Source of the DNA: an uncultured delta proteobacterium | Lineage (GTDB): Bacteria; Desulfobacterota; BSN033; UBA1163 | Direction of reading: 5' to 3' | Assembly: GCA_963731045.1 (NCBI GenBank) | Contig: CAVSVC010000018.1 | Span: 26,496-90,495 of the forward strand | Length of the DNA stretch: 64,000 nt | In this document: piece after piece, positions 1 through 64,000 of the stretch | Numbering within the stretch: position 1 is the stretch's first letter | Layout of the letters: every line of letters starts with the position of its first letter | Made by a program: the position numbers and the translations under genes | The notes under the pieces: generated by a model | The model's database searches: none | What the model saw: only the letters and a program-made list of their open reading frames with translations | What the model was told of the DNA's origin: nothing

Positions 1-38
1 GGCTCGCAGATCCGGACTGACGGTTTTTGAGCAGCCTG

Positions 39-1787
39 CTAAATATTCAGAGTCATCTCAAAGGCAACGCGGTCTACCTCTTCCGCGGTCGTGATGCCCC
101 GGAGGACTTTCTTCAGGCCGTCCTCCCTGAGTGAGAGCATTCCGGTCGTTTCCTTGGCGGTCTGCCGAATGACCTGGGAGGGAGCCTTCTCTGAGACCAA
201 TCGTTTAATCCGTTCATTCAGGATCAGGAATTCAAAGATCCCCTGCCTGCCCCGGTACCCTGACTGTTTACAGTTCTTACAGCCCTGTCCCCGGTAGAAC
301 GGGGGGGGCTGGTTTGATTTCGGAATGACTCCCTCCATCTCCTTCAGAACTTCAGCACTGGGTGGGACGGAAACTTTGCAGCCCGAGCAGATGGTTCGAA
401 CAAGCCGCTGGGCCAGCACCCCGATGAGAGAGGAGGAGATGAGGTAGGGTTCCACGCCGATATCCATCAGCCGGGTGACGGCTTCCGTTGCGTCGTTCGT
501 GTGCAACGTACTCAGAACCAGATGGCCGGTCAGCGCAGCCTGTATGGCCACCTCCGCCGTTTCGAGGTCCCTGATTTCCCCCACCATGATGACATCCGGG
601 TCCTGACGTAGAATCGATCTTAGCCCGGTGGCAAAGGTAATTCCGGCCTTGAGATTGACCTGAGTCTGACGGATGATGTTCAGCCGGTATTCGACGGGAT
701 CTTCAATCGTAATGATGTTCTTGTCCGTCGAATTGATCATGTTCAGCGAGGCATAGAGGGTGGTGGTCTTACCGCTCCCGGTGGGTCCTGTGACCAGGAT
801 GATGCCGTTCGATTTCCGGAGAAGCTGTCTGTAGAGAGCGAGCATGTCCGCTGTGAATCCGAGGTCCTCCAGCTTGATCAGGGGGCTGCTCTGGTCCAGA
901 ACCCGGAGCACCACATTTTCTCCATAGATGGTGGGAAAGGTGGAGACCCGGATTTCGAAATTGCGGTTTTCCATCCTCACATTGAAATTGCCGTCCTGAG
1001 GAAGCCTTGTCTCGGTGATGTCCATTTCCGCCAGCACCTTGATCCGGGAGACGAGTGAGGGATGAATGGTTTTGGGAAGGGTCAGGATCTCGTATAGAAA
1101 GCCATCGATTCTGAACCGAACGCGCAGCATCTTTTCGTCGGGTTCGAAGTGAATATCGCTGGCACGGTCCCTGATCGCCTGCATCATGACAAGGTCAAAC
1201 ATTCTGGTCGCGGAGGCTTCTCCTCCCGCAAGATTGGTTTGAATCTCCACTTCGACCAGGTCATGGCTTTTTCGATACTCGGCCGGTTCGGAGGAGGCGG
1301 CGTTTCCTTGATTCTTCGCCAGTTGCTGAAGGGTGCTTTGAAGCACCGTCACCGCGACCCCGTATTGCTGATCGATGATCTTCTTGATCTTCTTTTCGGT
1401 GCTGATGACGATTTCCACGTCGATCTTCGCCTTGTTCCGGACCTCGTCGAGGGCAAGAATGTTGAGGGGATCCGCCATGGCCACCGTAAGGCTATTTCCG
1501 ATCTTGAAGAGAGGCATCAGGGAGTGACGCCGGGCCGTTTCTTCGGGGATCATCTTTACGACCGATTCGTCAATGAGATAGGTGTCCAGATCGATAAAGG
1601 GAAGGTTGAAGTAATCGGCCAGACACTGGGAGACCGTGTCATCATTCGCCAGTTCCAACCGGAGGAGCGTCTGCTCCAGTCTCTCGGTTCCCCGCCTCTG
1701 CTCCTGGGCGGCCCGCTTCAATTGGGCGCTGGTGATGACGCCGACTTCAACCAGGTATTCACCAAAACTTTTCTTTCCCTCGTTCAT
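39..1787 (-). CDS. mshE: Type IV pilus/T2SS assembly ATPase, MshE/PilB/GspE family
   Basis: 582-aa ORF. N-terminal GspE_N-like region, Walker A GPTGSGKTTT, and C-terminal tetracysteine CSGC...CKNC. It is the last gene of a block in mshIJKLMNE order. Confidence 0.93.
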   Translation of the reverse strand: MNEGKKSFGEYLVEVGVITSAQLKRAAQEQRRGTERLEQTLLRLELANDDTVSQCLADYFNLPFIDLDTYLIDESVVKMIPEETARRHSLMPLFKIGNSLTVAMADPLNILALDEVRNKAKIDVEIVISTEKKIKKIIDQQYGVAVTVLQSTLQQLAKNQGNAASSEPAEYRKSHDLVEVEIQTNLAGGEASATRMFDLVMMQAIRDRASDIHFEPDEKMLRVRFRIDGFLYEILTLPKTIHPSLVSRIKVLAEMDITETRLPQDGNFNVRMENRNFEIRVSTFPTIYGENVVLRVLDQSSPLIKLEDLGFTADMLALYRQLLRKSNGIILVTGPTGSGKTTTLYASLNMINSTDKNIITIEDPVEYRLNIIRQTQVNLKAGITFATGLRSILRQDPDVIMVGEIRDLETAEVAIQAALTGHLVLSTLHTNDATEAVTRLMDIGVEPYLISSSLIGVLAQRLVRTICSGCKVSVPPSAEVLKEMEGVIPKSNQPPPFYRGQGCKNCKQSGYRGRQGIFEFLILNERIKRLVSEKAPSQVIRQTAKETTGMLSLREDGLKKVLRGITTAEEVDRVAFEMTLNI

Positions 1788-1827
1788 GATCGATTCCTCT
1801 CTTGGCTCTTGCGCGGGGTGAAACCCT

Positions 1828-3288
1828 TTATTCGTTGTTCTTCCCGGCCTGTTTCTTCAGGAGACGATCCATGTGCCTCTGAACCCTTCCTACCAGGTCC
1901 GGATAGGTGTTGGATGCCATCTGAGTGAACTTCCGGTAGTAACGGACGGCATTCCCTACGTTCTCAAGCTGTTCGTAAAGCAAGCCGAGGTTGTAGTAAG
2001 CCTCTGCCTGCAGGGGTTGAAGCGAGAGAGCCCTCTGATAAGACTCGATCGCCTTGTGAATGCGGCCCTGTTTCCTGTAGAGGACCCCGAGATGGAGATG
2101 GCTTTCGTAATGGTTGGGGTCGATGGTCAGGGCCTTCTGAAAAAAGTCCATGGCTTCGTCTTCGCGTCCCCGGAGGAGGAAAAGGACCCCCAGGTTGTTG
2201 TAGGCCTTTACGTATCCGGGAGCGATCTCGATTGACTTCTGATAAGCCCCCTGGGCCTGATCCATCTCTCCCCGTTCCTGGAAGAGAAGTCCGAGGTTGT
2301 TATAGGCTTCAACAGACGCGGGGTTGAGCTCAATGGCTTTCCGATAGGCCTCGATTGCCCTGTCCGTCTCTCTCCGTTGATGGAGAGCAACGGCACGATT
2401 GAACTGCCTCAAGGCTTCGGAGGTCGAAGATGTCTCTCTTCTTGTCTCCTGCCTGACTTCGATCGGCCTTGGAAAGAACTTCTCCTCTGCAGGAAGGGAC
2501 GTCTCCTGCAGGGCTTTCCTCGAAGGAGGGGTGGAGGGTAAGGGTGGATGAGAAAGAGGCGCAACCGGAGCTGCTTTTTCTCCGGCGTCGGTGTTTTCCC
2601 TTAGGCTCACCCGTTCGTTTCCGCGAAGTTCAGCCTTCAAAGCCGGGATAGGAACGTCCGGTGAAGGGTGAACTTCGAGCGCCCCGGGTTGATCGGTTCG
2701 ACTGATTTCGCCGGAGTCCCGGGCAGAAGGCCTGTCCTTGGGCTTGCCCAAAGGCCTGCCGTCGGGCAGGTCCTGAGGCTCACCCCGGTCTTCAGACCGG
2801 GAGACGGAAAGGATGACGGCCTCCTCTTTGCCAGGCTCCACCGATGGTTTCACAGCGTGCCCCTGTTCCCTCTCTGTTCCGGGAATCTCCCGGGCAGACG
2901 GGATGTGAGAGACCTCCGCATGAGGGAATGATTCCTCAATCGGGGGGGCCGTTTGGCGTTGTGATGCAGGAGGGGCTTGGCTACCGCGAGAGGACCGGAC
3001 GGGGTCCTTCCGGGGTTCTTCCGAACGTAGCAAAGGAAGGTCCGGCTTTTGCGGGGAGGGGATGGAGTTTCTTGACCCGCCCCTGTCTGGAGGAGAAGAG
3101 AAGCCTCCAAGGAAAAAGATCAGAATGGAAAGACCGATCAGGCCCGTGATTCCGAAGATCCATCGCTTCTTCCGGAAGGACACGTTTTCCTTAGGGAGAC
3201 ACGGTTGGGATCCGGAGGCCGACTCATCGCCGAGGCTGTTGACCCGAAGCTGTTGAGCCCTCTTGAGACCCTCCATGATGAGACTCAT
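1828..3288 (-). CDS. mshN: TPR-repeat pilus biogenesis protein (MshN-like) with TM segment, Pro-rich linker and C-terminal TPRs
   Basis: The ORF track gives 1828..3660, but its first 124 codons overlap the ExeA-like gene. An internal ATG at 3288 (MSLIMEGLKRAQQL) overlaps the upstream stop as ATGA. TM segment WIFGITGLIGLSILIFFLGGF; TPR units such as AYNNLGLLF and AYYNLGLLY. Confidence 0.8.
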   Translation of the reverse strand: MSLIMEGLKRAQQLRVNSLGDESASGSQPCLPKENVSFRKKRWIFGITGLIGLSILIFFLGGFSSPPDRGGSRNSIPSPQKPDLPLLRSEEPRKDPVRSSRGSQAPPASQRQTAPPIEESFPHAEVSHIPSAREIPGTEREQGHAVKPSVEPGKEEAVILSVSRSEDRGEPQDLPDGRPLGKPKDRPSARDSGEISRTDQPGALEVHPSPDVPIPALKAELRGNERVSLRENTDAGEKAAPVAPLSHPPLPSTPPSRKALQETSLPAEEKFFPRPIEVRQETRRETSSTSEALRQFNRAVALHQRRETDRAIEAYRKAIELNPASVEAYNNLGLLFQERGEMDQAQGAYQKSIEIAPGYVKAYNNLGVLFLLRGREDEAMDFFQKALTIDPNHYESHLHLGVLYRKQGRIHKAIESYQRALSLQPLQAEAYYNLGLLYEQLENVGNAVRYYRKFTQMASNTYPDLVGRVQRHMDRLLKKQAGKNNE

Positions 3289-4214
3289 CTTCGCCCCCCT
3301 CCCGAGACCATTCCGACCCAAAGAAGAAGGACGAGACAGAGGGCGGAAAGTGCCCAGGAAAGAAGACGCCTCGGCCAGTTCAGGAACGGAAGGCAGGTCG
3401 TTTCTCCTTCCAATCCCAGAAGACTTCTGCTTCCCCTTCTGACCTGGGACCGATCGATCCGGCGGGCTTGGTCGACGAATCCGGCCATGAGGGCCCTGTC
3501 GCTGAGGAGGTTGATCAGCCTCGGAATCCCTCTGGAGCGTTGGTAGATTTCGTCGAGAGCCGCTTTTGAAAATGGCACACCGGCTTCGGATCCGGCCCGA
3601 TTCAGACGCCGGACAATGTAGGCCTCCGTTTCTTTTCTGGTCAGGGGGAGGAGCCGGCACCGGATGGCAACACGCTGGTTCAACTGTCTCAGCCGGGAAG
3701 ACTGAAGCTTCTTCTCGAGTTCGCGCTGCCCCACGAGAACGATCTGGAGCATCTTTTCCTTCTCGGTTTCCAGATTGGAGAGCATGCGAACTTGCTCCAT
3801 GACCGGAATGGAAAGGTTTTGGGCCTCATCGATGATGAGTACGGCATTTTCGTTGCGGGACAGGAGATCGATCAAAAACCGGTTCAGTGCGTCGATTCGT
3901 TCCTTCTTGGTCCGTGCCCTGCCGGTGGACCCGAAATCGTCGAGGATGGAGGAGAGCAGTCCGGCTTCCGTCACGAAGGAGTTGAACACGACGGCCGTCC
4001 TGACCTGAGGAGGCAGCCTTTTCATGAGGGCCCGACAGAGGGTCGTCTTTCCCGTTCCGATGTCTCCTGTGACGACCATGAATCCCTCTCTTCGATCGAT
4101 TCCGTAAAGAATCGATTCCATGATTTCCCGATGCTTCTCGCTCCAGTAAAAGAAGTGAGGGTCCGGCGTCAGAGAGAACGGCTTCTGGTTCAGACCATAG
4201 AATGTTTCGTACAT
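3285..4214 (-). CDS. mshM: ExeA/GspA/MshM-type AAA ATPase
   Basis: 309-aa ORF. The MYETFYGLNQKPF opening is typical of the family. Walker A GDIGTGKTT, Walker B LIIDEAQ. Confidence 0.88.
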   Translation of the reverse strand: MYETFYGLNQKPFSLTPDPHFFYWSEKHREIMESILYGIDRREGFMVVTGDIGTGKTTLCRALMKRLPPQVRTAVVFNSFVTEAGLLSSILDDFGSTGRARTKKERIDALNRFLIDLLSRNENAVLIIDEAQNLSIPVMEQVRMLSNLETEKEKMLQIVLVGQRELEKKLQSSRLRQLNQRVAIRCRLLPLTRKETEAYIVRRLNRAGSEAGVPFSKAALDEIYQRSRGIPRLINLLSDRALMAGFVDQARRIDRSQVRRGSRSLLGLEGETTCLPFLNWPRRLLSWALSALCLVLLLWVGMVSGGGRR

Positions 4215-4302
4215 CTCTTCTCCAAGAGGTGCTGCCGTATTATGGTGCTGCCGTGTTGCCGTTCGAACCGCAGCACCGCAGCACGGGTCAACTGCAGCAC
4301 AC

Positions 4303-5715
4303 CTATCTGTTTGTTAAGTCCTCCACCTTCTTGCCCAATTGGAGGGTCGGGGTGATCATAATGACCAGTTCCGTATTTCTCTTCGTTTCCACCTTGTGCC
4401 GGAACAGTCCTCCCAGGTAGGGAACCGATTTCAAACCCGGGACTCCGATCCGGGTTTCTTCTTTTCTCTCCTGCATGAGCCCCGCGATAATGATCGTCTG
4501 GCCGTCCTTGACCCTGACCGTGGTATCCGTCTCCCGCACGCTTACCAGGGGGAATGTGGTCCTTCCGTCCGGGGAGGCTCTTTCCCCGGTTTTCTCCGTG
4601 ATGCTCGGATGGATATTCATCATGATGGTGCCGTCGTCGGCAATCTGGGGGGTGACATCCAGAATAATTCCCACATCAATGGTCATGGGTTGAATCGTCT
4701 GGGTCACGGTACTCTGGGTGGCTACGGCTCCCGTGATGAAGAACACCTCCTGGTTGGCCACACGGATAATCGCTTTCTGGTTGTTGAGGGTTGAGATCGT
4801 GGGGCTGGACAGGATCTTCAGATCCCCCTGTTCCGAGATGGCTTCGACGATGTCCGAAAGGAGGACGTCCGTTCCCGCCGGTCCGATGGAGAAGATCCCG
4901 CCGAAAGGATTGAGCTTGAATGTGCCCGGGGTGCTGATCGAGGTTCCCCCTTGCCCTCCAATGAGAAAGCCGTTGGGGCCGCCAGGAAAACCGGAGGTCC
5001 CGGCCTTATCCGTTAGACCCCATGCCAGGTTCGTGGACCGCGGGAGCCCCTGGATCACTCTCCAGTTGATCCCCTCCCTGTACTCTTCCGAGAGGACCAC
5101 CTCCATGATCTTGGCCTGAATCGTCACCTGCCTCTGAGACGTTCCCTCCAGGAGTTCAAGAAAGGAGGCAATTCTGTTCAAATTCCCCGGAAAATCCGTG
5201 ACCCAGACCACCCCGGTTGACTTGTTGATGATCAGTTTCCTTCCTCTTCCATCGACTCTCGTCCAGCTCTTTTTCTCCTCTTCGGGAGGGTTTTCCCTGT
5301 CACCGCCTTCCGCCGATCCGAAGACAATGGCTTCCAGTCCCCGGTGGATCTCTTTCCAGAGGTCCATCTCGTCCACACTGATCAGGTCGCTGTAGCCTGT
5401 TCTGGAGCCCCCGGAACTGATAACGCCCTGCTGCCCCACGGAGACCCCGGACTGCATTCCGCCTCCTGTGCTGGCATAAATCTCCCTCTTTCCGCTTCGC
5501 TTCGTGGCAAGGTAATTGACCGTGAAGAGCCGGGTCTCCATCTGGGGTCTGAAGATCCTGACGAATCTTTCCTCGATCCGGAAGGTCCATCCCAGCGGAG
5601 AGAGAATCGTGTCGAGGGCCTCTCTCAATGTGACCCGTTTCAGGTCAACGGTCACCTTTCCGCTCAATTCGGGCTCAATGACCACGTTGAGATCGCTCTC
5701 CTTCGAAAAGGCCAT
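4303..5715 (-). CDS. mshL: Secretin (MshL/PilQ family), main body
   Basis: 470-aa ORF with a C-terminal secretin core (GVPGLKSVPYLGGLFRHK...ELVIMITP). The frame continues upstream of the listed Met as PLPEKLYSFSARDADVQDIL (N0-like), but a TGA then cuts it off from its signal peptide. Confidence 0.9.
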   Translation of the reverse strand: MAFSKESDLNVVIEPELSGKVTVDLKRVTLREALDTILSPLGWTFRIEERFVRIFRPQMETRLFTVNYLATKRSGKREIYASTGGGMQSGVSVGQQGVISSGGSRTGYSDLISVDEMDLWKEIHRGLEAIVFGSAEGGDRENPPEEEKKSWTRVDGRGRKLIINKSTGVVWVTDFPGNLNRIASFLELLEGTSQRQVTIQAKIMEVVLSEEYREGINWRVIQGLPRSTNLAWGLTDKAGTSGFPGGPNGFLIGGQGGTSISTPGTFKLNPFGGIFSIGPAGTDVLLSDIVEAISEQGDLKILSSPTISTLNNQKAIIRVANQEVFFITGAVATQSTVTQTIQPMTIDVGIILDVTPQIADDGTIMMNIHPSITEKTGERASPDGRTTFPLVSVRETDTTVRVKDGQTIIIAGLMQERKEETRIGVPGLKSVPYLGGLFRHKVETKRNTELVIMITPTLQLGKKVEDLTNR

Positions 5716-5953
5716 CAGGATGTCCTGAACGTCCGCATCCCTTGCGGAAAAGGAGTAGAGCTTCTCCGGGAGCGGTCAGAGGCTCCTCCCGTTGAGGAAT
5801 GACCAACTCCTGCAGTTTCTCCTCCGAAGGAGGCGGTGGCGGCGCCTTCGCCGACCGGGAGGTCAGCCTTGCCTGATCTCTTTGAGGCAGCGTCGAGCAG
5901 CCCAAAAGGAGGAATAGAACGATCACTGAAAGAAAAAGGGACTTCCTTTTCAT
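5675..5953 (-). CDS. Lipoprotein signal-peptide fragment, probable true N-terminus of the secretin (frame-shifted)
   Basis: ATG at 5953 sits behind AAGGAG and encodes MKRKSLFLSVIVLFLLLGC (lipobox). Removing one base from the GGG run at 5768-5770 joins ...EEPLTAP to EKLYSFSARDADV of the secretin frame. Confidence 0.65.
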   Translation of the reverse strand: MKRKSLFLSVIVLFLLLGCSTLPQRDQARLTSRSAKAPPPPPSEEKLQELVIPQREEPLTAPGEALLLFRKGCGRSGHPDGLFEGERSQRGH

Positions 5954-6072
5954 GGACTTTCTCCTTTTCACCCGTGCGCCCGCGAAGCCCCGCCTTTGAA
6001 GGCGGGAAAGCAGGCGCGGCTCAGGGTGAACCTTGAGCAAGCCCCGGACTTCTGACCGGGGAGCCGAAAGGT

Positions 6073-6522
6073 TCACCTTTCTTCAACCTTCAGGCGGATC
6101 GGGCTCTGGGAGAGGTAGAGGCTTCTCTTCTGATTCCCTTTTCCCAGCATGACCTGATCGCTTTTTATTTCCAAAACCCTTTCTTCATAGACCATGTCCC
6201 CAACGGCGACAATCCGCCTGTCGATCGAAGCCAGACGGACATGGTCGCCGATCAAAATCGCCCTCAGACTCAAAGAGGGAGGTGGAACCTCCACGGGTTT
6301 CAAGTCGGGCTTTACTTCTTTCTCCTGTTTTACGGGGGCGGCTTCTTCCTTTGCCGGGCTGCGGCTCCCTGCCGGGAAGAGGAACGGATTCCTTCCATAA
6401 GACCCTCCCGGTTTCCCCTTCGTCTGACCGAAGGCCATTCCATCCTGAATCAGGGCCGTCCCGGCCAGGAGGACCGTGGAGACCAGGATAAGGGCTGAGA
6501 GGAAATGTCTCGTGTCTTTCAT
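6073..6522 (-). CDS. PilP/MshK-like pilus assembly protein
   Basis: The track ORF 6073..6795 overlaps the PilO-like gene. An internal ATG at 6522 follows GGAGG and gives MKDTRHFLSALILVSTVLLAG (signal/TM) plus a C-terminal beta domain (RAILIGDHVRLASIDRRIVAVGDMV). Position matches mshK. Confidence 0.6.
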   Translation of the reverse strand: MKDTRHFLSALILVSTVLLAGTALIQDGMAFGQTKGKPGGSYGRNPFLFPAGSRSPAKEEAAPVKQEKEVKPDLKPVEVPPPSLSLRAILIGDHVRLASIDRRIVAVGDMVYEERVLEIKSDQVMLGKGNQKRSLYLSQSPIRLKVEER

Positions 6523-6547
6523 TTTGATTCCTCCGGAAACTGCCGGG

Positions 6548-7114
6548 TTAAGTCGAATGGACATAGATATTAAGTCCAATGGTGACCTTGAGCGACGGGA
6601 AGGTTTCCTCCACCCTCTCGACCCGGAGCCTGCTGACTTCCACATGAAAGGGAAGATCCTCCAAACCTTTGAGGTAATCGCCCGCGGAGTAAAAACCGGA
6701 TTGAAGAACCAGAACCACGGGTACTCGTTCATAGGGCAATGGAGTGGTTTCCCTCTTTTCCGCAGGGAGGGCTTTGCCTGCGTCCTGAGGAGCAATGGAA
6801 ATGACCTTCATGTGAAGGCGCTCACTCTCCCCGGCCAGGTGTTTTAAGAAGGCCTTCAACTCCCCTCCTTTCACGGTCCTGTGACCCTGAGCCCTGAGCC
6901 GATATTCCATCCGGGATACCTCCGCCTCGATCGTTTCCACCCCCTTCGTCAGGATGGAGGACTCCTTCATCTTGAGGTCCGCAACGCGGATGTCCTCTTT
7001 CCACATCTTCATTCTTCTCTTCTGAGGCATATAATAGAATTGATCGAAGGCCAGGATGCCTACTGCAATGACCATTAAAGCGACCATCCATTTCTCTCTT
7101 TTTTGCAGTTTCAT
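6548..7114 (-). CDS. PilO/MshJ-like pilus assembly protein
   Basis: 188 aa. N-terminal TM (WMVALMVIAVGILAF) followed by a coiled-coil region. Position between the mshI-like and mshK-like genes. Confidence 0.6.
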   Translation of the reverse strand: MKLQKREKWMVALMVIAVGILAFDQFYYMPQKRRMKMWKEDIRVADLKMKESSILTKGVETIEAEVSRMEYRLRAQGHRTVKGGELKAFLKHLAGESERLHMKVISIAPQDAGKALPAEKRETTPLPYERVPVVLVLQSGFYSAGDYLKGLEDLPFHVEVSRLRVERVEETFPSLKVTIGLNIYVHST

Positions 7115-7293
7115 GATCGACGGTCCTTCCCTGTGTCAGAAAATAGTGATCCGGTCTGAGGGATACGGCAACGATGCCCGTATCGTCAGGTCAATAGGCA
7201 ACGTCCGTCGTGAGAAGACGTTTCCGTAACCGGCCGCCTTCAAACGAAACGGGCCTCGTAACCGTAACCTTAACCCAAGAATTCGGCACGATT

Positions 7294-8706
7294 TCATGGC
7301 TTGGCGGTTTCCTCCGGACCCGGGACGATGTCGCAGACGATCTCAAAATTGACCCCGGGCTGGTGCTGCCATTTCGTCTGCTCCGCCGAGACGAGCTTCG
7401 AATTTTTGAAGTGGGTGGATTGCTCCAGATGGTCGATGAGCTGAGCCACCCCGGTCAGGCACTGCACATCCTGGCCGACGGCGAACCCTTCGAGTAAAAG
7501 GCGGGTGCCCTCCGGGGACTGAGACCCTTCCGCCGGCTTGGAGATCGGTTCAAGGGCGAGGGTCTTCAGGGTCACGTTTCCAGGCATAAGGTGGCTGAGC
7601 GTCCTCAAGACCTCGGCATAGGAGACCGACCTTGAATCCCGGGAAGGAATTTGAAACAGCTCCTGTTTCATCTCCTGCTCTTTTCCTTTGAGGAGGAGCA
7701 GCTTGGCCTGAAGGGCGTCCAGAGACTTCACCTGAGAGAACTTCATCTCGTGTTCTTTTTCGACGGCCGTGATCTGCCCGTTCAAATTCCAGGCGATGCC
7801 GAGCATCACCAGGAGGACGACGACCGGCGCAAGAACGAATCCAAATTTTTCCGCCGGGAGATCGAAGAGCGTCCGTTTTTTAACGGACAGGAAATCGATC
7901 CCTTTCCGGTCGGGAAGGGCTGCGCCAACAGCAATACAGTAGAGGGGGCTCACCTGGCTCAGTTTTGGAGCGTCGGTATGAGTTTCCTCCGTGATGTTTT
8001 CCTCCAAGGGGTGAAAGACCTCAACCGGAAGCCCGAGTCCCTCGGCCAGATAGAAGGAAATATGATTGAGGTTCGCTCCTCCCCCCGTGAGCAGGAGCCG
8101 GTCAATGGGGCTTGCGTGAAACTGGTGTTGAAAGTAGTCGAAGGAACGTCTGATCTCTGCGGTCATCCGTTCGAGAACAGGCCTCATGAGAAAGGAGATT
8201 TTGGACCGCTCAGGCGTCTTTGCATCCGTCAGGATACCCATTTCCTTCTTTATCTCTTCCGCTTTCTCAAAACCCGGGCCCGGGTCGGAATCCAGTCCCA
8301 TGCCTTCCAGAATGGCCTGAGTGATGTCCGCCCCTCCCGGGGTGGCCTCACGACTGAACTGGAGGACTCCGTCTTCAAAGAGATAGATCCCTGTTTTACT
8401 GGCTCCGAGGTCAGCCACTGCAATGATGCCTCCCCGGGCGACCCCCTTTGAGAGCCGGATCACGTTACAGAGAGCCTGGGGAATGACGGTCAGACGGACA
8501 AGTTTCAGCCCGGCCTCCTGGATTACGGAGACCGTCCTCTGAATCAGGTCGACCGGGCAGGCCGCAGCGATCAGATCCAATCTGTTCACGCCCTCCTGGA
8601 CAAACTCCTTGAGCACACGAAATTCGACGCGGGCCGCCTCGATGGAGTAGGGCAGCCCTCCCTTCATCTCCCAGCGCACGGCCTCCTGCAGTTCCTTCGT
8701 CGGCAT
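7294..8706 (-). CDS. mshI: PilM-PilN fusion (MshI-like), main body
   Basis: 470 aa. Actin-like ATPase fold motifs (PTKELQEAVRWEM..., ADLGASKTGIYLF, LLTGGGANL), then a TM segment (FGFVLAPVVVLLVMLGIAW) and a coiled coil as in PilN. Confidence 0.85.
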   Translation of the reverse strand: MPTKELQEAVRWEMKGGLPYSIEAARVEFRVLKEFVQEGVNRLDLIAAACPVDLIQRTVSVIQEAGLKLVRLTVIPQALCNVIRLSKGVARGGIIAVADLGASKTGIYLFEDGVLQFSREATPGGADITQAILEGMGLDSDPGPGFEKAEEIKKEMGILTDAKTPERSKISFLMRPVLERMTAEIRRSFDYFQHQFHASPIDRLLLTGGGANLNHISFYLAEGLGLPVEVFHPLEENITEETHTDAPKLSQVSPLYCIAVGAALPDRKGIDFLSVKKRTLFDLPAEKFGFVLAPVVVLLVMLGIAWNLNGQITAVEKEHEMKFSQVKSLDALQAKLLLLKGKEQEMKQELFQIPSRDSRSVSYAEVLRTLSHLMPGNVTLKTLALEPISKPAEGSQSPEGTRLLLEGFAVGQDVQCLTGVAQLIDHLEQSTHFKNSKLVSAEQTKWQHQPGVNFEIVCDIVPGPEETAKP

Positions 8707-8954
8707 GGAGGGCAGGGTGATCCTGCGGACAAGGACTCCTTCTCCGGAGACGGCAAGACTGATTCGGTTTCTTTCAGGCCGCCCTCGCTCCAGAGGCTTC
8801 TGAGGGTTTGGGCGATGAAATCCGGATCCCCTTTTCTGTCAGGCGGAATTCTCTTCGTCTCCGAATAGGTGAGCAGAGGCCCTTTAGACGTCATTTTCAT
8901 TCCAACCACTTTGATGGAATGAGAGCCGATATCCAATCCGATCAGTTCTGACAT
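8664..8954 (-). CDS. N-terminal fragment of the PilM/MshI gene (frame-shifted)
   Basis: Starts MSELIGLDIGSHSIKVV (PilM phosphate-1 motif). The expected continuation SLAVSGEGVLVRRITLPSMPTKEL is in the frame of the 7294..8706 ORF. The frame change is around 8770-8790. Confidence 0.7.
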   Translation of the reverse strand: MSELIGLDIGSHSIKVVGMKMTSKGPLLTYSETKRIPPDRKGDPDFIAQTLRSLWSEGGLKETESVLPSPEKESLSAGSPCPPCRRRNCRRPCAGR

Positions 8955-8988
8955 ATCTAAACTCCTCTATTTAAAAAGACCATAACCT

Positions 8989-10398
8989 CTAACAAGCAGG
9001 TAATTCGTCTCCCTCCGGATCGAGGTTAAAAACGTAGGGATCCCCTAATGGGCTAAGAAAAGTGAAGAGAATATTTCTTGCATTGGCACTATTTAAATTG
9101 AAGTTCCAGAAAGTTAGAACCGGAATCACTTGATTTGGGGTGATCGTTTGGCTACTGCCTCCAAGGTTAAAGTTGACAGAACCGCTTCCGCTGGTATAAG
9201 TCCCACTATATTTCTGAACCCAAGCTCCACCTACAAACATGTAAATGTCCGTGAGTCTCCTATTTGCGCCGTTTGCAATCCAGGAAGCCGAAAAGGCATT
9301 CATGGTTACACTGTTCGTCCCCACATATTTGATGTAGAACCGAGCCCTCCGGGCGATGGCAGGAGGCGTGGGAGGAGGAACCGGAGGATTTCTGCACGGG
9401 ACTGGAGACGCAGGGTCAAGGATCAGGACGTTCAAGAATTGGGTGAGATCGGCAACCCTGACAATTCTTCTTTGACTGGCGCCTGTGATCTCTCCTGTAG
9501 AGGTTAAGGTGTCTGCGATATTGTCGTAGCTGATGGTGAATCTCCCATTTCCAAGGCTTCGCTGATTGACCGGGGGGTTATTCAGTCCCACAAGAGTCGC
9601 AGTGGTTCTCCATCCTTGATTTGAACTATATCGGACCGCGTACTCCACACCGGATTGGGCAATGAAGAGGGCCTGGTTGGAGTAGATGGGAAAGATCACG
9701 GATTTCTGTTTTGAGGGAAGGAGATAGGTGAGGACATACCCCATCGTGACCATGAGGAGCATGGCTACGAGCAGGAAGAGAACGGATACGCCTCTTGAAT
9801 TACTGGAAATTGATATTTTCAAGGGCTGATCTCCTCCCTCCATTTTTGAAAATAAATTCTTGGTGCTGGCGTTGTCCGAAAGGTTCTTGGGGTACACTTT
9901 AGTCTGTAAGGTGACATTCTCACCCGTGCCCAGCGAAAGGGTCAGAACCAGTTTGATCTCATCTTCAAGGGTCCCCCGGGTCACCGTGAAGGCAGAGACA
10001 TTGCCGGCCAAGGAACTGACGACTGCCGGGGATGTTTTGACCTTTTCCAGGGTATTACCGGTTTGCCGAAATGTGATATTTTCATTGGCACTGTCCTGAA
10101 CCGTTGCATTCGTTCTTGTGAAGCTGATCAGACTCCCCGACCCTCCGGCTACCGGAGAGGTCAGACTCCTTGCGTCCCGTATGTCCCTGCACATCCTCTC
10201 AAGGGCCAGTTTGCCCTCGTCCAAAAGGGTCTTCTGATTGATCGACATAGCGTAGACCCTTACGCTGCTTGCCAGGAAGTGAAGCCCCACAGCCGAAACC
10301 ACGGAAAGAATCACGATGACGATGACCACCTCAATCAGGGTGAAGCCCTTTTGAGTTTTGAGTTTTGAGTTTTGAGTTTTGAATTTCTTGTTCTGCAA
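8989..10398 (-). CDS. Large bipartite prepilin-like protein (minor pilin/adhesin candidate)
   Basis: 469 aa. Class III signal ...KTQKG|FTLIEVVIVIVILSVV. A second internal hydrophobic segment SRGVSVLFLLVAMLLMVTMGYVL (PilX_N-like) is preceded by GGAGGGAGGAG and TTG. Cys-poor beta-rich C-terminus. Confidence 0.75.
   Translation of the reverse strand: MQNKKFKTQNSKLKTQKGFTLIEVVIVIVILSVVSAVGLHFLASSVRVYAMSINQKTLLDEGKLALERMCRDIRDARSLTSPVAGGSGSLISFTRTNATVQDSANENITFRQTGNTLEKVKTSPAVVSSLAGNVSAFTVTRGTLEDEIKLVLTLSLGTGENVTLQTKVYPKNLSDNASTKNLFSKMEGGDQPLKISISSNSRGVSVLFLLVAMLLMVTMGYVLTYLLPSKQKSVIFPIYSNQALFIAQSGVEYAVRYSSNQGWRTTATLVGLNNPPVNQRSLGNGRFTISYDNIADTLTSTGEITGASQRRIVRVADLTQFLNVLILDPASPVPCRNPPVPPPTPPAIARRARFYIKYVGTNSVTMNAFSASWIANGANRRLTDIYMFVGGAWVQKYSGTYTSGSGSVNFNLGGSSQTITPNQVIPVLTFWNFNLNSANARNILFTFLSPLGDPYVFNLDPEGDELPAC
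10351..10385. repeat. Heptanucleotide tandem repeat (TTGAGTT x4 plus TTGAATT) inside the pilin leader coding region
   Basis: Direct reading of 10351-10385. On the coding strand it gives ...KTQNSKLKTQ... between the ATG (10398) and the G|FTLIE cleavage site. Confidence 0.9.
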
Positions 10399-10423
10399 GT
10401 CGCTTTCCTTTCAGCACTCCCGA

Positions 10424-10828
10424 TTACGGGAAGTTTGTGACCACGGAATAAATTTCATATGCGTCGTTCTCCGGATCTTTCACCCGGACGAGGATTCTTT
10501 TGTACCCCTGATCCGTTACGGAAACATTGAAATTACTGTTCAAGTACACAATGTCCCATTGCCATTGGTAGGTGGAGAGCCCCGTGTTCGCATACGCAGT
10601 GAGGGCAATAGGGTTCAGGCTTGCGTTACTGTAGTCGAATTTCATGAACTCTTCCATTTTCTGATGGGCCAGATACATGGCTGTTGCAGCCTTCTCCGGT
10701 TTTCCGCTCCCTTTTACAGCGGTTGCAAAAGGAACGATGATCGCGGGCAGAAGGATCCCTGCGATGACAATGAAGACGAGGATCTCGATGAGGGTAAACC
10801 CCCCGATGGATTTCAGATTCCCCCCCAC
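10424..10828 (-). CDS. Prepilin-type N-terminal cleavage/methylation domain protein (pilin/pseudopilin)
   Basis: GG|FTLIEILVFIVIAGILL motif. The track ORF starts at 10924 but runs through a GC-rich palindromic repeat. A GTG at 10828 gives a normal short leader (M)GGNLKSIGG. The start is uncertain. Confidence 0.7.
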   Translation of the reverse strand: MGGNLKSIGGFTLIEILVFIVIAGILLPAIIVPFATAVKGSGKPEKAATAMYLAHQKMEEFMKFDYSNASLNPIALTAYANTGLSTYQWQWDIVYLNSNFNVSVTDQGYKRILVRVKDPENDAYEIYSVVTNFP

Positions 10829-10870
10829 CCTCTCCCTCCCCCTCCAGGGGGGAGGGTTGGGGGAGGGGTG
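10815..10870. repeat. GC-rich palindromic repeat, copy 1 (CCCTCCCCCTCCAGGGGGGAGGG core)
   Basis: Near-identical core at 55348-55370 (CCCTCCCCCTCGAGGGGGGAGGG) with similar G/C-rich flanks. Confidence 0.7.
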
Positions 10871-10920
10871 CCGCAATGGGAAGCTTCGCAATCCGGGCTC
10901 TGCAATCCGGCCTCTTCTCC

Positions 10921-11427
10921 TCATGAGATATTCACCTTTCCGGTATAGTTTACGACACTGATCGTTCTGGTCTGGCCACCGCTTGAAATCGCCACAGAGC
11001 CGCCGCCGCCCGCTGTGGGTTCGCCCAGGGAATTGAATGTGACCGTGAAGTTGTTGTTTACCGTTACTCCTGCCGGAAGCCGGCCCGTTCCATCCAGACC
11101 GCCGGCCGGGTTGAAGGTATAAACAGAGGCCCCGGAGGTGAAACTGACGCTCTTGGAGATCCGGTTCGCCATGGCATACTCCTGGGCATAGCGGATATCC
11201 GATGCAATCATCTGCGCCGCTCCGCTCACGGAGGCCCCGGAAGACGGTGAGGAGCTGACCCTGGAAACGGCCATGGCAGCAAGAATTCCGATGACGGCCA
11301 TGACCACGATCACTTCGATCAACGTCATTCCGCGATGGCGTGTCCCCTTAAACCCTTCATTTGAATCTCTCCGTCGTTGCTCTGCGGCATCCCGCCTCAC
11401 CGAAAGACCGAGGCCATATTCCACCAC
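10921..11427 (-). CDS. Prepilin-type pilin/pseudopilin
   Basis: ...KGTRHRG|MTLIEVIVVMAVIGILAAMAV motif with Glu5. 168-aa ORF whose start (GTG at 11427) overlaps the gspF tail. The start is uncertain. Confidence 0.7.
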   Translation of the reverse strand: MVEYGLGLSVRRDAAEQRRRDSNEGFKGTRHRGMTLIEVIVVMAVIGILAAMAVSRVSSSPSSGASVSGAAQMIASDIRYAQEYAMANRISKSVSFTSGASVYTFNPAGGLDGTGRLPAGVTVNNNFTVTFNSLGEPTAGGGGSVAISSGGQTRTISVVNYTGKVNIS

Positions 11428-11654
11428 GGGAGGAATACCGCCAGGGCCAGAAAGAGCACCACCCCTCCGAGAAGGAGCGTCAGGGTGGGCTCGATATAGG
11501 TGGACATTTTCCTGATCGTATTTTCCGCCTCGACATCGTAGTATTCCGTCACCCTTGCCAGCATGTCATCCAGGGTTCCCGATGATTCTCCCACGGACAC
11601 CATCTGGATGACCAGCGGGGTGAAGGTTCCGCTCTCCTTCATCGCCTCGGCCAT
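11397..11654 (-). CDS. C-terminal fragment of GspF/PilC/MshG platform protein (frame-shifted)
   Basis: MAEAMKESGTFTPLVIQMVSVGESSGTLDDML...IEPTLTLLLGGVVLFLALAVFLP is the second GspF repeat. Lengthening the C5 run at 11661-11665 by one base yields EIQGGRSMAEAMKE in one frame. Confidence 0.8.
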   Translation of the reverse strand: MAEAMKESGTFTPLVIQMVSVGESSGTLDDMLARVTEYYDVEAENTIRKMSTYIEPTLTLLLGGVVLFLALAVFLPWWNMASVFR

Positions 11655-12631
11655 GCTCCTTCCCCCTGGATCTCCTGTTTCATGACCTCGATGGAACGAG
11701 TGAGGGGGCCATTGCCGATCGTGGAAGAGGTGATCTCAAGGGTCTGCAGGATCGGGATGCCGCTCCGGTTGAGCATGACGAAGGTGTAAGCAAATCGGGA
11801 GAGGGCGATCTTAATGAACAGCGGACCGAACATGGGCACCCGGTTCCTGACCCGGTCCCAGAAAAGCTTTCCCTTCGGTGTCCGGAGGAAGTACCTCAAG
11901 AAGATCGGGATTCCGATGAGAAGGAACAAGACGACATACCAGTAGTGATGGAAAACCATATTGATGCCGACCATGATCCGGGTGGCCAGTGGAAGGGGGG
12001 TCTTGAATTGTTGAAATACCTGAACAAACCTTGGAATGACAAAAGCAATCAAGACACCGCAGGCAATCAGGACCGACGAGACGACGATCTTGGGATAGCG
12101 GGTGGCTTCCTTGACCCGCTGGCGGGTTTTGAGCTCGCGGCCTGCAAGTGTGACAAAACGATCGAGGGATTCGCCCAGGAGCCCCGAGGTCTCGCCTGCA
12201 CGAACCATGCTTACATAGATAGGCGGAAATGCATCGGGAAATTGTCCCAGAGACTCGAAAAGGGTGCTTCCCTCTCTGATCCTCCGGCATACGGTTCCGA
12301 GAATTTCCTTCAGACGCCTGTTCCCGGCCTGTTCCCGCAGGCTTTCCAATCCCGTGAGCAGGGGCAATCCCGCCTTGTAGAGCGTTGAGAGCTGCTGGCT
12401 GAATACAATGAGATCCTCCATGCCCACTTTATAGAACCGGTAAAAGAGATCCGACCCCTGACCCGAAGGCGACTCGTTTTCCTTACTTTCCCTGATCGAG
12501 ACGGGGAAGTAGCCCTGCTGGAGAAGTTGGACCCCTGCGAGATCGAGGGTAGGGGCCTCCACCGTCCCCGCCGTCGGTTTTCCCGCGTGATCTCTCGCCT
12601 TGTAGCTGAAGAGCGGCATCGTGTGTCTCAT
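11639..12631 (-). CDS. GspF/PilC/MshG inner-membrane platform protein, main body
   Basis: 330 aa. GspF-domain motifs (LSTLYKAGLPLLTGLESL, MVRAGETSGLLGESLDR) and TM segments. Confidence 0.88.
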   Translation of the reverse strand: MRHTMPLFSYKARDHAGKPTAGTVEAPTLDLAGVQLLQQGYFPVSIRESKENESPSGQGSDLFYRFYKVGMEDLIVFSQQLSTLYKAGLPLLTGLESLREQAGNRRLKEILGTVCRRIREGSTLFESLGQFPDAFPPIYVSMVRAGETSGLLGESLDRFVTLAGRELKTRQRVKEATRYPKIVVSSVLIACGVLIAFVIPRFVQVFQQFKTPLPLATRIMVGINMVFHHYWYVVLFLLIGIPIFLRYFLRTPKGKLFWDRVRNRVPMFGPLFIKIALSRFAYTFVMLNRSGIPILQTLEITSSTIGNGPLTRSIEVMKQEIQGEGAWPRR

Positions 12632-12640
12632 TCCCCCATC

Positions 12641-12710
12641 GTGTCAGTGTTTCGTGTCGGTGTCAGTAAAATCTCTTACGGACACTCATCACTGACACCT
12701 TCAGTGACAT
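12641..12710. repeat. Intercistronic hairpin built from GTGTCAGT/ACTGACAC words
   Basis: GGTGTCAGT (12659-12667) pairs with ACTGACACC (12691-12699). Related copies lie at 25951-26016 and 52572-52599. Confidence 0.7.
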
Positions 12711-12716
12711 GGAGGT

Positions 12717-13088
12717 TCAGTTGTTCAGGTATGACTTCACCTTTTCAAGGAGGTCATCCATTTCAAAAGGTTTGGTGATATATTCATTGGCCCCGGTCTC
12801 CATCCCGAGCGACTTGTCCCGCTCCTGTGTCTTTGCGGTCAGCATCAGGATGGGGATGTGCTTATACCGCTCGTCGAACTTCAGCAGACGGCAGACCTTA
12901 TACCCATCCAGCTTCGGCAGCATGAGATCGAGAAGAATGAGATGGGGCTTCTCTTTCCTGGCCTGATGCAGACCGTCTTCCCCGTTATAGGAGACCAGGA
13001 CGGTGAATCCTTCCATCTCCAGGGGGAACCTGAGGGTTTCCACGAGGTCCACTTCATCGTCCACGATCAGAATCTTTTTCGGTTCCAT
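12717..13088 (-). CDS. Single-domain response regulator (CheY-like receiver)
   Basis: 123 aa. DDE acidic pocket, LILLDLMLPKLDG, TAK...KP motifs. Confidence 0.9.
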   Translation of the reverse strand: MEPKKILIVDDEVDLVETLRFPLEMEGFTVLVSYNGEDGLHQARKEKPHLILLDLMLPKLDGYKVCRLLKFDERYKHIPILMLTAKTQERDKSLGMETGANEYITKPFEMDDLLEKVKSYLNN

Positions 13089-13091
13089 TTG

Positions 13092-14630
13092 TTAACCTCC
13101 CAAACGTTCTTTGGCTTTCCTGAACAGGTCCCTTTTGGAAAGGGCCTCTTCGGGGTAGGTGGCTGCTCCGATATGAATGAGCCGGGACACGTCCGAGCCG
13201 TTCACAGAGACTTTTCGGACGACATCTTCCATTCTCTGACGGATCACCCGGGCTCCCTGCAGATCCGCCTCACAGAGAGCAGCCAGGATCTTGTCTTTCT
13301 CCCGCTTCAACATGATGTCCGCCTTCCGACAGAGGCACCTCTTGACTCGGTCTTCCAGCTGTTCGAGAATGACCTCTTTGATTTCAGGTTGATCATCCTG
13401 CGCCTCAATCAGAAAGAGGGTCAGATGGGAATGATTCTCCTGGGCACGCTGAAACTCCTTGTCCAGGGTCAGACGGAAACGGACATCTCTCTTCTCCCGG
13501 CTCGAGAGGGGAAGGGTAAACGTGAAGGTGCTTCCCTTGCCGAGCTCGCTTTCGGCCCAGATGGTACCCTGGTGGGCTTCGATCAATCCCCTGGTAATGG
13601 CAAGACCCAGTCCTGTTCCGCTGACCGACCGGTGGAGAGACCCCTCCACCTGGTGAAACTTCTCAAAGACCTTCTTCAACTGGTCTTCGGGGATCCCGAT
13701 GCCCGTGTCTCTGACGGAGACCGCCACCAGGTTTTCATCCTGGTCGAAGATACGGGCGGAAACGGAGATGGTTCCCCCCTCGGGGGTGAATTTAATGGCA
13801 TTTCCCACCAGGTTGGTCAGAACCTGCTCCAGTTTCTCACGGTCCCCCAGAACGGTCGGAAGGTCTTCAGGGAGGTCCGTGACGAGTTGGATCGATTTCC
13901 CCTGGGCCTGGGGCTGCAGAGAGGAAAGGACCAGCTCAACCGGGACCTTCAAGGCGAGTTCCTCAAAGGTCATGGTGATCTTCCCCGACTCGATCTTGGA
14001 CAGGTTCAGAAGGTCGTTCAGAATGTTCGTCAGGCGCGTAATATTTCTGTCCGCCATGGAAAGAAATTTCCTCTGATTCTCGTTGATGTCACCGGTCTTC
14101 CCCTGCAGGATGAGCTGGACGGAGTTCTTGATTGCCGAGAGAGGAGTTCGCAGCTCGTGGGAGGCAATCGAAACGAATTCGGATTTGATCTGGTCGACCT
14201 TCCGCAATTCCTCATTGGCCTTTTCCAGTTCCCCCGCATAATCCTTCAGGCTGACGAACCGCTGCTTCTGGTCCACGACCTTTCGCAACCGCATGATCAG
14301 CTCGTCCAGATTCAGCGGTTTTGTCAGATAGTCGCTGGCTCCCCGCTTCATGGCTTCCAGTGCCGAATCGATGCTTCCGTGTCCGGTCATCAGGACGGTC
14401 AACGTCTCCGGCTTGACCCTGGCGATCTCATCGACCAGCTGGAGGCCGTCGACCTTCGGCATCTTCAGGTCGGTGAGAACGAGGTCGTAGGCATTCTTCG
14501 AGAGTTTCTGAAGGGCGTCTTCCCCGTTCTCGGCCAGTTCCACGTGAAAGCCTCCGATCCGGGTGAGAACCCTCACGAGCAATTCCCGGATATCTTTTTC
14601 ATCGTCTACGATCAAGATCCTGTTTTCCAT
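13092..14630 (-). CDS. Response-regulator receiver / histidine kinase hybrid with extra C-terminal domain
   Basis: 512 aa. REC (ILIVDDEKD, LVLTDLKMPKVDG), HisKA (SIASHELRTPL), HATPase (NLVGNAIKFT, DTGIGI, GTGLGL), then about 130 aa of unassigned sequence. Confidence 0.9.
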   Translation of the reverse strand: MENRILIVDDEKDIRELLVRVLTRIGGFHVELAENGEDALQKLSKNAYDLVLTDLKMPKVDGLQLVDEIARVKPETLTVLMTGHGSIDSALEAMKRGASDYLTKPLNLDELIMRLRKVVDQKQRFVSLKDYAGELEKANEELRKVDQIKSEFVSIASHELRTPLSAIKNSVQLILQGKTGDINENQRKFLSMADRNITRLTNILNDLLNLSKIESGKITMTFEELALKVPVELVLSSLQPQAQGKSIQLVTDLPEDLPTVLGDREKLEQVLTNLVGNAIKFTPEGGTISVSARIFDQDENLVAVSVRDTGIGIPEDQLKKVFEKFHQVEGSLHRSVSGTGLGLAITRGLIEAHQGTIWAESELGKGSTFTFTLPLSSREKRDVRFRLTLDKEFQRAQENHSHLTLFLIEAQDDQPEIKEVILEQLEDRVKRCLCRKADIMLKREKDKILAALCEADLQGARVIRQRMEDVVRKVSVNGSDVSRLIHIGAATYPEEALSKRDLFRKAKERLGG

Positions 14631-14633
14631 CGT

Positions 14634-14867
14634 TCATCCCTTTTTTTCCTGGGAAAGGTCGCCTCTCCAGGAAAGCCATTCGTCCAGGGCATCCTTCTTG
14701 AAACGCCAGCTTCCGCCTACCTTTCGCCCCGGGATGTCCCCGTGCTTGGCCAGCCGGTAGATGGTTCTCACGTGGACGCTCAGATAGTCCGCCGCTTCGC
14801 GGGGCGTCAGGATCTCTCTTCTGGGAATGAGCGATTGCAGATTTCTGGTTTCGTCATCCTTGTTCAT
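14634..14867 (-). CDS. Small excisionase/MerR-type helix-turn-helix DNA-binding protein
   Basis: 77 aa. ILTPREAADYLSVHVRTIYRLAKHGDIPGRKVGGSWRFKKDALDEWL. Its stop lies 3 nt from the downstream kinase start. Confidence 0.75.
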   Translation of the reverse strand: MNKDDETRNLQSLIPRREILTPREAADYLSVHVRTIYRLAKHGDIPGRKVGGSWRFKKDALDEWLSWRGDLSQEKKG

Positions 14868-14895
14868 GTTTCATTCTCCTTGCTCTCGTAGAACC

Positions 14896-16725
14896 TCATC
14901 GACAGTCCAAAACCTCCCGCACTTTCGCTGCCAGGGCCGAAGCTGAAAATGGTTTTTCGAGGAGAGGCGCTTTTGAAGCGGAGGAGCCCCGGCAAAGCGC
15001 CGTGTGATCCGTATACCCGGAAACAAAGAGTACCTTCAGGTGATTCCACCGGTCGGTGAGCCGGTCAGCCAGTTCCTTTCCCCCCATCTGAGGCATGACC
15101 ACGTCGGTCAGGAGAAGGTGAAACATCCTATCGGCTTTTTCCTGAACGACCCTGAGGGCGTCCAGACCGTGGGTGGCTTCTACGACGTGATATCCCCGGT
15201 CTGAGAGGACACGGGCGGCAAATCCTCTGACAGCCGGATCGTCTTCTACCAGCAGGATGGTTTCGTTTCCCTGGGACGAAGAGATGACGTCGTGCTGCCT
15301 GGGGAGTTTGGCGGTTTCTTCCTCGGCTTGTGGAAAGTAGATCTTGAAGGTCGAGCCCTGACCCGGTTCGCTGTAGACAAAGATGTGTCCCCGGTTCTCC
15401 TTGATGATTCCGTAGACGGTCGAAAGACCGAGGCCCGTTCCCCCGCCGTTCGCCTTGGTGGTGAAGAAAGGTTCGAAAATCCTCTCTTTCACCTCCGGTG
15501 ACATGCCGCAACCTGTGTCACTCACGGAAACCATCACATAACGGCCCGCCGGAAGGGTGGAGGGGGCCTGACCGGAGGGTTGAGGGAGGGAAACACCCGA
15601 GGTCTCCAGAATGAGTTTTCCTCCCTGGGGCATCGCATCACGGGCGTTCACGACCAGGTTCATCAGGACCTGTTCGAATTGGGAGGGATCGATTTTGACA
15701 CAACCCGGACCGGGGTCGGGAAGGGTCACCAGCTCGATGTGCTCTCCGATGAGACGGCGAAGCATCTTGTCCACGTCGATCAGGACCGTGTTGAGATTGA
15801 TCACCTGGGGATTCAGGGACTGCCGGCGGGAGAAGGTCAGTATATTCCGGACGAGATTGGCAGCCCGTTCCGCCCCCTTTTGAATCTCGGCAATGTCTTC
15901 GCGCAGGGGGTCCTGGGGCGCCAGGGTGCTCATGGCCAGTTGCGAATAGCCCACAATCGGTGTCAGCATGTTATTGAAGTCGTGGGCGATCCCTCCGGCA
16001 AGGCGGCCGATGGCTTCCATCTTCTGGGATTGGCGAAATTGTTCCTGGAGCGCCGCCATCTCTATCTCGGCCCGTTTACGGCCGCTGATATCTTCCAGAA
16101 CCATCACGGAGTAGTGGGTGGTCTCCTCTCCAGGGTGGCGAAACGAGGCTGAAATGGGACGGAGCTGGATTTGGAGGGTCCGTTTCAGTACGGGATCTTC
16201 AACCTCCGATTCCACGGTTTCTCCGGCCGCAAGTTTTTCGGAAGCAAGGGACCAGAACGCTTCGAGATAGCAGTTCGACTCGTTACAGCCCGGATGGAAG
16301 AGATCGTGAAATCGTTTTCCTTTCACCTGGGTGACGCGGTCGAGCTGCCACTGCTCTACGGTTCGATTGGTCCGTTGGACAAAACCCCGGCTGTCCAGGA
16401 GACAGATCAGGTGAGGGAGAGAGTCGGCCGTGGATTCCCACTCCCGTTTCGCGCGCCCGATGAGCGTCAGACTGTCCTTCAGGGCCTCTTCAGCCCGCTT
16501 GCGGTCTTCGATCTCACATTTCAGCTTTTCATTGGCCTTCGTCAGTTCGGCGGTCTGTTCCTTCACCTGTCTTTCCAGCTCGTTATGGGCCTTCCGTAAG
16601 ACCTCTTCCGCATCATGGGCGCCGGGGACGATCTTGTGGAGGCGAAAGCCGAAGATGCGCCAGGCCAGCGCAAGACCTGCGGCCGTGAAGAGAAGAATCA
16701 GATGAGGGGTGTACTGTAGGCCCAT
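14896..16725 (-). CDS. Hybrid sensor histidine kinase (TM-coiled coil-PAS-HisKA-HATPase-REC)
   Basis: 609 aa. [16 protein letters not shown]-box, N/G boxes, C-terminal receiver [13 protein letters not shown]. Confidence 0.92.
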
Positions 16726-16736
16726 AAGGGACGCCT

Positions 16737-19715
16737 CTATCCGTTGTCCAAAACCTTCCGGACCTTCAGGCCCAGGGCTGAAGGTGAAAAGGGTTTCTGC
16801 AGAAACTCGACGCCATGGTCCAACGCGCCGTGGTGCACGATGGCATTATCCGTGTACCCCGAAGTGAAGAGTACCTTGATCCCGGGTCGCAGGGTTCGAA
16901 GGCGGTCGGCCAGCTCCCTTCCTCCCATCTGGGGCATGACCACATCGGTGACGAGGATGTGAATTCTTTCCTCCCTGTGATTCTCGGCCAGGAGAAGAGC
17001 CTCGTTGCCATCCGAGGCCTCCAGGACATGGTAACTCTGCTCTCTGAGAACACGGGCGGCGAGGTTGCGCACCGCCTGCTCATCTTCAACCAGGAGGACG
17101 GTCTCATTTCCCCGGGGCACCGAAAGTGTTTCGTATCGTGGAGCAAGGGCGCTCGTCTCTTCCTCAACACGGGGGAGGTAGACCTTGAACACCGATCCGC
17201 GGCCGGGTTCACTGTAGACGAAGATGTTTCCTCCGGTCTGCTTGACAATTCCGTAGACCATGGATAAGCCGAGACCGGTTCCCTTGCCCTTTTCCTTGGT
17301 GGTGAAAAAAGGATCGAAAATCTTTTCCCTCAGTTCAGGGGGCATGCCGACGCCCGTATCACTCACCGAGAACATGACATAGCGGCCCGCGGCCATGCCT
17401 TCATGGCTGCGGACGTAGGCTTCATCCCGCTCCGCATCGGCCGTTTCAACCAGCAGCTTTCCACCGGATGGCATGGCATCTCTGGCATTGACCGCAAGAT
17501 TCATGACAACCTGTTCGATCTGTCCGGGGTCCGCCTTTACCCTTCCAAGGTTCTCTGCCAGCAGGGTTACCAACTCGATATCCTCGCCGATCACGCGATG
17601 GAGCATCTTCTCCATATCTTTCAGAAGACTGTTGAGATCCAGGACTCTCAGTTCCATGATCTGGCGGCGACTGAAGGCCAGGAGTTGCCGTGTCAGATCG
17701 GCGGCCCGTTCTGCCGCTTTCTGGATCGTCTCGATATTTCCTTTCAGGGGATCTTTTTCGTTGAGCTCGGCAAGGGAAAGCTGGCTGTACCCCTTGATGA
17801 TGGTAAGAAGATTGTTGAAATCATGGGCCACGCCCCCTGCGAGCCGGCCGATGGCTTCCATTTTCTGAGACTGGCGAAGCTGCTCCTGAAGGGAAACCAC
17901 CTCCTCCTTCACTCTCTTCCATTCAGTGATATCCTGGACCGCGCAGCGGATTCCCTTGATTTGCCCTTTCTCGTCCGAAATGAGTTTATCTTCGAGCAGA
18001 ACGTGGAGCAGGGTTCCATCCTTCTTTCGGTAGGTTCGTTCGATATTTCGACCCGGGGGCATTGTACCCGCCAGCTTGGCCAGGATCTGTTGACGGGCGA
18101 AGTCCGTCTCCCCGTTAAACTCCCACATGGGCCGGCCGACCATCTCTTCGGCCCCGTATCCGAGCATCCGCTCCTCCGTCCGGTTGACCTTCGTGACGTG
18201 TCCCTCCCCGTCGTACTCGTGATACCCCAGCGGTGCGTTGTCGAAGAGGTCCCTGAATCTCCTCTCGCTCTCCCTCAAGGCCTCTTCCACGCGCTTCCAT
18301 TCCATAAAGAGCTGGGCATTGGCGACCGCCCCGGCGATCTGGGAGGCAATGCCCCCGGCCACCTTCAAATCCTGCTTTGAAAAGCTGTCCGATCGGGTCG
18401 AACGAAAATGAATCGTCCCGATGACTTGATCTTTTGAGATCAGGGGGACAACCATCAGGGATCGAAGTCCGGCCGCATAGCCTTTCAAGAGGGCAGGGAA
18501 GCGATTCCACCATTCCCCTTCCTTTTCGATCCGGACGATGACGCCGGAGCGGGTCCGTATGACCTCTTCGGCGACGGAACCGGACAGAGAGTAACTGTCT
18601 CCCTGGTGACGCCCTTCCACCGAGACCCCCGAGGCATAGGAGAACCTGACGGTGCCCGTTTCGTAGTTGATGAGATTCACGGAGATGCCGTCAAAGGCGA
18701 TGAGTTTCCTCACCTCTGCGGCAAAGCGTTCATAGACCTCTTCAATATCCAGGGTGGAACTGATGATCCGTCCGATTTCGGCCACCGCGGCGTTTTCCCG
18801 GGCAAGGCGCCTCGCTTCCTCCTCGCTTTTTCGCAGGGCCTTTACCGCCCGAACGCGCTCGCCGAAAAGCCGCGCATTTGCGATGGTCCCTGCAATCTGG
18901 GAAGCCACCTTTTCGGCCAGTTTCACGTCTTTTTCCGTGAAAGCCCCTGGTTTGTATGCCCGCAGGAGAAGCACGCCGATGATCTCCCCTTTGGAGATGA
19001 GCGGAACGAACATCAGGGACTTGTGGCCGGCATCGAGGGTGGGGGAAAGGGCGGGAAACTTTCTCTCCCACTCCTGACGATTTTCCATGTCGATGAGGAG
19101 GCTCGACTTTGTCCGAAGGATTTCTGAATTCACGGTGTCGGCAAGGGGAAGGACATTGCCGATCTCTCGACCGGGTATGCCGGTTCCTGAAACGTAGACG
19201 AGGGTGACGGTCCCCTCTTGAATGTTATGGAGACTGACGCCGATGCGGTCGAAGGGGATGAGTTTCCGGACTTCCTGTTCAAACCTTTCGTAGACTTCTC
19301 CGATGTTAAAGGTGGAACTGATGATGCGACCGATCTCCGCAAGGATTGAATTCTCCTTGGCGAGCAGGGTTGCCGCCTCCTCATTCCTCCGGAGCGCCTC
19401 CTCCGAGTCTTTCCTGTCGAGAAGGGCCTGTTCCAGGCGGTCCATGTATCTCTTGATGCCCCGTAACGACAAGGCGGCCAGAAAGGCAAAGATTGTTCCC
19501 GCCATCAGATGTTCCTCGTCGTAAAAGGGGATCTCGGGGTGAAACCACAGGTCCACCAGCGCATTGAGGTGTCCAACGAGCAGGACGACGACGAAGAAGA
19601 GCATACTGCGGGGAGTGATCCCCCAATGTTTGAATCTCGGCAGGGTTTGATTTTGCTTCATGAACAACCCGATGTCTTTCTTCTCCCTAAGAGGGAGGAT
19701 CGTTTCTCGTTTCAA
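16737..19715 (-). CDS. Hybrid sensor histidine kinase (TM-GAF-GAF-PAS-HisKA-HATPase-REC)
   Basis: 992-aa intact [19 protein letters not shown]-box, C-terminal receiver. The listed start is a TTG overlapping the upstream stop; an ATG at 19661 is an alternative. Confidence 0.92.
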
Positions 19716-21705
19716 CCGACCTGGTCAAGGATTTCCCGTACTTTACGAATCAAGGTCGCCGGAGAAAAAGGTTTCTGCAGGAATTCAATGCCCTGGTCCA
19801 CGACTCCCTGCTGTAGAATGGCGTTTTCCGTGTATCCGGAGATATAGAGTACCTTCATCTGCGGACAGAACGAGAGCAGTTGTTGCGCGAGTTCGCTGCC
19901 GCTCATTCCAGGCATGACCACATCGGTGACCATGATCCGGAGGGGAGGCTCCAACTGTCGACATAAAGCGAGTGCTTCTTCCCCGCCGGTGGCTTCGAAA
20001 ACCTGATAGCCCTGCTTTCGAAGAACGGTCAGGGCCAGCGTTCGAACTTTCTCCTCATCCTCCACGACCAAGACCGTCTCGTTCCCCGTAGGAAGCATCT
20101 CCTCCGTTTCGTTTTCCCTGCACTCCTCCTGAGGGGTGTCTATTTCAGGGAAGTGGATGACGATCCTGGTTCCACACCCGGGTTCACTCTCCACGCTGAC
20201 GGCTCCACCGCTCTGATGGACGATGCCGTAAACCATGGAAAGTCCCAACCCCGTTCCCTTTCCCACTTCCTTTGTTGTAAAAAAGGGTTCAAAGAGATGT
20301 TCCAGGGCCTCAGACGTCAATCCCGTACCCGTATCGTTGACCTCAAGACACACATACCTTCCGGGCGTTATTCCGAGCTGAGACCAGGCGTGGGCCTCGT
20401 TCGGTTTCACGTTTTTTGTCCGAATGGTTAACCGTCCCCCGGAGGGCATGGCATCCCGTGCGTTCACCAGGAGATTCATGATGATCTGTTCGAGGTGACC
20501 CACATCGCACTTCACTTTTCCCAGATCTTCGGCCAATTGGGTCACCAGTTCGATGTCTTCCCCGATGATGCGGCGCAGGATCTTTTCCAGGTCTTTGATG
20601 ACCCCATTGAGGTCGAGAACCCTCATATCCAGAATTTGCCGCCGGCTGAATGCAAGCAATTGGCGGGTCAAATCGGCAGCCCGGTCTGCCGCCTTCTGAA
20701 TCTCGGCGGCGTTTTCCCTCAAGTGTATTGTTCTCCACACCCTCCATCAGAGAAAGTTGGCTATAGCCCTTGATGACGGTGAGAAGGTTATTGAAGTCGT
20801 GGGCGATCCCGCCGGCGAGTCGGCCGATGGCCCCCAATTTCTGAGACTGACGAAGTTGTTCCTGAAGGGCCTGCATCTCTTTTCCCGAGTGCTTCCGGTC
20901 GGTGATGTCCTGAAAGCTCCCTTCGTAGTATTGAACTTTTCCCTCCGCGTCTCTGACGACCCGGGCATTTTCCTCCACCCAGAGAATGGATCCGTCACGG
21001 CGGAGCAGGTGTTTTTCAAAGTTCCTCACGACCCCTTCACGATCAATGAGGTGTTGCCACCGAGCGGAGATCTCCGGGGTGACATAGGTTTCATTCATAT
21101 TGATCGCCATGAGAGACTTGGAATCCGGATAGCCCAGCATCTGCAGCGAGAGCCGGGTTGGCGTCCAGGATCTGTCCGGAAGGGGCAATGCGGTAGAGGC
21201 CCACCGGGACGCCGTCAAACAGAGCCCCGTAGCGGACCTCGCTTTCCCACCGGGTGTTTTCAGTCCGTTTTCGCGCCATGGCGTAAAGGATCGTCCGCTT
21301 GAGGAGATGGCTGTCCACCCGCGTTCTGGCCAGATAGTCTTGAGCCCCCTCCTGAATGGCACGCAAGGCCAACGCGTCATCGTCGAGGCCTGCCAGAATG
21401 ACCACGGGCAGATGCGGCGCGGCCAGGCGCACCTGCGCGAGAGTATTCCATCTCTCCCCATCCGGCGACGAGAGACCGAACAATATGACGTCATGGGCCT
21501 TCCGGGCGAGCCGAAGCAACCCTTCGCTAATTCGTTCCACGTGATGCAATCTGAACGGGTCTGCGTCTGAGCCGGCAAAGCCGGCGAACATCTCTTTTAT
21601 TGACCCGGCCTCTTCAGGGTCCTCTTCGATCAGAAGCAAACGGATGAGGCCGGTCTCTGTGTGGGAAACGTCAGATGGCATCACCGTTGGGCCTGAGTCA
21701 GGCAT
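19712..21705 (-). pseudogene. Hybrid histidine kinase (atypical REC-PAS-HisKA-HATPase-REC), two frame breaks as assembled
   Basis: Pieces 21091..21750, 20343..21578 (only about 20720-21150 is meaningful) and 19712..20740 join collinearly, with breaks near 21150 and 20715. ATG at 21705 follows AGGAGG. The N-terminal receiver reads [12 protein letters not shown], so Gly appears to sit where the phospho-Asp is expected. Confidence 0.8.
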
Positions 21706-21749
21706 CCCCCCTCCTTTCATGCCTTCGAGGCAAGTGTTTGAATGGCACA

Positions 21750-24700
21750 TCAGCCACCTTCCCGGTCCAGCACTTCCCGTACCTTCTGGGCCAATGCGGA
21801 AGGTGAAAAAGGCTTCTGCAAAAATTCAATGCCGGGATCCAGCACGCCCGTGGTGCACGATGGCATTATCCGTATATCCGGACATGTAGAGCACCTTCAT
21901 ATCCGGCCGGATGATTTTCATCCGGTCGGCCAACTCCCTGCCTCCCATCTGAGGCATGACCACGTCTGTGACAAGAAGATGAATTGTTTCCCCTGAATGT
22001 TCTTGAGCCAGCGAGAAAGCCCTGTGACCGTCAGGGGCTTCCAGCACATCGTAACCCTGCCGTCTCAGGATGCCGGCAGCAAGGTCCCGCACCGATGTCT
22101 CGTCTTCGGCAAGGAGTACCGTCTCGGTTCCGCAGGGCATGGGCAGCGCTTCGCCCCGCCGAACCAGCGGATCCGTCTCTTCTTCCGCCCTCGGGAGGTA
22201 GACCTTGAATACCGATCCCTGCCCCGGTTCACTGTAAACGGACACGCTTCCTCCGCTCTGTTTCACAATCCCATAGACCGTCGCCAAACCCAGCCCGGTT
22301 CCCTTGCCCATCTCTTTTGTGGTGAAAAAGGGATCGAAGATCCGCTCCCTGACTTCCGGACTCATCCCCACACCCGTATCGCTCACTGAAAGCATCACAT
22401 AGCGACCGGCTGCCATCCTGTCGTGGCCGGATGCACAGGCTTCGTCCATCTCCACGTTGGCCGTCTCGATCGTCAGCTTTCCGCCGGAAGGCATTGCATC
22501 CCTGGCATTGAGCGCAAGGTTCAGAATGACCTGTTCGATCTGTCCGGGATCGGTCCTGGTTCTGCCGAGGTCTATCCGCCTTGGAGGTCACAAGCTCGAT
22601 GTCTTCACCGATCACCCGATGTAACATCTTCTCCATGTCTCCCAAGAGCGTGTTCAGGCCCAGCACCTTCAGTTCCATGATCTGACGACGACTGAAGGCA
22701 AGGAGTTGGTGGGTCAGGTCGGCCGCCCTTTCCGAGGCTTTCTGAATGATCCCGATGTTTTCCTTCAAGGGGTCGCCTTCATGGAGTTCCATGAGAGAGA
22801 GCTGACTGTATCCCTTGATGATCGTCAGGAGGTTGTTGAAGTCATGGGCGATGCCCCCTGCAAGCCGGCCGATCGCCTCCATCTTCTGCGACTGGCGAAG
22901 CTGCTCCTGAAGGGAGGCCACTTCCTCCTTGGTCTTCTTCCACTGAGTGATATCCTGAATCGTGCAGCGGATCCCCTTGATCTTCCCGTTCTCGTCCAGG
23001 ATGAGTCTGTCCTCAATCAGAACCTGGAAGGTGGTCCCATCCTTTCTTCGGTAACTCCGCTCAAGATTGCGACCCGGGGGCGACGCGCCCGTGAGCTTCG
23101 CCAAGACTTTCTGGCGAGCGTCTTCCTCTTCGGCGTTAAACTTCCATACAAACTGTCCGATCATTTCTTCCGCGGAGAACCCGAGCATCTCTTCATCGGT
23201 ATGATTGACCTTCGTAATGCGTCCTTCGAGGTCATACTCGTGGTACCCCAGCGGCGCATGGTCGTACAGATCCTTGAATCTGGCCTCGCTCTCTCTCAAC
23301 GCACTCTTCCGTCCTCTTTTGCTCGGCAAAAAGCAGGGCGTTTGCAAGGGCACCTGCAATCTGATTCCCGACCTTTTGAGCGAGCTCCAAATCTTTTTCC
23401 GAATAGGGATTTGCCTCTTTCGACCGGAAATGGAGCGTTCCTAATACCTGATCTTTGGAGATGAGAGGAACTGCCATGAGCGATCGAAGCCCGCATGAAA
23501 AAGAAGGCAAGAGGCCGGGAAACCTGCCCGCTATCTCGTCTGGGTTTTGTGCGTCGATGATCAAACCCGATTTTGAGCATATGACCTCTCCGGACAGGGT
23601 GCCGGTGATTGGAATGACATCCCCCGGAGAACGCTCCTGGATCTCAACACCGGAGGAGTAGGCAATCGTCACCGTGTGACGACCCGGATCCGTAACATTA
23701 ATCGCAATGCGGTCAGAGGGAATGATCTTCTGAACTTCTTCGGCAAAGCGGTCGTAGACCTCCTCGATGTTCAGGGTTGAACTGATGATGCGCCCAATCT
23801 CGGCGATGATCGCATTCTCTTCAGCCAGACGCTTCGATGCCTCTTCGCTCTTTGTCAGGGCCTCTTCCGCCCGCTTTCGTTCCAGTCCGTTGACGAAGAT
23901 ATTTCCCACGATTCTCAACAGGCTGATCGTGTCTTCGGACCAGGATCTTTCGGCCTTCACCGCATCGAACCCGAGGAAGCCGATCAGCGAATCGACACGG
24001 ATCATCGGAACGACGATCAGGGATTGGATTCCTTGTCTCCTGGAATTCCTCTTTCTCGGCAATGGCGTCGGCGGGGAGGTCGGTTACCCGGGGGGCATAG
24101 AAAACCTCTTTGCCCTTGATGATCCGGGAGAACCAGGGCAGTTCTTCATCTACGGAAATTCCCTGAAGTCGCCGGATCTGGGGTTTTACACCCGGAGCAC
24201 ACCATTCATGGGTGTTATCCATCTTCTTCCCGTTCTCGGAAAACAGAAAGACATAGCTGCGGTCCGCCCCGACGAACTCTCCGACGGTCTCTAAAGCTCT
24301 TTGTATTTCGGGATCGATTTCCCCGGGGGCCAGGCTGATGAAACGGGTCGATAACGTGGTGATGATTTTTTCGAATTCAACCCGATAGTGCAGGGCCTCC
24401 TCTGCAGCCTTGCGCTCTGTGATATCCTCGCAGGTGACAAGGTACTCCCCTGTCTCCAGTTCCACGGAAGTGAAGTTGATGATCCTCTTCGTCCCGTCTT
24501 TGCACGTGGCCGTAAAAACTCTGGGTATTTCTTTTCCGGCGTCGATATGACCCAGATCCTCGGCCCAGGTTGAAACCACCTTGTGGCGATATTCCGGATC
24601 GGGAAAGGCCTTCCTGAACCAGGTTCTGCCATCGGGAACGTCGTCGAGGGAATAGCCGAAGAGCTGTTTGAATCTGGCGTTGAGGCACTGAAACCTTCCC

Positions 24701-24886
24701 TCTCGGTCGACCATGACCATCGCGAAGGGGACGTGTTCGTACAAGGTCTGGAACCTGTCCGTTCCCGGAACTGAAGCACCCTTTCGCCGCTCGTCCGTTT
24801 TTTGGACAGAGAGGGTCTTTCGGGGAAGGGCCTCCGCGGATCTCTCTTCTCCGATTCAGGTTGTTGATACCGCCTCTTTTGGACAT
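21750..24886 (-). pseudogene. Hybrid histidine kinase (PAS-GAF-GAF-PAS-HisKA-HATPase-REC), at least five frame breaks as assembled
   Basis: The ATG at 24886 (GGAGGAG 7 nt upstream) opens MSKRGGINNL. Pieces 23821..24744, 23232..24062, 22229..23359 and 21826..22494, plus the tail [31 protein letters not shown] ending at 21750, are collinear with the intact paralog at 16737..19715. Breaks are near 24800, 24040, 23300, 22575 and 21845. Confidence 0.8.
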
Positions 24887-24916
24887 ACGACGACTCCTCC
24901 AGGCAGAGGTGAAATT

Positions 24917-24932
24917 AGCAAGATTTGTTCCA
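24917..24932 (-). promoter_or_regulatory. Sigma-54-type promoter (TGGAAC-N5-TTGCT)
   Basis: The minus strand reads TGGAACAAATCTTGCT with GG and GC 12 nt apart. It lies about 30 nt upstream of the ATG at 24886, in an AT-richer 600-nt intergenic region. Confidence 0.45.
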
Positions 24933-25486
24933 GAATGTCTCAAATCTGCATTCTAACGATCAGATGTATCTCTAAACGCTCAATTCTTAATTGGATTTTA
25001 AATATCATGAGATGTGTAAAGAGAAGGAAACCCGGCAAAAATGGAACCCCTCAGGTGGATAATCCATGAAAAAACTGCCAAAAAAGTGACAATTCTGCAC
25101 TCTTGGGGACAGAAAACAAGGGTGTGGTGCGGGACAACGGACGGAATAGCGGAATGGCGGGTGTGCTAAGTACGCGAATGAAGAAGCGGCCGAGTAGAAA
25201 GTTTCCGATATAGACCGGATCGTGCCAGTTTCCTGCAAAATCATGCAGACAGCGCAAGGTGCGTTATAGCCTGCAGAGACCTGCTCGGGAAAATGCCCTT
25301 CAGCAACTTGCGCCGTCGAACGGCCCCACCTTTAGGCGGCGAGCATTGCACGTCGTCGCAGCTTCGGACATGAAATCCAGTCTTCTGCGGATGCGAAGGT
25401 TTGAAGCGTGTCTTGCGATCGCCGGGGAGGCGTCGGAAGGAAACCGACACTGATGACGAACAATGAATTGGATTCTCAGCAGCCTG

Positions 25487-25933
25487 CTAAGCCTTCAGTT
25501 TTTCCTGGAGAGCCTTTGTAAACTCTTGCTCGACCTGTTTTGCCTTGGCGCGCATGATCCTGTCACCAAACATGGCCAGTTTGCCGACGATGCTCACATC
25601 CGTTTTGTATCTGATCTCCACTTCCCCGGGTTTGACCTCTTTGAGGTCCACAACGCTCTTCTGCTTAAAGTGACCGAGTTTCGTGACATCTTCACCGGCC
25701 CCCTCGATCTCGATGTGGGTGGGCCGTTCGACTTTGGTCAATTTGTTCACGAACTTCAGCTTCGCCGAGATGGGACCGACTTTCTGCTTTACGACGCACT
25801 CGTAGGTGGTTTCGTCGATCAGCTTCACGGATTCCGCTCCGGGGAGACACGTCATGATGGTCTCCGGTTTGAGCAGCGTCTCAAATAATTGGTCTATCGG
25901 TGCGTTTAAGGTAAATCCTCCTTCTATGATCAT
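25487..25933 (-). CDS. coxG: CoxG-like SRPBCC protein (carbon monoxide dehydrogenase subunit G family)
   Basis: 148 aa. Family-typical pattern (LLKPETIMTCLPGAESVKLIDETTYECVVKQKVGPISAKLKF). Confidence 0.8.
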   Translation of the reverse strand: MIIEGGFTLNAPIDQLFETLLKPETIMTCLPGAESVKLIDETTYECVVKQKVGPISAKLKFVNKLTKVERPTHIEIEGAGEDVTKLGHFKQKSVVDLKEVKPGEVEIRYKTDVSIVGKLAMFGDRIMRAKAKQVEQEFTKALQEKLKA

Positions 25934-25950
25934 AAATCCCCCTTTTCTAC

Positions 25951-26016
25951 GGTGGGTGATCCGTGTCAGTGGTTCGTGTCAGTCAAGAAGTTGACAGAGG
26001 CAGACACCCATCACAG
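25951..26016. repeat. Intercistronic GTGTCAGT-word element, copy 2
   Basis: ATCCGTGTCAGTGGTTCGTGTCAGTC closely resembles ATCGTGTCAGTGTTTCGTGTCGGTGTCAGT at 12639-12668, with a partial inverted partner GACACCCATCAC. Confidence 0.6.
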
Positions 26017-26027
26017 ATTCAATCTCT

Positions 26028-26255
26028 TCACACTTTATTCTGGTTCTTTTCGATGATCTCCGCCAGGGTGATATAGCTTTTATTCCCCGGTGTGGTGGCC
26101 TGTTCGATCAAAAGGTCGATGAAGGATAACCCCTGCGCTTCGACCCATGCCCTGTGCTGCTTGTCCCCGGTCCCGAACATGTGTCTGGCGCAATCGATGG
26201 CGCTCCCTGTTTTTGCCTGTTTCCCGCAGACAGGACACTTCACTGGCTGACTCAT
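26028..26255 (-). CDS. Small Zn-ribbon-like protein of unknown function
   Basis: 75 aa. CPVCGK...C..H motif. Sits between the Mo-enzyme large subunit and coxG on the same strand. Confidence 0.5.
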   Translation of the reverse strand: MSQPVKCPVCGKQAKTGSAIDCARHMFGTGDKQHRAWVEAQGLSFIDLLIEQATTPGNKSYITLAEIIEKNQNKV

Positions 26256-26279
26256 GCTGCCCTCCTTAATCGTCTCTTT

Positions 26280-28550
26280 CTATTTTTCCTTCTCCTTCAG
26301 AGCGTTCACGATCATTTCGGGCCGGATCGGACATTCCTTCATCTGTACGCCCATAGCGTGGAAAATGGCATTTCCGATGGCCGCAGCGGTCGGGTTTGTC
26401 AGACCTTCGCCGGCCTCTTTGGCGCCGTAAGGTCCTTCCGGCTCATAGGTATCAATCTCGGCAACGGACACCTGGGGCATTTCGGTTGCCCGGATGACCT
26501 TGTAGTCCACCAGGTTCGGGTTCATCAGCTTGCCATCCTCAAAGGGCATGTGCTCCAGGTAGCCGTAACCGGCAGCCATGGAGAAGGCCCCCTCGAGCTG
26601 ACCCATGAGACCGAGAGGGTTGATGGGTTGACCGCAGTCGTGGGCGGTGAGGCTGTCGATGAGCTTGATCTTCCCCGTCTCTCTGTCGATCTCCACCTCC
26701 ACGGCCTGCAGCATATAGCTGTAGGCGGGGGAGATCATGCCTTTTCTGTGCGGTGTATAATGGCCCCTGCCGATGATCCTTTGACCATCCTTGCCGCGGA
26801 GAGCCTTCTTGACCAGATCAAGGTAGTCCACCCCCCTTTCCGGGCGGGAAACGCTGTGGACCCATCTGTTTTTGATATCCAGGTCATAGATGATATTCAA
26901 TCCCGACTGTGCGTAAGCGAATTCCAGAAGCTGCTTTTTCGCATCTTCAGCCGCCATCTTGACGGCATTGCCTCCCATGAGGGTCTGCCTGGAGCCCCAT
27001 GCACCGAGGTCGGCCGGGCTGTGGTCCGTGTCGCCCGAGTGGACCTTGATGTCCTCCATCTTGACCCCGAGGGTCTCTGCGCAGATGATGGCCAGCGTGG
27101 TATTGGAACCCTGACCGATATCCTGAGCCCCCACGTGCAGTTCCACGGTTCCATCGTAATTGATCGTGACCACCGCCGAAGAGAAGGAATAGGGGGTGTC
27201 GAACCAGTTGAAGATTCCGCCGGACATGAAGCCGCACGCGGAGACTCCGATGGATCTGTTGGCGGGCAATTTCCCCTTGGCCTTGATCCACTGCTGGATT
27301 TTGTCGAAGCACTGATCCAGGCCGCAACTGGCGATTGTTGCCTGGCCGGGGACTTCATAACCGGGGGTATGACCATTCTTCCGTCTCATCTCGATCGGGT
27401 CGAGGCCCAGATCGGCGGCGATCCATTCAATCTGCTGTTCGGAGCAGAACATCGCCTGGGGAGCGCCGAACCCCCGCATGGAGGTGGTCGGAAGGGTGTT
27501 CGTGTAGACCCTGTAGCCGTCATAGCGGTACCCTTTCCACTTGTACGGGAAGGAATGAAAGAACCCCGTAAGGTAAAGGGCCGTTGCGCCCATGCCGGTG
27601 TAGGCGCCGCCGTTCGTGAAGACCTTGGCTTCCCGGGCGCAGAAGGTCCCGTCCTTTTTGACACCGGTCCGGACATAATAGTACATGGGGGTCCGACGTT
27701 TGGTCGCGATGAAGTCCTCTTCTCTTGTGAAAACGATCTTGACCGGTCTGAAGAGCTTCATGGAGAGCACGGCGCTGCAGAAGAGGGCCGCGTCGAGTTC
27801 GAACTTTCCGCCGAAACCGCCTCCCACATAGTGGGAGATGACACGGATGTTTCCCTCTTTGAGACCGAGCACGCCGGCGAGGAGGCCCTGCATGTAATAG
27901 GGGGCCTGATTGGAGTGGTAGACCAGGAGTTTTCCATCGGGCGTGTAGCTCGAAACGGCCGCGCGGGTCTCCATGCACATGTGCGCCTGGCCACCCACCC
28001 GGAACCAGTCTTCCCGGACATGCTCCGCCTCTTCGAAGGCCGCCTCCACATCGCCCCACTCGATATGCCGGGTGACATTGATATTCCGCTCGAAGCCTTC
28101 ATGGATTTCGGGCGCCTCTTTCTTGATCGCATCGAGGGGCTCATAGACCGCAGGAAGCACTTCGTATTCGACATCGATCAGGTCCAGGGCCTGCTCCGCG
28201 ATCTCCTCGGTCAGTGCGGCGACGGCCGCAACCGGTTCACCGATGTAACGGACCTTTTCCAGGGTGAGCAGCTGCTCATCGCAGAGATCCTGGAAGCGCC
28301 GCCAGATTCCCTGCTTCACCCCCAGGGTGTCTTTTCCCGTCACCACTCCGATGACCCCGGGAAACTCGAGTGCCCTGCTGGCATCGATGCTCAGGATTTT
28401 CGCGTGAGGGTGCGGGCTTCGGAGGATTTTGCCATAGAGCATGCCGGGCAGTTTCACATCGAAGGTGTAGGTCGCCCTGCCGGTCACCTTCGCGATTCCG
28501 TCCAGGTTGTGAACGTGAGTATTGATCACAGAATACTTGTTCGTGGTCAT
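26280..28550 (-). CDS. Molybdopterin-binding large subunit, xanthine dehydrogenase/aldehyde oxidase/CoxL family
   Basis: 756 aa. Family signatures (GKILRSPHPHAKI, GGGFGGK, GQGSNT, EAGEG). Substrate cannot be assigned from sequence alone. Confidence 0.9.
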   Translation of the reverse strand: MTTNKYSVINTHVHNLDGIAKVTGRATYTFDVKLPGMLYGKILRSPHPHAKILSIDASRALEFPGVIGVVTGKDTLGVKQGIWRRFQDLCDEQLLTLEKVRYIGEPVAAVAALTEEIAEQALDLIDVEYEVLPAVYEPLDAIKKEAPEIHEGFERNINVTRHIEWGDVEAAFEEAEHVREDWFRVGGQAHMCMETRAAVSSYTPDGKLLVYHSNQAPYYMQGLLAGVLGLKEGNIRVISHYVGGGFGGKFELDAALFCSAVLSMKLFRPVKIVFTREEDFIATKRRTPMYYYVRTGVKKDGTFCAREAKVFTNGGAYTGMGATALYLTGFFHSFPYKWKGYRYDGYRVYTNTLPTTSMRGFGAPQAMFCSEQQIEWIAADLGLDPIEMRRKNGHTPGYEVPGQATIASCGLDQCFDKIQQWIKAKGKLPANRSIGVSACGFMSGGIFNWFDTPYSFSSAVVTINYDGTVELHVGAQDIGQGSNTTLAIICAETLGVKMEDIKVHSGDTDHSPADLGAWGSRQTLMGGNAVKMAAEDAKKQLLEFAYAQSGLNIIYDLDIKNRWVHSVSRPERGVDYLDLVKKALRGKDGQRIIGRGHYTPHRKGMISPAYSYMLQAVEVEIDRETGKIKLIDSLTAHDCGQPINPLGLMGQLEGAFSMAAGYGYLEHMPFEDGKLMNPNLVDYKVIRATEMPQVSVAEIDTYEPEGPYGAKEAGEGLTNPTAAAIGNAIFHAMGVQMKECPIRPEMIVNALKEKEK

Positions 28551-28552
28551 GG

Positions 28553-29032
28553 TTACTCCTCCCTGTAATTCCCTTTGGCCACCGACTCGACAGCCCGTAC
28601 GATGCTGTTATAGCCCGTGCATCGGCAGATATTTCCCTCAATGCCTTCTTTGATCTCCTCCTGGGTGGGGGTCGGGTTTTCCTTCAGAAGCGCTTCACAG
28701 GACATCAGCATGCCCGATGTGCAGAATCCGCACTGATAGGAGCCGTGATCCAGGAACGCCTTCTGGAGGGGGGCCAGCTTTCCGTTCACTTCCAGGCCCT
28801 CCACGGTCCGGACGTGCCTTCCTTCCGCCTGCACGGCAAGAACGGCGCAGGACTTCACAGCCATGTCATCGATCAGGACCGTGCACGCCCCGCAGGAGAC
28901 CGTCTCACACCCCCTCTTCGTTCCCGTCAGGCCGATATGGTCCCGGATGACCTCCACGAGAAGCGTCTTGGGATTGATATAAAGCTCGTATTCCTGGCCA
29001 TTGACCTTCAACTTCAGCAGTTGTTTTTCCAT
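28553..29032 (-). CDS. [2Fe-2S]-binding small subunit (CoxS/XdhC-type)
   Basis: 159 aa. GCETVSCGACTV and CGFCTSG...CRCTGY cluster motifs. Confidence 0.92.
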   Translation of the reverse strand: MEKQLLKLKVNGQEYELYINPKTLLVEVIRDHIGLTGTKRGCETVSCGACTVLIDDMAVKSCAVLAVQAEGRHVRTVEGLEVNGKLAPLQKAFLDHGSYQCGFCTSGMLMSCEALLKENPTPTQEEIKEGIEGNICRCTGYNSIVRAVESVAKGNYREE

Positions 29033-29048
29033 GCTGTCGCAACCTCCG

Positions 29049-29924
29049 TCATCCTAATTTAGCGGCCCCTTCCCATGCCTGTCTCACCATGCGCTTCGTC
29101 ATGACACCGATCAGATGGCGTCTGAATTCTTCCGAAGCGTGGATATCGGAGACAGGATCGGCATCTCCGGCGGCCGCTTCGCCCGCTTTCGCGAGAAGGG
29201 ATTCACTCATCTTTTTTCCGAGAAGGATCTTCTCCGCACTCTTGGCCCGGATCGGCGTGACCCCCGCATTGCTGAGAATGATCCGCGCATCCTTGCAGGT
29301 GCCGGCCGGGTCGACCTCCGTCATGGCGGCGACGCCGACGATTCCCTGGTCATTTTCAATGAGGTTGAATTTGGCGTAGGCTGCCGCAGCCCGTGGACGG
29401 GCAGGGGGGACCTGGACCTCCACCACCATTTCGTCCTTCTTCAGGGCGGTTTCAAAGAGGGCCGTGTAAAATTCTTCGAGAGGCATGACCCGGGTTTCCT
29501 TCGAAGAACTCAATTTGATCTTGGCATCCAGGGCGATGAGCGCCGGTGCAAGGTCACCCGACGAATCGCCGTGGGCAAGGTTGCCGCCGATGGTGCCCCA
29601 GTTTCGCACCTGAATGGAGGCAAGCCTGCTTTCGAGTGCGACGAGAACAGGGTATTTCTGTTTGAGAAGGGGAGACGTCTCAAGGGTCCGGTGGGTGGTT
29701 GTGGCACCCAGTCGGAGTCCCTGCTTCTCATCGTAGGCGATATAGTTCAGTTCGCTGAGCCCCTTGATGTCGATCAGATAATCCGTCACCACCAGACCCT
29801 GCCGCATCACGATGAGCAGGGATTGCCCGCCGCAGATGATTTTGCATTCGTCCTTGTGATCTGCGAGCAAGGATAGGGCTTCCTGAAGTGTGACGGGTTT
29901 AAGGTAGTTAAAGTCGTGGATCAT
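29049..29924 (-). CDS. FAD-binding medium subunit (CoxM type)
   Basis: 291 aa. FAD-binding PCMH-type pattern (ICGGQSLL, GTIGGNLAHGD) and CO dehydrogenase flavoprotein C-terminal region. Confidence 0.9.
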   Translation of the reverse strand: MIHDFNYLKPVTLQEALSLLADHKDECKIICGGQSLLIVMRQGLVVTDYLIDIKGLSELNYIAYDEKQGLRLGATTTHRTLETSPLLKQKYPVLVALESRLASIQVRNWGTIGGNLAHGDSSGDLAPALIALDAKIKLSSSKETRVMPLEEFYTALFETALKKDEMVVEVQVPPARPRAAAAYAKFNLIENDQGIVGVAAMTEVDPAGTCKDARIILSNAGVTPIRAKSAEKILLGKKMSESLLAKAGEAAAGDADPVSDIHASEEFRRHLIGVMTKRMVRQAWEGAAKLG

Positions 29925-29996
29925 GCTTCTCTCCTTTTTCTTGAGGTGTTGTGGGGAATTCCCTCGGTATCGACCCGGTCCTCCCCGGAAGCTTCC

Positions 29997-30458
29997 TTAC
30001 CCGCCGGCAAGCAGCATGAAACGCGGGGCCTCGTAGATCTCGACTTCTTCGTGACCCGTTTCAGCCTTGTGACGCAGAACCTCGATCAACCTGTCGAAGC
30101 TGGTGATCTGCCATCCATCGATGATTCTCCAGATGGCGGCATTCGTCCAGTCCCATCTTTCCGCTTCATGCAGGTCGCAGATCCGGGTCTCTCCCCTCTC
30201 CACGTCGATGACTTTCAGTCTGACTGGGGGCTCATGTTCCGCGCCGCGATATTTACCGGTGTGTGGCTCTGCAACGTTCCTCAGGAGTTGGAACTCGGCG
30301 GAAAGGGGGGTGACAGTGGAACGGACATGCTCTTTGGGGTCCCCTGCGCAGCCCCGGTGCTGCCCGGAAGAGCCCCGATAATGGTGCCTGCCCCGATAGA
30401 TTCCGCATTCCGTACAGGCTTTGCTTGAAAAGGGGCATGCGAGGGGTGTTTTGGCCAT
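29997..30458 (-). CDS. Hypothetical Cys/His-rich protein leading the molybdoenzyme operon
   Basis: 153 aa. N-terminal ACPFSSKACTECGIYRGRHHY. I recognised no family. Same strand, 72 nt upstream of the FAD subunit. Confidence 0.55.
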   Translation of the reverse strand: MAKTPLACPFSSKACTECGIYRGRHHYRGSSGQHRGCAGDPKEHVRSTVTPLSAEFQLLRNVAEPHTGKYRGAEHEPPVRLKVIDVERGETRICDLHEAERWDWTNAAIWRIIDGWQITSFDRLIEVLRHKAETGHEEVEIYEAPRFMLLAGG

Positions 30459-30528
30459 GGAATTCCTTTCTTCCGACGGTGTTTCTTGGGGCCCAAGGTC
30501 AAATCCAACAGGGGGAAGAGAGCCGGGT

Positions 30529-30541
30529 GCGACCGGTCACC
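30529..30541. promoter_or_regulatory. ACCGGT-cored near-palindrome (GCGACCGGTCACC), candidate operator
   Basis: Lies about 75 nt upstream of the ATG at 30458. The same GACCGGT core occurs three more times at 30864-30908. Confidence 0.3.
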
Positions 30542-30863
30542 GCCGCGCCCAAGAGGCTCCCTTCATCGTCGCGTTCATTACGGTGAACTGAGACTTAACA
30601 GGCTGTTGTTCTCTTCCATGGGCACTAATTCCAGAATAATGGAAGCATCTTTCTTTGTCAAGAGAAACCCTTGATCAAACGCAACGCTTCTCCGTTCTGG
30701 GCAGCTTGGGAGGGAGGATATTCCCAGGCGGAGAGGGGAAACCTCCAAAACGCGGGTAACCGGTTGTGTGGCAAGTGTGGCGGATTGAGCGGAAGAAGGT
30801 TGCGGACACCGTGTTCGCTATTCCGCCCTGCCTGATCTCCCTTTGTGATTCCACCCTAACGGA

Positions 30864-30908
30864 AGAGAACCGGTCAAACACCCGGTCAGGGTGCTTGACC
30901 GGTTCTCT
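30864..30908. promoter_or_regulatory. Perfect 14-bp inverted repeat AGAGAACCGGTCAA...TTGACCGGTTCTCT (terminator and/or operator)
   Basis: Read directly. The 17-nt loop itself contains CACCC-GGTCA-GGGTG. It lies about 50 nt downstream of the gntR stop on the minus strand. Confidence 0.5.
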
Positions 30909-30959
30909 ATGATGAACGAGTCCTGGAACGCCGCAAGGGGCACATGCCGGTCAGGATTT

Positions 30960-31646
30960 CTACGGGGTCATTCTTCCCTGTTCGATCTCTTTCAAAACGA
31001 TCTCTTTTCCTTTGCTGAGGTGTTTTCTCACCAGGGTTTCAACGAGTCTGCCGTTCTTCTTCTGCATGGCGTCGAGGATTTGCTGATGGTCTTCCAGGGC
31101 GTTTTGCTGGCCATCCTCGGTTTTGAGGAGGAAACCCCGATAGCGGATGAAGTAGTCACGAAAGGAGTTCACCAATTCCGAGAGTTTCCGGCTTTTGCAG
31201 GATTTGTAGATCAACTCGTGAAATTCGGTATTCAGCTGCACCACCTTATCGTAGTCCCCTTTTTTGACGGCCTGTTCGGTTTGTTCCAGGTTTTTTTCGA
31301 GGGCCGAGGTTTTCTCCGGCGCGAGGTGAAGGGTGGCCTGATGGGCCGCGTAACTTTCGAGGGCGGTCCGGATCCCAAAGACCTCTTCGACGTCCTCTTT
31401 CGTAAATCGCCGCACGACAAAGCCCCCTTTGGGAAGCCGGCTGACCAGGTCGTCGCGCTCGAGTTTGTGGAAGGCCTCCCGGACAGGGGTCCGGCTGATG
31501 CCGACCTGATCGGCCAGTTGTTCTTCGATCAACCGCTGCCCGCCTTTCAGTTTCCCGTGAAGAATCGATCTCCGCAGGGAGTCATAGACCTCTTCTCGAA
31601 GGGATTTCTTCTTGCTGACTTTCATTCCTGAAAAATTGGTTTCCAT
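30960..31646 (-). CDS. GntR-family (FadR/FCD subfamily) transcriptional regulator
   Basis: ATG at 31646 behind AAGGAGG. Winged HTH (LIEEQLADQVGISRTPVREAFHKLERDDLV) plus a helical FCD-like C-terminal domain. The track merges it with the upstream gene into a 501-aa ORF. Confidence 0.88.
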   Translation of the reverse strand: METNFSGMKVSKKKSLREEVYDSLRRSILHGKLKGGQRLIEEQLADQVGISRTPVREAFHKLERDDLVSRLPKGGFVVRRFTKEDVEEVFGIRTALESYAAHQATLHLAPEKTSALEKNLEQTEQAVKKGDYDKVVQLNTEFHELIYKSCKSRKLSELVNSFRDYFIRYRGFLLKTEDGQQNALEDHQQILDAMQKKNGRLVETLVRKHLSKGKEIVLKEIEQGRMTP

Positions 31647-31760
31647 GATGAACCTCCTTGATCTGAGAGAATGGTCTGGATACTGTATCCTGTATTCTGT
31701 ATCCCGAGCAGTCCCCTTCTTATACGCTACGGGAGAAAGGATGTCAAGTCTTTTTTGCGT

Positions 31761-32465
31761 TATTTGTTTGAAGACCTCCGTGCCCATCGGATAAGGGGTT
31801 TCACCCCGATTTTCCCGAGCACTTCGCCTGCCAGGTCGACGACATGATCGCTGTGATCGATGACCGCCGTGTCGCTCGTGGCGACACAGCCGGGGAATCC
31901 GATCAGGACCTTTTCCGGGACCCTCACCGCCCGGGCGTCTCCCGGGGATGCCCGCCTCCTTCATGGCGTCCCTGACCTCCGCGGCCAGTTTGCCGCTCGC
32001 ACTGATGGGGGCATCGAAAAGAAAAAGCGCGTGGCGGGGATGGAACCCTCTCAGAGTCTTCAGGATGACCTGAAGTGCTTTTTCGGTGTTCTCCGTTCTT
32101 CTGAAGCTTCCTGAAAGCCCGGAGATGTCCCGGATAAACCCGTCGTCTCCCAGGACGAGAGGACGTCCGGACATACCGGCCTCAACGGTGATCAGGACAT
32201 TGTGGCCGTCGATGGCCAGGAATTTCCCTGTCACCGCACGGAGGGGCATTTTCTTTTTCCGCCTTGATTTCGCGTCCCCATGTGAAAAAACGCCCCGATG
32301 GAGGAGGTGACGCTGGTCGAAAACGAGTCCGTGTCGATTGCCTACCAGTTCGAGTGCTGCCTTCCTGGGATACCCACGATCCAGGAGAAAGCGGAAGTCT
32401 TTTGCCCCCTCGTGAAGGTCATCCGTATTCAGACACAGCAGGTCGGTTGGAATCATGAGAGACAT
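31761..32465 (-). pseudogene. DUF434/DUF5616-like protein (tentative), one frame break
   Basis: N-terminus LLDRGYPRKAALELVGNRHGL. After ...KEAGIPG the natural continuation DARAVRVPEKVLIGFPGCVATSDTAVIDHSDHVVDLAGEVLGK...* (TAA at 31763..31761) is in another frame. The break is at the CCCCGGG run near 31950. The shifted frame reads through into gntR. Confidence 0.5.
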
Positions 32466-32776
32466 TATAGCTCAAATTGTCGCTAAAGAGAGAGGGCACT
32501 TCTGTGAAAGAGCCTTCCTGTTAAAAAATGTCCCCGGACCCGTACCTTCCTATGTTTTTGTCATTAGGGACGGACGGGCAAGATTTCTTTCGAAAGATCG
32601 CCTATTTCAGGGTATCTCTTCGAATTTAAATGTAAATTCCAATGACAGAAACGATCATCTTTCCCAGTTCTTCTGAATCTGTGACCTATCTGTGACCTGA
32701 TTCGTGCTAAGAGGGAAACCGCGTAGAAATCAGGGAGAGGTTGAGTGTCCGTATTCTCCCCGTTTAGAGGCTGTAT

Positions 32777-32950
32777 CGTAATGCCGGTTTGTCATAGCGA
32801 GCGACCGAAGGGAGCGTGCCTGCACGCCGTAGTGCGTGACCTCGACTCATGGTTGACCCTGCGTTTCGGCACGCAGGCGTGGCAATCTCAATATTTTTAA
32901 TGCATAAGGAGATTGCTTCGGTCGTTTTATTTTCTCGCAATGACATTACG
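32777..32950. repeat. Nested inverted-repeat element (MITE-like) with CGTAATG...GTCATAGCGAG / CTCGCAATGACATTACG termini
   Basis: Terminal inverted repeats at 32777-32801 and 32934-32950. Inner pairs CGACCGAAG/CTTCGGTCG and GCAATCTC/GAGATTGC (32882-32916). The 72-aa minus-strand ORF here is probably spurious. Confidence 0.55.
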
Positions 32951-33084
32951 ACAAGGTCTCTTGCTGCCGGGGAGATAAGCATCCCTTGTATTTGCCCGTC
33001 CGAATCGCGGAAGAAGCTGGGCTTAGGAGGACCCAGGTGTCAAGGCTGTGATCCTACCGAAAACCTCAAGAAAGGGGGCTCAAT

Positions 33085-36000
33085 ATGTTTTTTCAAAAAA
33101 GGAACAGGGTTTTATCGAGAGTGATTTCAGTTTGTTTTTTCATGGTGGTTCTGGTTTTCTTTCACTTTTCCCCGGCTTATTCAGCGGCACCGGGCGTTGA
33201 ACTGGCGGAATATGGTGGCGCCTATATCTGGACGGACACCTCTGCGAGTCCGGTTACAAGGGTTTCTCATGGCGTTCGAATTTATGATTACGGCGGAATT
33301 GCCGCTGACGGGAGTTCCCATACGGTGAGGGTGACCTACCCGAATAGCGTCCAGAGATCGCTGACATTCCAATCGCAAATCAACGAATACTCCGCCTACT
33401 ACAGTCTGAGTGATAGTCCGATCAGCCCGCCCTATACGGGGTACACCGGTTCGTATGTCTATCGTGTGACGCGTGTATCGGATAATCAGTTCGGCGAAGC
33501 CACCGACAACCTGGTGGTGGATCAGATCAATCCGCCGAATGAAACCACCTTCAGCCCCAGGCTCAACCCCGCGCAGTCAATCACGGCCCACTTCGACGAC
33601 GTCTATGTCAACGGGGCTCCTTATGATAATTTCACTTCGGGTTTGGATACGGCCAAGTGGCAGGATCCCGGGGCCGGGGCAAGTTCAGGGGTTTACTTCG
33701 AAAATGGTGAGGTCCGGATGGTGCAGACCGACAGGCTTGGCAGCACATCGACGGGCCTGCGTATTCAGAATCCCGCCAGTGTGAACTCGATCAAAACCAC
33801 GATCCGGATGGAAAGTGCGACCAGTTCTCTCCCGAAGGCGAGAATCCTTGGTAATTTCTGTAGTGACAGCTTCGGGGATGTCCAGGCGTTCGTCGCCCTC
33901 AGTAACACCGGAGCCGTCTATCGTGTGGCCAGTATTAAGACTGGGGATCATTACACCTACAAAGACCTGGTTCCATTGACCACCCTTGGCCCGACGACCC
34001 TGGGCAATCGGTATGACCTGTCCGTCAGTTGGGATGGAACAAAGATTGATTTCGGGGTCGTCGGATTGGATGACACCGTTAACTACTCTATTTCTTACAC
34101 GCCTGCCGAGAATCTGGGCGCCCCCACCAACCAGGTCAAAGCGATCGGGTCGAGGGTCGATTTCAATCTGGACACCACGACTCCCACCTTTGACTGGACA
34201 CCCGTTGCCGGGGCTAATCATTACCGGGTCAGAATTTTCGGGGTGAATGATGCAACGCTCTATACCGTTTCAGTCCCATCGCCCCCTACACGCTGCCTCC
34301 CGGAATCCTCAAACCCAATGCCGAGTACAAGTATCGCATTTTCGCCCAGAAGGAGCACGTGTGGTTTGAGGTAGATAATACGTCAGGTAGCAATCAGAAC
34401 AGGACAGTTTTCATCACAGGCCCCAACGAAGCTCAAAATCCTTACATCGACCTCTGGAACATTGGTGTTCGAACCTGGAGTTATCCTCCGCCCTATGGTC
34501 CGAATACCTCTTTTTACGCCAGGATTCACGACGCCCAGGGTGTTTCGGGCAATATCGAATCGGTCAAGGTTCTCTTTCCCGGACGGCATCACGGACAGGA
34601 ACCTCTATCTCGACGATAATGTCTCTCCAACGTGCGGGATCTACAGGGGAGAATATTTCGGTTCCGATTTCAAGCCGGAACCTATACCTTCACGGTGCTG
34701 GATAAGAACGGAAACAGTCATACCGCGACGGAGGTGCTTACCTCCAACCCGCTCCCGATTCTCTCAGAGGGCTCTTTATCCCCTGCCCATAACACCCTGA
34801 TCGGAGGGACCGGCGTCACGTTTGGCTGGGATAGCGTTTCTGGCGCCTCGCTTTATGAGGTTGAGATTTCCGACAAGGATCTGAACCTGTTGTACACGTT
34901 CAGGACGACAGGGACCGGATACACCCTTCCCCCTGGGGTCCTCAAGGAGGAGACCCTCTACCGCTACCGGGTGATGCCCAGAAGGGAGTTCTATGAGAAT
35001 AACAATGACAACGGGACGGCAAGCCCGGCTTTTTCCATTTCAAACTATAATACTTTCCTAACCACAGCCACTCTTGGAACAGCGCTCCCAACTGCCAATA
35101 TCGACGAATACGGCGTCTCGGTCGGCCATTCGATGAATCCCTGGACAGGGGCCTCGGTCTATAACCTCCAGTTCGCCGTCATGGTGACCGATGCGGACGG
35201 TGTTCCCGAAAACATTGGAAGGGTGGAGGTAACCTATCCCGACGGAACGACGAAACGTCTCCTGAAATACTACGATGAACCGGACTTAGGCTATAACTAT
35301 TACGATTTCGAACGTTATACCGATCGTGCTGCGATTCCCGTTGGCACCTACACCTTCCGGATCGTGGATTTCCAGGGCCAAGAAGTTGTTCTTCACGATG
35401 ATTTGCAGAATGTGGCTGCCAATATCCTTCCTTTGCCCACAGGTTTGATCCCCGTCAGCGACTCGGTTCTCTCCATGACCACTCCGACGATTACCTGGAA
35501 CAGCGTTCCCGGGGCTTCTTTTTATCGAGTCAGGATCTACAACAGCTACGGGTCCTCCACCATTCATACGAGCAGCAAGTTGACCGAAACACGGTATACG
35601 GTTCCAGCGGGGATCCTCGAGCTCTCATCGAGTTACAGCTATCGTGTAAACGCCTATCGAGAGGCGATTGGAACCGAAGTTGACTTCAGTTCGGCGAGCA
35701 GCAGCTGGAATGCGACAAACATCCAATTCAGGGTGGAGCTTCCGAATCTCTCTGTCTCACCGGCTTCCCATGACTTTGAGCTGATCAATGCGGGAAGCAA
35801 ATCAGCCACACAAACATTTGAGATCACCAACAGCGGTAATGCAAACCTTCTGATTGGCACGATTGCCCTTTCGGGCACAGAGGCCTCGGAATTCGCGATC
35901 AAGAGAGACACCTGCTCAGGAGCGACCGTTCAACCCGCCGGGAAATGCACAGTCCAGGCAGTCTTTTCACCCACGTCTTCAGGGGCGAAAACCGCAAACC

Positions 36001-36602
36001 TCTCCATCCCCTCAAGTGATCCCGACAGCCCGTCCCTTATCGAGCTCACCGGAGAAGGGACGCTGCAGGCTGTGTTCGGTGACTGTTCGGAGGATCATTG
36101 GGCCGAAGACTTCATCAACACCCTTTCCTACAGCGGAGTCACGGGAGGCTGTGGAGCAGGAAACTATTGTCCGGAGAACTCGGTGACGAGGGCACAGATG
36201 GCCGTGTTCATCATCAGCGCCATGGGAGAGACTCCCTCCACTGCGGCCTACAACGCCTATTTTAACGACATCGCCAATAACGGATTTGCGCCGTTTATCA
36301 ACCGGATGAACGAGTTGGGAATCACCTCTGGATGCGGTCCTGGGGCTTACTGCCCTGACACCCTCTTGACGAGAGCACAAATGGCCGTGTTTATCATTGC
36401 GGCCATGGGCGAATCAGGGTCCACGGCGACCTACAATACCAGCTTTGACGACGTCGCCGACGACGGGTTTGCCGCATTCATCAATCGCATGAATGAGTTG
36501 GGGATCACGGGAGGCTGCGGAGGCAGGAATTACTGTCCGACTAATTCCACCAACCGGGCCATGATGGCGGTATTCCTCGTCACATCCTTTCTTGAAAGAT
36601 AG
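33085..36602 (+). pseudogene. Large secreted surface protein (signal peptide, three FN3-like modules, three C-terminal SLH-like repeats), three frame breaks as assembled
   Basis: Pieces 33085..34374, 34359..34619, 34462..34800 and 34632..36602 are collinear. Signal peptide ...FSPAYS|AAP. Repeated W..V.GA..Y.V.I modules. The C-terminus has 3x (F.D....F..FINRMNELGITGGCG..YCP...TRAQMAVFI). Breaks near 34270, 34575 and 34665. Confidence 0.8.
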
Positions 36603-36637
36603 GGAGTGACGCAGCCTCGAAGGAAGTGTCAAGGGAA

Positions 36638-36666
36638 CCCCTCCCCGGGCTGAACCCGGGGAGGGC
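36638..36666 (+). terminator. GC-rich hairpin after the surface-protein gene
   Basis: CCCCTCCCCGGG-CTGAA-CCCGGGGAGGG, 36 nt after the stop. There is no clear U-tract. Confidence 0.4.
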
Positions 36667-36880
36667 CTCCTGTTACCTCGAAGAAATGACGTCGTTCTTG
36701 ATTGTCAGAGCTGTGCTTTGTGGTTCATCCTTCTTGAAATCGCTTGACCGTGCAGAGGATCTTTCCCCTTCAACCATCCAGCCTGCAATCTCGGAACCCC
36801 TCTCATAGGCTCCTCCTTCTTTTTAACGTCGGGTTGTGAGTTTGTCGCTGATCCCTGAAAAACACCTTGAAAAACATTCG

Positions 36881-36909
36881 TTGACATTCCGATGGAATTG
36901 GTTTGTAAT
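36881..36909 (+). promoter_or_regulatory. Sigma-70-type promoter TTGACA-N17-TGTAAT
   Basis: TTGACA at 36881-36886, 17-nt spacer, TGTAAT at 36904-36909. It lies about 55 nt upstream of the ATG at 36965. Confidence 0.5.
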
Positions 36910-36964
36910 ATCTTTAGGGTAAGATCGAAGAGGACAATTCGTTATGATGAAAGGAGAGCATGTT

Positions 36965-37225
36965 ATGGCAGACGATGAAATCAAGGTCTATTCCACCCCC
37001 ACCTGACCCTACTGCAAGATGGCGAAAGAGTTTCTTTCGCAAAAAGGGTATAAGTTTACGGAATATGATGTGACGAAGGACCGGACGGCCCTGGATGAGA
37101 TGGTGAAGATCTCTGGAGCCCGGAGCGTTCCGGTCATCAGTGGCTGCGGTGATGTGATGGTCGGTTTCGACCGGACGCGCCTGGAGCAGATGCTGAGTTG
37201 TATCAAGCAACGAACGGAAATCTAA
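36965..37225 (+). CDS. Glutaredoxin/NrdH-like selenoprotein (U-P-Y-C active site, TGA at 37004..37006 read as Sec)
   Basis: ATG at 36965 with AAGGAGAG 6 nt upstream. Translation MADDEIKVYSTPT-TGA-PYCKMAKEFLSQKGYKFTEYDV...SVPVISGCGDVMVGFD matches the Grx fold, and TGA stands exactly where the first Cys of CPYC belongs. The track ORF 37019..37225 is the part after the TGA. Confidence 0.75.
37022..37040 (+). promoter_or_regulatory. SECIS-like hairpin GCGAAAGA-GUU-UCUUUCGC
   Basis: Perfect 8-bp stem starting 15 nt after the in-frame TGA. Confidence 0.6.
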
Positions 37226-37226
37226 C

Positions 37227-37312
37227 GTTACTGGTGATGGTGATAGTGATAGTAATAGTAATAGGGTTCGGCTCTTAACTATCACTATCACCGATCACTA
37301 TCACGTATCATT
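37227..37312. repeat. Inverted pair of hexanucleotide tandem arrays (GGTGAT GGTGAT AGTGAT AGTAAT AGTAAT / ATCACT-type)
   Basis: Left array 37233-37262, loop about 37263-37277, right arm 37278-37312. It sits between the convergent grx-like gene and uvrA. The uvrA C-terminus MIRDSDR* is encoded by the right arm. Confidence 0.8.
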
Positions 37313-40059
37313 CCTAAGCGTTTTCTTAGAAACTGGCCCGTGTAGGACTGTTTTGAGGCCATGATCTTTTCAATGGCCCCTTCAGCGACAATCCGTCCTC
37401 CTCCGTCGCCTCCCTCCGGACCCAGGTCGATGATGTAGTCCGCCCGCCGGATGAGATCCAGGTTGTGCTCGATGACCACGAGGGAGTGCCCCCGGGAGAT
37501 GAGTTTTTCAAAGGTATCGAAGAGAACATCGACATCGGCCATGTGGAGGCCGGTGGTGGGTTCGTCGAAGATGAAGAGGTTTCTTCCCCTGCTGGTTTGA
37601 CCGATATGAAGGGCCAGTTTGAGGCGTTGCGCCTCACCGCCGCTCAGCGTGTTGGTAGACTGGCCCAGCATCATGTATCCCAGTCCCACCTCTTTCAGGA
37701 CCCGAAGCTTGGAGACGATCCGGTCATGCCCTCCAAAGAAGGAGAGGGCTTCGTCCACTGTCAGATCCAGGATCTCGGAGATGTTCTTCTCATGATAGGT
37801 GACCCCGAGCACCTCGGGTTTGAATCTTCTCCCTTCACAGGCCTCGCAGGTGACAATCACATCTTCCAGAAATTGCATATCCAGGACCTGGAGCCCTGCC
37901 CCCTGGCAGACTTCGCAGCGCCCTCCTTCGGTATTGAAAGAGAAGTGTCTGGGTTTCAGCCCGTTTCGCTTCGCTTCCCTTGTCTGGGCAAAGAGGTCCC
38001 GGATGTCAGAGAAGGCCTTGACATACGTAGCCGGGTTGGACCGGAGGCTTTTGCCGATGGGGGATTGATCAACAAGGATGAGATCATCCACCTGTTCCAG
38101 CCCCTGGATCGCGTCACAAGCCTCTCCCTGACAGTTTTCTTCTCCGTTGCCTTTCGCACCTCCGAATAGGATACTGTGAACCAGCGTGGTCTTTCCGGCC
38201 CCGGAGACCCCTGTGACACAGACCAGCATCCCCAGAGGAAGACGGACGTCGATTTTCTTCAAATTGTGTTTACGGGCGTTGCGAATGGTGATCCACCCCC
38301 GGGGCTTCCGGGTAGTTCTTTTTTGAAACGGGCCGTTCCCGTTTTTCAGGCAGCGGGCTGTCATGGAATCCCCATCTTTCAGAAGGGATTCCATGTCTCC
38401 CTGAAAGACGATCCGGCCGCCGTCTCTTCCCGCACCGGGACCCAGATCAATGATCTCATCGGCAGCCCTGATCATGTCCGGGTCGTGTTCCACCACCACA
38501 ACGGTGTTGCCTCCTTTTCGTAAATGCTGGAGGGCTTTGAGGAGGCGGTCGGTGTCCCTGGCATGAAGGCCGATACTGGGCTCATCAAGCACATACAGGG
38601 TTTCAGTGAGGGCCGATCCCAGCGCCCTCGCGAGGGTGATCCTCTGATATTCGCCGCTGGAGAGTGTTCGCGTTTGACGGGAAAGAGTGAGATATCCGAG
38701 ACCCACGTCGACCATGAAGGTGAGTCGCCCGGTGATTTCCTTGAGGAGTCTCTCCGAAAGAGTCTTCTGATAATCCCGGAGAGGCAGATGATGGAAAAGC
38801 CCCTGCAGCTCGGAGATGGACATTTCAGAGAGTTCAGCGATGTGCTTTCCCCCCACCTGAACCTGGAGGGCTTCAGGCCGAAGGCGGGTATTCCTGCATG
38901 AAGGGCAGGTGGTATAAGCCCGATACTTGCTGAGGAAGACGCGGTAGTGAACCTTATATTTCTTTCCTTCCATCCAGTCAAAGAAGCCTTTGAGCCCGAT
39001 GAATTCCCCCTTTCCGTCAATGAGGATCTGTTTCTGATCCTGCCGGAGGTCTGCGAAGGGCTTCTCCACGGGAATCCGGTATTTCCGGCAGGCTTCCCAG
39101 AGATAGTTATAGAGGTCTTCGTAGGCGGGCGTATTCCACGGGGCGAAGGGTCTTTCATTCAGCTTCTTTCCCGGATTCGGGATGACTTTCTGCCAGTCGA
39201 TTTCGATTATCCTTCCAAAGCCCTGACAGGTTGGGCAGGCGCCGATGGGGCTGTTGAAGGAAAAGAGGAGGGGCTCAGGCTGGGAATAACTCGTTCCACA
39301 CTGATTGCATGAGAAGCTCCGGGTAAAGGGAAGCCTTTCTCCGTCCTCTCCGACCACTTCCACCTTGCCGTTTCCTATTTGGAAGGCGGCCTGAATCGCT
39401 TCAGCCACCCTGGGCCTGTTTTCCTCATCGGGGATGAAGCGGTCGATGAGGAGAGAGAGGGCCGTCTGACTCCGAAGATCCGGAAGGGGAACGCCGGCCA
39501 GGTCAAGGATCTCGCCCGATTTCCAGATCCTGTAATAACCGTTCTTGATCAAGTCCTTGATCTTGGATTCCATCTCTTCGCCCTGTTGCAGGGAAAAGGG
39601 GGAGAGGATGATGGTTTTCCGGTTTCGGAATCGTGCCAGGACCTGCTCGGAAACACTTTCCACCGTATCCCCGGAGACTTTCACATGACACCTGTGACAG
39701 AAGACCTCTCCGACTTTGGCAAAAAAGAGCCTGAGGTAGTCATAGATCTCCGAAGCCGTTCCAACGGTGGAACGGGCGTTCTTCACCGTATTTCGCTGCT
39801 CAATGGCGATGGCCGGCGGGATGCCGTGAATGGTTTCAACATCAGGGCGGTCCATCTTTTCGAGGAATTGGCGTGCATAGGTGGAGAGGGATTCGATGTA
39901 GCGCCTCTGTCCTTCGGCGAAAAGGGTGTCAAAGGCCAGGGTCGATTTGCCGGATCCCGAGACGCCGGTAATGACGGTCATTTTCCCTCTCGGGATCTTA
40001 CAGCTGATGTTCTTGAGGTTATGGGATTTTGCCCCAATGATTTCAATGAACTTTTCCAT
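37288..40059 (-). CDS. uvrA: Excinuclease ABC subunit A (UvrA family)
   Basis: Two ABC ATPase modules (GVSGSGKST, GVSGAGKTT, LSGGE signatures). Start chosen at MEKFIEIIGAKSHNLKNI (40059) by family N-terminus; the track ORF extends to 40143. Confidence 0.9.
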   Translation of the reverse strand: MEKFIEIIGAKSHNLKNISCKIPRGKMTVITGVSGSGKSTLAFDTLFAEGQRRYIESLSTYARQFLEKMDRPDVETIHGIPPAIAIEQRNTVKNARSTVGTASEIYDYLRLFFAKVGEVFCHRCHVKVSGDTVESVSEQVLARFRNRKTIILSPFSLQQGEEMESKIKDLIKNGYYRIWKSGEILDLAGVPLPDLRSQTALSLLIDRFIPDEENRPRVAEAIQAAFQIGNGKVEVVGEDGERLPFTRSFSCNQCGTSYSQPEPLLFSFNSPIGACPTCQGFGRIIEIDWQKVIPNPGKKLNERPFAPWNTPAYEDLYNYLWEACRKYRIPVEKPFADLRQDQKQILIDGKGEFIGLKGFFDWMEGKKYKVHYRVFLSKYRAYTTCPSCRNTRLRPEALQVQVGGKHIAELSEMSISELQGLFHHLPLRDYQKTLSERLLKEITGRLTFMVDVGLGYLTLSRQTRTLSSGEYQRITLARALGSALTETLYVLDEPSIGLHARDTDRLLKALQHLRKGGNTVVVVEHDPDMIRAADEIIDLGPGAGRDGGRIVFQGDMESLLKDGDSMTARCLKNGNGPFQKRTTRKPRGWITIRNARKHNLKKIDVRLPLGMLVCVTGVSGAGKTTLVHSILFGGAKGNGEENCQGEACDAIQGLEQVDDLILVDQSPIGKSLRSNPATYVKAFSDIRDLFAQTREAKRNGLKPRHFSFNTEGGRCEVCQGAGLQVLDMQFLEDVIVTCEACEGRRFKPEVLGVTYHEKNISEILDLTVDEALSFFGGHDRIVSKLRVLKEVGLGYMMLGQSTNTLSGGEAQRLKLALHIGQTSRGRNLFIFDEPTTGLHMADVDVLFDTFEKLISRGHSLVVIEHNLDLIRRADYIIDLGPEGGDGGGRIVAEGAIEKIMASKQSYTGQFLRKRLGMIRDSDR

Positions 40060-40236
40060 CGGATTTTTATTATAACACAGCAAACTTCTCTCACCATCAC
40101 GGGTGGTCGGCGATTTTTTGATTGGCAAACGGGGGGATTCCATAATATACTCTATCCGTTTAAGGGGTTTCTTGGGTTACTTGAGTTCGTTGGGTTAAGA
40201 GCGTAGACCAGGTAAAGTAAGTTCGAGGGAGGATCG

Positions 40237-40965
40237 ATGGCACTGGCCATCAAAGCAGACGGTGTCTTCAAGACCTTCAAATCCGGCTGGTGGAAGAGGA
40301 GAACAAAGGAGGCCCTCAGAGGGGTTGACCTCGAGGTCGTGGAAGGGGAGATCTTCGGCATTCTCGGTCCGAACGGAGCCGGGAAAACGACGCTTCTCTC
40401 GATTCTTTCCACACTCCTCCTTCCCGATCGCGGAAGGGTTGAGATCCTCGGCATCGATGCCCTCCGTGACGGGCAGAGGATTCGAGAGAAGGTGAACATT
40501 TCCAGCGGGAATGCAAACTTTCTCTGGAGTCTGACGGTGAAGGAGAACCTTCAGTACTACGGGATGCTCTATGGCCTGGCGGGGAAGAAGCGGGAGAAGA
40601 AGGTGGAAGGGTTGATCGAGCTTTTCAACCTGAGAGAACACCGGAACATCCCCTTTGACGAACTCTCCACCGGCATGAAGCAGCGGCTCTCTCTTGCGAA
40701 ATCGATGATTAACGATCCGGAGGTTCTCTTTCTCGATGAACCCACCGTGGGTCTCGATCCGGATGTCTCGATCGTGATACGGGAACAGACCCGGTTGATC
40801 CAGAAGGAGAGAAGCATGACGGTTCTCCTCACGACGCACAATATGAAAGAGGCGGAATTCCTCTGTCACCGTATCGCTTTTCTCAAGGCAGGGGAGATCC
40901 TTGCCACCGGAACCCCGGAGGAACTGAAACGGTCTGTCCGGATCGGCGACCTGGTTCAGGATTGA
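40237..40965 (+). CDS. ABC transporter ATP-binding protein (ABC-2/DrrA-like), main body
   Basis: Walker A GPNGAGKTT, signature LSTGMKQRL, Walker B LFLDEPT. Confidence 0.9.
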   Translation: MALAIKADGVFKTFKSGWWKRRTKEALRGVDLEVVEGEIFGILGPNGAGKTTLLSILSTLLLPDRGRVEILGIDALRDGQRIREKVNISSGNANFLWSLTVKENLQYYGMLYGLAGKKREKKVEGLIELFNLREHRNIPFDELSTGMKQRLSLAKSMINDPEVLFLDEPTVGLDPDVSIVIREQTRLIQKERSMTVLLTTHNMKEAEFLCHRIAFLKAGEILATGTPEELKRSVRIGDLVQD

Positions 40966-41219
40966 GTTTACCGGGAGGATTTCGGAAGAGGATCTTACTT
41001 CATGCGGAAGGTGTCATCAATTTTACCGTGTCGGGCAACCTCTGCGAGATCATGGTGGATGACGGAGAGAGAAGGCTGGGTTCCCTGATCGCCATGCTCT
41101 CCCAGGGAGGGGCTACCATCAAGAGGGTGAACCTGGGGCAGACGGATCTGGAGGATGTCTTCATCGAGTTTGCAAGAGGAGAAGAGAACCCTCACCCCCT
41201 TCAAGGGATTGACGGATAA
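40962..41219 (+). CDS. C-terminal domain fragment of the same ABC ATPase (frame-shifted)
   Basis: Ends ...GQTDLEDVFIEFA, the usual C-terminal motif of DrrA-like ATPases. TTG-initiated ORF overlapping the upstream stop. Confidence 0.6.
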   Translation: MSLPGGFRKRILLHAEGVINFTVSGNLCEIMVDDGERRLGSLIAMLSQGGATIKRVNLGQTDLEDVFIEFARGEENPHPLQGIDG

Positions 41220-41255
41220 TATTAAAATGACTATAATGGTCATATTGAAAAGATC

Positions 41256-41558
41256 ATGAGGGATCCTATGAAGACCACAGCCATAACGGAGTTGAAGGCC
41301 CACCTGAGCGACTATTTGAATCAGGTGAAGAGCGGCACGGAGGTATTGGTTACCGAAAGAGGAAGGCCTGTGGCCAAGATCGTTCCCTTCTCCGGGAAAC
41401 AACGTCCGAGGCAGTCCCTGTCCAAGATGGAAAAGCAGGGGTTAATCAAACTCGGGAAAGGCAAACTTCCACAGGATTTCTGGACCCTGCCCAGGGGAAA
41501 AGATCCTCAAGGACTGGTCCTTAAGGCACTTCTTCAAGACCGGGAGAACGGCAGATGA
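41256..41558 (+). CDS. Phd/YefM-type antitoxin
   Basis: TAITELKAHLSDYLNQVKSGTEVLVTERGRPVAKIVP. Stop overlaps the downstream ATG (ATGA). Confidence 0.8.
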   Translation: MRDPMKTTAITELKAHLSDYLNQVKSGTEVLVTERGRPVAKIVPFSGKQRPRQSLSKMEKQGLIKLGKGKLPQDFWTLPRGKDPQGLVLKALLQDRENGR

Positions 41559-41977
41559 AATTCTGGGATTCCTCAGCCATTATTCCGCTGTGTCTGGAGG
41601 AGCCGACCTCAGAGGGAATACGGGCTGTGCTTGAGGGAGACGAGGACGTTGTGGTCTGGTGGGCGACACGCGTTGAATGCCTGTCAGCCTTAGAACGACG
41701 GCGACGTGAAGGCGCGCTTTCTGCGGAGGTTCAACAAAAGGCCAGGACGGTTCTGACCGCGTTGGCAAAGGGGTGGTCTGAAGTGCTTCCGAGCGAACTC
41801 GTCCGGCAGCGGGCGGAAAGGCTTCTATCCATTCATCCCCTGCGGGCGGTGGATGCCTTTCAACTCGCGGCAGCCCTCGTCTGGGCGGAAGAAGCCCCGC
41901 AAGACCTGGAGATGGTCTGCCTCGATCAGAATCTTCGAGAAGGGGCTTTTAAAGAGGGCTTCACCGTTCTTCCGTAA
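41555..41977 (+). CDS. vapC: PIN-domain toxin (VapC family)
   Basis: 140 aa. N-terminal FWDSSAIIPL (acidic Asp), central and C-terminal acidic residues (AVDAFQLAAAL, LDQNL). Confidence 0.8.
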   Translation: MKFWDSSAIIPLCLEEPTSEGIRAVLEGDEDVVVWWATRVECLSALERRRREGALSAEVQQKARTVLTALAKGWSEVLPSELVRQRAERLLSIHPLRAVDAFQLAAALVWAEEAPQDLEMVCLDQNLREGAFKEGFTVLP

Positions 41978-42194
41978 ACATGGCCGCTTTGGGTGCAGAT
42001 CGAAGCCATCGCGGTACGCCAACTTTTTGGCAACAACCCGTCTAAATCTTTTCCCCTCAATTCAATCCTCTCCCACCCATCGCTGTAGCGGCTACGCGCA
42101 AGCAGGCGCCAGCGAGAGGAGGAATTATTTTAGGTTCGTTCATTATCCGAAACCTGCAAGGTGTCTAAGGGGTTAACATCTCACGATTTGCGCC

Positions 42195-44669
42195 TTACGC
42201 TGTTACGTTATTTCGGCAGGGCTGTCGAGCCTTTCCTTTGGCGTTTCTTCCCTGCTCCGTCAGCATCCGCTTTGTCTCGGTCACCTCCTGATCGGTCACA
42301 CTCTTGCGCAGGCGTTCCATCTTCTCCATGACTTCTTTGAAACGGAGTCCCTCGGCAGCGCTGATCCACTCGAGCTGAAGCCTCTCGGGCCGTAATCCGA
42401 GCTTCTCCATCTTTTTCCGCATCCGTTTGACGCGCCGCTCCGTCCAGTGGTTGGCGTTGATGTAGTGGCAGTCGCCGATGTGGCAGCCGGAAACGAGCAC
42501 CACCGGCGCGCCCTTTTCGAAAGCCCGCCAGACGAACTTCTCCGAACCCGGCCCGAGCACATGGTCCGGATCAGCCGGACGTTGGGCGGATACTGGCAGC
42601 CGGGAGACGCCGGCGAAGTCGGCGCCCGCATAGGAGCACCAGTTGCAGGCAAAGACGAGCAATTCGCTCCGCCGGGTCTTCCTCCAGGATCGCGTCGATC
42701 TGGGCCTCGATCTGCTCGTCGGTGAAGTGGTTCATGAGGATGGCGCCGAAGGGGCACTCGGCGGCGCAGGTGCCGCACCCGGCGCAGGCCGCGTCGGTCA
42801 CACGGGCCGGGGTCTTTGCCTTGGTATCCACGGTGATGGCCTTGATACGGGCAGACCTTGGCGCAGATGCCGCAGGACGTGCACTCTTCCGCAACGACTT
42901 CGGCGGTGATCGCCTCGACCCGCAGGTCGAGTCCGGATGCATCAGCCGGATGGCCCGGGCCGCCGCTGCCGAGGCCTGTGTGACGCTCTCCTTGATGTCC
43001 TTCGGCCCCTCGGCGCAGCCGGCAAAGAAGATGCCGCGCGTGGCGGAGTCCACCGGCTGGAGCTTGGGGTGGGCCTCCAGGAAGAATCCGTCCGAGGTCT
43101 TCTGAAGGGCCAGCATCTCCTGGACGATTTTCATGTCTTCGGGCGGCTCGACCCCGACGGCCAGGACCACCATCTCCGCCCGGTGGTTCTCGAGTTGATG
43201 TGGTCGCCGTGTTTTCGACCGTGAGGACGAGATCCTTGCTTTTCGGGTCTTCTTGAATCGATCCCGGCAGCCCCCGGATGTAGCGAACGCCCGGCCCCTT
43301 GCTCCGCCGGAAGAGGTCCTCGAACCCCTTGCCGAAGGCCCGGATGTCGATGTAGAAGACCTTGACCTCCATGTCCGGAGTAGTGCTCCTTGAGCATCAG
43401 CGTGCTCTTGACCGTGTTCATGCAGCAGATGTTCGAGCAGTAAGGCTCCCCGCGCCGCTGGGACCGCGAGCCGACGCACTGGATGAAGGCGATGGATTTG
43501 GGGGTCTTTCCGTCGGTCAGCCGCACGACCTCGCCCTGGGTCGGTCCGCCGGCATTGATCAGGCGCTCGAACTCCAGGAGCGGTGAGGACGTTCTCGAAG
43601 CGGGTGTAGCCGTACTCGTCCAGTTCCGTCGGATCATAGGGTTCCATGCCGGTGGCGACGACGATGGTTCCCACTTTGAAACTCAATTCCTCATCGCTCA
43701 TGTCGAAGTCGATGCACTTCTTTTGACACTTCTCGATGCACTTGCCGCAGACGACGGGATTGTGGCCCAGGCAGTCATCGATATCGATCACATAGGCGGA
43801 CGGGACGGCCTGCGGAAAAGGCGAGTAGATGGCTTTGCGGGAGCACAGTCCCATGTTGAATTCATCCGGAACCACCACCGGGCAGACCTGGGCGCAGTCG
43901 CCGCAGGCGGTGCACTCCTTCTCGTTCACGTAGCGGGCTTTCTTGAGGATCTGGACCTGGAAGTTGCCCACGTATCCCGTGACGGCCTTGACCTCGCTCA
44001 CGGGTCAGCAGCGTGATGTTGGGATGCCGACCGGCATCCGTCATCTTCGGACCGAGTATTCAGATGGAGCAGTCCATGGTGGGAAAGGTCTTGTCGAGCT
44101 GGGCCATGATGCCGCCGATGCTGGGGCTCTTTTCCACCAGGACCACCTCGTAGCCGGTGTCGGCCAGATCGAGCGCCGCCTGGATGCCCGCCACGCCGCC
44201 GCCGATCACGAGGGTGGCGGGTTCAACCGGAACCTCGACCTCTTCACGGACCCCCAGCCATCGGGCCCGGGCGACCGCCGAGCGCACCAGGTCCTTCGCC
44301 TTTTGTGTCGCTCCCTCTGGGTCGTGGGTGTGAACCCAGGAGCATTGTTCGCGGAGGTTGGCCATCTCCAGGAGATAGGGGTTCAACCCCGCCTCATGAA
44401 GGCATTTCCGGAAGGTCGGCTCGTGGAGCCGCGGCGAGCAGGACGCGACGACGATGCGGTTCAGACCGTTGTTCCCGGATGTCGTCCTTGATCTGGTTCT
44501 GCCCCGGCTCGGAGCAGAGGTAGGTGTCGTGGCGGGAGACGATCACGTCCCGGAGCCCCTTGCCGTATTCGGCCACGGCTGCGCAGTCAACGACGCCGGC
44601 GATATTCAACCCGCAATGACAGACATAGATGCCGATTCGACTTTCCTCTTTTTCTTCCTTTGCCTGCAT
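42195..44669 (-). pseudogene. hdrA: HdrA-like flavoprotein fused to MvhD domain, selenocysteine-containing, about 10 frame breaks as assembled
   Basis: Collinear pieces run in frames 2-1-0-2-1-0-1-0-2-1-2: 44394..44669, 44060..44386 plus 43862..44044 (same frame across a TGA), 42571..44001, 43131..43637, 42296..43372, 42195..42662. Motifs: [50 protein letters not shown], several CxxCxxCxxxCP, and an MvhD tail LLVFACNWCSYAGADFAG...GCHIGDCHY. Confidence 0.8.
44015..44046 (-). promoter_or_regulatory. SECIS-like hairpin GGAUGCC-GGUC-GGCAUCC downstream of the hdrA TGA
   Basis: The TGA is at 44062..44060. A 7-bp perfect stem (44039-44033 / 44028-44022) with a GGUC loop starts 20 nt after it. Confidence 0.6.
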
Positions 44670-44696
44670 GCTGTTTCCTCACCCTTCTTAGTGCTA

Positions 44697-44866
44697 AGTG
44701 ATCAGACATCAGTCATCAGTGATCAGTTATCAGTAAAACATGTAACGCTTCATCTTTTGCTGATTAATAATCCTGGGTTACTGGTCCTTGGTTATTGATG
44801 AATGGTCACTGATCACTGACAACTGGTATTTGGTCACTGGTTACTGATCACTGATTACTGATTACT
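44697..44866. repeat. Inverted pair of heptanucleotide tandem arrays (AGTGATC-type x6 / GRTYACT-type x13)
   Basis: Left array 44697-44738: AGTGATC AGACATC AGTCATC AGTGATC AGTTATC AGTAAAA. Right array 44776-44866: 13 in-phase heptads such as GGTCACT GATCACT GATTACT. The right array encodes the C-terminus RVISNQ* of the hdrD-like gene. Confidence 0.85.
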
Positions 44867-46067
44867 CGTGTGTTACCGTCTTTTTGACTGATCGCCTTGG
44901 GCTCCTTCGACCATTCGATGTGATCGGCCAGGACGCTGACCAGGTCCCGGATTTCCATTGAAAGGGAGCCTCCCTGGTAAGGGTCCCGCATGGCGCAAGT
45001 CAGGTGGATCATGCACTTGGGACAGGAGGTGACCAGAAGATCGGCCCGCGTGGCCTTGGCCTCCTGCAATCGTTCCACCTGAATGCGCTTCGAGTATGCG
45101 TCGCAGTTGATAAACCCGTTGTTGCCGCAGCAGACGGCGCTCCGGCCGGAGTTCTTCATATCCTTGAGGGCAAGCTCCGGGACCATCTGCATCAAGGCCC
45201 GAGGCGATTCGCAGGAGCCTTCCAGCCGACCCAGCCGGCAGGGGTCCTGGTAGGTTATCCGGCGTTTCATCGGCTTAAACGTGATCCCTCCCTTGTGGAT
45301 TTCCCGGCGCAGAAGGTCCAGGAGCAGCGTCACCTTGAGATCGATGCCCGGAATCACTCCGGGCATGAACTGACTCAGGACCTGATAGCACTCCGGACAG
45401 GATACGATGATCTCCTTTACTCCGGCTGCCTGGAATTCCTGATAATTCAACCGGCAGAGTGTCTCGAAATTCTCGCGGTCGCCTGTCCAGAGTAGATCGT
45501 GGCCGCAGCAGCGCTCCTCCTTCAATACCACCGGGACGATGTCCAGGAAGTTCAGGAGCCGGATGCTGTCCCGGACAATGGACAGGGTGTTGACCTCGAT
45601 GCCGGAAAAGAAGACGTCGAAATAGGGAGCGCATCCGGTAAAGAAAGCGACGGAGCCGGACTGGGCCACCCGAAGTTCAGTCCCCAGCCAGTCCAGCCGG
45701 TTCTGCTCCAGGTCGGGTGAAGTCATGATCCTCATCCAGGAGTGGAGGGCCCCGTCATGGGACCGGGAGCCCTTGAGGCCTTTCGTCTCTGCCAGCAGGG
45801 TTCGCATCTCCAGAATGAAGTCCCGGACCTCGACCCCGGAAGGGCAGCGCTCCTCACAGAGCCCGCAGGTCAGGCATTCCCAGACGGAGTTCTCGATGAA
45901 GGATTCGTTGTCCGGCTCCGCAATCAGCTTATGGGCCAGAAGCCGCGGAGAGTATTCCTTGCCGCTGAGCATGCGGGGGCACGAGGCCGAGCATTTGCCG
46001 CAATCGAGACACTGGAGAGGGATTTGTCCCGGATGATTTCCTTGATTCGGGGGTCGTCCAGCTTCAT
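44848..46067 (-). CDS. HdrD/GlpC/DsrK-like iron-sulfur protein (2x[4Fe-4S] + two CCG domains), one frame break
   Basis: CLDCGKCSASCP, CLTCGLCEERCP, and CCG motifs ERCCGHD and AVCCGNNG. The true start MKLDDPRIKEIIRDK (ATG at 46067, ATGA overlap with the mvhD stop) joins the main frame if the TTT run at 46023-46025 is one base longer. The track ORF 44848..46275 has a spurious N-terminus. Confidence 0.82.
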
Positions 46068-46489
46068 GGTGACGCCCCCTCTTGCCTCGGTTTCGCAGGG
46101 TTCGGACCCATGGTGAGCATCTGGTCGGAAAACTCCCACAGGGCGCTGACCAGTTCCTGCTTCTCATGGGCTCCGAAGCTTCGTTCCACGAGCCGCTTCT
46201 GGCCGATCCCGAGAAGATGAAGCAATCTGCGCACTTTTTCCACATTGGAGTGGCCCACTTCCGGGCCGGGACCATACCGGCAGTCCTCGTCTTTGCACTC
46301 CAGCAGGATCACCCCGTCGGCGCCGTATTCAAAGGCCCGAAGGATCAGGGCCTGGTTGATGCGGCCGATGCACATCACCCGCATGAAAGCGAAATGGGGC
46401 GGCATCTTCAGATGGGCCATGCCCGCGGCATTGTAGCAGGCAAAAGGGCTCCAGTTGCAGCAAATTCCGAGAAGATTGGTCCGTTCCAT
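46064..46489 (-). CDS. mvhD: MvhD-like (methyl-viologen-reducing hydrogenase delta subunit family) protein
   Basis: 141 aa. ICCNWSPFACYNAAG...MRVMCIGRINQALILRAFEYGADGVILLECKDEDCRY. Confidence 0.8.
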   Translation of the reverse strand: MERTNLLGICCNWSPFACYNAAGMAHLKMPPHFAFMRVMCIGRINQALILRAFEYGADGVILLECKDEDCRYGPGPEVGHSNVEKVRRLLHLLGIGQKRLVERSFGAHEKQELVSALWEFSDQMLTMGPNPAKPRQEGASP

Positions 46490-46492
46490 GAT

Positions 46493-46726
46493 CTAATGGG
46501 CTCCTTCCAGGACACCCGCAACGATTTCGTCCAGGAGCCGGTTTGAAAAATAGGGCATGTCCAGGGCGGTCACCGGACAACGTCCGACACAAGCCCCGCA
46601 TCCGACGCAGTTGTAACGCAGGACCTCGGCGGTATAGGTCCACCGCGAGTTCGGACGGAGGTGAATCGCGTCGAAGGGACAGATCTCCACGCAGCGGCCG
46701 CAACCGCGGCACCGTTCCGAATCCAC
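46493..46726 (-). CDS. 2x[4Fe-4S] ferredoxin domain, probable C-terminal tail of hdrL
   Basis: CRGCGRCVEICP and CVGCGACVGRCP. Its frame continues upstream as AGAALAAQVARASAEAFLKDHELSPRV, which links to the hdrL body through two frame changes near 46805 and 46850. Confidence 0.65.
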   Translation of the reverse strand: MDSERCRGCGRCVEICPFDAIHLRPNSRWTYTAEVLRYNCVGCGACVGRCPVTALDMPYFSNRLLDEIVAGVLEGAH

Positions 46727-49700
46727 CCGCGGGCTGAGTTCGTGATCCTTGAGAAACGCTTCTGCCGAGGCCCGGGCAACCTGGGCCGCCAGCGCAGCGC
46801 CTGCCTAGAAAGGCATTCACTCGATCCGAGAGTCCGTGGTACGACCCGGTAAAGGCCCGGCTGAGGGGTATGAAAGAAGGCGAAATTGTAGCGATAGAAC
46901 TTCTTCAGACCGATCAGGTCCTCGGGAATGGCCAGGGAAAGGACACTTTTCTCGGTCAGACAGACGATGTCCGCTCGCCAGTGTAACTTCTTTCCTCCCA
47001 CCTGAACACCCACCCTGAAGTCGCCGATGTGGCCGGAGATCTCCTCGATGGTGGCGTGTTTCACATGGATGATGTTCTGACCCGAGACGAGGGAACCCGG
47101 CGGAAAGAGGTTCGAGATCGCAGGCCCCTGGTCATCTGCGAGGCTGCAATGGTGGACCAGCCGAACACGAAAGCCCTGGAGATCGAGGTTCAGCGCCGCA
47201 CTCATCCCGATTTCCGAGCCGCCCAGGATCAGGATATCCTTCCCGATCTCGGTGATTCCCTGCCGGAGGGGCCCCAGGAAGCGGGTCCGGATGAAGGCTG
47301 CTCGCAAGAGATCCCGCGTCCGGGTCACGATTTCATCTTCGGAAAGCCCCTCGACGGAGAGGTAGTCACGAAGGTTGATCATTTCGAAGCTGCCCCGGTC
47401 CAGACCGTGTTCGTCGAAGAGGTGAATCCGGGTGCGGTTTCGCTGATCGTTGCAGGAGATGCACTGGAACTCGAGGGGACAGCAGGCACAGGAGGCCAGG
47501 ATGACGCGGCTGAGCCGATGTTTCTTCACCGCGGACGCGATTTGGTCTGAGCCTCGGGGATGACAGGCGGAAAAGATCAGTTCGCTGTGCACCACGTCCG
47601 GCCCTTTTTTCGCCATGTCCAGGATCCGGTTCAGGGCGGACTCCGGCGCCATGGTTCCGTTGCAGGTGCAGAAAAATACGCCCAGCCGGGTTCGATCCGG
47701 GAGATGGGGCTTTCGTTTCGGTTCCGGCACGGGTTTGGACCGGAGCGGAGCGGCCAGGGCAATGGCTTGGCCTGCCGCGGCACTTCCCGCAATCATCATG
47801 TCGATCAGATCGGGTTTGAGTTCACCCACGTGGAAAACATTTCGGAGTTCCCGGTAGTCTCCCGGCGGCATCTCCTGAGCGTCTGCGACGATGACGCCCG
47901 GGCTGATAAAATCGAGCCGTCTCGATTTTCGGAAATGGTCGATCGCTCCGACTTCGGAGCAGACGCTTTCGCAGCTTCGGCACTCGCAACAGGCGCTGCA
48001 TTGAAGACAGCGCTTGGCTTCGGCAATGGCCTGATCCGTGGTCAACCCCAGGTTTACTTCTTCAAAATCGCGACGGCGCACTTTGATCTGCCTCTGGGCC
48101 ATCTCATGCCGAGGCTGCTGGGGAAGATCCTCCGAGATCGTTCTGTAGTCCCCCGCACCATGGGCGGGAATGGGCAACTCGACAAGGGGAGAAGGCTCTC
48201 CGGTCAGGGACTCGATGATTCTTCCCGCTGCAATTCGACCCTGCGCCATGGAGGCGAGTACCGTTGAAGGGCCGGCGACCACGTCGCCCCCCGCCCAGAT
48301 TTTCGAATTCCGGGTTCTGAGATCATGACCTACTCGAAGGGCGTTGAGGGTGACCTCCACTCCGGTGTCTTTCGTCAGGAGGTCGAGATCCGGGGTCTGT
48401 CCTGCTGCGGAGATGACGGTTTCCACCTCCACCCGGATTTCGGAACCGGGCACCGGCTTCGGCGTTCTCCTGCCCGAGCCGTCAGGATCGCCCATCTCCA
48501 TCCGAACGAGTTCCAGACCTGAAACCTTTCCGTCCTGAGTCAAGATCCGGACGGGACCTACTCGATACTCGATCCGAACCCCTTCCGCTTCCGCCTCAGC
48601 GATTTCCGTTTCCTGGGCCGGCATATCCTGGCGCTCGCGGCGGTAGAAAAGGGTCACTTCCGATCCCAGGCGGAGCGCAATGCGGGCCGAGTCGATGGCG
48701 GAGTTCCCTCCGCCGATCACGGCCACCTTCTTGCCGATCTTCATGCCCTGGCGTCGGTGGTGGTCCTTCAGCCATTCGACCGCGCCGAAAGATCCCTCGG
48801 CGTTCTCACCCGGGATGCCGAGGGGGATGCTCCGTTGTGCGCCCACCGCAAGAAAGATGGCGTCGAATTCTTTTTCCAGTTCTTCCAGCAGGACCTCCCG
48901 ACCGATGCAGGTGTTGCACTTCAGGTCTATGCCTGCCGCGAGGATTTCCCGGATCTCGCGATCCAGAATCTGCCGGGGGAGTCGATAAGCGGGGATGCCC
49001 CAGCGAAGCATGCCCCCCGCCGAGGACAGGGCTTCGAAGAGGGTCACGGAGAAACCGCTCCTGGCGAGGTAATGGGCGGCGGTGAGTCCTGCCGGTCCCG
49101 ACCCGACAACGGCCACCCGCTCTCTGCGGGAAGGTTTTGCCATGGATACGGGCAGATGGGCTCCGGACGGAGCGGTCTCATGATCGGCCGCATAGTCCGA
49201 AAGAAAGCGCTTGATATCGCGGATGGCCAGGGCCTGGTCCAGTTCCCCACGACGGCAGGAGACCTCGCAGGGATGATGGCAGACCCGGCCGCAGATCCCG
49301 GGCAGGGGGTTGTCTTCCCTGATGACAGCCAGCGCTTCCTCAAATCGTCCCGCTGCGGTCAGCGCCATGTAGGCCTGGACATTCAGTCCGAGAGGGCACT
49401 CCAATCTGCAGGGGCTTGTCTTTCGCTTGTCCAGCTCCAGTGCCCGGGAAGGGCAATAGGCCGGGGTACGGGAAAGCGGTAATCGGTCCTGCTGCTGAAG
49501 GGGACAGACTTCCGTGCAGCGGTTACACCCCGTGCAGAGATCGTAATCGATATAAATCGGATCCTGCTCTACCCGGACCCGGTAGCCTGCAGGGGTCGAT
49601 TCCAGGGACTCCACTCTGGCCCGTGTCAGCGGCGTTACCAAAGGGTGGCGGGTTACCCTGAGATAAAGGGGGCGGAACTGGAAATTCAAATCATCGGGCC

Positions 49701-49875
49701 ACTGAGGGACCTGCTCAACCCCTCCGGGCAATTCAAGGAAATGCTGTGCCCGGGTGACCCAGATGACCGGGACACCGGCCTGGGCCATATCCTCTGCCAC
49801 CTTCAGAGCCCCATAGCCCGATCCGACCAGCAACACGGCTTTCTCAGGGACCGCCATGTCTGAGAAAGGGGTCAT
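46570..49875 (-). CDS. HdrL-type large flavoprotein: HdrA-like domains fused to a GltD/NfnB-like NAD(P)H-binding module
   Basis: 1101-aa ORF. LLVGSGYG, CTGCNRCTEVCP, and a central GltD-like block (CGRVCHHPCE, VAVVGSGPAGLTAA, VAVIGGGNSAIDSA, WAGGDVV), then an HdrA-like region. The last roughly 90 residues of the ORF as listed are out-of-frame read-through. The ATG overlaps the korC stop (ATGA). Confidence 0.8.
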   Translation of the reverse strand: MTPFSDMAVPEKAVLLVGSGYGALKVAEDMAQAGVPVIWVTRAQHFLELPGGVEQVPQWPDDLNFQFRPLYLRVTRHPLVTPLTRARVESLESTPAGYRVRVEQDPIYIDYDLCTGCNRCTEVCPLQQQDRLPLSRTPAYCPSRALELDKRKTSPCRLECPLGLNVQAYMALTAAGRFEEALAVIREDNPLPGICGRVCHHPCEVSCRRGELDQALAIRDIKRFLSDYAADHETAPSGAHLPVSMAKPSRRERVAVVGSGPAGLTAAHYLARSGFSVTLFEALSSAGGMLRWGIPAYRLPRQILDREIREILAAGIDLKCNTCIGREVLLEELEKEFDAIFLAVGAQRSIPLGIPGENAEGSFGAVEWLKDHHRRQGMKIGKKVAVIGGGNSAIDSARIALRLGSEVTLFYRRERQDMPAQETEIAEAEAEGVRIEYRVGPVRILTQDGKVSGLELVRMEMGDPDGSGRRTPKPVPGSEIRVEVETVISAAGQTPDLDLLTKDTGVEVTLNALRVGHDLRTRNSKIWAGGDVVAGPSTVLASMAQGRIAAGRIIESLTGEPSPLVELPIPAHGAGDYRTISEDLPQQPRHEMAQRQIKVRRRDFEEVNLGLTTDQAIAEAKRCLQCSACCECRSCESVCSEVGAIDHFRKSRRLDFISPGVIVADAQEMPPGDYRELRNVFHVGELKPDLIDMMIAGSAAAGQAIALAAPLRSKPVPEPKRKPHLPDRTRLGVFFCTCNGTMAPESALNRILDMAKKGPDVVHSELIFSACHPRGSDQIASAVKKHRLSRVILASCACCPLEFQCISCNDQRNRTRIHLFDEHGLDRGSFEMINLRDYLSVEGLSEDEIVTRTRDLLRAAFIRTRFLGPLRQGITEIGKDILILGGSEIGMSAALNLDLQGFRVRLVHHCSLADDQGPAISNLFPPGSLVSGQNIIHVKHATIEEISGHIGDFRVGVQVGGKKLHWRADIVCLTEKSVLSLAIPEDLIGLKKFYRYNFAFFHTPQPGLYRVVPRTLGSSECLSRQALRWRPRLPGPRQKRFSRITNSARGWIRNGAAVAAAAWRSVPSTRFTSVRTRGGPIPPRSCVTTASDAGLVSDVVR

Positions 49876-50462
49876 GAGGCCTCCGGGGTTTGATCCAGTT
49901 TGGCCCGGCTCTTCCGGATGGCCTCTCCGTACTCGCGGCCGCGGTCAAAGGCTTTTCCGTTGTTTTCCCGGGTTCTATCCGGCACCGAACTGAGCATGGC
50001 CTGGCGTAAGGAGTCAACCTGCACGAGTTCGCTTACGGTGGAGAGAAACCCGAGCATGACGATGTTGGCCATCATTTTATTGCCGAGTTCCTGTGCGAAC
50101 CGGGTGGCCGGGAGGTGATAGGTGGTCCAGCTCGGATCCAGATCCCGGGTGCTGACCAGATCGGTGTCCCAGATCAGGAGTCCGCCGGACAGGAGAGAGG
50201 TAATATTTTTATCGAAGCCTTCCTGACTCATGCAGATCAAGACCTGTGCCTGCTGCACGTAAGGGAAGAGGATCTCCTCCTCGCTGATGATGACCTGGGA
50301 AGAGCAGGAACCTCCCCGCGCCTCCGGCCCATAGGCCTGGATCATGGTGGCGTGCTTCAGGTCATAGATGGTCGCGGCTTTGCCCAGGATGTTGCCGATC
50401 AGGATGATGCCCTGGCCGCCGAAGCCTGTGATCAAGATCTCTTTTTCCGCCCTGATTTCCAT
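49872..50462 (-). CDS. korC: 2-oxoacid:ferredoxin oxidoreductase gamma subunit
   Basis: Internal ATG at 50462 (MEIRAEKEILITGFGGQGIILIG...). The longer track ORF overlaps korB. Confidence 0.88.
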   Translation of the reverse strand: MEIRAEKEILITGFGGQGIILIGNILGKAATIYDLKHATMIQAYGPEARGGSCSSQVIISEEEILFPYVQQAQVLICMSQEGFDKNITSLLSGGLLIWDTDLVSTRDLDPSWTTYHLPATRFAQELGNKMMANIVMLGFLSTVSELVQVDSLRQAMLSSVPDRTRENNGKAFDRGREYGEAIRKSRAKLDQTPEAS

Positions 50463-50467
50463 GGGGA

Positions 50468-51364
50468 TTATGCTCCCGTCTGTTTTTCGGGCCTGGGAAT
50501 CTGACGTTCCAGCGCGGGCCAATCCCCCAGCTCCCGGCGGTTGATCAACTGATAGTTGTCCAGGAAGGTGGGTCTTTCGATGTCGACGAACTTTCCCACC
50601 ACCAGATGATTGTTGAAGTCCAACACCGCCTCTTTGGGGTCGATCTGGTTTCGGATGACCGAACGCTCGTGGAAGAATTTCAGCAGTTCCACCGAATTCC
50701 TCATTTTGTTCCGTCTTCCAAAGGCGGTTGGACAGGGGGCCAGGATCTCTATGAAAGAGAAACCCCGTTTCTGCATGGCTTCGATGAGCGAATCGGTCAG
50801 CCACCGAATGTGGAGAGCGGTCCAGCGGGCGACATACACGGCCCCGCAGGTGGCTGCCAGGGAGCAGAAGTTGAAAGGTTCTTCCGAATTCCCGATCGGG
50901 CTGGTGGTCGTTCTCGCCCCGAAAGGGGTGGAAGGGGCCGCCTGGCCGCCGGTCATGCCGTAGTTGAAATTATTCACGCACACAACGGTCAGATCCATGT
51001 TTCGCCGGGCCGCATGAATGAAGTGATTGCCGCCAATGGCAAAAAGGTCGCCGTCGCCCGAGGTCACGATCACAGAGCTGTCCGGTTTGGCCAGTTTCAA
51101 GCCGGTCGCAAAAGGGATGGCCCTGCCGTGGGTGGTGTGGAAGGAGTCCAAATTCAGATAGCCGGCCATGCGGCCGGTGCAGCCGATTCCGGAGACCATG
51201 GCCACATCGTTCAAGGGATATCCGGACTTCCGGATGGCTGTCAGGACGCAGCTGAAGACCGTGCCGATACCACACCCGGAACACCAGATGTGAGGGATCC
51301 GGTCGGTCCTCAACAGGTTGTCATGGGGATGGGCCGGGGGGGCCTTGCGTTTCTTCGTGCTCAT
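50468..51364 (-). CDS. korB: 2-oxoacid:ferredoxin oxidoreductase beta subunit (TPP-binding)
   Basis: ATG at 51364 overlaps the korA stop (ATGA). WCSGCGIG, GIGCTGR, GDGD...GGNH motifs. Confidence 0.9.
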   Translation of the reverse strand: MSTKKRKAPPAHPHDNLLRTDRIPHIWCSGCGIGTVFSCVLTAIRKSGYPLNDVAMVSGIGCTGRMAGYLNLDSFHTTHGRAIPFATGLKLAKPDSSVIVTSGDGDLFAIGGNHFIHAARRNMDLTVVCVNNFNYGMTGGQAAPSTPFGARTTTSPIGNSEEPFNFCSLAATCGAVYVARWTALHIRWLTDSLIEAMQKRGFSFIEILAPCPTAFGRRNKMRNSVELLKFFHERSVIRNQIDPKEAVLDFNNHLVVGKFVDIERPTFLDNYQLINRRELGDWPALERQIPRPEKQTGA

Positions 51365-52521
51365 GCCGTCTCCTTCAACGCCGCTTCGAGAACGGCAAGA
51401 ATTCTCTCCGGCCGGATGATCGTTCCGCCCGCATGGGATACCAGACGCACCGGGCAACGGCCGGCTGCGCAGCGTTCCAATTCCAGGACCATCTGTCCGT
51501 AATTGATCTCGGGCATCACCAGGGCACGCATCCTTCCGGCCAGATCCCGGATCATCTCTTCCGGGAAGGGCCAGACCGTGTTCAGCTTGACAACGCCCGC
51601 CTTGATTCCTCTCTGCCGGGCCTCGGCCACCGCTCGCTTGGCGGACCGGACACTGATCCCATAAGCCACGACCGCCACGTCCGCATCGTCCATGAGGAAA
51701 GTCTCGTAACGAACAATCCGGTCCACATTCTTTCGCACCTTTTGAACCAGGCGGTCGATCATCTCCTCCTGAGCGGCGGCGTCCATGACGGGATAACCGC
51801 GCTGATCGTGGGTCAATCCGGTGACGTGCATGTAATAGCCATCCCCAAAGGTTGCCATGGGCGCAACCCCATCGGCATCCGGACGATAGGGCAGGTGTTT
51901 TTCGGGCGGCCCCGAGGCCTTCTTGCGGTTGATGGCCTGTATCTTGTCGGCGGGTGGGATGACCACTCGCTCGTTCATGTGAGCGACGACTTCGTCGGCC
52001 AGGATGATGACCGGCAGCCGGTACTGCTCGGAGAGGTTGAAGGCCCAGATCGTAAAATCGAACATTTCCTGGGGAGAAGAAGGGGAGACAGCAATGATCT
52101 CATAGTGGCCATGGCTTCCCCAACGGGCCTGCATCATATCCCCCTGGCCGACCAGGGTGGGCAGTCCGGTGCTTGGACCGGCCCTCTGGACATTGCAGAC
52201 GACGCAGGGTGTTTCGGTGCAGAGTCCGAGCCCGATGTTCTCCATCATGAGGGAAAAACCGGGACCGGAGGTGCTCGTCATGGCCTTCAGGCCGCCCCAG
52301 CTTGCACCCAGGATTGCGGCCATGGATGCCAGTTCGTCCTCCATCTGGATGTAGACTCCCCCTACTTCGGGCAGCCTCTCCGACATCCGTTCCGCCACCT
52401 CCGTGGCGGGCGTAATCGGGTAGCCTGCAAAGAACCGGCAACCCGCAGCGATGGCTCCTTCGCAGCAGGCCTCGTCTCCGTTCATGAAATAGGTTCCGGT
52501 CAAAATGGCCTTTGAGGTCAA
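51361..52521 (-). CDS. korA: 2-oxoacid:ferredoxin oxidoreductase alpha subunit
   Basis: TTG at 52521 preceded by GGAGG. (M)TSKAILTGTYFMNGDEACCEGAIAAGCRFFAGYPITPATE is the family N-terminus. The longer track ORF overlaps korD. Confidence 0.88.
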   Translation of the reverse strand: MTSKAILTGTYFMNGDEACCEGAIAAGCRFFAGYPITPATEVAERMSERLPEVGGVYIQMEDELASMAAILGASWGGLKAMTSTSGPGFSLMMENIGLGLCTETPCVVCNVQRAGPSTGLPTLVGQGDMMQARWGSHGHYEIIAVSPSSPQEMFDFTIWAFNLSEQYRLPVIILADEVVAHMNERVVIPPADKIQAINRKKASGPPEKHLPYRPDADGVAPMATFGDGYYMHVTGLTHDQRGYPVMDAAAQEEMIDRLVQKVRKNVDRIVRYETFLMDDADVAVVAYGISVRSAKRAVAEARQRGIKAGVVKLNTVWPFPEEMIRDLAGRMRALVMPEINYGQMVLELERCAAGRCPVRLVSHAGGTIIRPERILAVLEAALKETA

Positions 52522-52615
52522 GCAATACCTCCAGTCAAAAAAAGACAGGCACCCGTGTCCGTGCAGATCGTAACTGACACGGGTGCGAATCACTGACACT
52601 CCCTGCGGCTGCGCT

Positions 52616-52882
52616 TCAGGTCTTGGGCGGCACCTCGACGGAGAAGATCGCAAAATCAGGGCAGAGGACTTCACAGAAATGGCAGTTGACGCATTTGTCC
52701 TCTTCCGCCACCTCCGGGAAAGTGTAGCCCTTGAGGTTGAATGTCTTCGACATCCGGAGGACGATGCGAGGGCAATACTCGACACACAATTCACAGCCCT
52801 TGCAGCGTTCTTTGAGGACGGTGACCTGCCCCTTTGTCACCTGAATGGTTCCCAGGTCAAGGGGAACGCGCCAGTATTTCAT
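52616..52882 (-). CDS. korD: 2-oxoacid:ferredoxin oxidoreductase delta subunit (2x[4Fe-4S] ferredoxin)
   Basis: CKGCELCVEYCP and CVNCHFCEVLCP. The D-A-B-C gene order matches oorDABC/korDABC-type enzymes. ATG at 52882 preferred over TTG at 52888. Confidence 0.85.
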   Translation of the reverse strand: MKYWRVPLDLGTIQVTKGQVTVLKERCKGCELCVEYCPRIVLRMSKTFNLKGYTFPEVAEEDKCVNCHFCEVLCPDFAIFSVEVPPKT

Positions 52883-53100
52883 CGTCAAATGCCTCTTGTC
52901 TTACGGGTCGGCAAATTGCCTTTGAGGTCCCGGTTGGGATAGAAAAAGTTCCGTCGGATTTCCTGGCCGGGAAGCGTTAGAAGACCATCATGATTACCCA
53001 TAAAAGTAACAGGAATTCCCTGATTCCGCAAATCCGCATTACATCCTTTCCCCTCTTTTTGGTTTGATTTCCGAGGCCCATGTGCTAAGATCGTCTGAAA

Positions 53101-53931
53101 TTGACTGAATTCAAGGGCACCCTGATGCTGCCTTCGCCGCAAATACAGAGAAACCTGATTCAGGTCTGGGGCTTCGTCTTTAAGAATTGGATCATCGCCA
53201 AGAGGAATATCTTCACCCTCTTTGAGATCCTCTTCTGGCCCGTGGTAGGCTTCTTTTCCGTGGGACTCCTGACGAGTTTCCTTGAGCTGGACCCGAACAA
53301 AACCGGGTTTATTCTCGTCGGCATCATCTCGATGAGTGTGATTCAGGTCTGCCAGATCGATGTGGCCTACGTCCTTCTCTACGACCTCTGGTCCAAATCC
53401 CTCAAACACAGTTTCATCGCTCCGATCCAACCTTTTCAACTCCTATTCGGCTCCTGGCTGATCGGGGTGATCCGGTCCTTCTGCGTCTTCGTACTGCTCT
53501 CGGTCTGCAGCTCCCTGGTGTTCGGCCTCGACTTCCTGAAACCGGGAATCGGCCCTCTCTGCCTCTTTCTGCTGGGGCTTTTCCTGACGGCGGCCTGTGT
53601 CGGGATGAGCGTCTGTATTCTGGTTCTGCTGTTCGGGTATATGGCCGATATTGCAGCCTGGTCGTTAAGCAGCCTGATCTTTCTGGTCTGCGGAATTTAC
53701 TACCCCGTCTTCATCCTTCCTTTTCCCCTCCCCGAAATAGCCCAGGCCATCCCTTTGACCTATTTCCTGGCATACTTTCGTTCCTTCTACGGATTCGACG
53801 AAGGGCTTAAGAACGTCTTAGGTTGGGGGTTCGGTCTGGCGGGCATCTATATTGTCGCGGAGGCATACCTTTTTAGGGTCGTGCTCCACCGTGCAAGAAG
53901 GACCGGTTTGCTCATCAAACTCTCGGAGTGA
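53101..53931 (+). CDS. ABC-2 type transporter permease
   Basis: 276 aa with six predicted hydrophobic segments. N-terminal ...FKNWIIAKRNIFTLFEILFWPVVGF is typical of the ABC-2 family. The start may be the ATG at 53125. Confidence 0.8.
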   Translation: MTEFKGTLMLPSPQIQRNLIQVWGFVFKNWIIAKRNIFTLFEILFWPVVGFFSVGLLTSFLELDPNKTGFILVGIISMSVIQVCQIDVAYVLLYDLWSKSLKHSFIAPIQPFQLLFGSWLIGVIRSFCVFVLLSVCSSLVFGLDFLKPGIGPLCLFLLGLFLTAACVGMSVCILVLLFGYMADIAAWSLSSLIFLVCGIYYPVFILPFPLPEIAQAIPLTYFLAYFRSFYGFDEGLKNVLGWGFGLAGIYIVAEAYLFRVVLHRARRTGLLIKLSE

Positions 53932-53939
53932 TTAAAGGC

Positions 53940-54100
53940 CAGTGATCAGTAATCAGTGACCAGTGACCAGTAATCAGTAATCAGTGAAACAGGGTCCTTA
54001 AAGAGAGATCTGCAACCGCCGATCAGCAACCAGATACCATTAACCAGACCAACAGAAATAAATCGCTACTTGTTTGACTGATTACTGATTACTGGTTACT
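53940..54100. repeat. Inverted pair of heptanucleotide tandem arrays (AGTGATC-type x7 / GATTACT-type x4)
   Basis: 53940-53988: AGTGATC AGTAATC AGTGACC AGTGACC AGTAATC AGTAATC AGTGAAA. 54073-54100: TTTGACT GATTACT GATTACT GGTTACT. It sits between the convergent permease and glpB and abuts the glpB stop. Confidence 0.85.
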
Positions 54101-55329
54101 TATCCTTTCAGGGCATTTTTGGCCGCTGCATATCCCGTTGAGATTGAAATCCCTTCCCTGGAGCCTTCCTCGATGGAATGGTGGCCTGAGAGGATGGAGC
54201 CTGCAACCCAGACATTTTCGAAGATGGGATCCCCGTTTTCGTTGATGGGATGAAGCGATGAATCCACCTGGATGCCGGAGGAATGAATGGCATGGGAAGG
54301 GGCTGCGAAAAAGGAATTTTCGAACCAGTCTTTTTGTGATCCGGGTTGTTCTATCGGAAGGTGAAAGAGAGGTTCCGAAATCTTCTCCCGGTCCGCTGTC
54401 AGGCCTCCTCCGATGAATCGCCCCGTGGCAAGGATATATCGATCCGCCGAGTAAGAAGTGATGACTGGAGGATGGTGAACCCGAACCTCTGCGCACCTCT
54501 TTTCCTTGACGCCGACCTCTGAAACAGAGTATCCCAGAAGAACAGTGACTCCGTTTTCGATCAGCCATTCCTTGAAACGGTAGAATATTCTCATCCCCGG
54601 GATCGAAGGAGGCAAGGTTGGAATCTCAAAAACCTCGACTCCGATGATCTGTTCAAGGCCCTTTTTAACTTGAAAGGGATCTTTCACCCCCAACACGGCA
54701 GGGAAGCCCACGCGGGTTTCGCCCTTCAGTTGTTTCTTAATCTCCTCGGCGATCCTGTTCCTGAAGGATGCTCTCTCCATCCAGCGTGCAAGGGCCGTGG
54801 CAGTGATCTCCCGGTTGGAACATTCGGGGAGTGAGAGGATCCTCTTTCGACATTCGAAACGGTCTGCCATATACCCGGCGTAAAAATCCTTGAACCCTTT
54901 GAAGCCGACGAACAGGGCATCCCCTTTTTTCAAAGAAACACCGGCTGTCATCGTACTGGGAACATAACGGGTTGACCTGAATGTTCCCGCCCCGGTAGGG
55001 GTGAGACCGTTTCCGTTGCCGAACGAATGAAAGGAATAGGGAGGAGGGAAAAGGGAAAGGAAGGAGGAAAGGGCTTCCTGGATCCTGTCCGGTTCCAGCT
55101 TTGCGTAGGGGTGTCCGGGGTGATCCTTCACCCACCTGGAAAGACCCTCACCGATGCTCATCGTCTCCGGAAGTTGTCCAAGAACATCAATGGTGTTTGA
55201 AAAAAGGGAGAGGGTACCTATCCCCTTTCCAATGATGAGGACTTTCTTTCTCTCCTCTGCGGCTGTCTTGGCCGCCATGAGTCCGGAGAGTCCCATGCCG
55301 ATAATGATGAGGTCGTAATGCATCATCAC
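54100..55329 (-). CDS. glpB: Anaerobic glycerol-3-phosphate dehydrogenase subunit B
   Basis: 409 aa. YDLIIIGMGLSGLMAA dinucleotide fold. Family-typical length and position after glpA with overlapping start. Confidence 0.85.
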   Translation of the reverse strand: MMMHYDLIIIGMGLSGLMAAKTAAEERKKVLIIGKGIGTLSLFSNTIDVLGQLPETMSIGEGLSRWVKDHPGHPYAKLEPDRIQEALSSFLSLFPPPYSFHSFGNGNGLTPTGAGTFRSTRYVPSTMTAGVSLKKGDALFVGFKGFKDFYAGYMADRFECRKRILSLPECSNREITATALARWMERASFRNRIAEEIKKQLKGETRVGFPAVLGVKDPFQVKKGLEQIIGVEVFEIPTLPPSIPGMRIFYRFKEWLIENGVTVLLGYSVSEVGVKEKRCAEVRVHHPPVITSYSADRYILATGRFIGGGLTADREKISEPLFHLPIEQPGSQKDWFENSFFAAPSHAIHSSGIQVDSSLHPINENGDPIFENVWVAGSILSGHHSIEEGSREGISISTGYAAAKNALKG

Positions 55330-56906
55330 CCCGCCCCCCCTCCCTTGCCCTCCCCCTCGAGGGGGGAGGGGAGGGTGGGGGCGAGATTAAAGATTCCCTT
55401 GTAGATCGATTCAATCAACTCGGCCTCCTTCAGGGCGGTTCCCCAGAGGATGGGACGGATTCCTCTCCAGCGCTCTTCGAGAAATCCTTTCAGGACGTTG
55501 TGCGAATCGCCTTTCGCCATTCCAAGATCGTGGAGCATGCCGAGAAAACGGTAGATACAGAACCCTCCCTGGCACGTTCCTTTGGCGAGACGCGTACGAT
55601 GAAGGATGTCCTGGAGATCCGCGGTCCTCCACCTTGTCAGGGCTTCCTCCACTTCTTCTCGCAGCACAAGCTCGCAGTCACAGAGGATTTCTCCGCTTTC
55701 ATCAAGCCTGGGACGGGCAATCTGTTTAAGACGGGCTCCAAATCCCGGGAATTCATGCTCCCCCTGCAGGGGAACAGAGTGAGTTGAACAGGGAACGGTG
55801 ATCCCCATCTTCCGGCAGAGAAAATCACTGACCCGTTCCGCCATGACCCGGTAGGTGATCAGTTTTCCTCCGGTGATGGTAACCAGGTTCTGCAACCCGT
55901 CACGGATCTCGTGATCGATCAAAGCAAAGCCCCGGCTGATTGCCCGATCCTGGCCTTTTTCCTCGGATTGAAAAAGGGGCCGAATTCCCCCGTAGGCCCG
56001 GATCAGGCGGATGTCCTGAATACCAGGGATCATCTTCGAAGTCTCCCTGACAAGGATGGAGACCTCTTCCGGGGTGACTTCAAAACGATCCACGTCCTCA
56101 ACCCGGACAGAGGTTGTTCCCAGGATGGAAACCGTATCATTGGGAACGATAATATCACCGTCACCCGGGGGCCGGCAACGATTGATGACCCTCTGGCTGA
56201 TTCTCCGGTTGGTAACGATCAGGGACCCCTTGGACAGAGCGAGCCCGATCCGTGTTCCCGCAAACTTCAGGATCTGGTTCGCCCAGGCTCCTGTTGCGTT
56301 CACAACGTAGGAGGCGCGGATGGAAACCTCTTCTTCTTGATGAAGGTCTCTGGCTTTGACCTCCCGGACACGCCCTCCTTCCACGACGAGGGAGGTGACG
56401 GCCGTATGAAGGAGAAACCGGGCTCCCCGTCCTTCGGCGTCTTTTGCATTGGCCGAGATCAAAGCGAAAGGATCAACGGCCCCATCCGGAACCTTCACAG
56501 CGCTTTGAAGGTCAGGGTGAAGGCCGGGTTCGAGATCAAGGGCTTCTTCCCTCGAAAGGAGACTCGTTTCAATCCCGGCCTCTTCGCAGGCCCCGAGAAA
56601 CCGGTCCCGGTAATCGAGAGGATCATCGGAAAGAGAGACGAAGAGCCCGTCGGTAGCTTCGATGCAATGGGGCGCAATGCGCTTCAGGATCGTATTCTCG
56701 GCAATGCATTCCCGTGCGGCCACCGGATCGGAAACGGCGTACCTTCCTCCGCTGTGAAGGAGTCCGTGATTTCTTCCGGAAGCTCCGGAAGCAAAATCCC
56801 CCTTTTCGATGACGATGGAGGGGATCCCGCGCAGGGAGAGATCCCTGGCAATCCCGACACCGGTGGCCCCTCCCCCGATGATGAGCACTTCTGTCTGGAA
56901 GTTCAA
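55326..56906 (-). CDS. glpA: Anaerobic glycerol-3-phosphate dehydrogenase subunit A
   Basis: 526 aa. VLIIGGGATGVGIARDL, GRNHGLLHSGGRY, BFD-like [2Fe-2S] region CDCELV...CQGGFC. Confidence 0.9.
   Translation of the reverse strand: MNFQTEVLIIGGGATGVGIARDLSLRGIPSIVIEKGDFASGASGRNHGLLHSGGRYAVSDPVAARECIAENTILKRIAPHCIEATDGLFVSLSDDPLDYRDRFLGACEEAGIETSLLSREEALDLEPGLHPDLQSAVKVPDGAVDPFALISANAKDAEGRGARFLLHTAVTSLVVEGGRVREVKARDLHQEEEVSIRASYVVNATGAWANQILKFAGTRIGLALSKGSLIVTNRRISQRVINRCRPPGDGDIIVPNDTVSILGTTSVRVEDVDRFEVTPEEVSILVRETSKMIPGIQDIRLIRAYGGIRPLFQSEEKGQDRAISRGFALIDHEIRDGLQNLVTITGGKLITYRVMAERVSDFLCRKMGITVPCSTHSVPLQGEHEFPGFGARLKQIARPRLDESGEILCDCELVLREEVEEALTRWRTADLQDILHRTRLAKGTCQGGFCIYRFLGMLHDLGMAKGDSHNVLKGFLEERWRGIRPILWGTALKEAELIESIYKGIFNLAPTLPSPLEGEGKGGGAG
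55335..55385. repeat. GC-rich palindromic repeat, copy 2
   Basis: Core CCCTCCCCCTCGAGGGGGGAGGG at 55348-55370. It encodes the glpA C-terminal tail PSPLEGEGKGGGAG. Confidence 0.7.
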
Positions 56907-57070
56907 TCTCTCCCTCCCGGCCCGCGGATCGCAAATTCCGTAGTTGACTTTCTAAAAGGATAGAATAAAATAGGGTTGTTTTTCAAATTTATTCCTTCCA
57001 GCGGAACTCCGAAGAGACTGATACGCCTCTCCCTGAGGAGGGGATCCCCAATTGCGAAAAGGAGGAGATC

Positions 57071-58249
57071 ATGATGAAGGTCATCAAGGGCAGGCATAAC
57101 CTCCTCGACTCCGTCCAGGTCGGATTCATTCTTACAGATCCCCACTCGAAGATTCTCTATGCGAACCGGCAGGCCGAGGCCCTCTTCGGGTACAGGAAAG
57201 ATGGCCTGAAGGGGCACCGGCTCAGGGCGCTCTTCCTCCATGAGGACCTGACCTTTCTTCTTCCCAACATCATCTATCTCACCCTTTACCAGAGCGGTTT
57301 TACAGGAGAGGCGCTGTTGAGGCAGAAGGATGGAACCAAGATCTTCGTTGACATCTCCACTTCTTCCTTCAAGGAAGAAGGCGAGGTCCTTCTGGCCTTT
57401 TCGTTCCAGGAGATTCAGCGATTGAAGATCCTGGAAAAGCAGAAAATGGAGATGGTGCGATGGGCCAGTCTCGGGATGATGATGGAGGAGATCGCCCATC
57501 AGATCCGGAACCCCATTGTCTCCATCGGCGGGTACGCACAGCGGGTTCTGAAGTCCATGCCCTGTTCCATTTCCGAAAAAGGCAAATCCTATTTCAATCA
57601 CATTCTTCACGAAGCAAAACACCTGGAAATGATGATTGAGCGGATGGAGGAGTACATTCTGCTTCGGAAGCCCGTCTTTCAGAAAACAAGAATTCAGGAA
57701 GTCGTTGAAGAGGCCCTTCTGAGCTTCTCCAAAGGGAGAGCGGATGAGAACATCTCGATCAAGTTGGAGGAGAGGGCCGTGAAACCGGATGGGGTTCTCT
57801 TCCTGGATCAGGACATGATGATGAAAGTCATCTCCCAGATTCTGGAGAACAGCATGGAGGCGATTTATTCGGTTTCGGGGAAGAAACGCAGGAATACGAT
57901 CGGTGTCGTGATCTTTGACGACGGGGAGAGAATCGGTGTTTCTGTTTCAGACAAAGGCCCGGGGATTTCCAGGAAGGTCCTCCCCCACGTCTTTGATCCC
58001 TTCTTCTCCACCCGGCCCGACCATCATGGGCTTGGATTGACCTTCGTGAAGAGGGTGATGGATGAACATGGCGGGACCCTGAGCGTGGCGAGTCGTCCCC
58101 GGCAAGGGACGACGATCTGCCTTTATTTCCCGAAGGATCGCCGCCGGGAGGTCCGCCGCGAGCTGATCTCGCTGGACGCGGTGAAACAGCGAAAAACCGT
58201 CTCCGGAACCTCTGACCGGGAAGGTTTTGCGGGAAAGGTGAAGGGTTGA
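57071..58249 (+). CDS. PAS-domain sensor histidine kinase
   Basis: 392 aa. GGAGGAG upstream. PAS (GFILTDPHSKILYANRQAEALFGY), H-box EEIAHQIRNP, G-boxes DKGPGI and GLGLTF. Confidence 0.9.
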   Translation: MMKVIKGRHNLLDSVQVGFILTDPHSKILYANRQAEALFGYRKDGLKGHRLRALFLHEDLTFLLPNIIYLTLYQSGFTGEALLRQKDGTKIFVDISTSSFKEEGEVLLAFSFQEIQRLKILEKQKMEMVRWASLGMMMEEIAHQIRNPIVSIGGYAQRVLKSMPCSISEKGKSYFNHILHEAKHLEMMIERMEEYILLRKPVFQKTRIQEVVEEALLSFSKGRADENISIKLEERAVKPDGVLFLDQDMMMKVISQILENSMEAIYSVSGKKRRNTIGVVIFDDGERIGVSVSDKGPGISRKVLPHVFDPFFSTRPDHHGLGLTFVKRVMDEHGGTLSVASRPRQGTTICLYFPKDRRREVRRELISLDAVKQRKTVSGTSDREGFAGKVKG

Positions 58250-58273
58250 CATCCTTTTTTCACAGGTTACAAT
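58246..58273 (+). promoter_or_regulatory. Sigma-70-type promoter TTGACA-N16-TACAAT
   Basis: TTGACA at 58246-58251 and TACAAT at 58268-58273, upstream of the DUF151 nuclease gene. Confidence 0.4.
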
Positions 58274-58420
58274 AAATAAGCTGTTTTTTGCCTGTATCAT
58301 CGGCCGGGTCGGCCTCGGTTTCTCTAAACAGCGGCGGTGTTGCGTTTGCGATCTGGGAGAACCGGATCGCGGCTCATGGACCGGAGCTCTGAGCCGACGA
58401 TTCTCACAATGAGGATGGTC

Positions 58421-58921
58421 ATGGAAAAAGAGTGGACCGAAGTTAAAGTGATGGGCATTATGATGGATCCGAAGGCTTCAAACCCGGTGGTGGTCCTGGT
58501 CGATCCGAACAGTCAGAAAGCGCTGCCCATCTGGATCGGGGTATTTGAAGCGGAGGCCATTTCGAGGGGCCTTGAGGATGTCGTGACGCTCCGGCCGATG
58601 ACTCACGACCTCATGAAACAGATTCTGGATACGCTTCAGGCCTCCCTGATACGGGTGGTCATCAACGACCTCAAAGGGAATACATTTTACGCAAGCCTGT
58701 ATGTGAACATTGAAGGCGAAGAGAGGGTTATCGACAGCCGTCCCAGCGATGCGATCGCGCTGGCAATCCGGTTGAAGGCCCCAATCTTTGTGGTTGAATC
58801 CGTTATGGAAAGAACGAAGGAGATAGGACTTCTTTCCTCGGGTCTTTTTGAAGATAAGGACGAACTGAAGACGATCATTGAGGGTATGAAACCCGACGAT
58901 TTTGGGAAGTTCAAGATGTGA
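58421..58921 (+). CDS. Bifunctional nuclease family protein (DUF151/BFN domain)
   Basis: ATG at 58421 after GAGGA. VVLVDPNSQKALPIWIGVFEAEAI...RPMTHDL...DSRPSDAIALAIR matches the family. The track ORF starts earlier at 58337. Confidence 0.8.
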   Translation: MEKEWTEVKVMGIMMDPKASNPVVVLVDPNSQKALPIWIGVFEAEAISRGLEDVVTLRPMTHDLMKQILDTLQASLIRVVINDLKGNTFYASLYVNIEGEERVIDSRPSDAIALAIRLKAPIFVVESVMERTKEIGLLSSGLFEDKDELKTIIEGMKPDDFGKFKM

Positions 58922-59161
58922 CGTAACGAGGCTCCATTTCGAGTTCCCTCCCCCGATTTTTCGACTCTCTTTCTGAAATCCCCAATCCTCATCTCAAGGC
59001 GAGTTCATTCCGGAGAAGGTACCGGCCCTCGGAGCGGCAGACGCAAAGATTTGGTTTGGCCTTACTTTTTTTCAATGTTCGGCCAAGGTTCATCTTCTCT
59101 CACACTCTAATGAAAATCAATTATACCAATAAGTTACAATAAAAGAAATGTATCTTTATGT

Positions 59162-59177
59162 TGGCACACGTTTTGCT
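59162..59177 (+). promoter_or_regulatory. Sigma-54 promoter (TGGCAC-N5-TTGCT)
   Basis: Exact TGGCACACGTTTTGCT, 40 nt upstream of the ATG at 59217. GGAGGA at 59205-59210. Confidence 0.6.
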
Positions 59178-59216
59178 TTCAATGACGGAAAATACTGGAT
59201 AATTGGAGGAAAGTCG

Positions 59217-59402
59217 ATGATTCTTAACGAAAAGGATACCGTCTTAACGACGAATGAGGCAACTTCATTCCTGAGGATATCGAAGCCGACCTTCCTGAAA
59301 TACATCCGCTATGGAAGGATTCGGGCCATTAAGGCAGGAAAGGGGTGGAGGGTCCTCCAGTCTGAGCTCGACCGGTTCCTAAAGGGAGAGTCGAATTCAT
59401 GA
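59217..59402 (+). CDS. Small excisionase/MerR-type helix-turn-helix DNA-binding protein
   Basis: 61 aa from the internal ATG. LTTNEATSFLRISKPTFLKYIRYGRIRAIKAGKGWRVLQSELDRFL. Overlaps the downstream kinase start by 4 nt. Confidence 0.7.
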   Translation: MILNEKDTVLTTNEATSFLRISKPTFLKYIRYGRIRAIKAGKGWRVLQSELDRFLKGESNS

Positions 59403-61645
59403 TCGGAAAAAACCGGGGACGCCTGAGTCTTGCATGGATATTTCTTTCTATCTTGCTGATAGCGATTCCTTTTTCCATGGCGGGTATCGGGTTCAATAGG
59501 GTCTATCGAGAGAGCGTTCAGTCTCCGCGGGAGGAAATCCGGGGTCTCCTCATGCAGGCGACCCGGGCGGTTGTCCCATGGATTCTGACCGGAGTGGCGA
59601 TTGCTGCGGGTTCGGCCCTTATGCTGAAGAAAAAGGTGACGGCGGCCTTCAAGTCGTCCGAAGCGAAATCGGAGTGGGAAACCACCTTCAACGCCGTGAC
59701 GGATATGATTTCCGTCCGGGACAGGGGATTTCGGGTTCTCCGGGTCAACAGGGCAGCCCTTGAGCGGTACGGAATGGAAGAGAGGGCACTCATCGGGAAG
59801 AAATGCTTCGAAGTCTTTCACAATCTGGAATCCCCCTGCAAGGGGTGTTACCTTTCCGAAGCCATGGAGACAAAGCGGGCCACCTCCGGGGAGAGGTGGG
59901 ACCCCTACCTGAAAGGTTTGTTTCGGTACTATGGTTTCCCAGTTTACAACGACTCCGGCGAGGTCGTCGGTGCGATCAGTTTGACCCGGGATATTACGGA
60001 GGAAAAACGGTTAGAGCGGGAAAAAGAAGTGGTCAACAATGTCAACCGGATTCTCGCATCGAATCTTGACGTCAGGAAGGTGGTTAAGGCCGTTCATTCC
60101 GAGCTGAAGACCATACTGGATTCCGAGAGGATGACGATCACCCTGCTGGACGAAACCCGGGAGGGGTTTCGATATTTTGCCCTCGAAAAAGATTATGACG
60201 CGGGTGAACTCATGACAGGGGTAACCTATCCCAGGAAGGAAACGCCGCTGGAGAGGGTGGTGGAAACCGGAAACCCCGTTCTAATCAACGACACGAAAGA
60301 AAGTGATTCCTGGGTGGGCGAAAAACTGTCTCTCGAAGGGATCAGGTCCTTGCTGGTCTTTCCGCTGATTTACAAAGGCAATAGCATCGGGACGCTGAAT
60401 TTTGGAAACGGCCGGGCGGGGCACTTTTCAGAAGATCACCTTGATTTCGTCCGGCAGATCGCACCCGGACTCACCATCTCCATCGTCAATTCTCTCCTCG
60501 TCGACGAGATGAAGGCTTCTGAAGAGAGATACAGGACCGTCGTAGAGACAGCCCGGGACGGGGTGAGTGTGGTGGGAGAAGACTTCCGGTTCAATTATGT
60601 CAACGAGAAAATGACGGAGATCCTGGGTTATACCAAAGAAGAACTGATCGGCTCCGATTTCCGAACCCTGATGGATGACAAGGGCGGGAGAACCCTCACG
60701 GAATACTTCGGGCGGAGGCAGGCAGGGGAAGAGGTGTCTCCGGGATGCGGGCTCAGGATCGTTCGAAAGGACGGGGCACTCAGGAATGTTGAAATCAGCT
60801 CTACGATCGTGAAAGATTCCCATGGAAGAGAGAATACCATTTCCTTCATAAAGGACGTGACCGAGAAGCGGAGGATGGAAGAAAAACTCTTCCAGGCCGA
60901 AAAGCTGAGGGCCCTGGGAGAGATGGCAAGCGGTGTGGCCCATGATTTCAACAACGCCCTTGCCGTCATTCTTGGGAATGCGCAATTGCTTCTCTTCTCA
61001 GCGCAGGATGAGGAGACGACGGAATCCCTCAAGACGATCGAAAAAGTGGTCCGGGACAGCGCCCATACGGTACGGAGACTCCAGGAATTTACGAGCAATC
61101 AGATCCACCGGGAGGCTCTGCAGATCGACGTCAACGGCCTCATTCGGGATGTCATTGAGCTGACCAGACCGAGGTGGAGGGACGAGGCCCAGAAGAATGA
61201 GATCCAGATTGAGGTGACGTTTCTCCCCGGTGAGGTTCCACCGGTAGTAGGGAACAGTTCCGAAGTGAAGGAAGTTCTGACCGGTTTGATCTTCAATGCC
61301 ACCGAGGCGATGCCCCGGGGAGGGAAGATCGAGATCAAAACCTTCCATCGAAAAGGAAAAGTCCATATCCAGATTTCCGATACGGGAACGGGGATGGCGG
61401 AGGATGTCAGGAAGAGGGTTTTTGAGCCCTTTTTTACAACCAAGCCTTTTACCAATTCAGGACTTGGATTGAGTATGTCTTATGGTATTATTAAAAGACA
61501 TGGAGGGGATATCGAGGTCAAAAGCGGGGTTGGGGAGGGAACCACGTTTTCCGTCATCCTGCCCATGGATCCTCCGGACGAGGAGCTTCTGCCTGTCTGC
61601 CCGGTAAGGAGACAGGAAGAAGACGCCGCTATCCCCGGCCATTGA
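59399..61645 (+). CDS. Membrane sensor histidine kinase (TM-PAS-GAF-PAS-HisKA-HATPase)
   Basis: 748 aa. Two N-terminal TM segments, H-box [14 protein letters not shown]-box FNATEAM, G-boxes DTGTGM and GLGLSM. Confidence 0.92.
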   Translation: MIGKNRGRLSLAWIFLSILLIAIPFSMAGIGFNRVYRESVQSPREEIRGLLMQATRAVVPWILTGVAIAAGSALMLKKKVTAAFKSSEAKSEWETTFNAVTDMISVRDRGFRVLRVNRAALERYGMEERALIGKKCFEVFHNLESPCKGCYLSEAMETKRATSGERWDPYLKGLFRYYGFPVYNDSGEVVGAISLTRDITEEKRLEREKEVVNNVNRILASNLDVRKVVKAVHSELKTILDSERMTITLLDETREGFRYFALEKDYDAGELMTGVTYPRKETPLERVVETGNPVLINDTKESDSWVGEKLSLEGIRSLLVFPLIYKGNSIGTLNFGNGRAGHFSEDHLDFVRQIAPGLTISIVNSLLVDEMKASEERYRTVVETARDGVSVVGEDFRFNYVNEKMTEILGYTKEELIGSDFRTLMDDKGGRTLTEYFGRRQAGEEVSPGCGLRIVRKDGALRNVEISSTIVKDSHGRENTISFIKDVTEKRRMEEKLFQAEKLRALGEMASGVAHDFNNALAVILGNAQLLLFSAQDEETTESLKTIEKVVRDSAHTVRRLQEFTSNQIHREALQIDVNGLIRDVIELTRPRWRDEAQKNEIQIEVTFLPGEVPPVVGNSSEVKEVLTGLIFNATEAMPRGGKIEIKTFHRKGKVHIQISDTGTGMAEDVRKRVFEPFFTTKPFTNSGLGLSMSYGIIKRHGGDIEVKSGVGEGTTFSVILPMDPPDEELLPVCPVRRQEEDAAIPGH

Positions 61646-61652
61646 CCGGCAT

Positions 61653-61671
61653 GTGCCCCGTCAAGGGGCAC
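61653..61671 (+). terminator. Hairpin GTGCCCC-GTCAA-GGGGCAC after the kinase gene
   Basis: Starts 8 nt after the stop. No U-tract. Confidence 0.35.
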
Positions 61672-61963
61672 AATATCAATGAAACGACCTTGATAAACCT
61701 CAACGTTGCATTCCCTTCGGCGGCTGGGTGTGCTTCCAAACCTTTACAAAGCGGTTACTTAATATGTTATGGGTAATAAGCGACTTCACCTGGGGTGAGG
61801 TCTGGCATAGGGTTGGAACGTAGGTGGCTAACCGCTTAAAGGTACCGCTATAAAGGTTTTCCAGCACACTCAACCGCCTCCAGTAGCTTTTTTATGCAAT
61901 TGGGAGGTAAACTCAGAAATCAGACCCTGTAGGAATCTAATCCAGTCCATCCGGATCCGAGCC

Positions 61964-62479
61964 GTGAAGCCAAAAACCGTCCTTTTCCTGTTTTTTCTCT
62001 GGGGGATTTTTCTCTCTTCTCCCGTTCCGGCAGTGCCGGAAGCGCTCTTTTCGTCCGAGGGCGGAATCAAGGAAGCCTTGCTGAGGCAACTGGAATCGGC
62101 CGCCCAAACGCTCGATATCGCTGTTTTTGAGATCACCTCCCCTGATCTGGCTGAGGCCCTAACGAAAGCGAAGCAACGGGGGGTCAGGGTCAGGGTGATC
62201 ACCGATTCGAGACAGGCAAAGAGCAGAAACTCCAAAGTGACCTATCTGATCAGCAACAGGTTACCGGTGAAGGTCCTGGGAGGAAAGGAGAAGGGGGCCA
62301 TGAATCACCGGTTTATCCTTCTCGACGGGAAGAAGGTGATGACCGGTTCTTTCAGCTGGTCCGAGAACGCGGAGCGATGGAATTTCGAAAATATGATCCT
62401 CCTTCAGGACAGTGAAACGGTTTCCGCCTACCAGAACGAGTTCGACCGGTTGTGGAGAGAGAAGAGAGTGATCAAGTAG
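61964..62479 (+). CDS. Secreted PLD-like (Nuc-type) domain protein with non-canonical HKD motif
   Basis: 171 aa. GTG start, signal peptide MKPKTVLFLFFLWGIFLSSPVPA. PLD-fold pattern ...GAMNHRFILLDGKKVMTGSFSWSENAERWNFEN. Confidence 0.7.
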   Translation: MKPKTVLFLFFLWGIFLSSPVPAVPEALFSSEGGIKEALLRQLESAAQTLDIAVFEITSPDLAEALTKAKQRGVRVRVITDSRQAKSRNSKVTYLISNRLPVKVLGGKEKGAMNHRFILLDGKKVMTGSFSWSENAERWNFENMILLQDSETVSAYQNEFDRLWREKRVIK

Positions 62480-62492
62480 GCTGACGATCCTC

Positions 62493-63782
62493 TTACACGC
62501 CGATTCGAAAAATCCTGGGGACAATCATCGAGATGATCGGGACGTAGCTGCAGATAAACAGGACCCCGATCAGGAGAACGATAAAAGGCCAGATCGCCCT
62601 GGACAGGCGTTCAATGGAGATCTTGGCAATGGTGCAGCCCACGAAGAGGCAGATGCCCACCGGGGGTGTGATCATTCCCACAACCAGATTGAAGACGAAG
62701 ATGAACCCGACATGCAGGGGGTGAAAGCCGGCCTTCGTCAGGATGGGAGCCAGGATCGGTGCAAAGAGGATGATGGCCGCCCCCGTTTCCATGAAACATC
62801 CGGTGATGAGGAGCAGGATATTCACAATCAGCATCAGGACATACGGATTGTGAGAAATGGAGAGAAAGAAGACGGCCACTTTCTCAGGAACCTGCTGGGT
62901 GGCCAGGAACCAGAGTGCCACGTTGGCCGTTCCAATGATCAGCATGATGACCGAAGAGGTGACCCCGCAGTTCACTAAGATCCGGGGGAGATCGTTCAGC
63001 TTGAGGGTCCGGAAGACAAAAAAACCGAAAATGAATGCAAAGAAAACGGCGATGGCCGCCGCTTCAGTCGCGGTAAAAACTCCGGACATGATCCCGCCGA
63101 GAATGATGACGGGAAGGATGAGGGCGGCAACCGCTTCCCTGCTGCATTTCACAATCTCGCGGAAAGTCGGCCTCCTTTCGTTCCGTGGATAGTTCCTCTT
63201 CCAGGCATAGTAATAGATGATCCCCATCATGCCGAATCCCATGATGACGCCCGGTATGAGACCGGCGAGAAAGAGCCCTCCGATCGAGACCCCCATCGTG
63301 ACCCCGTAGACCACCATCGTGATGCTCGGAGGGATGATCGGCCCCAGCGTTGCGGCGGAGGCGACCACAGAAGTTGCGAAGTCCGTATCATACCCCTCCT
63401 TGGTCATCGAGGGGATCAGGATGGTACCCAGGGCAGAGGCATCGGCCACAGCCGATCCGGTTATGCCGGACAGAAACATCTCCGCCACCACAAGGGTGTG
63501 GGCCAGGCCTCCCCGGATATGGCCGACCAGGATATTGGAAAATTTGATCAGTCTGTCCGTCAGACCCCCGAGGTTCATCAGGTCCCCGGATAGAACAAAT
63601 AGGGGGATGGCCATCAGAGAGAACATATCCATGCCGTTGAATATCTTCTGTGCGACGAGGACGATGGAGTATTCTCCTTTGATCAATACCACTACGAGGG
63701 AACACAGGCCCAGGCAGAAGGCAATCGGGACCCCGATCAGCAGAGCAAAGAAAAACACGAGCCCTAAGATCAATAGAACCAT
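62493..63782 (-). CDS. dctM: TRAP transporter large permease subunit
   Basis: 429 aa. Polytopic with DctM-family sequence throughout. Confidence 0.92.
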   Translation of the reverse strand: MVLLILGLVFFFALLIGVPIAFCLGLCSLVVVLIKGEYSIVLVAQKIFNGMDMFSLMAIPLFVLSGDLMNLGGLTDRLIKFSNILVGHIRGGLAHTLVVAEMFLSGITGSAVADASALGTILIPSMTKEGYDTDFATSVVASAATLGPIIPPSITMVVYGVTMGVSIGGLFLAGLIPGVIMGFGMMGIIYYYAWKRNYPRNERRPTFREIVKCSREAVAALILPVIILGGIMSGVFTATEAAAIAVFFAFIFGFFVFRTLKLNDLPRILVNCGVTSSVIMLIIGTANVALWFLATQQVPEKVAVFFLSISHNPYVLMLIVNILLLITGCFMETGAAIILFAPILAPILTKAGFHPLHVGFIFVFNLVVGMITPPVGICLFVGCTIAKISIERLSRAIWPFIVLLIGVLFICSYVPIISMIVPRIFRIGV

Positions 63783-63802
63783 TCTCTCTACCTGTTATTC
63801 TG

Positions 63803-64000
63803 TTATTTGATCCAATCGTCGACCAATCCATGAAGCAACTGGATGATCATGAAGATCCCGCCCACAGGGGCGGACACGTATGCGTAACCCATTGAAAAAA
63901 GCATAGCGGGCGAGTCCTGGTCCCGGACAGCCCAGGCCACCTGGAAGCCCCCTATCGTAAAAAAGACGAGGAAGAAGAGAATGGAGAGTCTGGCAACCAG
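63803..64000 (-). CDS. dctQ: TRAP transporter small permease subunit, C-terminal part (runs off the window)
   Basis: The minus-strand frame reads ...LVARLSILFFLVFFTIGGFQVAWAVRDQDSPAMLFSMGYAYVSAPVGGIFMIIQLLHGLVDDWIK* with TAA at 63805..63803, 20 nt upstream of dctM. Confidence 0.7.
   Translation of the reverse strand: MVARLSILFFLVFFTIGGFQVAWAVRDQDSPAMLFSMGYAYVSAPVGGIFMIIQLLHGLVDDWIK

Follow-up and report, generated by a model that had tools for sequence, protein, structure and literature searches.

Sec-containing HdrA proteins (Sec, selenocysteine) occur in up to seven copies in Syntrophobacter fumaroxidans and are also present in Methanococcales (PMC1794560), and a 2026 review lists HdrA as a CxxU selenoprotein under NF040770 (PMC13188914), a family whose full name is 'CoB-CoM heterodisulfide reductase HdrA2'. 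The original prediction, made from the sequence of the locus described here, had named Sec-containing variants in Methanococcales and some Deltaproteobacteria, and both occurrences are documented in these two sources. Two properties of bacterial SECIS elements are of importance for the present locus: the apical loop lies 16-37 nt from the UGA (PMC10778597), and the loop contains a conserved G, as described in the legend to Fig. 4 of PMC1794560.

The gene that we describe is located on the minus strand of the window, i.e. the whole stretch of 64,000 nucleotides that was analysed, and it is a member of this family: a full-length HdrA2, an HdrA-MvhD fusion that belongs to NF040770. The original prediction had pointed out an in-frame TGA at 44062..44060 and a hairpin at 44039-44022, and the coordinates and the letters of both are correct. 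Judged from sequence comparisons, this TGA is very probably the Sec codon of hdrA2, accompanied by a SECIS hairpin, and the roughly ten frame changes that interrupt the gene are, as part of the same reading, most likely errors of the assembly. The features are collected in table 1.

Table 1. Positions of hdrA2, of the elements within it and of the Sec machinery genes (C9, C36 and C57 precede positions outside the window)
Feature	Position	Strand	Basis or detail
hdrA2 (HdrA with fused C-terminal MvhD domain)	42195..44669	-	three-frame translation and tblastn with homologs
Predicted Sec codon UGA, residue 203 of the corrected protein	44060..44062	-	in frame with both flanks; homolog column
C-S-I-U, the CxxU redox/cluster-ligand motif of HdrA	44060..44071	-	sequence; CxxU for HdrA (NF040770) in PMC13188914
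Predicted SECIS hairpin GGAUGCC-GGUC-GGCAUCC, within the coding sequence for T-D-A-G-R-H-P	44022..44039	-	fold; ortholog comparison
Frame change 1 (+1), probably extra G in GGG 44476..44474	44468..44476	-	
Frame change 2 (+1), surplus C in CCC, 56 nt past the UGA	44002..44004	-	
Eight further frame changes (approximate positions), listed below	42545..43578	-	
Frame change +1, CC	43578-43577	-	
Frame change +1	43382-43379	-	
Frame change +1	43210-43196	-	
Frame change -1, fits one base short in GG 42934-42933	42934-42928	-	
Frame change +1, GG	42841-42840	-	
Frame change +1	42664-42660	-	
Frame change +1, CC	42596-42595	-	
Frame change -1, fits one base short in TT	42546-42545	-	
selB	C57:144073-145962		full length, 372 bits
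selA	C9:39877-41254		227 + 370 bits, two frames abutting at 40427-40431
tRNA-Sec (anticodon tca)	C9:43625-43719		2.4 kb downstream of selA
selD	C36:16212-17132		391 bits, own in-frame TGA (1)

Identity and frame changes of hdrA2

As assembled, hdrA2 is not translatable. Its frame series runs 2-1-0-2-1-0-1-0-2-1-2, which amounts to eight steps of +1 and two of -1 within 2.5 kb. When the segments are joined at the inferred frame changes under the guidance of homology, a product of 822 residues is obtained, which starts at ATG 44669..44667, with GAGGA 8 nt upstream, and ends at the stop 42197..42195. Searched as this frame-corrected translation with U entered as C, the product is matched by NF040770 with 1233.4 bits (cut-off 1100), residues 11-793 covering positions 1-775 of the 777 in the profile. 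It shares 78% identity with a public protein of 813 amino acids and 63-75% with many proteins that bear the name HdrA2, and in an alignment with nine HdrA2 proteins it is collinear throughout, including the fused MvhD domain, at 66-76% identity. Among these nine homologs 369 columns do not vary, and the corrected product retains 362 of them (98.1%; intact homologs reach 94.5-99.2% in the same test). The N-terminal Cys-rich domain is present, all Fe-S and FAD motifs are intact, and nonsense codons are lacking entirely.

The gene appears to be the last one of a putative kor-hdrL-mvhD-hdrD-hdrA2 cluster. A Sec residue in the separate mvhD further upstream (46064..46489) was considered and rejected; that stretch consists of the end of hdrL followed by a Cys-type MvhD in the same frame.

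Most of the breaks in hdrA2 are explicable by one surplus base in G/C runs of 2-3 nt, and the others by one base too few. Six long segments of the gene were recovered independently by a codon-usage Viterbi procedure trained on the long ORFs of this genome. Quadruplet decoding was also considered, as CGGT at the first break and CGTG at the second would allow such a reading, and it was rejected, the break sites having no four-letter word in common; it is further opposed by the two of ten breaks that are -1 and by the surplus or missing base in a 2-3-nt run that marks most of them. A search of the contigs with the neighbouring MvhD protein of 141 amino acids found no independent assembly of the locus.

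Similar breaks are present elsewhere in the genome. The Viterbi census flagged 769 frame switches on the same strand, each more than 45 nt before the stop of the old frame, of which there are 43 clusters of three or more; the census is crude, having flagged two of the nine boundaries in a control of 72 kb of relatives' loci. The switches are predominantly +1 (568:201 against -1), and stricter cut-offs give 385:89 and 256:38. Such a +1 bias is not to be expected of false positives that arise at real gene boundaries. Once their frames are merged, several conserved proteins give full-length Pfam matches, each in a single stretch: CODH matches Prismane over positions 2-512 of 513, acetyl-CoA synthase matches CdhC over 1-155 of 155 and ACS_CODH_B_C over 1-244 of 245, and aldehyde:ferredoxin oxidoreductase (AOR) matches AFOR_N over 1-196 of 199 and AFOR_C over 4-385 of 385. 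One frame break interrupts selA. Two tuf copies that are 99% identical are present, one of which contains a single inserted A, and a few substituted positions differ between them as well. The assembly is a MAG, 82% complete and in 65 contigs. Because the breaks are clustered, are biased towards insertion and hit conserved or essential genes without substitutional decay, those of hdrA2 are most likely single-base indels of a patchily error-rich MAG and not features of the organism. As a guess, and by inference only, the broken patches could be multi-copy gene families that were closed with poorly polished long-read sequence.

The same breaks could belong to a real pseudogene: the organism itself would then have the frameshifts, and the Sec codon and SECIS would be left over from an hdrA2 that was inactivated recently. 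A total of ten frame changes in 2.5 kb, set against the open genes further upstream in the cluster, would agree with this, as would the location of most breaks in short homopolymers, where real slippage mutations arise too. We nevertheless regard a pseudogene as improbable. The conserved columns are kept as in intact homologs, without substitutional decay or nonsense codons, and the Fe-S and FAD motifs are all in place; the same clustered breaks occur in CODH/ACS, AOR, selA and one tuf copy; and across the genome insertions are favoured by 4 to 7 to 1. In bacteria, mutation is known to be biased towards deletions.

It is also conceivable that the frame changes are real and that hundreds of clustered, mostly +1 insertions of a single base are tolerated or corrected in expression. 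If true, a genome-wide recoding or editing, affecting hdrA2, CODH/ACS, AOR, selA and tuf at short G/C runs, would be layered on Sec decoding. This has next to no probability, because the patches do not track gene function, only one of the two tuf copies is broken, and the insertion bias resembles that of technical error. With assembly error as the preferred reading, two practical consequences can be drawn. First, the locus should be annotated as a single gene of about 820 codons for a selenoprotein (HdrA2, U203) and not as fragments or a pseudogene; second, any finding of frameshifts, pseudogenes or recoding in this genome should be discounted pending a check of the reads.

The in-frame TGA codon and its column

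On the minus strand, the region around the codon reads GAC AAG ACC TTT CCC ACC ATG GAC TGC TCC ATC TGA ATA CTC GGT CCG AAG ATG ACG GAT GCC GGT CGG CAT CCC AAC ATC ACG CTG CTG ACC. The TGA shares one frame with both of its flanks (codon starts at 1 mod 3), there is no other stop between them, and the flank downstream of the TGA translates to ILGPKMTDAGRHPNITLLT. The original prediction had joined the ORFs 44060..44386 and 43862..44044 as one frame split by the TGA. The joining holds, but the second of these ORFs stops following the gene at about 44003, where frame change 2 intervenes and the HdrA sequence resumes as VSEVKAVTGYVGNF in frame 0 mod 3. That prediction had made no mention of the roughly ten frame changes, one of which lies just 56 nt past the TGA.

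The column occupied by the TGA is that of the second Cys of the CxxC/CxxU motif, which corresponds to Cys197 of 5odc_A (HdrA of HdrABC-MvhAGD), the preceding Cys being Cys194. Nine close HdrA2 proteins of the Cys type all have Cys at this point, in the context DKTFPT-x-DCSICILGPKM. As Cys-type references, HdrA2 orthologs were also taken from a scan of the phylum; the best matches among non-fused HdrA proteins in close relatives (L009 and L016), tried in the same capacity, were dropped, the CxxC motif being absent from them altogether.

The scan covered 401 genomes and yielded 76 matches at E<=1e-112, with exactly one TGA in 48 of them. The distribution of the codon follows the distance from the gene of the window: among the 50 closest matches (68-80% identity) 48 have one TGA, and none of the 26 remoter ones (63-68%) has any. 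All 33 TGA-bearing ortholog loci that were read have the form FPT-x-DCSI-TGA-ILGPKM. In addition, 22 paralogous HdrA genes among 30 relatives have a TGA in exactly the same column, which brings the relatives' genes with a TGA in this position to 55; the codon is likewise in the same column in the relatives L026 and L028. The genome itself contains a second HdrA paralog with a TGA in this column (C57:226182-226811). The assignment of the TGA to the second Cys of the DCxxC segment is thus borne out by the nine Cys-type proteins, by the 55 TGA-bearing genes of relatives and by Cys197 of 5odc_A.

A general reassignment of TGA was rejected because this codon is the commonest terminator of long ORFs in the genome, ending 1249 of 2405 (52%). 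The original prediction had argued that the organism decodes UGA as Sec, and the search of the genome agrees with it: the Sec-decoding genes selA, selB, selC (tRNA-Sec) and selD were all found (table 1). In annotation, the organism is to be listed as Sec-decoding; its predicted selenoprotein genes include hdrA2, the HdrA paralog on C57 and selD.

The hairpin downstream of the TGA codon

The hairpin begins 20 nt past the UGA and consists of the stem strand GGAUGCC (44039..44033), the loop GGUC (44032..44029) and the stem strand GGCAUCC (44028..44022), which form 7 bp. With the 20-nt spacer and the 7-bp stem, its apical loop begins 27 nt past the UGA, i.e. within the published range of 16-37 nt, and the loop contains G. 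It is also the core of the predicted fold of the region. The 61-nt stretch folded on its own is unremarkable (z = -1.67), and 11 of 200 shuffles fold equally well.

It is the comparison of orthologs that distinguishes the hairpin. It is found at the same position in all 34 Sec-type genes, that of the window included, and in none of the 17 Cys-type orthologs, with a mean local dG of -11.1 kcal/mol in the former vs -6.3 in the latter. The Sec-type consensus is (G)GAUG[C/U]C-GG[U/G]C-G[G/A]CAUC(C), where the loop is GGUC in 33 of the 34 genes and GGGC in one. In the nearest Cys-type ortholog (L054, 79% protein identity), the hairpin is lost and T-D-V-G-R-H-P is encoded through other codons. The presence of the GGUC hairpin in every TGA-type HdrA2 and its erasure in every Cys-type one, even in a neighbour with 79% identity, represents a natural experiment.

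The alignment of 32 distinct Sec-type sequences, which is free of gaps, points in the same direction. Paired bases occupy 96.9% of its cells, as compared with 21-58% after a shift of the 3' partners by 1-3 columns. At columns 29/36 the pair is C-G in 19 sequences, U-A in nine and U-G in four, coupling the second codon position of Ala/Val to a synonymous third position of Arg. None of 500 shuffles reaches the observed covariation score; this evidence is narrow, as only one of the seven pairs varies and the other six never vary among standard pairs. Even at a permissive threshold, Rfam gave no match to a SECIS family for the region, and its only match was a chance one to an IRES on the wrong strand. 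In two paralogous HdrA families other hairpins are present, one with a GGA loop 13 nt past the UGA and one with an AGGU loop 15 nt past it.

The hairpin seems, therefore, to behave as a bacterial SECIS. This reading relies on its presence in 34 of 34 Sec-type genes vs none of 17 Cys-type orthologs and on the one covarying pair, and not on thermodynamics. The description of the hairpin as SECIS-like in the original prediction is upheld, in that it agrees with the published properties of bacterial elements and is conserved only where the codon is TGA. With the GGUC hairpin as a compact SECIS signature, metagenomes could be searched for HdrA2 selenoproteins.

The hairpin also bears on the possibility that the TGA is a substitution error of assembly or sequencing for TGC or TGT and that the HdrA2 of the organism is of the Cys type. 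The codon does lie in a stretch rich in consensus errors, and Cys-type HdrA2 proteins at 63-79% identity are common. Yet the next 40 nt are exactly the Sec-type codons that build the hairpin (GAU GCC GGU CGG CAU CC) and match those of the ortholog L049 save for one base, while none of the 17 Cys-type orthologs has these codons or the hairpin. Furthermore, the errors seen in the assembly are indels; the substitutions between the tuf copies may be errors or real. An error in the TGA itself appears unlikely, and a Cys-type protein in this organism is highly improbable.

Still less credible is an ordinary stop, which would leave a short N-terminal fragment and a C-terminal protein initiated separately from ATG 44044: this ATG is located five codons past the TGA, and gene-calling programs would divide the gene there, but the FAD-binding domain would then be broken within an invariant motif, every homolog has Cys or Sec in the column, and the conserved SECIS and the complete Sec machinery favour read-through.

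Putative role of the Sec residue and comparison with known systems

By analogy with the established bacterial pathway (PMC1794560, PMC10778597), SelB-GTP-Sec-tRNA(Sec) would bind the mRNA hairpin downstream of the UGA, and Sec would be inserted at this codon in place of termination. Homology suggests that Sec substitutes the second Cys of the C-x-x-C in the thioredoxin-reductase-like domain, i.e. the equivalent of Cys197. According to the structure as described in PMC9012536, Cys197 is the ligand given by one HdrA protomer to the N-terminal [4Fe-4S] cluster of its partner; the same source places this cluster on the branch that leads from the bifurcating FAD to ferredoxin. Because the column corresponds to Cys197 and the N-terminal Cys-rich domain is present, the most likely role of Sec is that of a selenolate ligand to the N-terminal [4Fe-4S] cluster.

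The finding is not new in kind: Sec-HdrA proteins have been on record since the mid-2000s, and the hdrA2 described here is an ordinary member of the family. It shares with Sec-HdrA/HdrA2 (NF040770) the match to the HMM over its full length, the CxxU in the same column and the Sec/Cys dimorphism among orthologs. The fused MvhD domain (VhuD/FrhD-like) is also often seen in that family, and orthologs from the same phylum, at 72-80% identity, share both the TGA and the hairpin. On the other hand, the neighbours of the gene differ from the classical Sec-HdrA operon, as the putative kor, hdrL, mvhD and hdrD genes stand in place of the hydrogenase genes frhD-frhG-frhA. Apart from the roughly ten frame errors in the assembled copy, nothing of substance separates it from the family.

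The second comparison is with the HdrA of Methanothermococcus thermolithotrophicus HdrABC-MvhAGD (5odc), which matches the N-terminal 300 residues at E = 1e-120 over the N-terminal and thioredoxin-reductase-like domains, with DKTFPT-x-DCSICIL-x-PKM aligned residue for residue. Unlike the protein of the window, the 5odc HdrA has Cys in the column, lacks a fused MvhD domain and comes from a methanogen.

As for the hairpin, the closest likeness is to the SECIS of the E. coli fdhF type, where SelB is contacted by G23 and U24 in a loop that contains GGUC. In both cases the hairpin lies within the ORF directly past the UGA, and the loop of the window contains G-G-U. It differs from the fdhF type in its short stem of 6-7 bp, its strict GGUC tetraloop, the lack of a conserved lower stem and the lack of an Rfam model.

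Frame changes in hdrA2 and across the source genome

The frame changes in hdrA2, the HdrA-MvhD fusion gene of the window, are located mostly at G/C runs of 2-3 nt, and despite them 98% of the homolog-invariant columns are retained; no nonsense codons were found in the gene (window 42195-44669). The upstream spacer (window 44678-44887) is AT-richer and packed with tandem heptamers of the AGTGATC / GATCACT type, which read as repeated 'SVISDQ' when translated.

When codon-usage Viterbi calls were made over the whole source genome, 769 places were flagged where the frame switches in mid-ORF. These fall into 43 clusters and are skewed to insertions, with a ratio of +1 to -1 of up to 256:38. CODH/ACS, AOR and a PolX-like gene carry several breaks apiece, and merging their frames yields full-length Pfam matches. 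Comparison of the two tuf copies reveals an extra A in the C58 copy (GGCAGTGC[A]CTTGAAGG), and this single inserted base breaks EF-Tu into two frames. Taken over the genome, the frame switches look like patchy assembly indel error.

Features in the window and on contigs (C numbers) of the source genome
Feature	Location	Strand	Remarks
hdrA2	window 42195-44669	minus	~10 frame changes: 8 x +1, 2 x -1
Second Sec-type HdrA paralog	C57:226182-226811		motif FPTNDCSI-TGA-ILAPKL
selA	C9:39877-41254		two abutting frames, split at ~40427-40431
tRNA-Sec	C9:43625-43719		2.4 kb downstream of selA
selD	C36:16212-17132		one in-frame TGA
tuf	C58:53646-54528		99% identical to C25 copy
tuf	C25:29236-30114		99% identical to C58 copy
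Example frame-switch region	C2:76174-80460
Example frame-switch region	C50:58716-60774
Example frame-switch region	C7:28666-30805
Example frame-switch region	C64:54-3493
Example frame-switch region	C11:40272-43027

Sec machinery and the second paralog

The split in selA is a single indel, and SelD is itself of the Sec type, given the in-frame TGA of its gene. The hairpin of the second paralog, CUGGUCG-AGGU-CGGCCGG, lies 15 nt after the UGA and differs from that of hdrA2. The open frame of this paralog spans only 315 aa, compared with ~1000 aa in relatives, and therefore it has probably also been struck by indels.

Distribution and relatives' homologs

In the phylum scan of 401 genomes, no HdrA2 ortholog reached E<=1e-112 in any of the 11 listed genomes of the same family, while 74 genomes from other families have one at this threshold; one genome (G363) contains both Cys-type and Sec-type copies. 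This patchy distribution suggests transfer or loss, together with Sec-to-Cys conversion.

In the best non-fused HdrA homologs of two relatives (L009 in G029, L016 in G015) the CxxC motif, whose second Cys (Cys197 of structure 5odc_A) aligns to the Sec column, is entirely missing, the sequences at this site being YPNMEIVDDLIV and FPNLEETSIIL. For ANME archaea, paired HdrA paralogs with complementary loss of Cys197 are reported (PMC9012536), and the CxxC-less homologs are similar to that arrangement.

Follow-up and report, generated by a model that had tools for sequence, protein, structure and literature searches.

The window analysed here, the whole 64,000-nucleotide stretch of DNA, carries on its minus strand an hdrD-like gene (44848..46275). 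The ORF list and Pfam matches to the CCG cysteine-rich domain (7.6e-24) and to Fer4_8 of the 4Fe-4S dicluster domains (1.4e-10) mark its product as HdrD-like. It is followed on the same strand by an hdrA-like gene (42571..44669) that is split over several frames: its N-terminal ORF covers 44394..44669, and the hdrA orthologue of a related MAG (L013) aligned by tblastn over 42571-44669 with several frame changes here. For the two flanking genes, no identical-protein records from conspecific assemblies were on record. Between them lies an element built of two facing heptanucleotide arrays (44697-44866). Since the genes on either side are both encoded on the minus strand, the element sits within an operon running from the hdrD-like to the hdrA-like gene and does not mark where a transcription unit ends. 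An earlier note on this DNA had described such arrays as capping genes; the adjacency to the stop codon bears this out, but the position inside the operon does not.

In the sense of the mRNA, the hdrD-like gene is followed by CAGTRAY heptads, a short turn and ACTGATN heptads; after a further 27 nt, which include GGGTGAGGAA, comes the ATG of the hdrA-like gene. The long array forms the 5' arm, 13 in-phase CAGTRAY heptads on the minus strand (44776..44867; GRTYACT on the plus strand), recovered by reading the sequence, by Tandem Repeats Finder and by the family scan. Held in a 7-nt register, 44776-44866 comprises 13 units, eight exact for GRTYACT and five degenerate, and beyond these heptads four more degenerate ones continue in phase to about 44753. 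The 3' arm (44697..44738, minus strand) consists of six ACTGATN heptads of the RTYACTG type, AGTGATC-type on the plus strand, detected by Tandem Repeats Finder, as inverted repeats and in the folds. Tandem Repeats Finder reported period-7 arrays at 44697-44734 (5.4 copies, 83% matches) and at 44806-44866 (8.7 copies). Together with the register reading, this confirms the earlier description of six AGTGATC-type heptads (44697-44738) facing thirteen GRTYACT heptads (44776-44866). The inter-arm region (44739..44775, minus strand) holds partly decayed heptads and is unrelated to the loops of the orthologous elements in two relatives, L045 and L070.

The 5' arm overlaps the end of the hdrD-like gene. 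The predicted protein ends in ...KDGNTRVISNQ*, the last six or so codons and the stop are themselves array units, and the TGA stop (44848-44850) falls inside the third heptad. The claim that the array runs into the 3' end of this gene (RVISNQ*) therefore stands. On the other side, 27 nt separate the end of the 3' arm from the ATG (44697 to 44669), and about 12 nt separate it from the ribosome-binding site; the hairpin leaves out both the SD-like GGGTGAGGAA and the start codon of the downstream gene (44667..44684, minus strand).

The inverted-repeat search gave arms of 45-47 nt with 70-73% complementarity, rising to as much as 89% for shorter arms. RNAfold returned -64.4 kcal/mol (z -4.5) for the plus strand and -58.9 kcal/mol (z -4.8) for the minus strand, so that at this locus the antisense strand folds better than the sense strand. 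None of 200 shuffles folded as well as the 44697-44866 element. These values support the earlier suggestion that a long imperfect hairpin could form. A search against Rfam at the gathering threshold gave no match in the whole 64-kb window, and neither a promoter-like nor a terminator-like consensus was found in 44300-45200.

The two further copies reported for the window are both present. The one with the same unit has a 5' arm of seven CAGTRAY units (53940..53988, plus strand) starting 9 nt after the stop of a plus-strand gene (53101..53931), and a 3' arm of three to four ACTGRTT units (54073..54100, plus strand) reaching the stop of a convergent, minus-strand glpB-like gene (54100..55329). 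The other (37227..37312, assigned to neither strand) has a 6-nt unit, with six RGTRAT facing five ATYACY across about 13 nt, and sits between the convergent gene ends of 37019..37225 (plus) and 37288..40143 (minus).

The census covered the genome at large (4.34 Mb in 65 contigs, 54% G+C, estimated to be about 82% complete). Gene positions are approximate, as they come from a crude, self-trained ORF caller (3,924 genes, 77% coding coverage), and the bin mixes related strains and has frameshifts, multiple in at least one gene. Tandem runs numbered 357 at period 7, 138 at period 8, 30 at period 9, 5 at period 10 and 1 at period 5; the huge excess of periods 7 and 8 over periods 5 and 10 excludes chance genome-wide. 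Three consecutive CAGTRAY units matched 55 times in the genome, against no match for the reversed-pattern control. We counted 143 CAGTRAY arrays of at least three units, 138 of them outside called genes. A few unit families make up most of the period-7 and period-8 runs; besides CAGTRAY they include CAGAARG (63 arrays), GCATAGV (88), CAGATTK (79) and the octamer GGAATRWT (103). Five of the seven CAGTRAY positions are invariant across loci and genera, and the remaining two vary by transition only. Three of the heptad families have CAG+N4 in common. Reading adjacent CAGTRAY and CAGAARG arrays as one phase-locked (CAG N4)n series was rejected, because the register shifts at conserved junctions. 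Local replication slippage alone is ruled out, as the unit recurs at 143 loci and also beyond its own genus and family. The arrays are STRR-like heptanucleotide repeats, as the earlier note had it, and belong to one family instead of being products of slippage at single sites.

About 90% of the period-7 and period-8 arrays (324 of 361) are in intergenic spacers. The 244 array-bearing spacers are mostly co-directional (191, or 78%), with 39 convergent and 14 divergent; spacers between divergent genes are depleted, 14 of 244 comparing with 15% of background spacers of at least 80 nt (p=7e-6). Within co-directional spacers the arrays are nearer the upstream stop in 115 cases and nearer the downstream start in 76 (p=0.006), and in 81 of the 191 the array starts no more than 15 nt past the stop. 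For paired elements, the median distance is 2-13 nt from the stop to the start of the 5' arm and about 20-24 nt from the end of the 3' arm to the next ORF, so the element spans the interval from stop codon to ribosome-binding site. The operon partners split in this way include hdrD-hdrA, glpB-glpC, rny-ymdB and kinase-regulator pairs. The census thus associates the arrays with stop codons, as the earlier note had anticipated, and with inverted pairing.

Pairing varies with the unit. An inverted partner within 250 nt was present for 28 of the 143 CAGTRAY arrays (about 20%, or some 14 pairs) and for 85 of the 103 arrays of the octamer family. The picture of inverted pairs at gene ends is right for those pairs that abut them, but for CAGTRAY pairing is the minority state, and as 80% of its arrays have no inverted partner, a hairpin is not the whole story for this unit. 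The unpaired arrays are biased to the mRNA-sense strand, at 57:19 for CAGTRAY (p=1.5e-5) and 28:4 for CAGAARG.

The order of the arms in a pair is fixed. CAGTRAY comes first and RTYACTG second in 28:0 (each pair counted from both arms), a recount with a strict regex gave 19:0, and for six families together the ratio was 180:2, each pair again counted twice. An inverted pair looks identical from both strands, so this polarity is a property of the element and not of its orientation. Since both arm orders give thermodynamically equivalent stems, stability cannot explain it either. Arms have 3-13 units, and loops measure 39-156 nt in CAGTRAY pairs and 8-249 nt in the other families. When both strands of 61 operon pairs were folded, the sense strand was slightly better (37 vs 24; Wilcoxon p=0.016), with G:U pairs equal on the two strands (230 vs 216).

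The same spacers were examined in relatives, which as related genomes are non-independent samples. For the hdrD-to-hdrA spacer, the comparison covered 28 loci in genomes and 36 in metagenomes. This spacer holds a CAGTRAY pair in G000, L045 (HdrD identity 86%) and L070 (81%), with unit counts that differ in the latter two, and GCATAGS/SCTATGC pairs in L042 (89%), L043 (86%), and L013 and L041 (both 78%). In L044 (85%) it holds twelve CAGAARG units. More distant spacers are short and empty or contain a plain GC-rich stem-loop (L016, L049, L071). All element-bearing hdrD-hdrA spacers have the element starting at or just past the stop, followed by ...GAGGAA...ATG. Independent assemblies (L045, L070) thus share the design at the same spacer, which speaks against an assembly artefact.

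Two other spacers gave comparable series. In most of 29 genomes from the taxonomic family, the one after glpB contains paired arrays, with six or more types of unit among them. Between rny and ymdB, a polar palindrome of tandem units starts 1-5 nt past a conserved ...AK* stop in at least 25 of the 30 genomes. These palindromes belong to at least eight unit families, CAGTRAY among them in seven genomes of five genera; element-free rny-ymdB spacers measure only 27-52 nt. In G000, G048 and G036, which represent three genera, the homologous rny-ymdB loops have largely diverged and both arms are clean CAGTRAY/RTYACTG. Runs of three consecutive CAGTRAY units were present in 7 of 36 other genomes of the family, absent from a first sample of 25 genomes of other families, and found in 20 of 401 genomes across the phylum; one unrelated family has them in 4 of 12 genomes, with up to 48 matches. 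Among the roughly 450 genomes scanned, G000, G047, G048, G331, G358, G382 and G244 are examples rich in arrays, and they have sister genomes with none. In the relatives the layout is alike: the arrays start just past stops, are mostly in the sense orientation and show the same pair polarity.

Turnover over a shorter term could be followed because homologous contig pairs of the bin, at 90-97% identity, allowed 20 array loci to be compared. Whole-unit indels of 14, 20 and 25 nt separate homologous contigs, so variation in unit number between near-identical loci is real. At C16:9878 vs C17:17723 the loop is fully replaced and the octamer arms are conserved. A 105-nt block that opens with a CAGTRAY array right after the stop is present on one side and absent on the other at C21:22571 vs C55:51297, and a composite module has been duplicated. 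In two further comparisons (C16:224 vs C17:6746 and C55:63473 vs C21:36100) the element has been swapped for one of another family with its boundaries unchanged. Indels, loop replacement and swaps indicate that the elements change far more quickly than the genes around them, and the repetition of arrays in independent contigs and assemblies again argues against an assembly artefact.

Cyanobacteria have been known for 35 years to carry short tandem heptamer arrays, which were later noted in giant sulfur bacteria and Geobacter as well, and we know of no established function or mechanism of origin for them. The CAGTRAY unit is presumably distinct from the STRR1-3 units. The arrays described here resemble cyanobacterial STRRs in consisting of tandem 7-nt units with many dispersed intergenic copies, some of them capable of forming hairpins between co-transcribed genes. 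STRR hosts are heterocystous or filamentous cyanobacteria, whereas here the unit is CAGTRAY and the host an anaerobic Thermodesulfobacteriota MAG, whose nearest named relatives are Thermodesulfobacteriota and Desulfarculaceae MAGs. We found no description for STRRs of strict polarity, of a stop-to-RBS rule or of family swapping at orthologous spacers. Hairpin-forming heptamer STRRs do lie between the co-transcribed hupS and hupL genes of cyanobacteria, where transcript stability or translational coupling has been proposed as their role (PMC2670836), and reporter deletions in Nostoc suggest a regulatory influence of heptamer repeats (bioRxiv 10.1101/2022.06.06.494920).

A match in architecture is found in Geobacter metallireducens GS-15, where paired sites of classes 1-3 were interpreted as putative IHF/HU binding sites (Aklujkar et al. 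2009, PMC2700814). These are three to five tandem octa-, nona- or heptanucleotides with the units GTTGCTYN, TCTCCGTS[Y] and MTYCTGA; there are tens of copies per genome, with 8-24 pairs per class, and some lie between the genes of an operon, for example proB-proA (PMC2700814). Tandem 7-9-nt units, pairing on opposite strands, variable distance and several unit classes per genome are common to both systems. The units differ (CAGTRAY, CAGAARG, GCATAGV, CAGATTK and GGAATRWT here), and the G. metallireducens lists are far shorter than the several hundred arrays of this genome. That study gives no census of polarity, strand or distance to stops, and its IHF/HU reading is a hypothesis (PMC2700814). 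With these precedents in G. metallireducens and in cyanobacterial hupS-hupL, the novelty suggested in the earlier note was overstated. The phenomenon has precedents, and what is added here are the rules of polarity and position, the strand bias of unpaired arrays, three series of orthologous spacers and turnover at the level of strains.

TAACTGA repeats, known from marine Beggiatoaceae, Cyanobacteria and Bacteroidetes, have been given a proposed post-transcriptional role (MacGregor 2015, PMC4679880). They occur in sets of 2-6 copies a few nt upstream of start codons, with 169 direct sets and 1 indirect (PMC4679880). Read as ACTGATA, the unit is alike in six of seven positions to the ACTGRTY of our elements. 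Both are intergenic, abundant and phylogenetically patchy, suggesting horizontal spread. The difference is that in our arrays the sense strand carries the complement, CAGTRAY, that they start just past stops, and that a fifth of them are in inverted pairs.

Like REP, BIME and REPIN sequences, the elements are imperfect palindromes outside genes, present in hundreds of copies, mostly where the neighbouring genes are co-directional or convergent and often no more than 15 nt from a stop codon, and like REPINs they have two halves of fixed polarity and a copy number at the locus that varies between strains. REP arms, however, are unique sequences of 20-40 nt and not tandem 7-nt arrays. REPINs are tied to RAYT transposases, whereas the four Y1-transposase-like genes here are without flanking arrays, and REPIN copies share a spacer sequence, whereas here the loops of different loci, duplicated contigs aside, share none. 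E. coli REPs no more than 15 nt from a stop codon stall ribosomes and lower translation, according to the summary given in PMC12306157. With MITEs the elements have in common terminal inverted repeats of fixed polarity, but not conserved internal sequences, and they lack the GC-rich stem, short loop and U-tract of an intrinsic terminator.

The element between hdrD and hdrA is one copy of a dispersed, lineage-wide class whose arms are tandem-unit arrays (CAGTRAY / RTYACTG). We give about an even chance to the reading that this class is an abundant extragenic palindromic repeat, REP- or STRR-like, that would form an intercistronic RNA hairpin and tune both the upstream cistron and the coupling to the next. 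In the operon transcript the two arms would most likely pair as a long imperfect hairpin. Placed right after the stop, it could modulate the stability of the upstream cistron and its translation termination, as well as the coupling between cistrons; the 3' arm leaves the ribosome-binding site of the hdrA-like gene free. Arrays gain and lose units, and look-alikes with other units replace whole elements, with the hairpin at the site persisting. Starting from what was observed directly, the anatomy, the census, the polarity and position rules, the turnover around conserved arms and the missing U-tracts, we infer action at the RNA level and an effect on expression by analogy with REP/BIME and the hupS-hupL STRR hairpin.

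Several observations fit this picture. The persistence of a hairpin at a site though its family changes, the retention of arms while loops decay, and the invariant unit positions favour constraint on both structure and unit sequence. Placement after the stop, exclusion from divergent promoter regions and the sense bias of unpaired arrays indicate action on or in the transcript. Adjacency to the stop codon may in part be a by-product, with tight operons tolerating insertion only between the stop and the ribosome site; the spacers of element-free relatives, only 27-52 nt long, suggest as much.

The main rival to the RNA-hairpin reading is a selfish origin, and the two are not mutually exclusive. 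The elements would then be non-autonomous mobile palindromes of a MITE- or REPIN-like kind, their array ends recognised by an enzyme acting in trans, any host effect would be incidental, and the placement from stop to ribosome-binding site would reflect the purging by selection of insertions elsewhere. Strict arm polarity (28:0; 19:0 by regex) is what terminal inverted repeats would show, and the patchy spread over the families of the phylum, the very short spacers of element-free relatives and the near-symmetric folding of both strands are in keeping with mobility, as are the presence or absence of the 105-nt block, the element swaps and the loop replacement at 90-97% contig identity. So are the recurrent composite modules and their conserved junctions, such as AACAAAGAG between CAGAARG and CAGTRAY blocks. 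Against this, when the arrays were masked no internal sequence was common to the copies: an all-vs-all BLAST of the masked array loci, run as a test for MITEs, matched mainly duplicated contigs, with only short junction motifs in common besides. The one presence/absence case examined showed no clear target-site duplication, the four Y1 transposase-like genes (PF01797 matches, in a genome 82% complete) had no arrays within about 1.5 kb, and no long-range inverted array pairs enclose a gene or cargo, orientations being mixed at >300 nt. With no common internal sequence, no flanked transposase and no cargo pairs, the elements are not demonstrably MITEs or REPINs. The occupation of at least 25 of 30 rny-ymdB spacers by at least eight unit families would need extreme targeting or else selection for occupancy, and a mobile palindrome does not account for the strand bias of unpaired arrays relative to transcription (57:19). 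We regard a purely selfish class as possible, but somewhat doubtful.

Other readings turn on what might recognise the units. The tandem units could be sites for a TRAP- or HutP-like protein that reads single-stranded RNA with 7-nt periodicity and binds the sense CAGURAY array during its transcription; where a 3' arm is present, binding would compete with the hairpin and act as a switch for the downstream cistron. Such a reader would suit the five invariant and two transition-only unit positions, the CAG+N4 common to three heptad families, the sense bias of unpaired CAGTRAY (57:19) and CAGAARG (28:4) arrays, and the fact that the candidate binding arm is always transcribed first in pairs. It seems rather improbable, however, as no candidate protein was identified, the CAG phase is lost where two arrays adjoin, a separate reader would be needed for each of at least eight unrelated unit families, and an element acting at the DNA level explains polarity equally well. 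That both strands fold almost equally means RNA is not demanded, and the identical architecture of the G. metallireducens sites (three to five tandem 7-9-nt units paired on opposite strands at variable distance; PMC2700814) could point to binding of the double-stranded DNA by a nucleoid-associated or global regulator of the IHF/HU type, as proposed there. Yet the arrays are depleted in divergent promoter regions, where regulators would be expected, their placement follows stop codons and ribosome sites rather than promoters, the unpaired ones are biased by the transcribed strand, and the Geobacter assignment is itself only hypothetical; this strikes us as distinctly improbable. The proposal, among the roles listed in the earlier note, that the arrays are terminators fared worst. 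Intrinsic, possibly bidirectional, terminators or attenuators capping genes would explain hairpins directly past stop codons and those between convergent genes (37227, 53940; 39 of 244 array-bearing spacers), and the copy in L113 is followed by TTTTTTT. But only 5 of 67 pairs have TTTT in the 12 nt next to the 3' arm, the stems are rich in A+T and enclose loops of 10-250 nt, a search of 44300-45200 gave no terminator-like site, and most elements lie in operons, 78% of array-bearing spacers being co-directional and including obligate operon partners. Termination is scarcely credible as their general role.

The regularities described here yield alternatives that can be tested: a hairpin in the RNA that affects termination or coupling, a protein that binds RNA periodically, or a mobile element whose ends are arrays. 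For this purpose the genome and its relatives form an unusually clean data set, with polarity, placement, arm conservation and the replacement of unit families between strains 90-97% identical. For annotation, arrays of this kind supply stop codons and C-terminal tails (RVISNQ*) and inflate the intergenic spacers in operons.

A bolder reading, which we think unlikely, is that an undescribed sequence-specific system, either a recombinase-like enzyme or a reader with a 7-nt period, installs, homogenises and exchanges these cassettes between stop codon and ribosome-binding site. If this were true, the CAGTRAY/ACTGATN unit common to Beggiatoaceae, cyanobacteria and several Thermodesulfobacteriota families would mark the horizontal spread of that system, and the elements would be mobile intercistronic regulators of a new class and not passive repeats.

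The spacer between rny and ymdB was compared in 30 genomes of the family (orthologous loci L130-L159), and nearly all of them carry a polar tandem-unit palindrome there, a tandem array paired with its inverted arm, beginning 1-5 nt past the RNase Y stop codon. Across these genomes the palindromes draw on at least eight different units, among them CAGTRAY, TTCGGAGT, CAATKGY, GCTSAAAG, CCAAATA and CGAAATY. The spacer of the palindrome-free genomes in this set is 27-52 nt long.

The phylum scan also showed that runs of three units of the reversed control pattern, YARTGAC, are abundant, with up to 83 matches, in one genus of another family, f21 (genomes G162, G126 and G254). This lineage thus carries a distinct heptad family of its own. 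A small four-helix-bundle gene (23S rRNA IVS/Avd-like) follows an unpaired CAGTRAY array in two relatives, at loci L118 in G047 and L126 in G048. A search of G000, the bin holding the window, found no long-range inverted array pairs enclosing a gene.

Many contigs of G000 have a homologous partner within the bin at 90-97% nucleotide identity, more than 150 kb in total; the sets include C24/C57 (for example C24:12733-30127 and C57:115685-133032), C21/C55, C16/C17, C3/C27 and C10/C38/C9, plus others. These are either two related populations binned together or large duplications, and the pairs served as a natural short-distance comparison of array loci. Comparing C16:9878-10061 with C17:17723-17966 showed that the loop of an octamer-arm element has been replaced in C17 by another palindromic repeat, nested within the element and reading gtcattgcgagcggagcgaagcaatc...gattgcttcg...cgcaatgac.

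In the window, the minus-strand hdrA-like gene (42571-44669), downstream of the main element, shows at least five reading-frame changes when aligned to its orthologue in L013, and is either a pseudogene or the product of an indel-prone assembly. The orthologue has an in-frame TGA (..MDCSI*ILGPK..), probably encoding selenocysteine. The gene 8989..10398, also on the minus strand, has a (TTTTGAG)x5.4 array (10349-10386) within its 5' end that encodes a repeat immediately upstream of a GFTLIE-type prepilin-like N-terminus; slippage of this 7-nt array in the coding leader would shift the frame.

Directly upstream of gene starts in G000 lies an octamer module, consisting of TTGACA, then (ATTAACTY)n, then (AACCCAAT)n, at C19:11500-11590, C35:2890-2990, C35:45050-45130, C28:58760-58810 and three further sites. 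It is usually preceded by arrays of the heptads CAGTRAY and CAGAARG, in the fixed order A-B-A-F. The module reads like a portable promoter, TTGACA-N16-TATTAA.

Follow-up and report, generated by a model that had tools for sequence, protein, structure and literature searches.

What could bring the four genes of a 2-oxoacid:ferredoxin oxidoreductase (korDABC) into one tight array with genes for an HdrL-type flavoprotein, an MvhD-like adaptor and an HdrD-like protein? Such an array is present in the window, a stretch of 64,000 nt from an uncultured delta proteobacterium (contig CAVSVC010000018.1), where the initial annotation took it for a candidate bifurcating or confurcating complex.

The operon and its gene products

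All the genes lie on the minus strand, at the positions first assigned to them, and the products then proposed agree with their Pfam and NCBIfam domain content. The gene korD (52616–52882) encodes a delta subunit of 88 aa with two [4Fe–4S] motifs (CKGCELCVEYCP and CVNCHFCEVLCP); it starts with an ATG at 52882 preceded by AAGAGG (the ORF lister had chosen the TTG at 52888). The alpha subunit gene, korA (51361–52521), starts 94 nt past the korD stop with a TTG and has a GGAGG Shine–Dalgarno sequence 7 nt upstream. Next come korB for the TPP-binding beta subunit (50468–51364), korC for the gamma subunit (49872–50462), hdrL for a flavoprotein of about 1126 aa (46493–49875), mvhD for a [2Fe–2S] adaptor-type protein of 141 aa (46064–46489) and an hdrD-like gene (44848–46067), an HdrC+HdrB fusion with two [4Fe–4S] clusters and two CCG domains. 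The overlapping or nearly overlapping junctions claimed earlier can be read in the DNA: korA/korB, korC/hdrL and mvhD/hdrD each share an ATGA, and the ATG of mvhD lies 3 nt past the TAG of hdrL. The gap between korB and korC is 5 nt.

After a spacer (44670–44847) comes hdrA2 (42195–44669, on the same strand, delimited by tblastn segments), with an in-frame TGA for selenocysteine at 44060–44062 (motif PTMDCSI-U-I) and, 23 nt 3′ of it, a SECIS-type hairpin, GGATGCC-GGTC-GGCATCC (44022–44039). A second, Sec-type hdrA–mvhD had been noticed immediately downstream; it is present, but as a single HdrA::MvhD fusion gene and an integral member of the operon. The compact unit thus contains eight genes and not seven.

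Three genes of the window are interrupted. The break in hdrL, already noticed, results from two 1-nt insertions (near 46813 and 46845) rather than from a single event. A 1-nt deletion occurs in hdrD near 46012, about 55 nt past its ATG, and about 10 frame-disrupting indels divide hdrA2 into at least six frame segments. Since frameshifts are found at other places on the contig too, those in hdrL, hdrD and hdrA2 are probably assembly errors; were they real, the copy in the window would be non-functional.

The Pfam matches of the Kor subunits are Fer4_21 (40.9 bits), Fer4 and Fer4_7 for korD, POR_N (236.7 bits) and PFOR_II (77.6 bits) for korA, TPP_enzyme_C (121.7 bits) for korB, and the POR domain (113.5 bits) for korC. 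KorA exceeds the cutoff of NCBIfam NF006412 (577.6 vs. 411), and its nearest PDB entries are 1yd7 (4e-127) and 8ys5. The top NCBIfam match of korD, OGOR_delta, is below cutoff, and all 2-oxoglutarate-specific NCBIfam models score the Kor proteins of the window under their cutoffs. The name kor is warranted at the family level only, the enzyme being nearer to the KGOR/Oor type than to Por or Vor.

In HdrL, a GltD/NfnB-like NAD(P)H module (Fer4_20 and Pyr_redox_2, residues 150–655) is flanked on either side by HdrA-like segments: an HdrA-like Rossmann start and a ferredoxin half-domain before it and, after it, an HdrA N-terminal domain, a degenerate second Rossmann motif (GGSExG) and a C-terminal pair of [4Fe–4S] motifs. 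Intact orthologues have 1110–1197 aa, and one of them (L001) reaches 528 against the cutoff of 516 for NF009410. The NfnB-like module keeps its two dinucleotide motifs without variation; its PDB relatives, at 44%–46% identity, are the NfnB-type subunits of the bifurcating NfnABC and StnABC, which are NADPH-site-like. The AlphaFold model of HdrL is poor (pLDDT 60).

MvhD matches PF02662 FlpD (107 bits), and the HdrD-like protein matches CCG (84.8 bits) in two stretches, with both CX(n)CCX(n)CXXC motifs kept in 59–61 of 61 orthologues. The nearest solved relative of HdrD is 9ojn_A, a 1042-aa “iron-sulfur-binding reductase” (1.7e-26), and not the methanogen HdrBC (HdrC gives only about 1e-10), so that a disulfide substrate is not assured. 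At a guess, 9ojn_A may be an ETF-linked enzyme. Intact HdrA2 orthologues have about 812 aa, and the full-length one of L001 scores 1209.7 bits with NF040770 HdrA2 (cutoff 1100). The selenocysteine codon is TGA in all 52 distinct orthologous sequences, with TGC or TGT in none. Apart from two outliers, of which one is a paralogue in L070, all sequences have the same stem and GGTC loop in the SECIS-type hairpin; the flanking codons vary at third positions while the hairpin itself is kept at the nucleotide level. The spacer between hdrD and hdrA2, with inverted arrays of CAGTGAT-like heptads, is predicted to fold into a long hairpin (MFE −56.2 kcal/mol, z = −4.76). Long hairpins of unrelated sequence occur at the same position in L001 and L002.

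Conservation of the eight-gene unit

The sample comprises 74 species-level genomes with an HdrL orthologue, carrying several phylum-level labels, and counts refer to assessable loci. Together with HdrL occur korD (61/61, upstream), korA (61/61), korB (62/62), korC (65/65), mvhD (65/65) and hdrD (61/61); hdrA2 lies alongside in 48 of 53 loci. Gene order is collinear in 74 of 74 loci, which is more than chance would give and rules out a linkage unique to this contig. A separate gene call with Pfam annotation on a 4.77-Mb contig gives a matching operon. The conserved unit is korD–korA–korB–korC–hdrL–mvhD–hdrD–hdrA2(Sec), and many of its carriers are Syntrophales. The junctions are tight as well: korA and korB overlap by 4 nt in 48 of 60 loci, and distances do not exceed 20 nt for korC/hdrL (65/68, with an ATGA overlap in 34), hdrL/mvhD (66/67) and mvhD/hdrD (58/64). 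Such junctions suggest translational coupling.

We did not observe any other gene family conserved within 10 kb on either side of the operon in the related loci, which argues for a self-contained module with its own NAD(P)H site; nor is a candidate carrier gene for the HdrD substrate co-conserved over that distance. A second, divergent kor/por set adjoins the operon in L013, L017, L056 and L064; the Kor of the operon is a dedicated paralogue. The matrix of pairwise KorA distances correlates with that of HdrL (r = 0.90) on a par with that of KorB (r = 0.83), indicating no exchange of the kor genes. With the linkage conserved well beyond the contig, a dedicated multi-subunit system is the most economical reading.

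Related systems

The initial annotation considered the arrangement uncharacterized. This holds for biochemistry, of which we found none in the literature consulted for a kor–hdrL–mvhD–hdrD–hdrA2 system, but the linkage itself has been noticed before. In Syntrophobacter fumaroxidans, the “HdrAL/POR” cluster of about seven genes (Sfum_0012–0018) combines an Hdr-like set (HdrA/HdrL) with a 2-oxoacid:ferredoxin oxidoreductase whose annotated substrate is pyruvate (Sedano-Nunez et al. 2018, PMC5947623). Judging by its description, it very probably represents the same type of operon, although annotated as POR where the enzyme of the window comes nearer to alpha subunits of KGOR/Oor type; the cluster was named only, without a proposed mechanism. 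In Candidatus Endoriftia persephone, the Riftia symbiont, korABCD lies inside an Hdr–Flx cluster whose expression accompanies that of the reductive TCA cycle, and the idea that Hdr bifurcation feeds KorABCD is already present: electrons of NADH would reach OGOR directly or via ferredoxin, with a thiol/disulfide co-substrate (PMC11636981). The Endoriftia locus and that of the window both place a four-subunit Kor within a putative bifurcating cluster containing HdrA. In Endoriftia, however, the NADH input is FlxABCD, HdrBC is separate, Kor separates hdrA from hdrBC, and the linked genes include those of the rTCA cycle and pntAB, whereas in the window the NfnB-like module is fused within HdrL, HdrD is a fusion, HdrA2 contains selenocysteine and no pathway genes are linked.

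Other relatives share the modules. HdrL of Desulfobacterium autotrophicum joins HdrA to a GltD/NfnB-like NAD(P)H module and is followed by mvhD (PMC2702500), and in the HdrA–NfnB fusions of ANME-1 (HdrA9–11) the NfnB-like part interrupts an inserted ferredoxin domain (PMC9012536); a mapping of the HdrL segments suggests the same interruption in the window. The D. autotrophicum and ANME-1 genes have dsr, fdh or hdrBC as linked genes, whereas every examined member of the present HdrL subfamily is accompanied by kor. With HdrA2B2C2 of Methanosarcina acetivorans (PMC5296606) the operon shares the HdrA2 type, since its last gene encodes a full-length HdrA::MvhD fusion that exceeds the cutoff of the curated HdrA2 model. 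The bacterial protein, however, contains selenocysteine and has a fused HdrD as its CCG partner. F420 would not be expected in the bacteria carrying the operon. In the class II benzoyl-CoA reductase BamBCDEFGHI (bioRxiv 10.64898/2026.04.10.717634), HdrL, MvhD and HdrD have one-to-one counterparts: BamE, a larger HdrA with rearranged parts; BamF, an adaptor of MvhD type; and BamD, a fusion resembling HdrD. As is proposed for the window, NAD(H) binds at a separate input, a catalytic module forms the low-potential output, and two flavin modules work in series; the input is the HydBC-like BamGHI, the output the tungsten enzyme BamBC and the acceptor ETF, whereas Kor could be output or input. The distal cluster of BamD is degenerate in most homologues, unlike that of HdrD, where both CCG motifs are intact.

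The methanogen Mvh/Vhu/Fdh–HdrABC–Fwd/Fmd assemblies likewise contain an HdrA-type bifurcating flavin, an MvhD adaptor and HdrBC-type CCG clusters. Their low-potential arm ends in a hard-wired CO2-reducing enzyme rather than in free ferredoxin; the same is proposed here, but the methanogens have H2 or formate as donor, formylmethanofuran dehydrogenase as partner and CoM-S-S-CoB as substrate, where the window has NAD(P)H and an OFOR. [quoted passage not shown]

A candidate complex and its alternatives

We give about an even chance to the reading in which the eight gene products are subunits of one soluble, Fe–S-rich, multi-flavin bifurcating or confurcating oxidoreductase. Kor, the low-potential arm, would reach an HdrA-type flavin by way of its own delta-ferredoxin subunit together with the ferredoxin domains present in HdrL and HdrA2, and would not depend on free ferredoxin. 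Hydride exchange with NAD(P)(H) would take place at the NfnB/GltD-like module, the free MvhD and the MvhD part of HdrA2 would carry single electrons to the HdrA-type flavin or away from it, and HdrD, with both non-cubane cluster motifs, would be the high-potential exit or entry, its partner being a thiol/disulfide couple or a protein. The potentials would be about −500 mV for 2-oxoacid/acyl-CoA + CO2, about −320 mV for NAD(P)H and more positive for the HdrD substrate. We lean, by inference, to the reductive direction, in which NAD(P)H would drive the fixation of CO2 into 2-oxoacids and the simultaneous reduction of the HdrD substrate would pay for it. The intact NfnB-like, CCG and HdrA2 cofactor motifs are consistent with such a complex, and the precedents for hard-wired HdrA-type modules at CO2-reducing or low-potential enzymes support it by analogy. 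It counts against the complex that HdrAL/POR of S. fumaroxidans, the only cultured organism in which a matching cluster has been given a name, was detected in no proteome condition (PMC5947623).

A physical complex and tight functional coupling by free ferredoxin are not told apart by gene linkage. A possible, though less likely, arrangement is an ordinary OFOR working on free ferredoxin, co-transcribed with a separate ferredoxin/NAD(P)H:disulfide oxidoreductase of HdrL–MvhD–HdrD–HdrA2 (compare Flx–Hdr and HdrA2B2C2) so that source and sink of ferredoxin are made together. The four Kor subunits are indeed canonical, including a delta subunit of the kind that normally serves free ferredoxin, Methanosarcina HdrA2B2C2 uses free ferredoxin (PMC5296606), and no Kor–Hdr gene fusion is found among the best 120 homologues or the 74 loci. 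Yet the invariant order and presence over distant lineages and the korC/hdrL overlap exceed what is usual for enzymes that share only their regulation, and other OFOR paralogues are retained in the genomes for general ferredoxin metabolism.

It is unlikely, but conceivable, that the same complex uses a protein such as ETF as HdrD partner instead of a low-molecular-weight disulfide, with a confurcating role in syntrophs: low-potential electrons from 2-oxoacids would pull high-potential ones (e.g., those released when acyl-CoA is oxidized) up to NAD(P)H. The closeness of HdrD to 9ojn_A and the many Syntrophales carriers agree with this, and the HdrD-like BamD passes electrons to ETF; however, the intact non-cubane motifs, unlike those of most BamD homologues, fit HdrB-type disulfide chemistry, and no etf gene is co-conserved within 10 kb. 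Least probable, and in our opinion quite improbable, is a non-bifurcating 2-oxoacid dehydrogenase in which electrons pass from Kor through the Fe–S clusters of HdrL to the NfnB-like FAD and NAD(P)+, the Hdr parts being a scaffold or a regulatory side branch. NAD(P)-linked OFORs are known (the phenylglyoxylate:NAD+ oxidoreductase PadEFGHI and the 2-oxoglutarate:NADP+ oxidoreductase of Azoarcus), with curated NCBIfam models for Pad; no other part of HdrL is as well conserved or scores as high as the NfnB/GltD-like module, and the degeneracy of the second Rossmann motif of HdrL points the same way. But the Pad-specific models score far under their cutoffs (e.g., 82 vs. 700), and the conserved two-CCG HdrD, the two MvhD modules and the full-length Sec-HdrA2 are left unexplained. 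If the single bifurcating or confurcating complex is the true one, CO2/2-oxoacid chemistry would be wired directly to NAD(P)H in the organisms carrying the operon.

Layout and integrity of the operon

Eight consecutive genes lie on the minus strand of the window, from 52882 down to 42195: korD (52616–52882), korA (51361–52521, with a TTG start and GGAGG upstream), korB (50468–51364), korC (49872–50462), hdrL (46493–49875), mvhD (46064–46489), an hdrD-like gene (44848–46067) and, after a spacer of 178 nt, an hdrA::mvhD fusion, hdrA2 (42195–44669). The initial annotation had taken the first seven as the unit; these genes stand, and the unit extends to eight with the selenocysteine-containing (Sec) HdrA2. 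The junctions that it listed are all seen in the DNA (ATGA at korA/korB, korC/hdrL, and mvhD/hdrD, and 3 nt between the TAG of hdrL and the ATG of mvhD), and Pfam and NCBIfam agree with its domain content. The genes korB and korC are 5 nt apart, and korD and korA 94 nt. A scan for promoters and terminators between 41.5 and 53.5 kb gave signals no better than those of shuffled sequences, and Rfam at the gathering threshold returned no match in the window.

The spacer between hdrD and hdrA2 (44670–44847, minus strand) is built of CAGTGAT-like heptads in inverted arrays, with a long predicted hairpin (−56.2 kcal/mol, z = −4.76). Equally strong hairpins occur at the same place in the two closest relatives (locus L001, 15018–15226; locus L002, around 8490–8620) with unrelated repeats (CCCCCTC/GGGGGAG in L001 and GCGCTATGC in L002). 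In more distant loci, the spacer is short and without such hairpins. The hairpin may be an element of intercistronic processing, stability, or attenuation.

In the window, korDABC and mvhD are intact. In hdrL, two insertions of one base each, near 46813 and near 46845, break the frame (0, then 1 over "RVNAF," then 2), hdrD lacks 1 nt about 55 nt past its ATG, and the hdrA::mvhD gene contains around 10 indels, giving at least six frame segments. The HdrL homologues are uniformly 1110–1197 aa long without interruption. The frameshifts extend beyond the operon along the contig, since hybrid histidine-kinase genes (PAS/GAF/HisKA/HATPase_c/Response_reg; 19712–24744, minus strand) are also split over overlapping ORFs in different frames (for example, one HATPase_c domain sits in a separate ORF and begins at profile position 35). 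With intact HdrL homologues and split kinase genes on the same contig, most frameshifts of the operon are regarded as assembly indel errors. A real decay of hdrA2, or a pseudogenized operon in the source organism, is possible, as the roughly 10 indels are concentrated in hdrA2 and fall mostly outside homopolymers; on the other side are the intact orthologues and the frameshifts in the kinase genes.

Conservation and distribution

An alignment of 14 HdrL homologues was used to scan GTDB (one genome per species); the scan, seeded with motifs of one HdrL subfamily, gave 74 loci and shows for this subfamily, though not for HdrL-like proteins generally, that it always travels with Kor, the four-subunit 2-oxoacid:ferredoxin oxidoreductase (OFOR) of the operon. 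In HdrL loci of other kinds, the linkage is to dsr or fdh genes (PMC2702500). According to the record titles, the 74 loci belong to Syntrophales/Syntrophaceae, Desulfarculales (including the isolate Desulfocarbo indianensis), Adiutricales, "delta proteobacterium," and Thermodesulfobacteriota, together with five bins labeled as actinobacterial and one each labeled Spirochaetota and Poribacteria. HdrL protein matches are found also in Abyssubacteria.

The initial annotation had left conservation of the gene order as a check, and the order is collinear in 74/74 loci. With presence scored by tblastn with the window proteins over assessable loci only, korD, korA, and hdrD each occur in 61/61, korB in 62/62, and korC and mvhD in 65/65; a second hdrA with mvhD follows directly downstream in 48 of 53. 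In two loci (L004 and L005), hdrA2 is absent downstream of hdrD despite ample sequence, and some lineages therefore have the operon in a seven-gene form. On a 4.77-Mb contig, the same eight genes are seen in a gene call made independently, with precomputed Pfam domains. The junctions are tight throughout: korA/korB is −4 in 48/60 loci, korC/hdrL is at most 20 nt in 65/68 (ATGA in 34), and the same limit holds for hdrL/mvhD in 66/67 and for mvhD/hdrD in 58/64. The pairwise distance matrices of the six proteins compared correlate (r = 0.90 for KorA–HdrL vs. 0.83 for KorA–KorB), which fits inheritance of the operon as a single block. Clustering of all locus ORFs showed no conserved family beyond the eight-gene block, flanking families being present in at most 11 loci. 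The layout is not that of Hdr-Flx: flxABCD are not among the conserved genes, and the unit comprises only kor, hdrL, mvhD, hdrD, and hdrA2.

The G+C content of the operon (42000–52800) is about 0.59–0.67 vs. about 0.50–0.55 on both flanks, with a sharp drop on the korD side (near 52800) and a more gradual one past the hdrA2 end (near 42000). This contrast and the patchy distribution over phylum labels suggest that the whole block was acquired horizontally; the G+C excess may also be an effect of amino-acid composition. Directly beyond the hdrA2 end is a pair of Phd/YefM antitoxin and PIN-domain toxin genes (VapBC-like; 41256–41977, plus strand), followed by uvrA (37288–40143, minus strand). 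At the upstream end, a divergent ABC-2 permease gene (53101–53931) separates the operon from two adjacent genes for FAD-dependent oxidoreductases (DAO family and FAD_binding_2; 54100–56906, minus strand). This pair resembles subunits of anaerobic glycerol-3-phosphate dehydrogenase and is not conserved with the operon.

The Kor and Hdr components

Kor is a canonical four-subunit OFOR in the D-A-B-C order (Pfam, NCBIfam). In Pfam, KorA matches POR_N (236.7 bits) and PFOR_II (77.6 bits), both above cutoff, KorB matches TPP_enzyme_C (121.7 bits), KorC matches POR (113.5 bits), and KorD matches Fer4_21 (40.9 bits), with two CxxCxxCxxxCP motifs for 2x[4Fe-4S]. KorA scores 577.6 bits against NF006412 (cutoff 411; NCBIfam), and all 2-oxoglutarate-specific NCBIfam models stay below cutoff (NF007206, 381 vs. 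579; NF007207, 268 vs. 364; NF042987, 67 vs. 125). The nearest solved relatives of KorA are the alpha subunits of the Pyrococcus 2-keto acid:ferredoxin oxidoreductase (1yd7, 4e-127) and of OGOR (8ys5); the POR alpha subunit 9bt4 gives only 5e-14. Judged by similarity, Kor is KGOR/Oor-like at the family level. A specificity for pyruvate ("POR") finds no support in these comparisons, which nevertheless leave room for it. Several genomes carry a second, divergent OFOR (kor/por-like) set less than 10 kb from the operon (L013, 40–2836; L017, 3744–6520; L056, 22837–23435; L064, 20470–22756), with 25%–51% identity to the operon Kor, which is thus a dedicated paralogue.

HdrL is a single polypeptide in which HdrA-like domains are joined to a GltD-like module that binds NAD(P)H, and mvhD follows directly, as in the HdrA/glutamate-synthase-small-subunit fusion type defined by Strittmatter et al. 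(2009; PMC2702500). The NAD(P)H module is GltD/NfnB-like and covers residues 150–655 (Pyr_redox_2, 141.9 bits; Fer4_20, 76.4 bits), with 44%–46% identity to the NfnB-type subunits of the bifurcating transhydrogenases NfnABC and StnABC. HdrA-like segments stand on both sides of it, and a 2x[4Fe-4S] domain forms the C-terminal end. Residues 11–126 correspond to canonical HdrA 149–264 (from the start of the FAD Rossmann fold to the first half of the inserted ferredoxin domain); in this segment the DCSxC/U cluster-ligand motif is replaced, and the NfnB-like insertion comes next. Residues 720–956 correspond to HdrA 1–239 (the N-terminal cluster domain and a degenerate second Rossmann start, GGSExG), and residues 1021–1123 to HdrA 560–660 (the end of the TrxR-like domain and the C-terminal ferredoxin domain). 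Against the HdrA2 model, residues 730–958 align with positions 1–231 and the C-terminal tail with positions 553–634. An NfnB-like insertion within the inserted ferredoxin domain is known from HdrA9–11 of ANME-1 (PMC9012536), and BamE is a structurally known rearranged and enlarged HdrA unit (bioRxiv 10.64898/2026.04.10.717634). With an alignment of 14 sequences, AlphaFold2 gave a poor model of HdrL (pLDDT 60.3, pTM 0.43); Foldseek recovered the NfnB-like module alone with it, and it was left out of inference on wiring and flavin sites. L070 has another HdrL-like paralogue about 8 kb downstream from the operon (20962–22764; 42% identity over residues 69–664), in which a TGA-containing motif and a hairpin of variant form are also present.

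The mvhD product is an MvhD (FlpD) protein. The HdrD-like protein combines an HdrC-type 2x[4Fe-4S] part with an HdrB-type double CCG part (two non-cubane [4Fe-4S] sites), and 59–61 of 61 orthologues retain each of the eight cysteines of ferredoxin type as well as the two CX(n)CCX(n)CXXC motifs. In BamD of class II benzoyl-CoA reductase, in contrast, the distal site is disrupted in most homologues.

The intact hdrA2 orthologue of L001 encodes an 812-aa HdrA::MvhD fusion, which scores 1209.7 bits against the HdrA2 model NF040770 (cutoff 1100; model positions 1–775 of 777); the window copy matches in fragments only because of its frameshifts. The codon in PTMDCSI-U-I, at a Cys-equivalent position, is TGA in 52/52 distinct orthologous sequences. 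A hairpin 23 nt 3′ of it (GGATGCC-GGTC-GGCATCC) is kept at synonymous sites while neighboring codons vary. The invariant TGA and this conserved SECIS-like element confirm the "Sec-type" label that the initial annotation gave to the downstream hdrA-mvhD. The operon has two HdrA-type units, one rearranged (HdrL) and one canonical and Sec-containing (HdrA2).

Proposed working and its alternatives

The idea and the kor-hdr linkage are not new: besides the HdrL type of 2009, a cluster "HdrAL/POR (Sfum_0012-0018)," very probably of the same type, has been named in Syntrophobacter fumaroxidans and went undetected in its proteomes (PMC5947623), and in Endoriftia korABCD lie within an Hdr-Flx cluster, are co-expressed, and have a published bifurcation model (PMC11636981). 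The view in the initial annotation that the arrangement had not been characterized holds insofar as no characterizing paper was found in the largely open-access literature searched, but not for the linkage and the idea. Added here are the eight-gene unit with Sec-HdrA2, an HdrD with both CCG sites, an operon invariant in about 70 species of several phyla (hdrA2 excepted), and its self-contained character, as it brings an NAD(P)H site of its own and has neither pathway nor carrier genes linked to it.

By analogy with the solved Hdr-Mvh/Fdh-Fwd/Fmd assemblies and the structure of class II benzoyl-CoA reductase, HdrL, MvhD, and HdrD would correspond to BamE, BamF, and BamD. The NfnB-like module would stand in for a separate input module (BamGHI, Mvh, Fdh, or Flx) and Kor for the low-potential catalytic module (BamBC, Fwd). 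In such a putative HdrA-based bifurcating complex with a catalytic partner, three couples would be linked: NAD(P)H (about −320 mV), 2-oxoacid/acyl-CoA + CO2 (about −500 mV; both potentials are textbook values), and a more positive couple at HdrD. No computed result fixes the direction; we lean toward the reductive one because the input module is most closely related to the NfnB-type subunits of NfnABC and StnABC, because the enzymes known to be hard-wired to HdrA modules are reductases that act on CO2 or at very low potential, and because the Endoriftia model feeds OGOR in a reductive TCA cycle (PMC11636981).

An OFOR, a flavin module that binds NAD(P)H, HdrA-type units and MvhD adaptors (two of each), and an HdrBC equivalent are always encoded as one set; the order of the genes is fixed, the junctions are coupled, and no other partner belongs to the set. 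Only tentatively do we consider that these genes make up a self-contained 2-oxoacid synthase powered by NAD(P)H. The NfnB-type flavin of HdrL and the HdrA-type flavin of HdrA2 would act in series, lift electrons from NAD(P)H to a potential of about −500 mV, and pass them straight into Kor, so that acyl-CoA would be carboxylated without free low-potential ferredoxin; the cost would be met by co-reducing a disulfide or a protein at HdrD. Coupling of the Kor and Hdr parts through free ferredoxin only is a rather doubtful alternative given this coupled set. A protein such as ETF as the partner of HdrD, with a confurcating role in syntrophs, appears unlikely. Whether for a disulfide or for a protein at HdrD, the ORF clustering of the operon loci showed no co-conserved gene within 10 kb that could supply the substrate or its carrier (ETF, DsrC/TusA-like, lipoate-binding protein). 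Quite improbable is a simple NAD(P)+-reducing OFOR: the models of the NAD-dependent phenylglyoxylate dehydrogenase type (PadEFGHI) are unmatched (PadE, PadG, and PadI at 82, 51, and 50 bits vs. cutoffs of 700, 700, and 300).

Energy-limited anaerobes have no scarcer currency than reduced ferredoxin, and the main CO2-fixing steps in which they consume it are those of the 2-oxoacid synthases. With all eight genes so strictly conserved, the hypothesis can be tested directly in cultured carriers. Should Kor be hard-wired to a bifurcating module of the HdrA type that is fed by NAD(P)H, OFOR would join the short list of enzymes plugged into the Hdr machinery (Fwd/Fmd, BamBC), the operon would offer a compact, bacterial, NAD(P)H-dependent eight-gene model for HdrA-type bifurcation, and the question of the identity of the "bacterial heterodisulfide" would be sharpened. 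Syntrophs and complete oxidizers could then carboxylate acyl-CoA while sparing the ion gradient (Rnf), and the reverse direction would explain the lifting of high-potential electrons to NAD(P)H. The synthase, if real, would constitute a new enzymatic route of CO2 assimilation to pyruvate or 2-oxoglutarate for energy-limited anaerobes such as Syntrophales and Desulfarculales.
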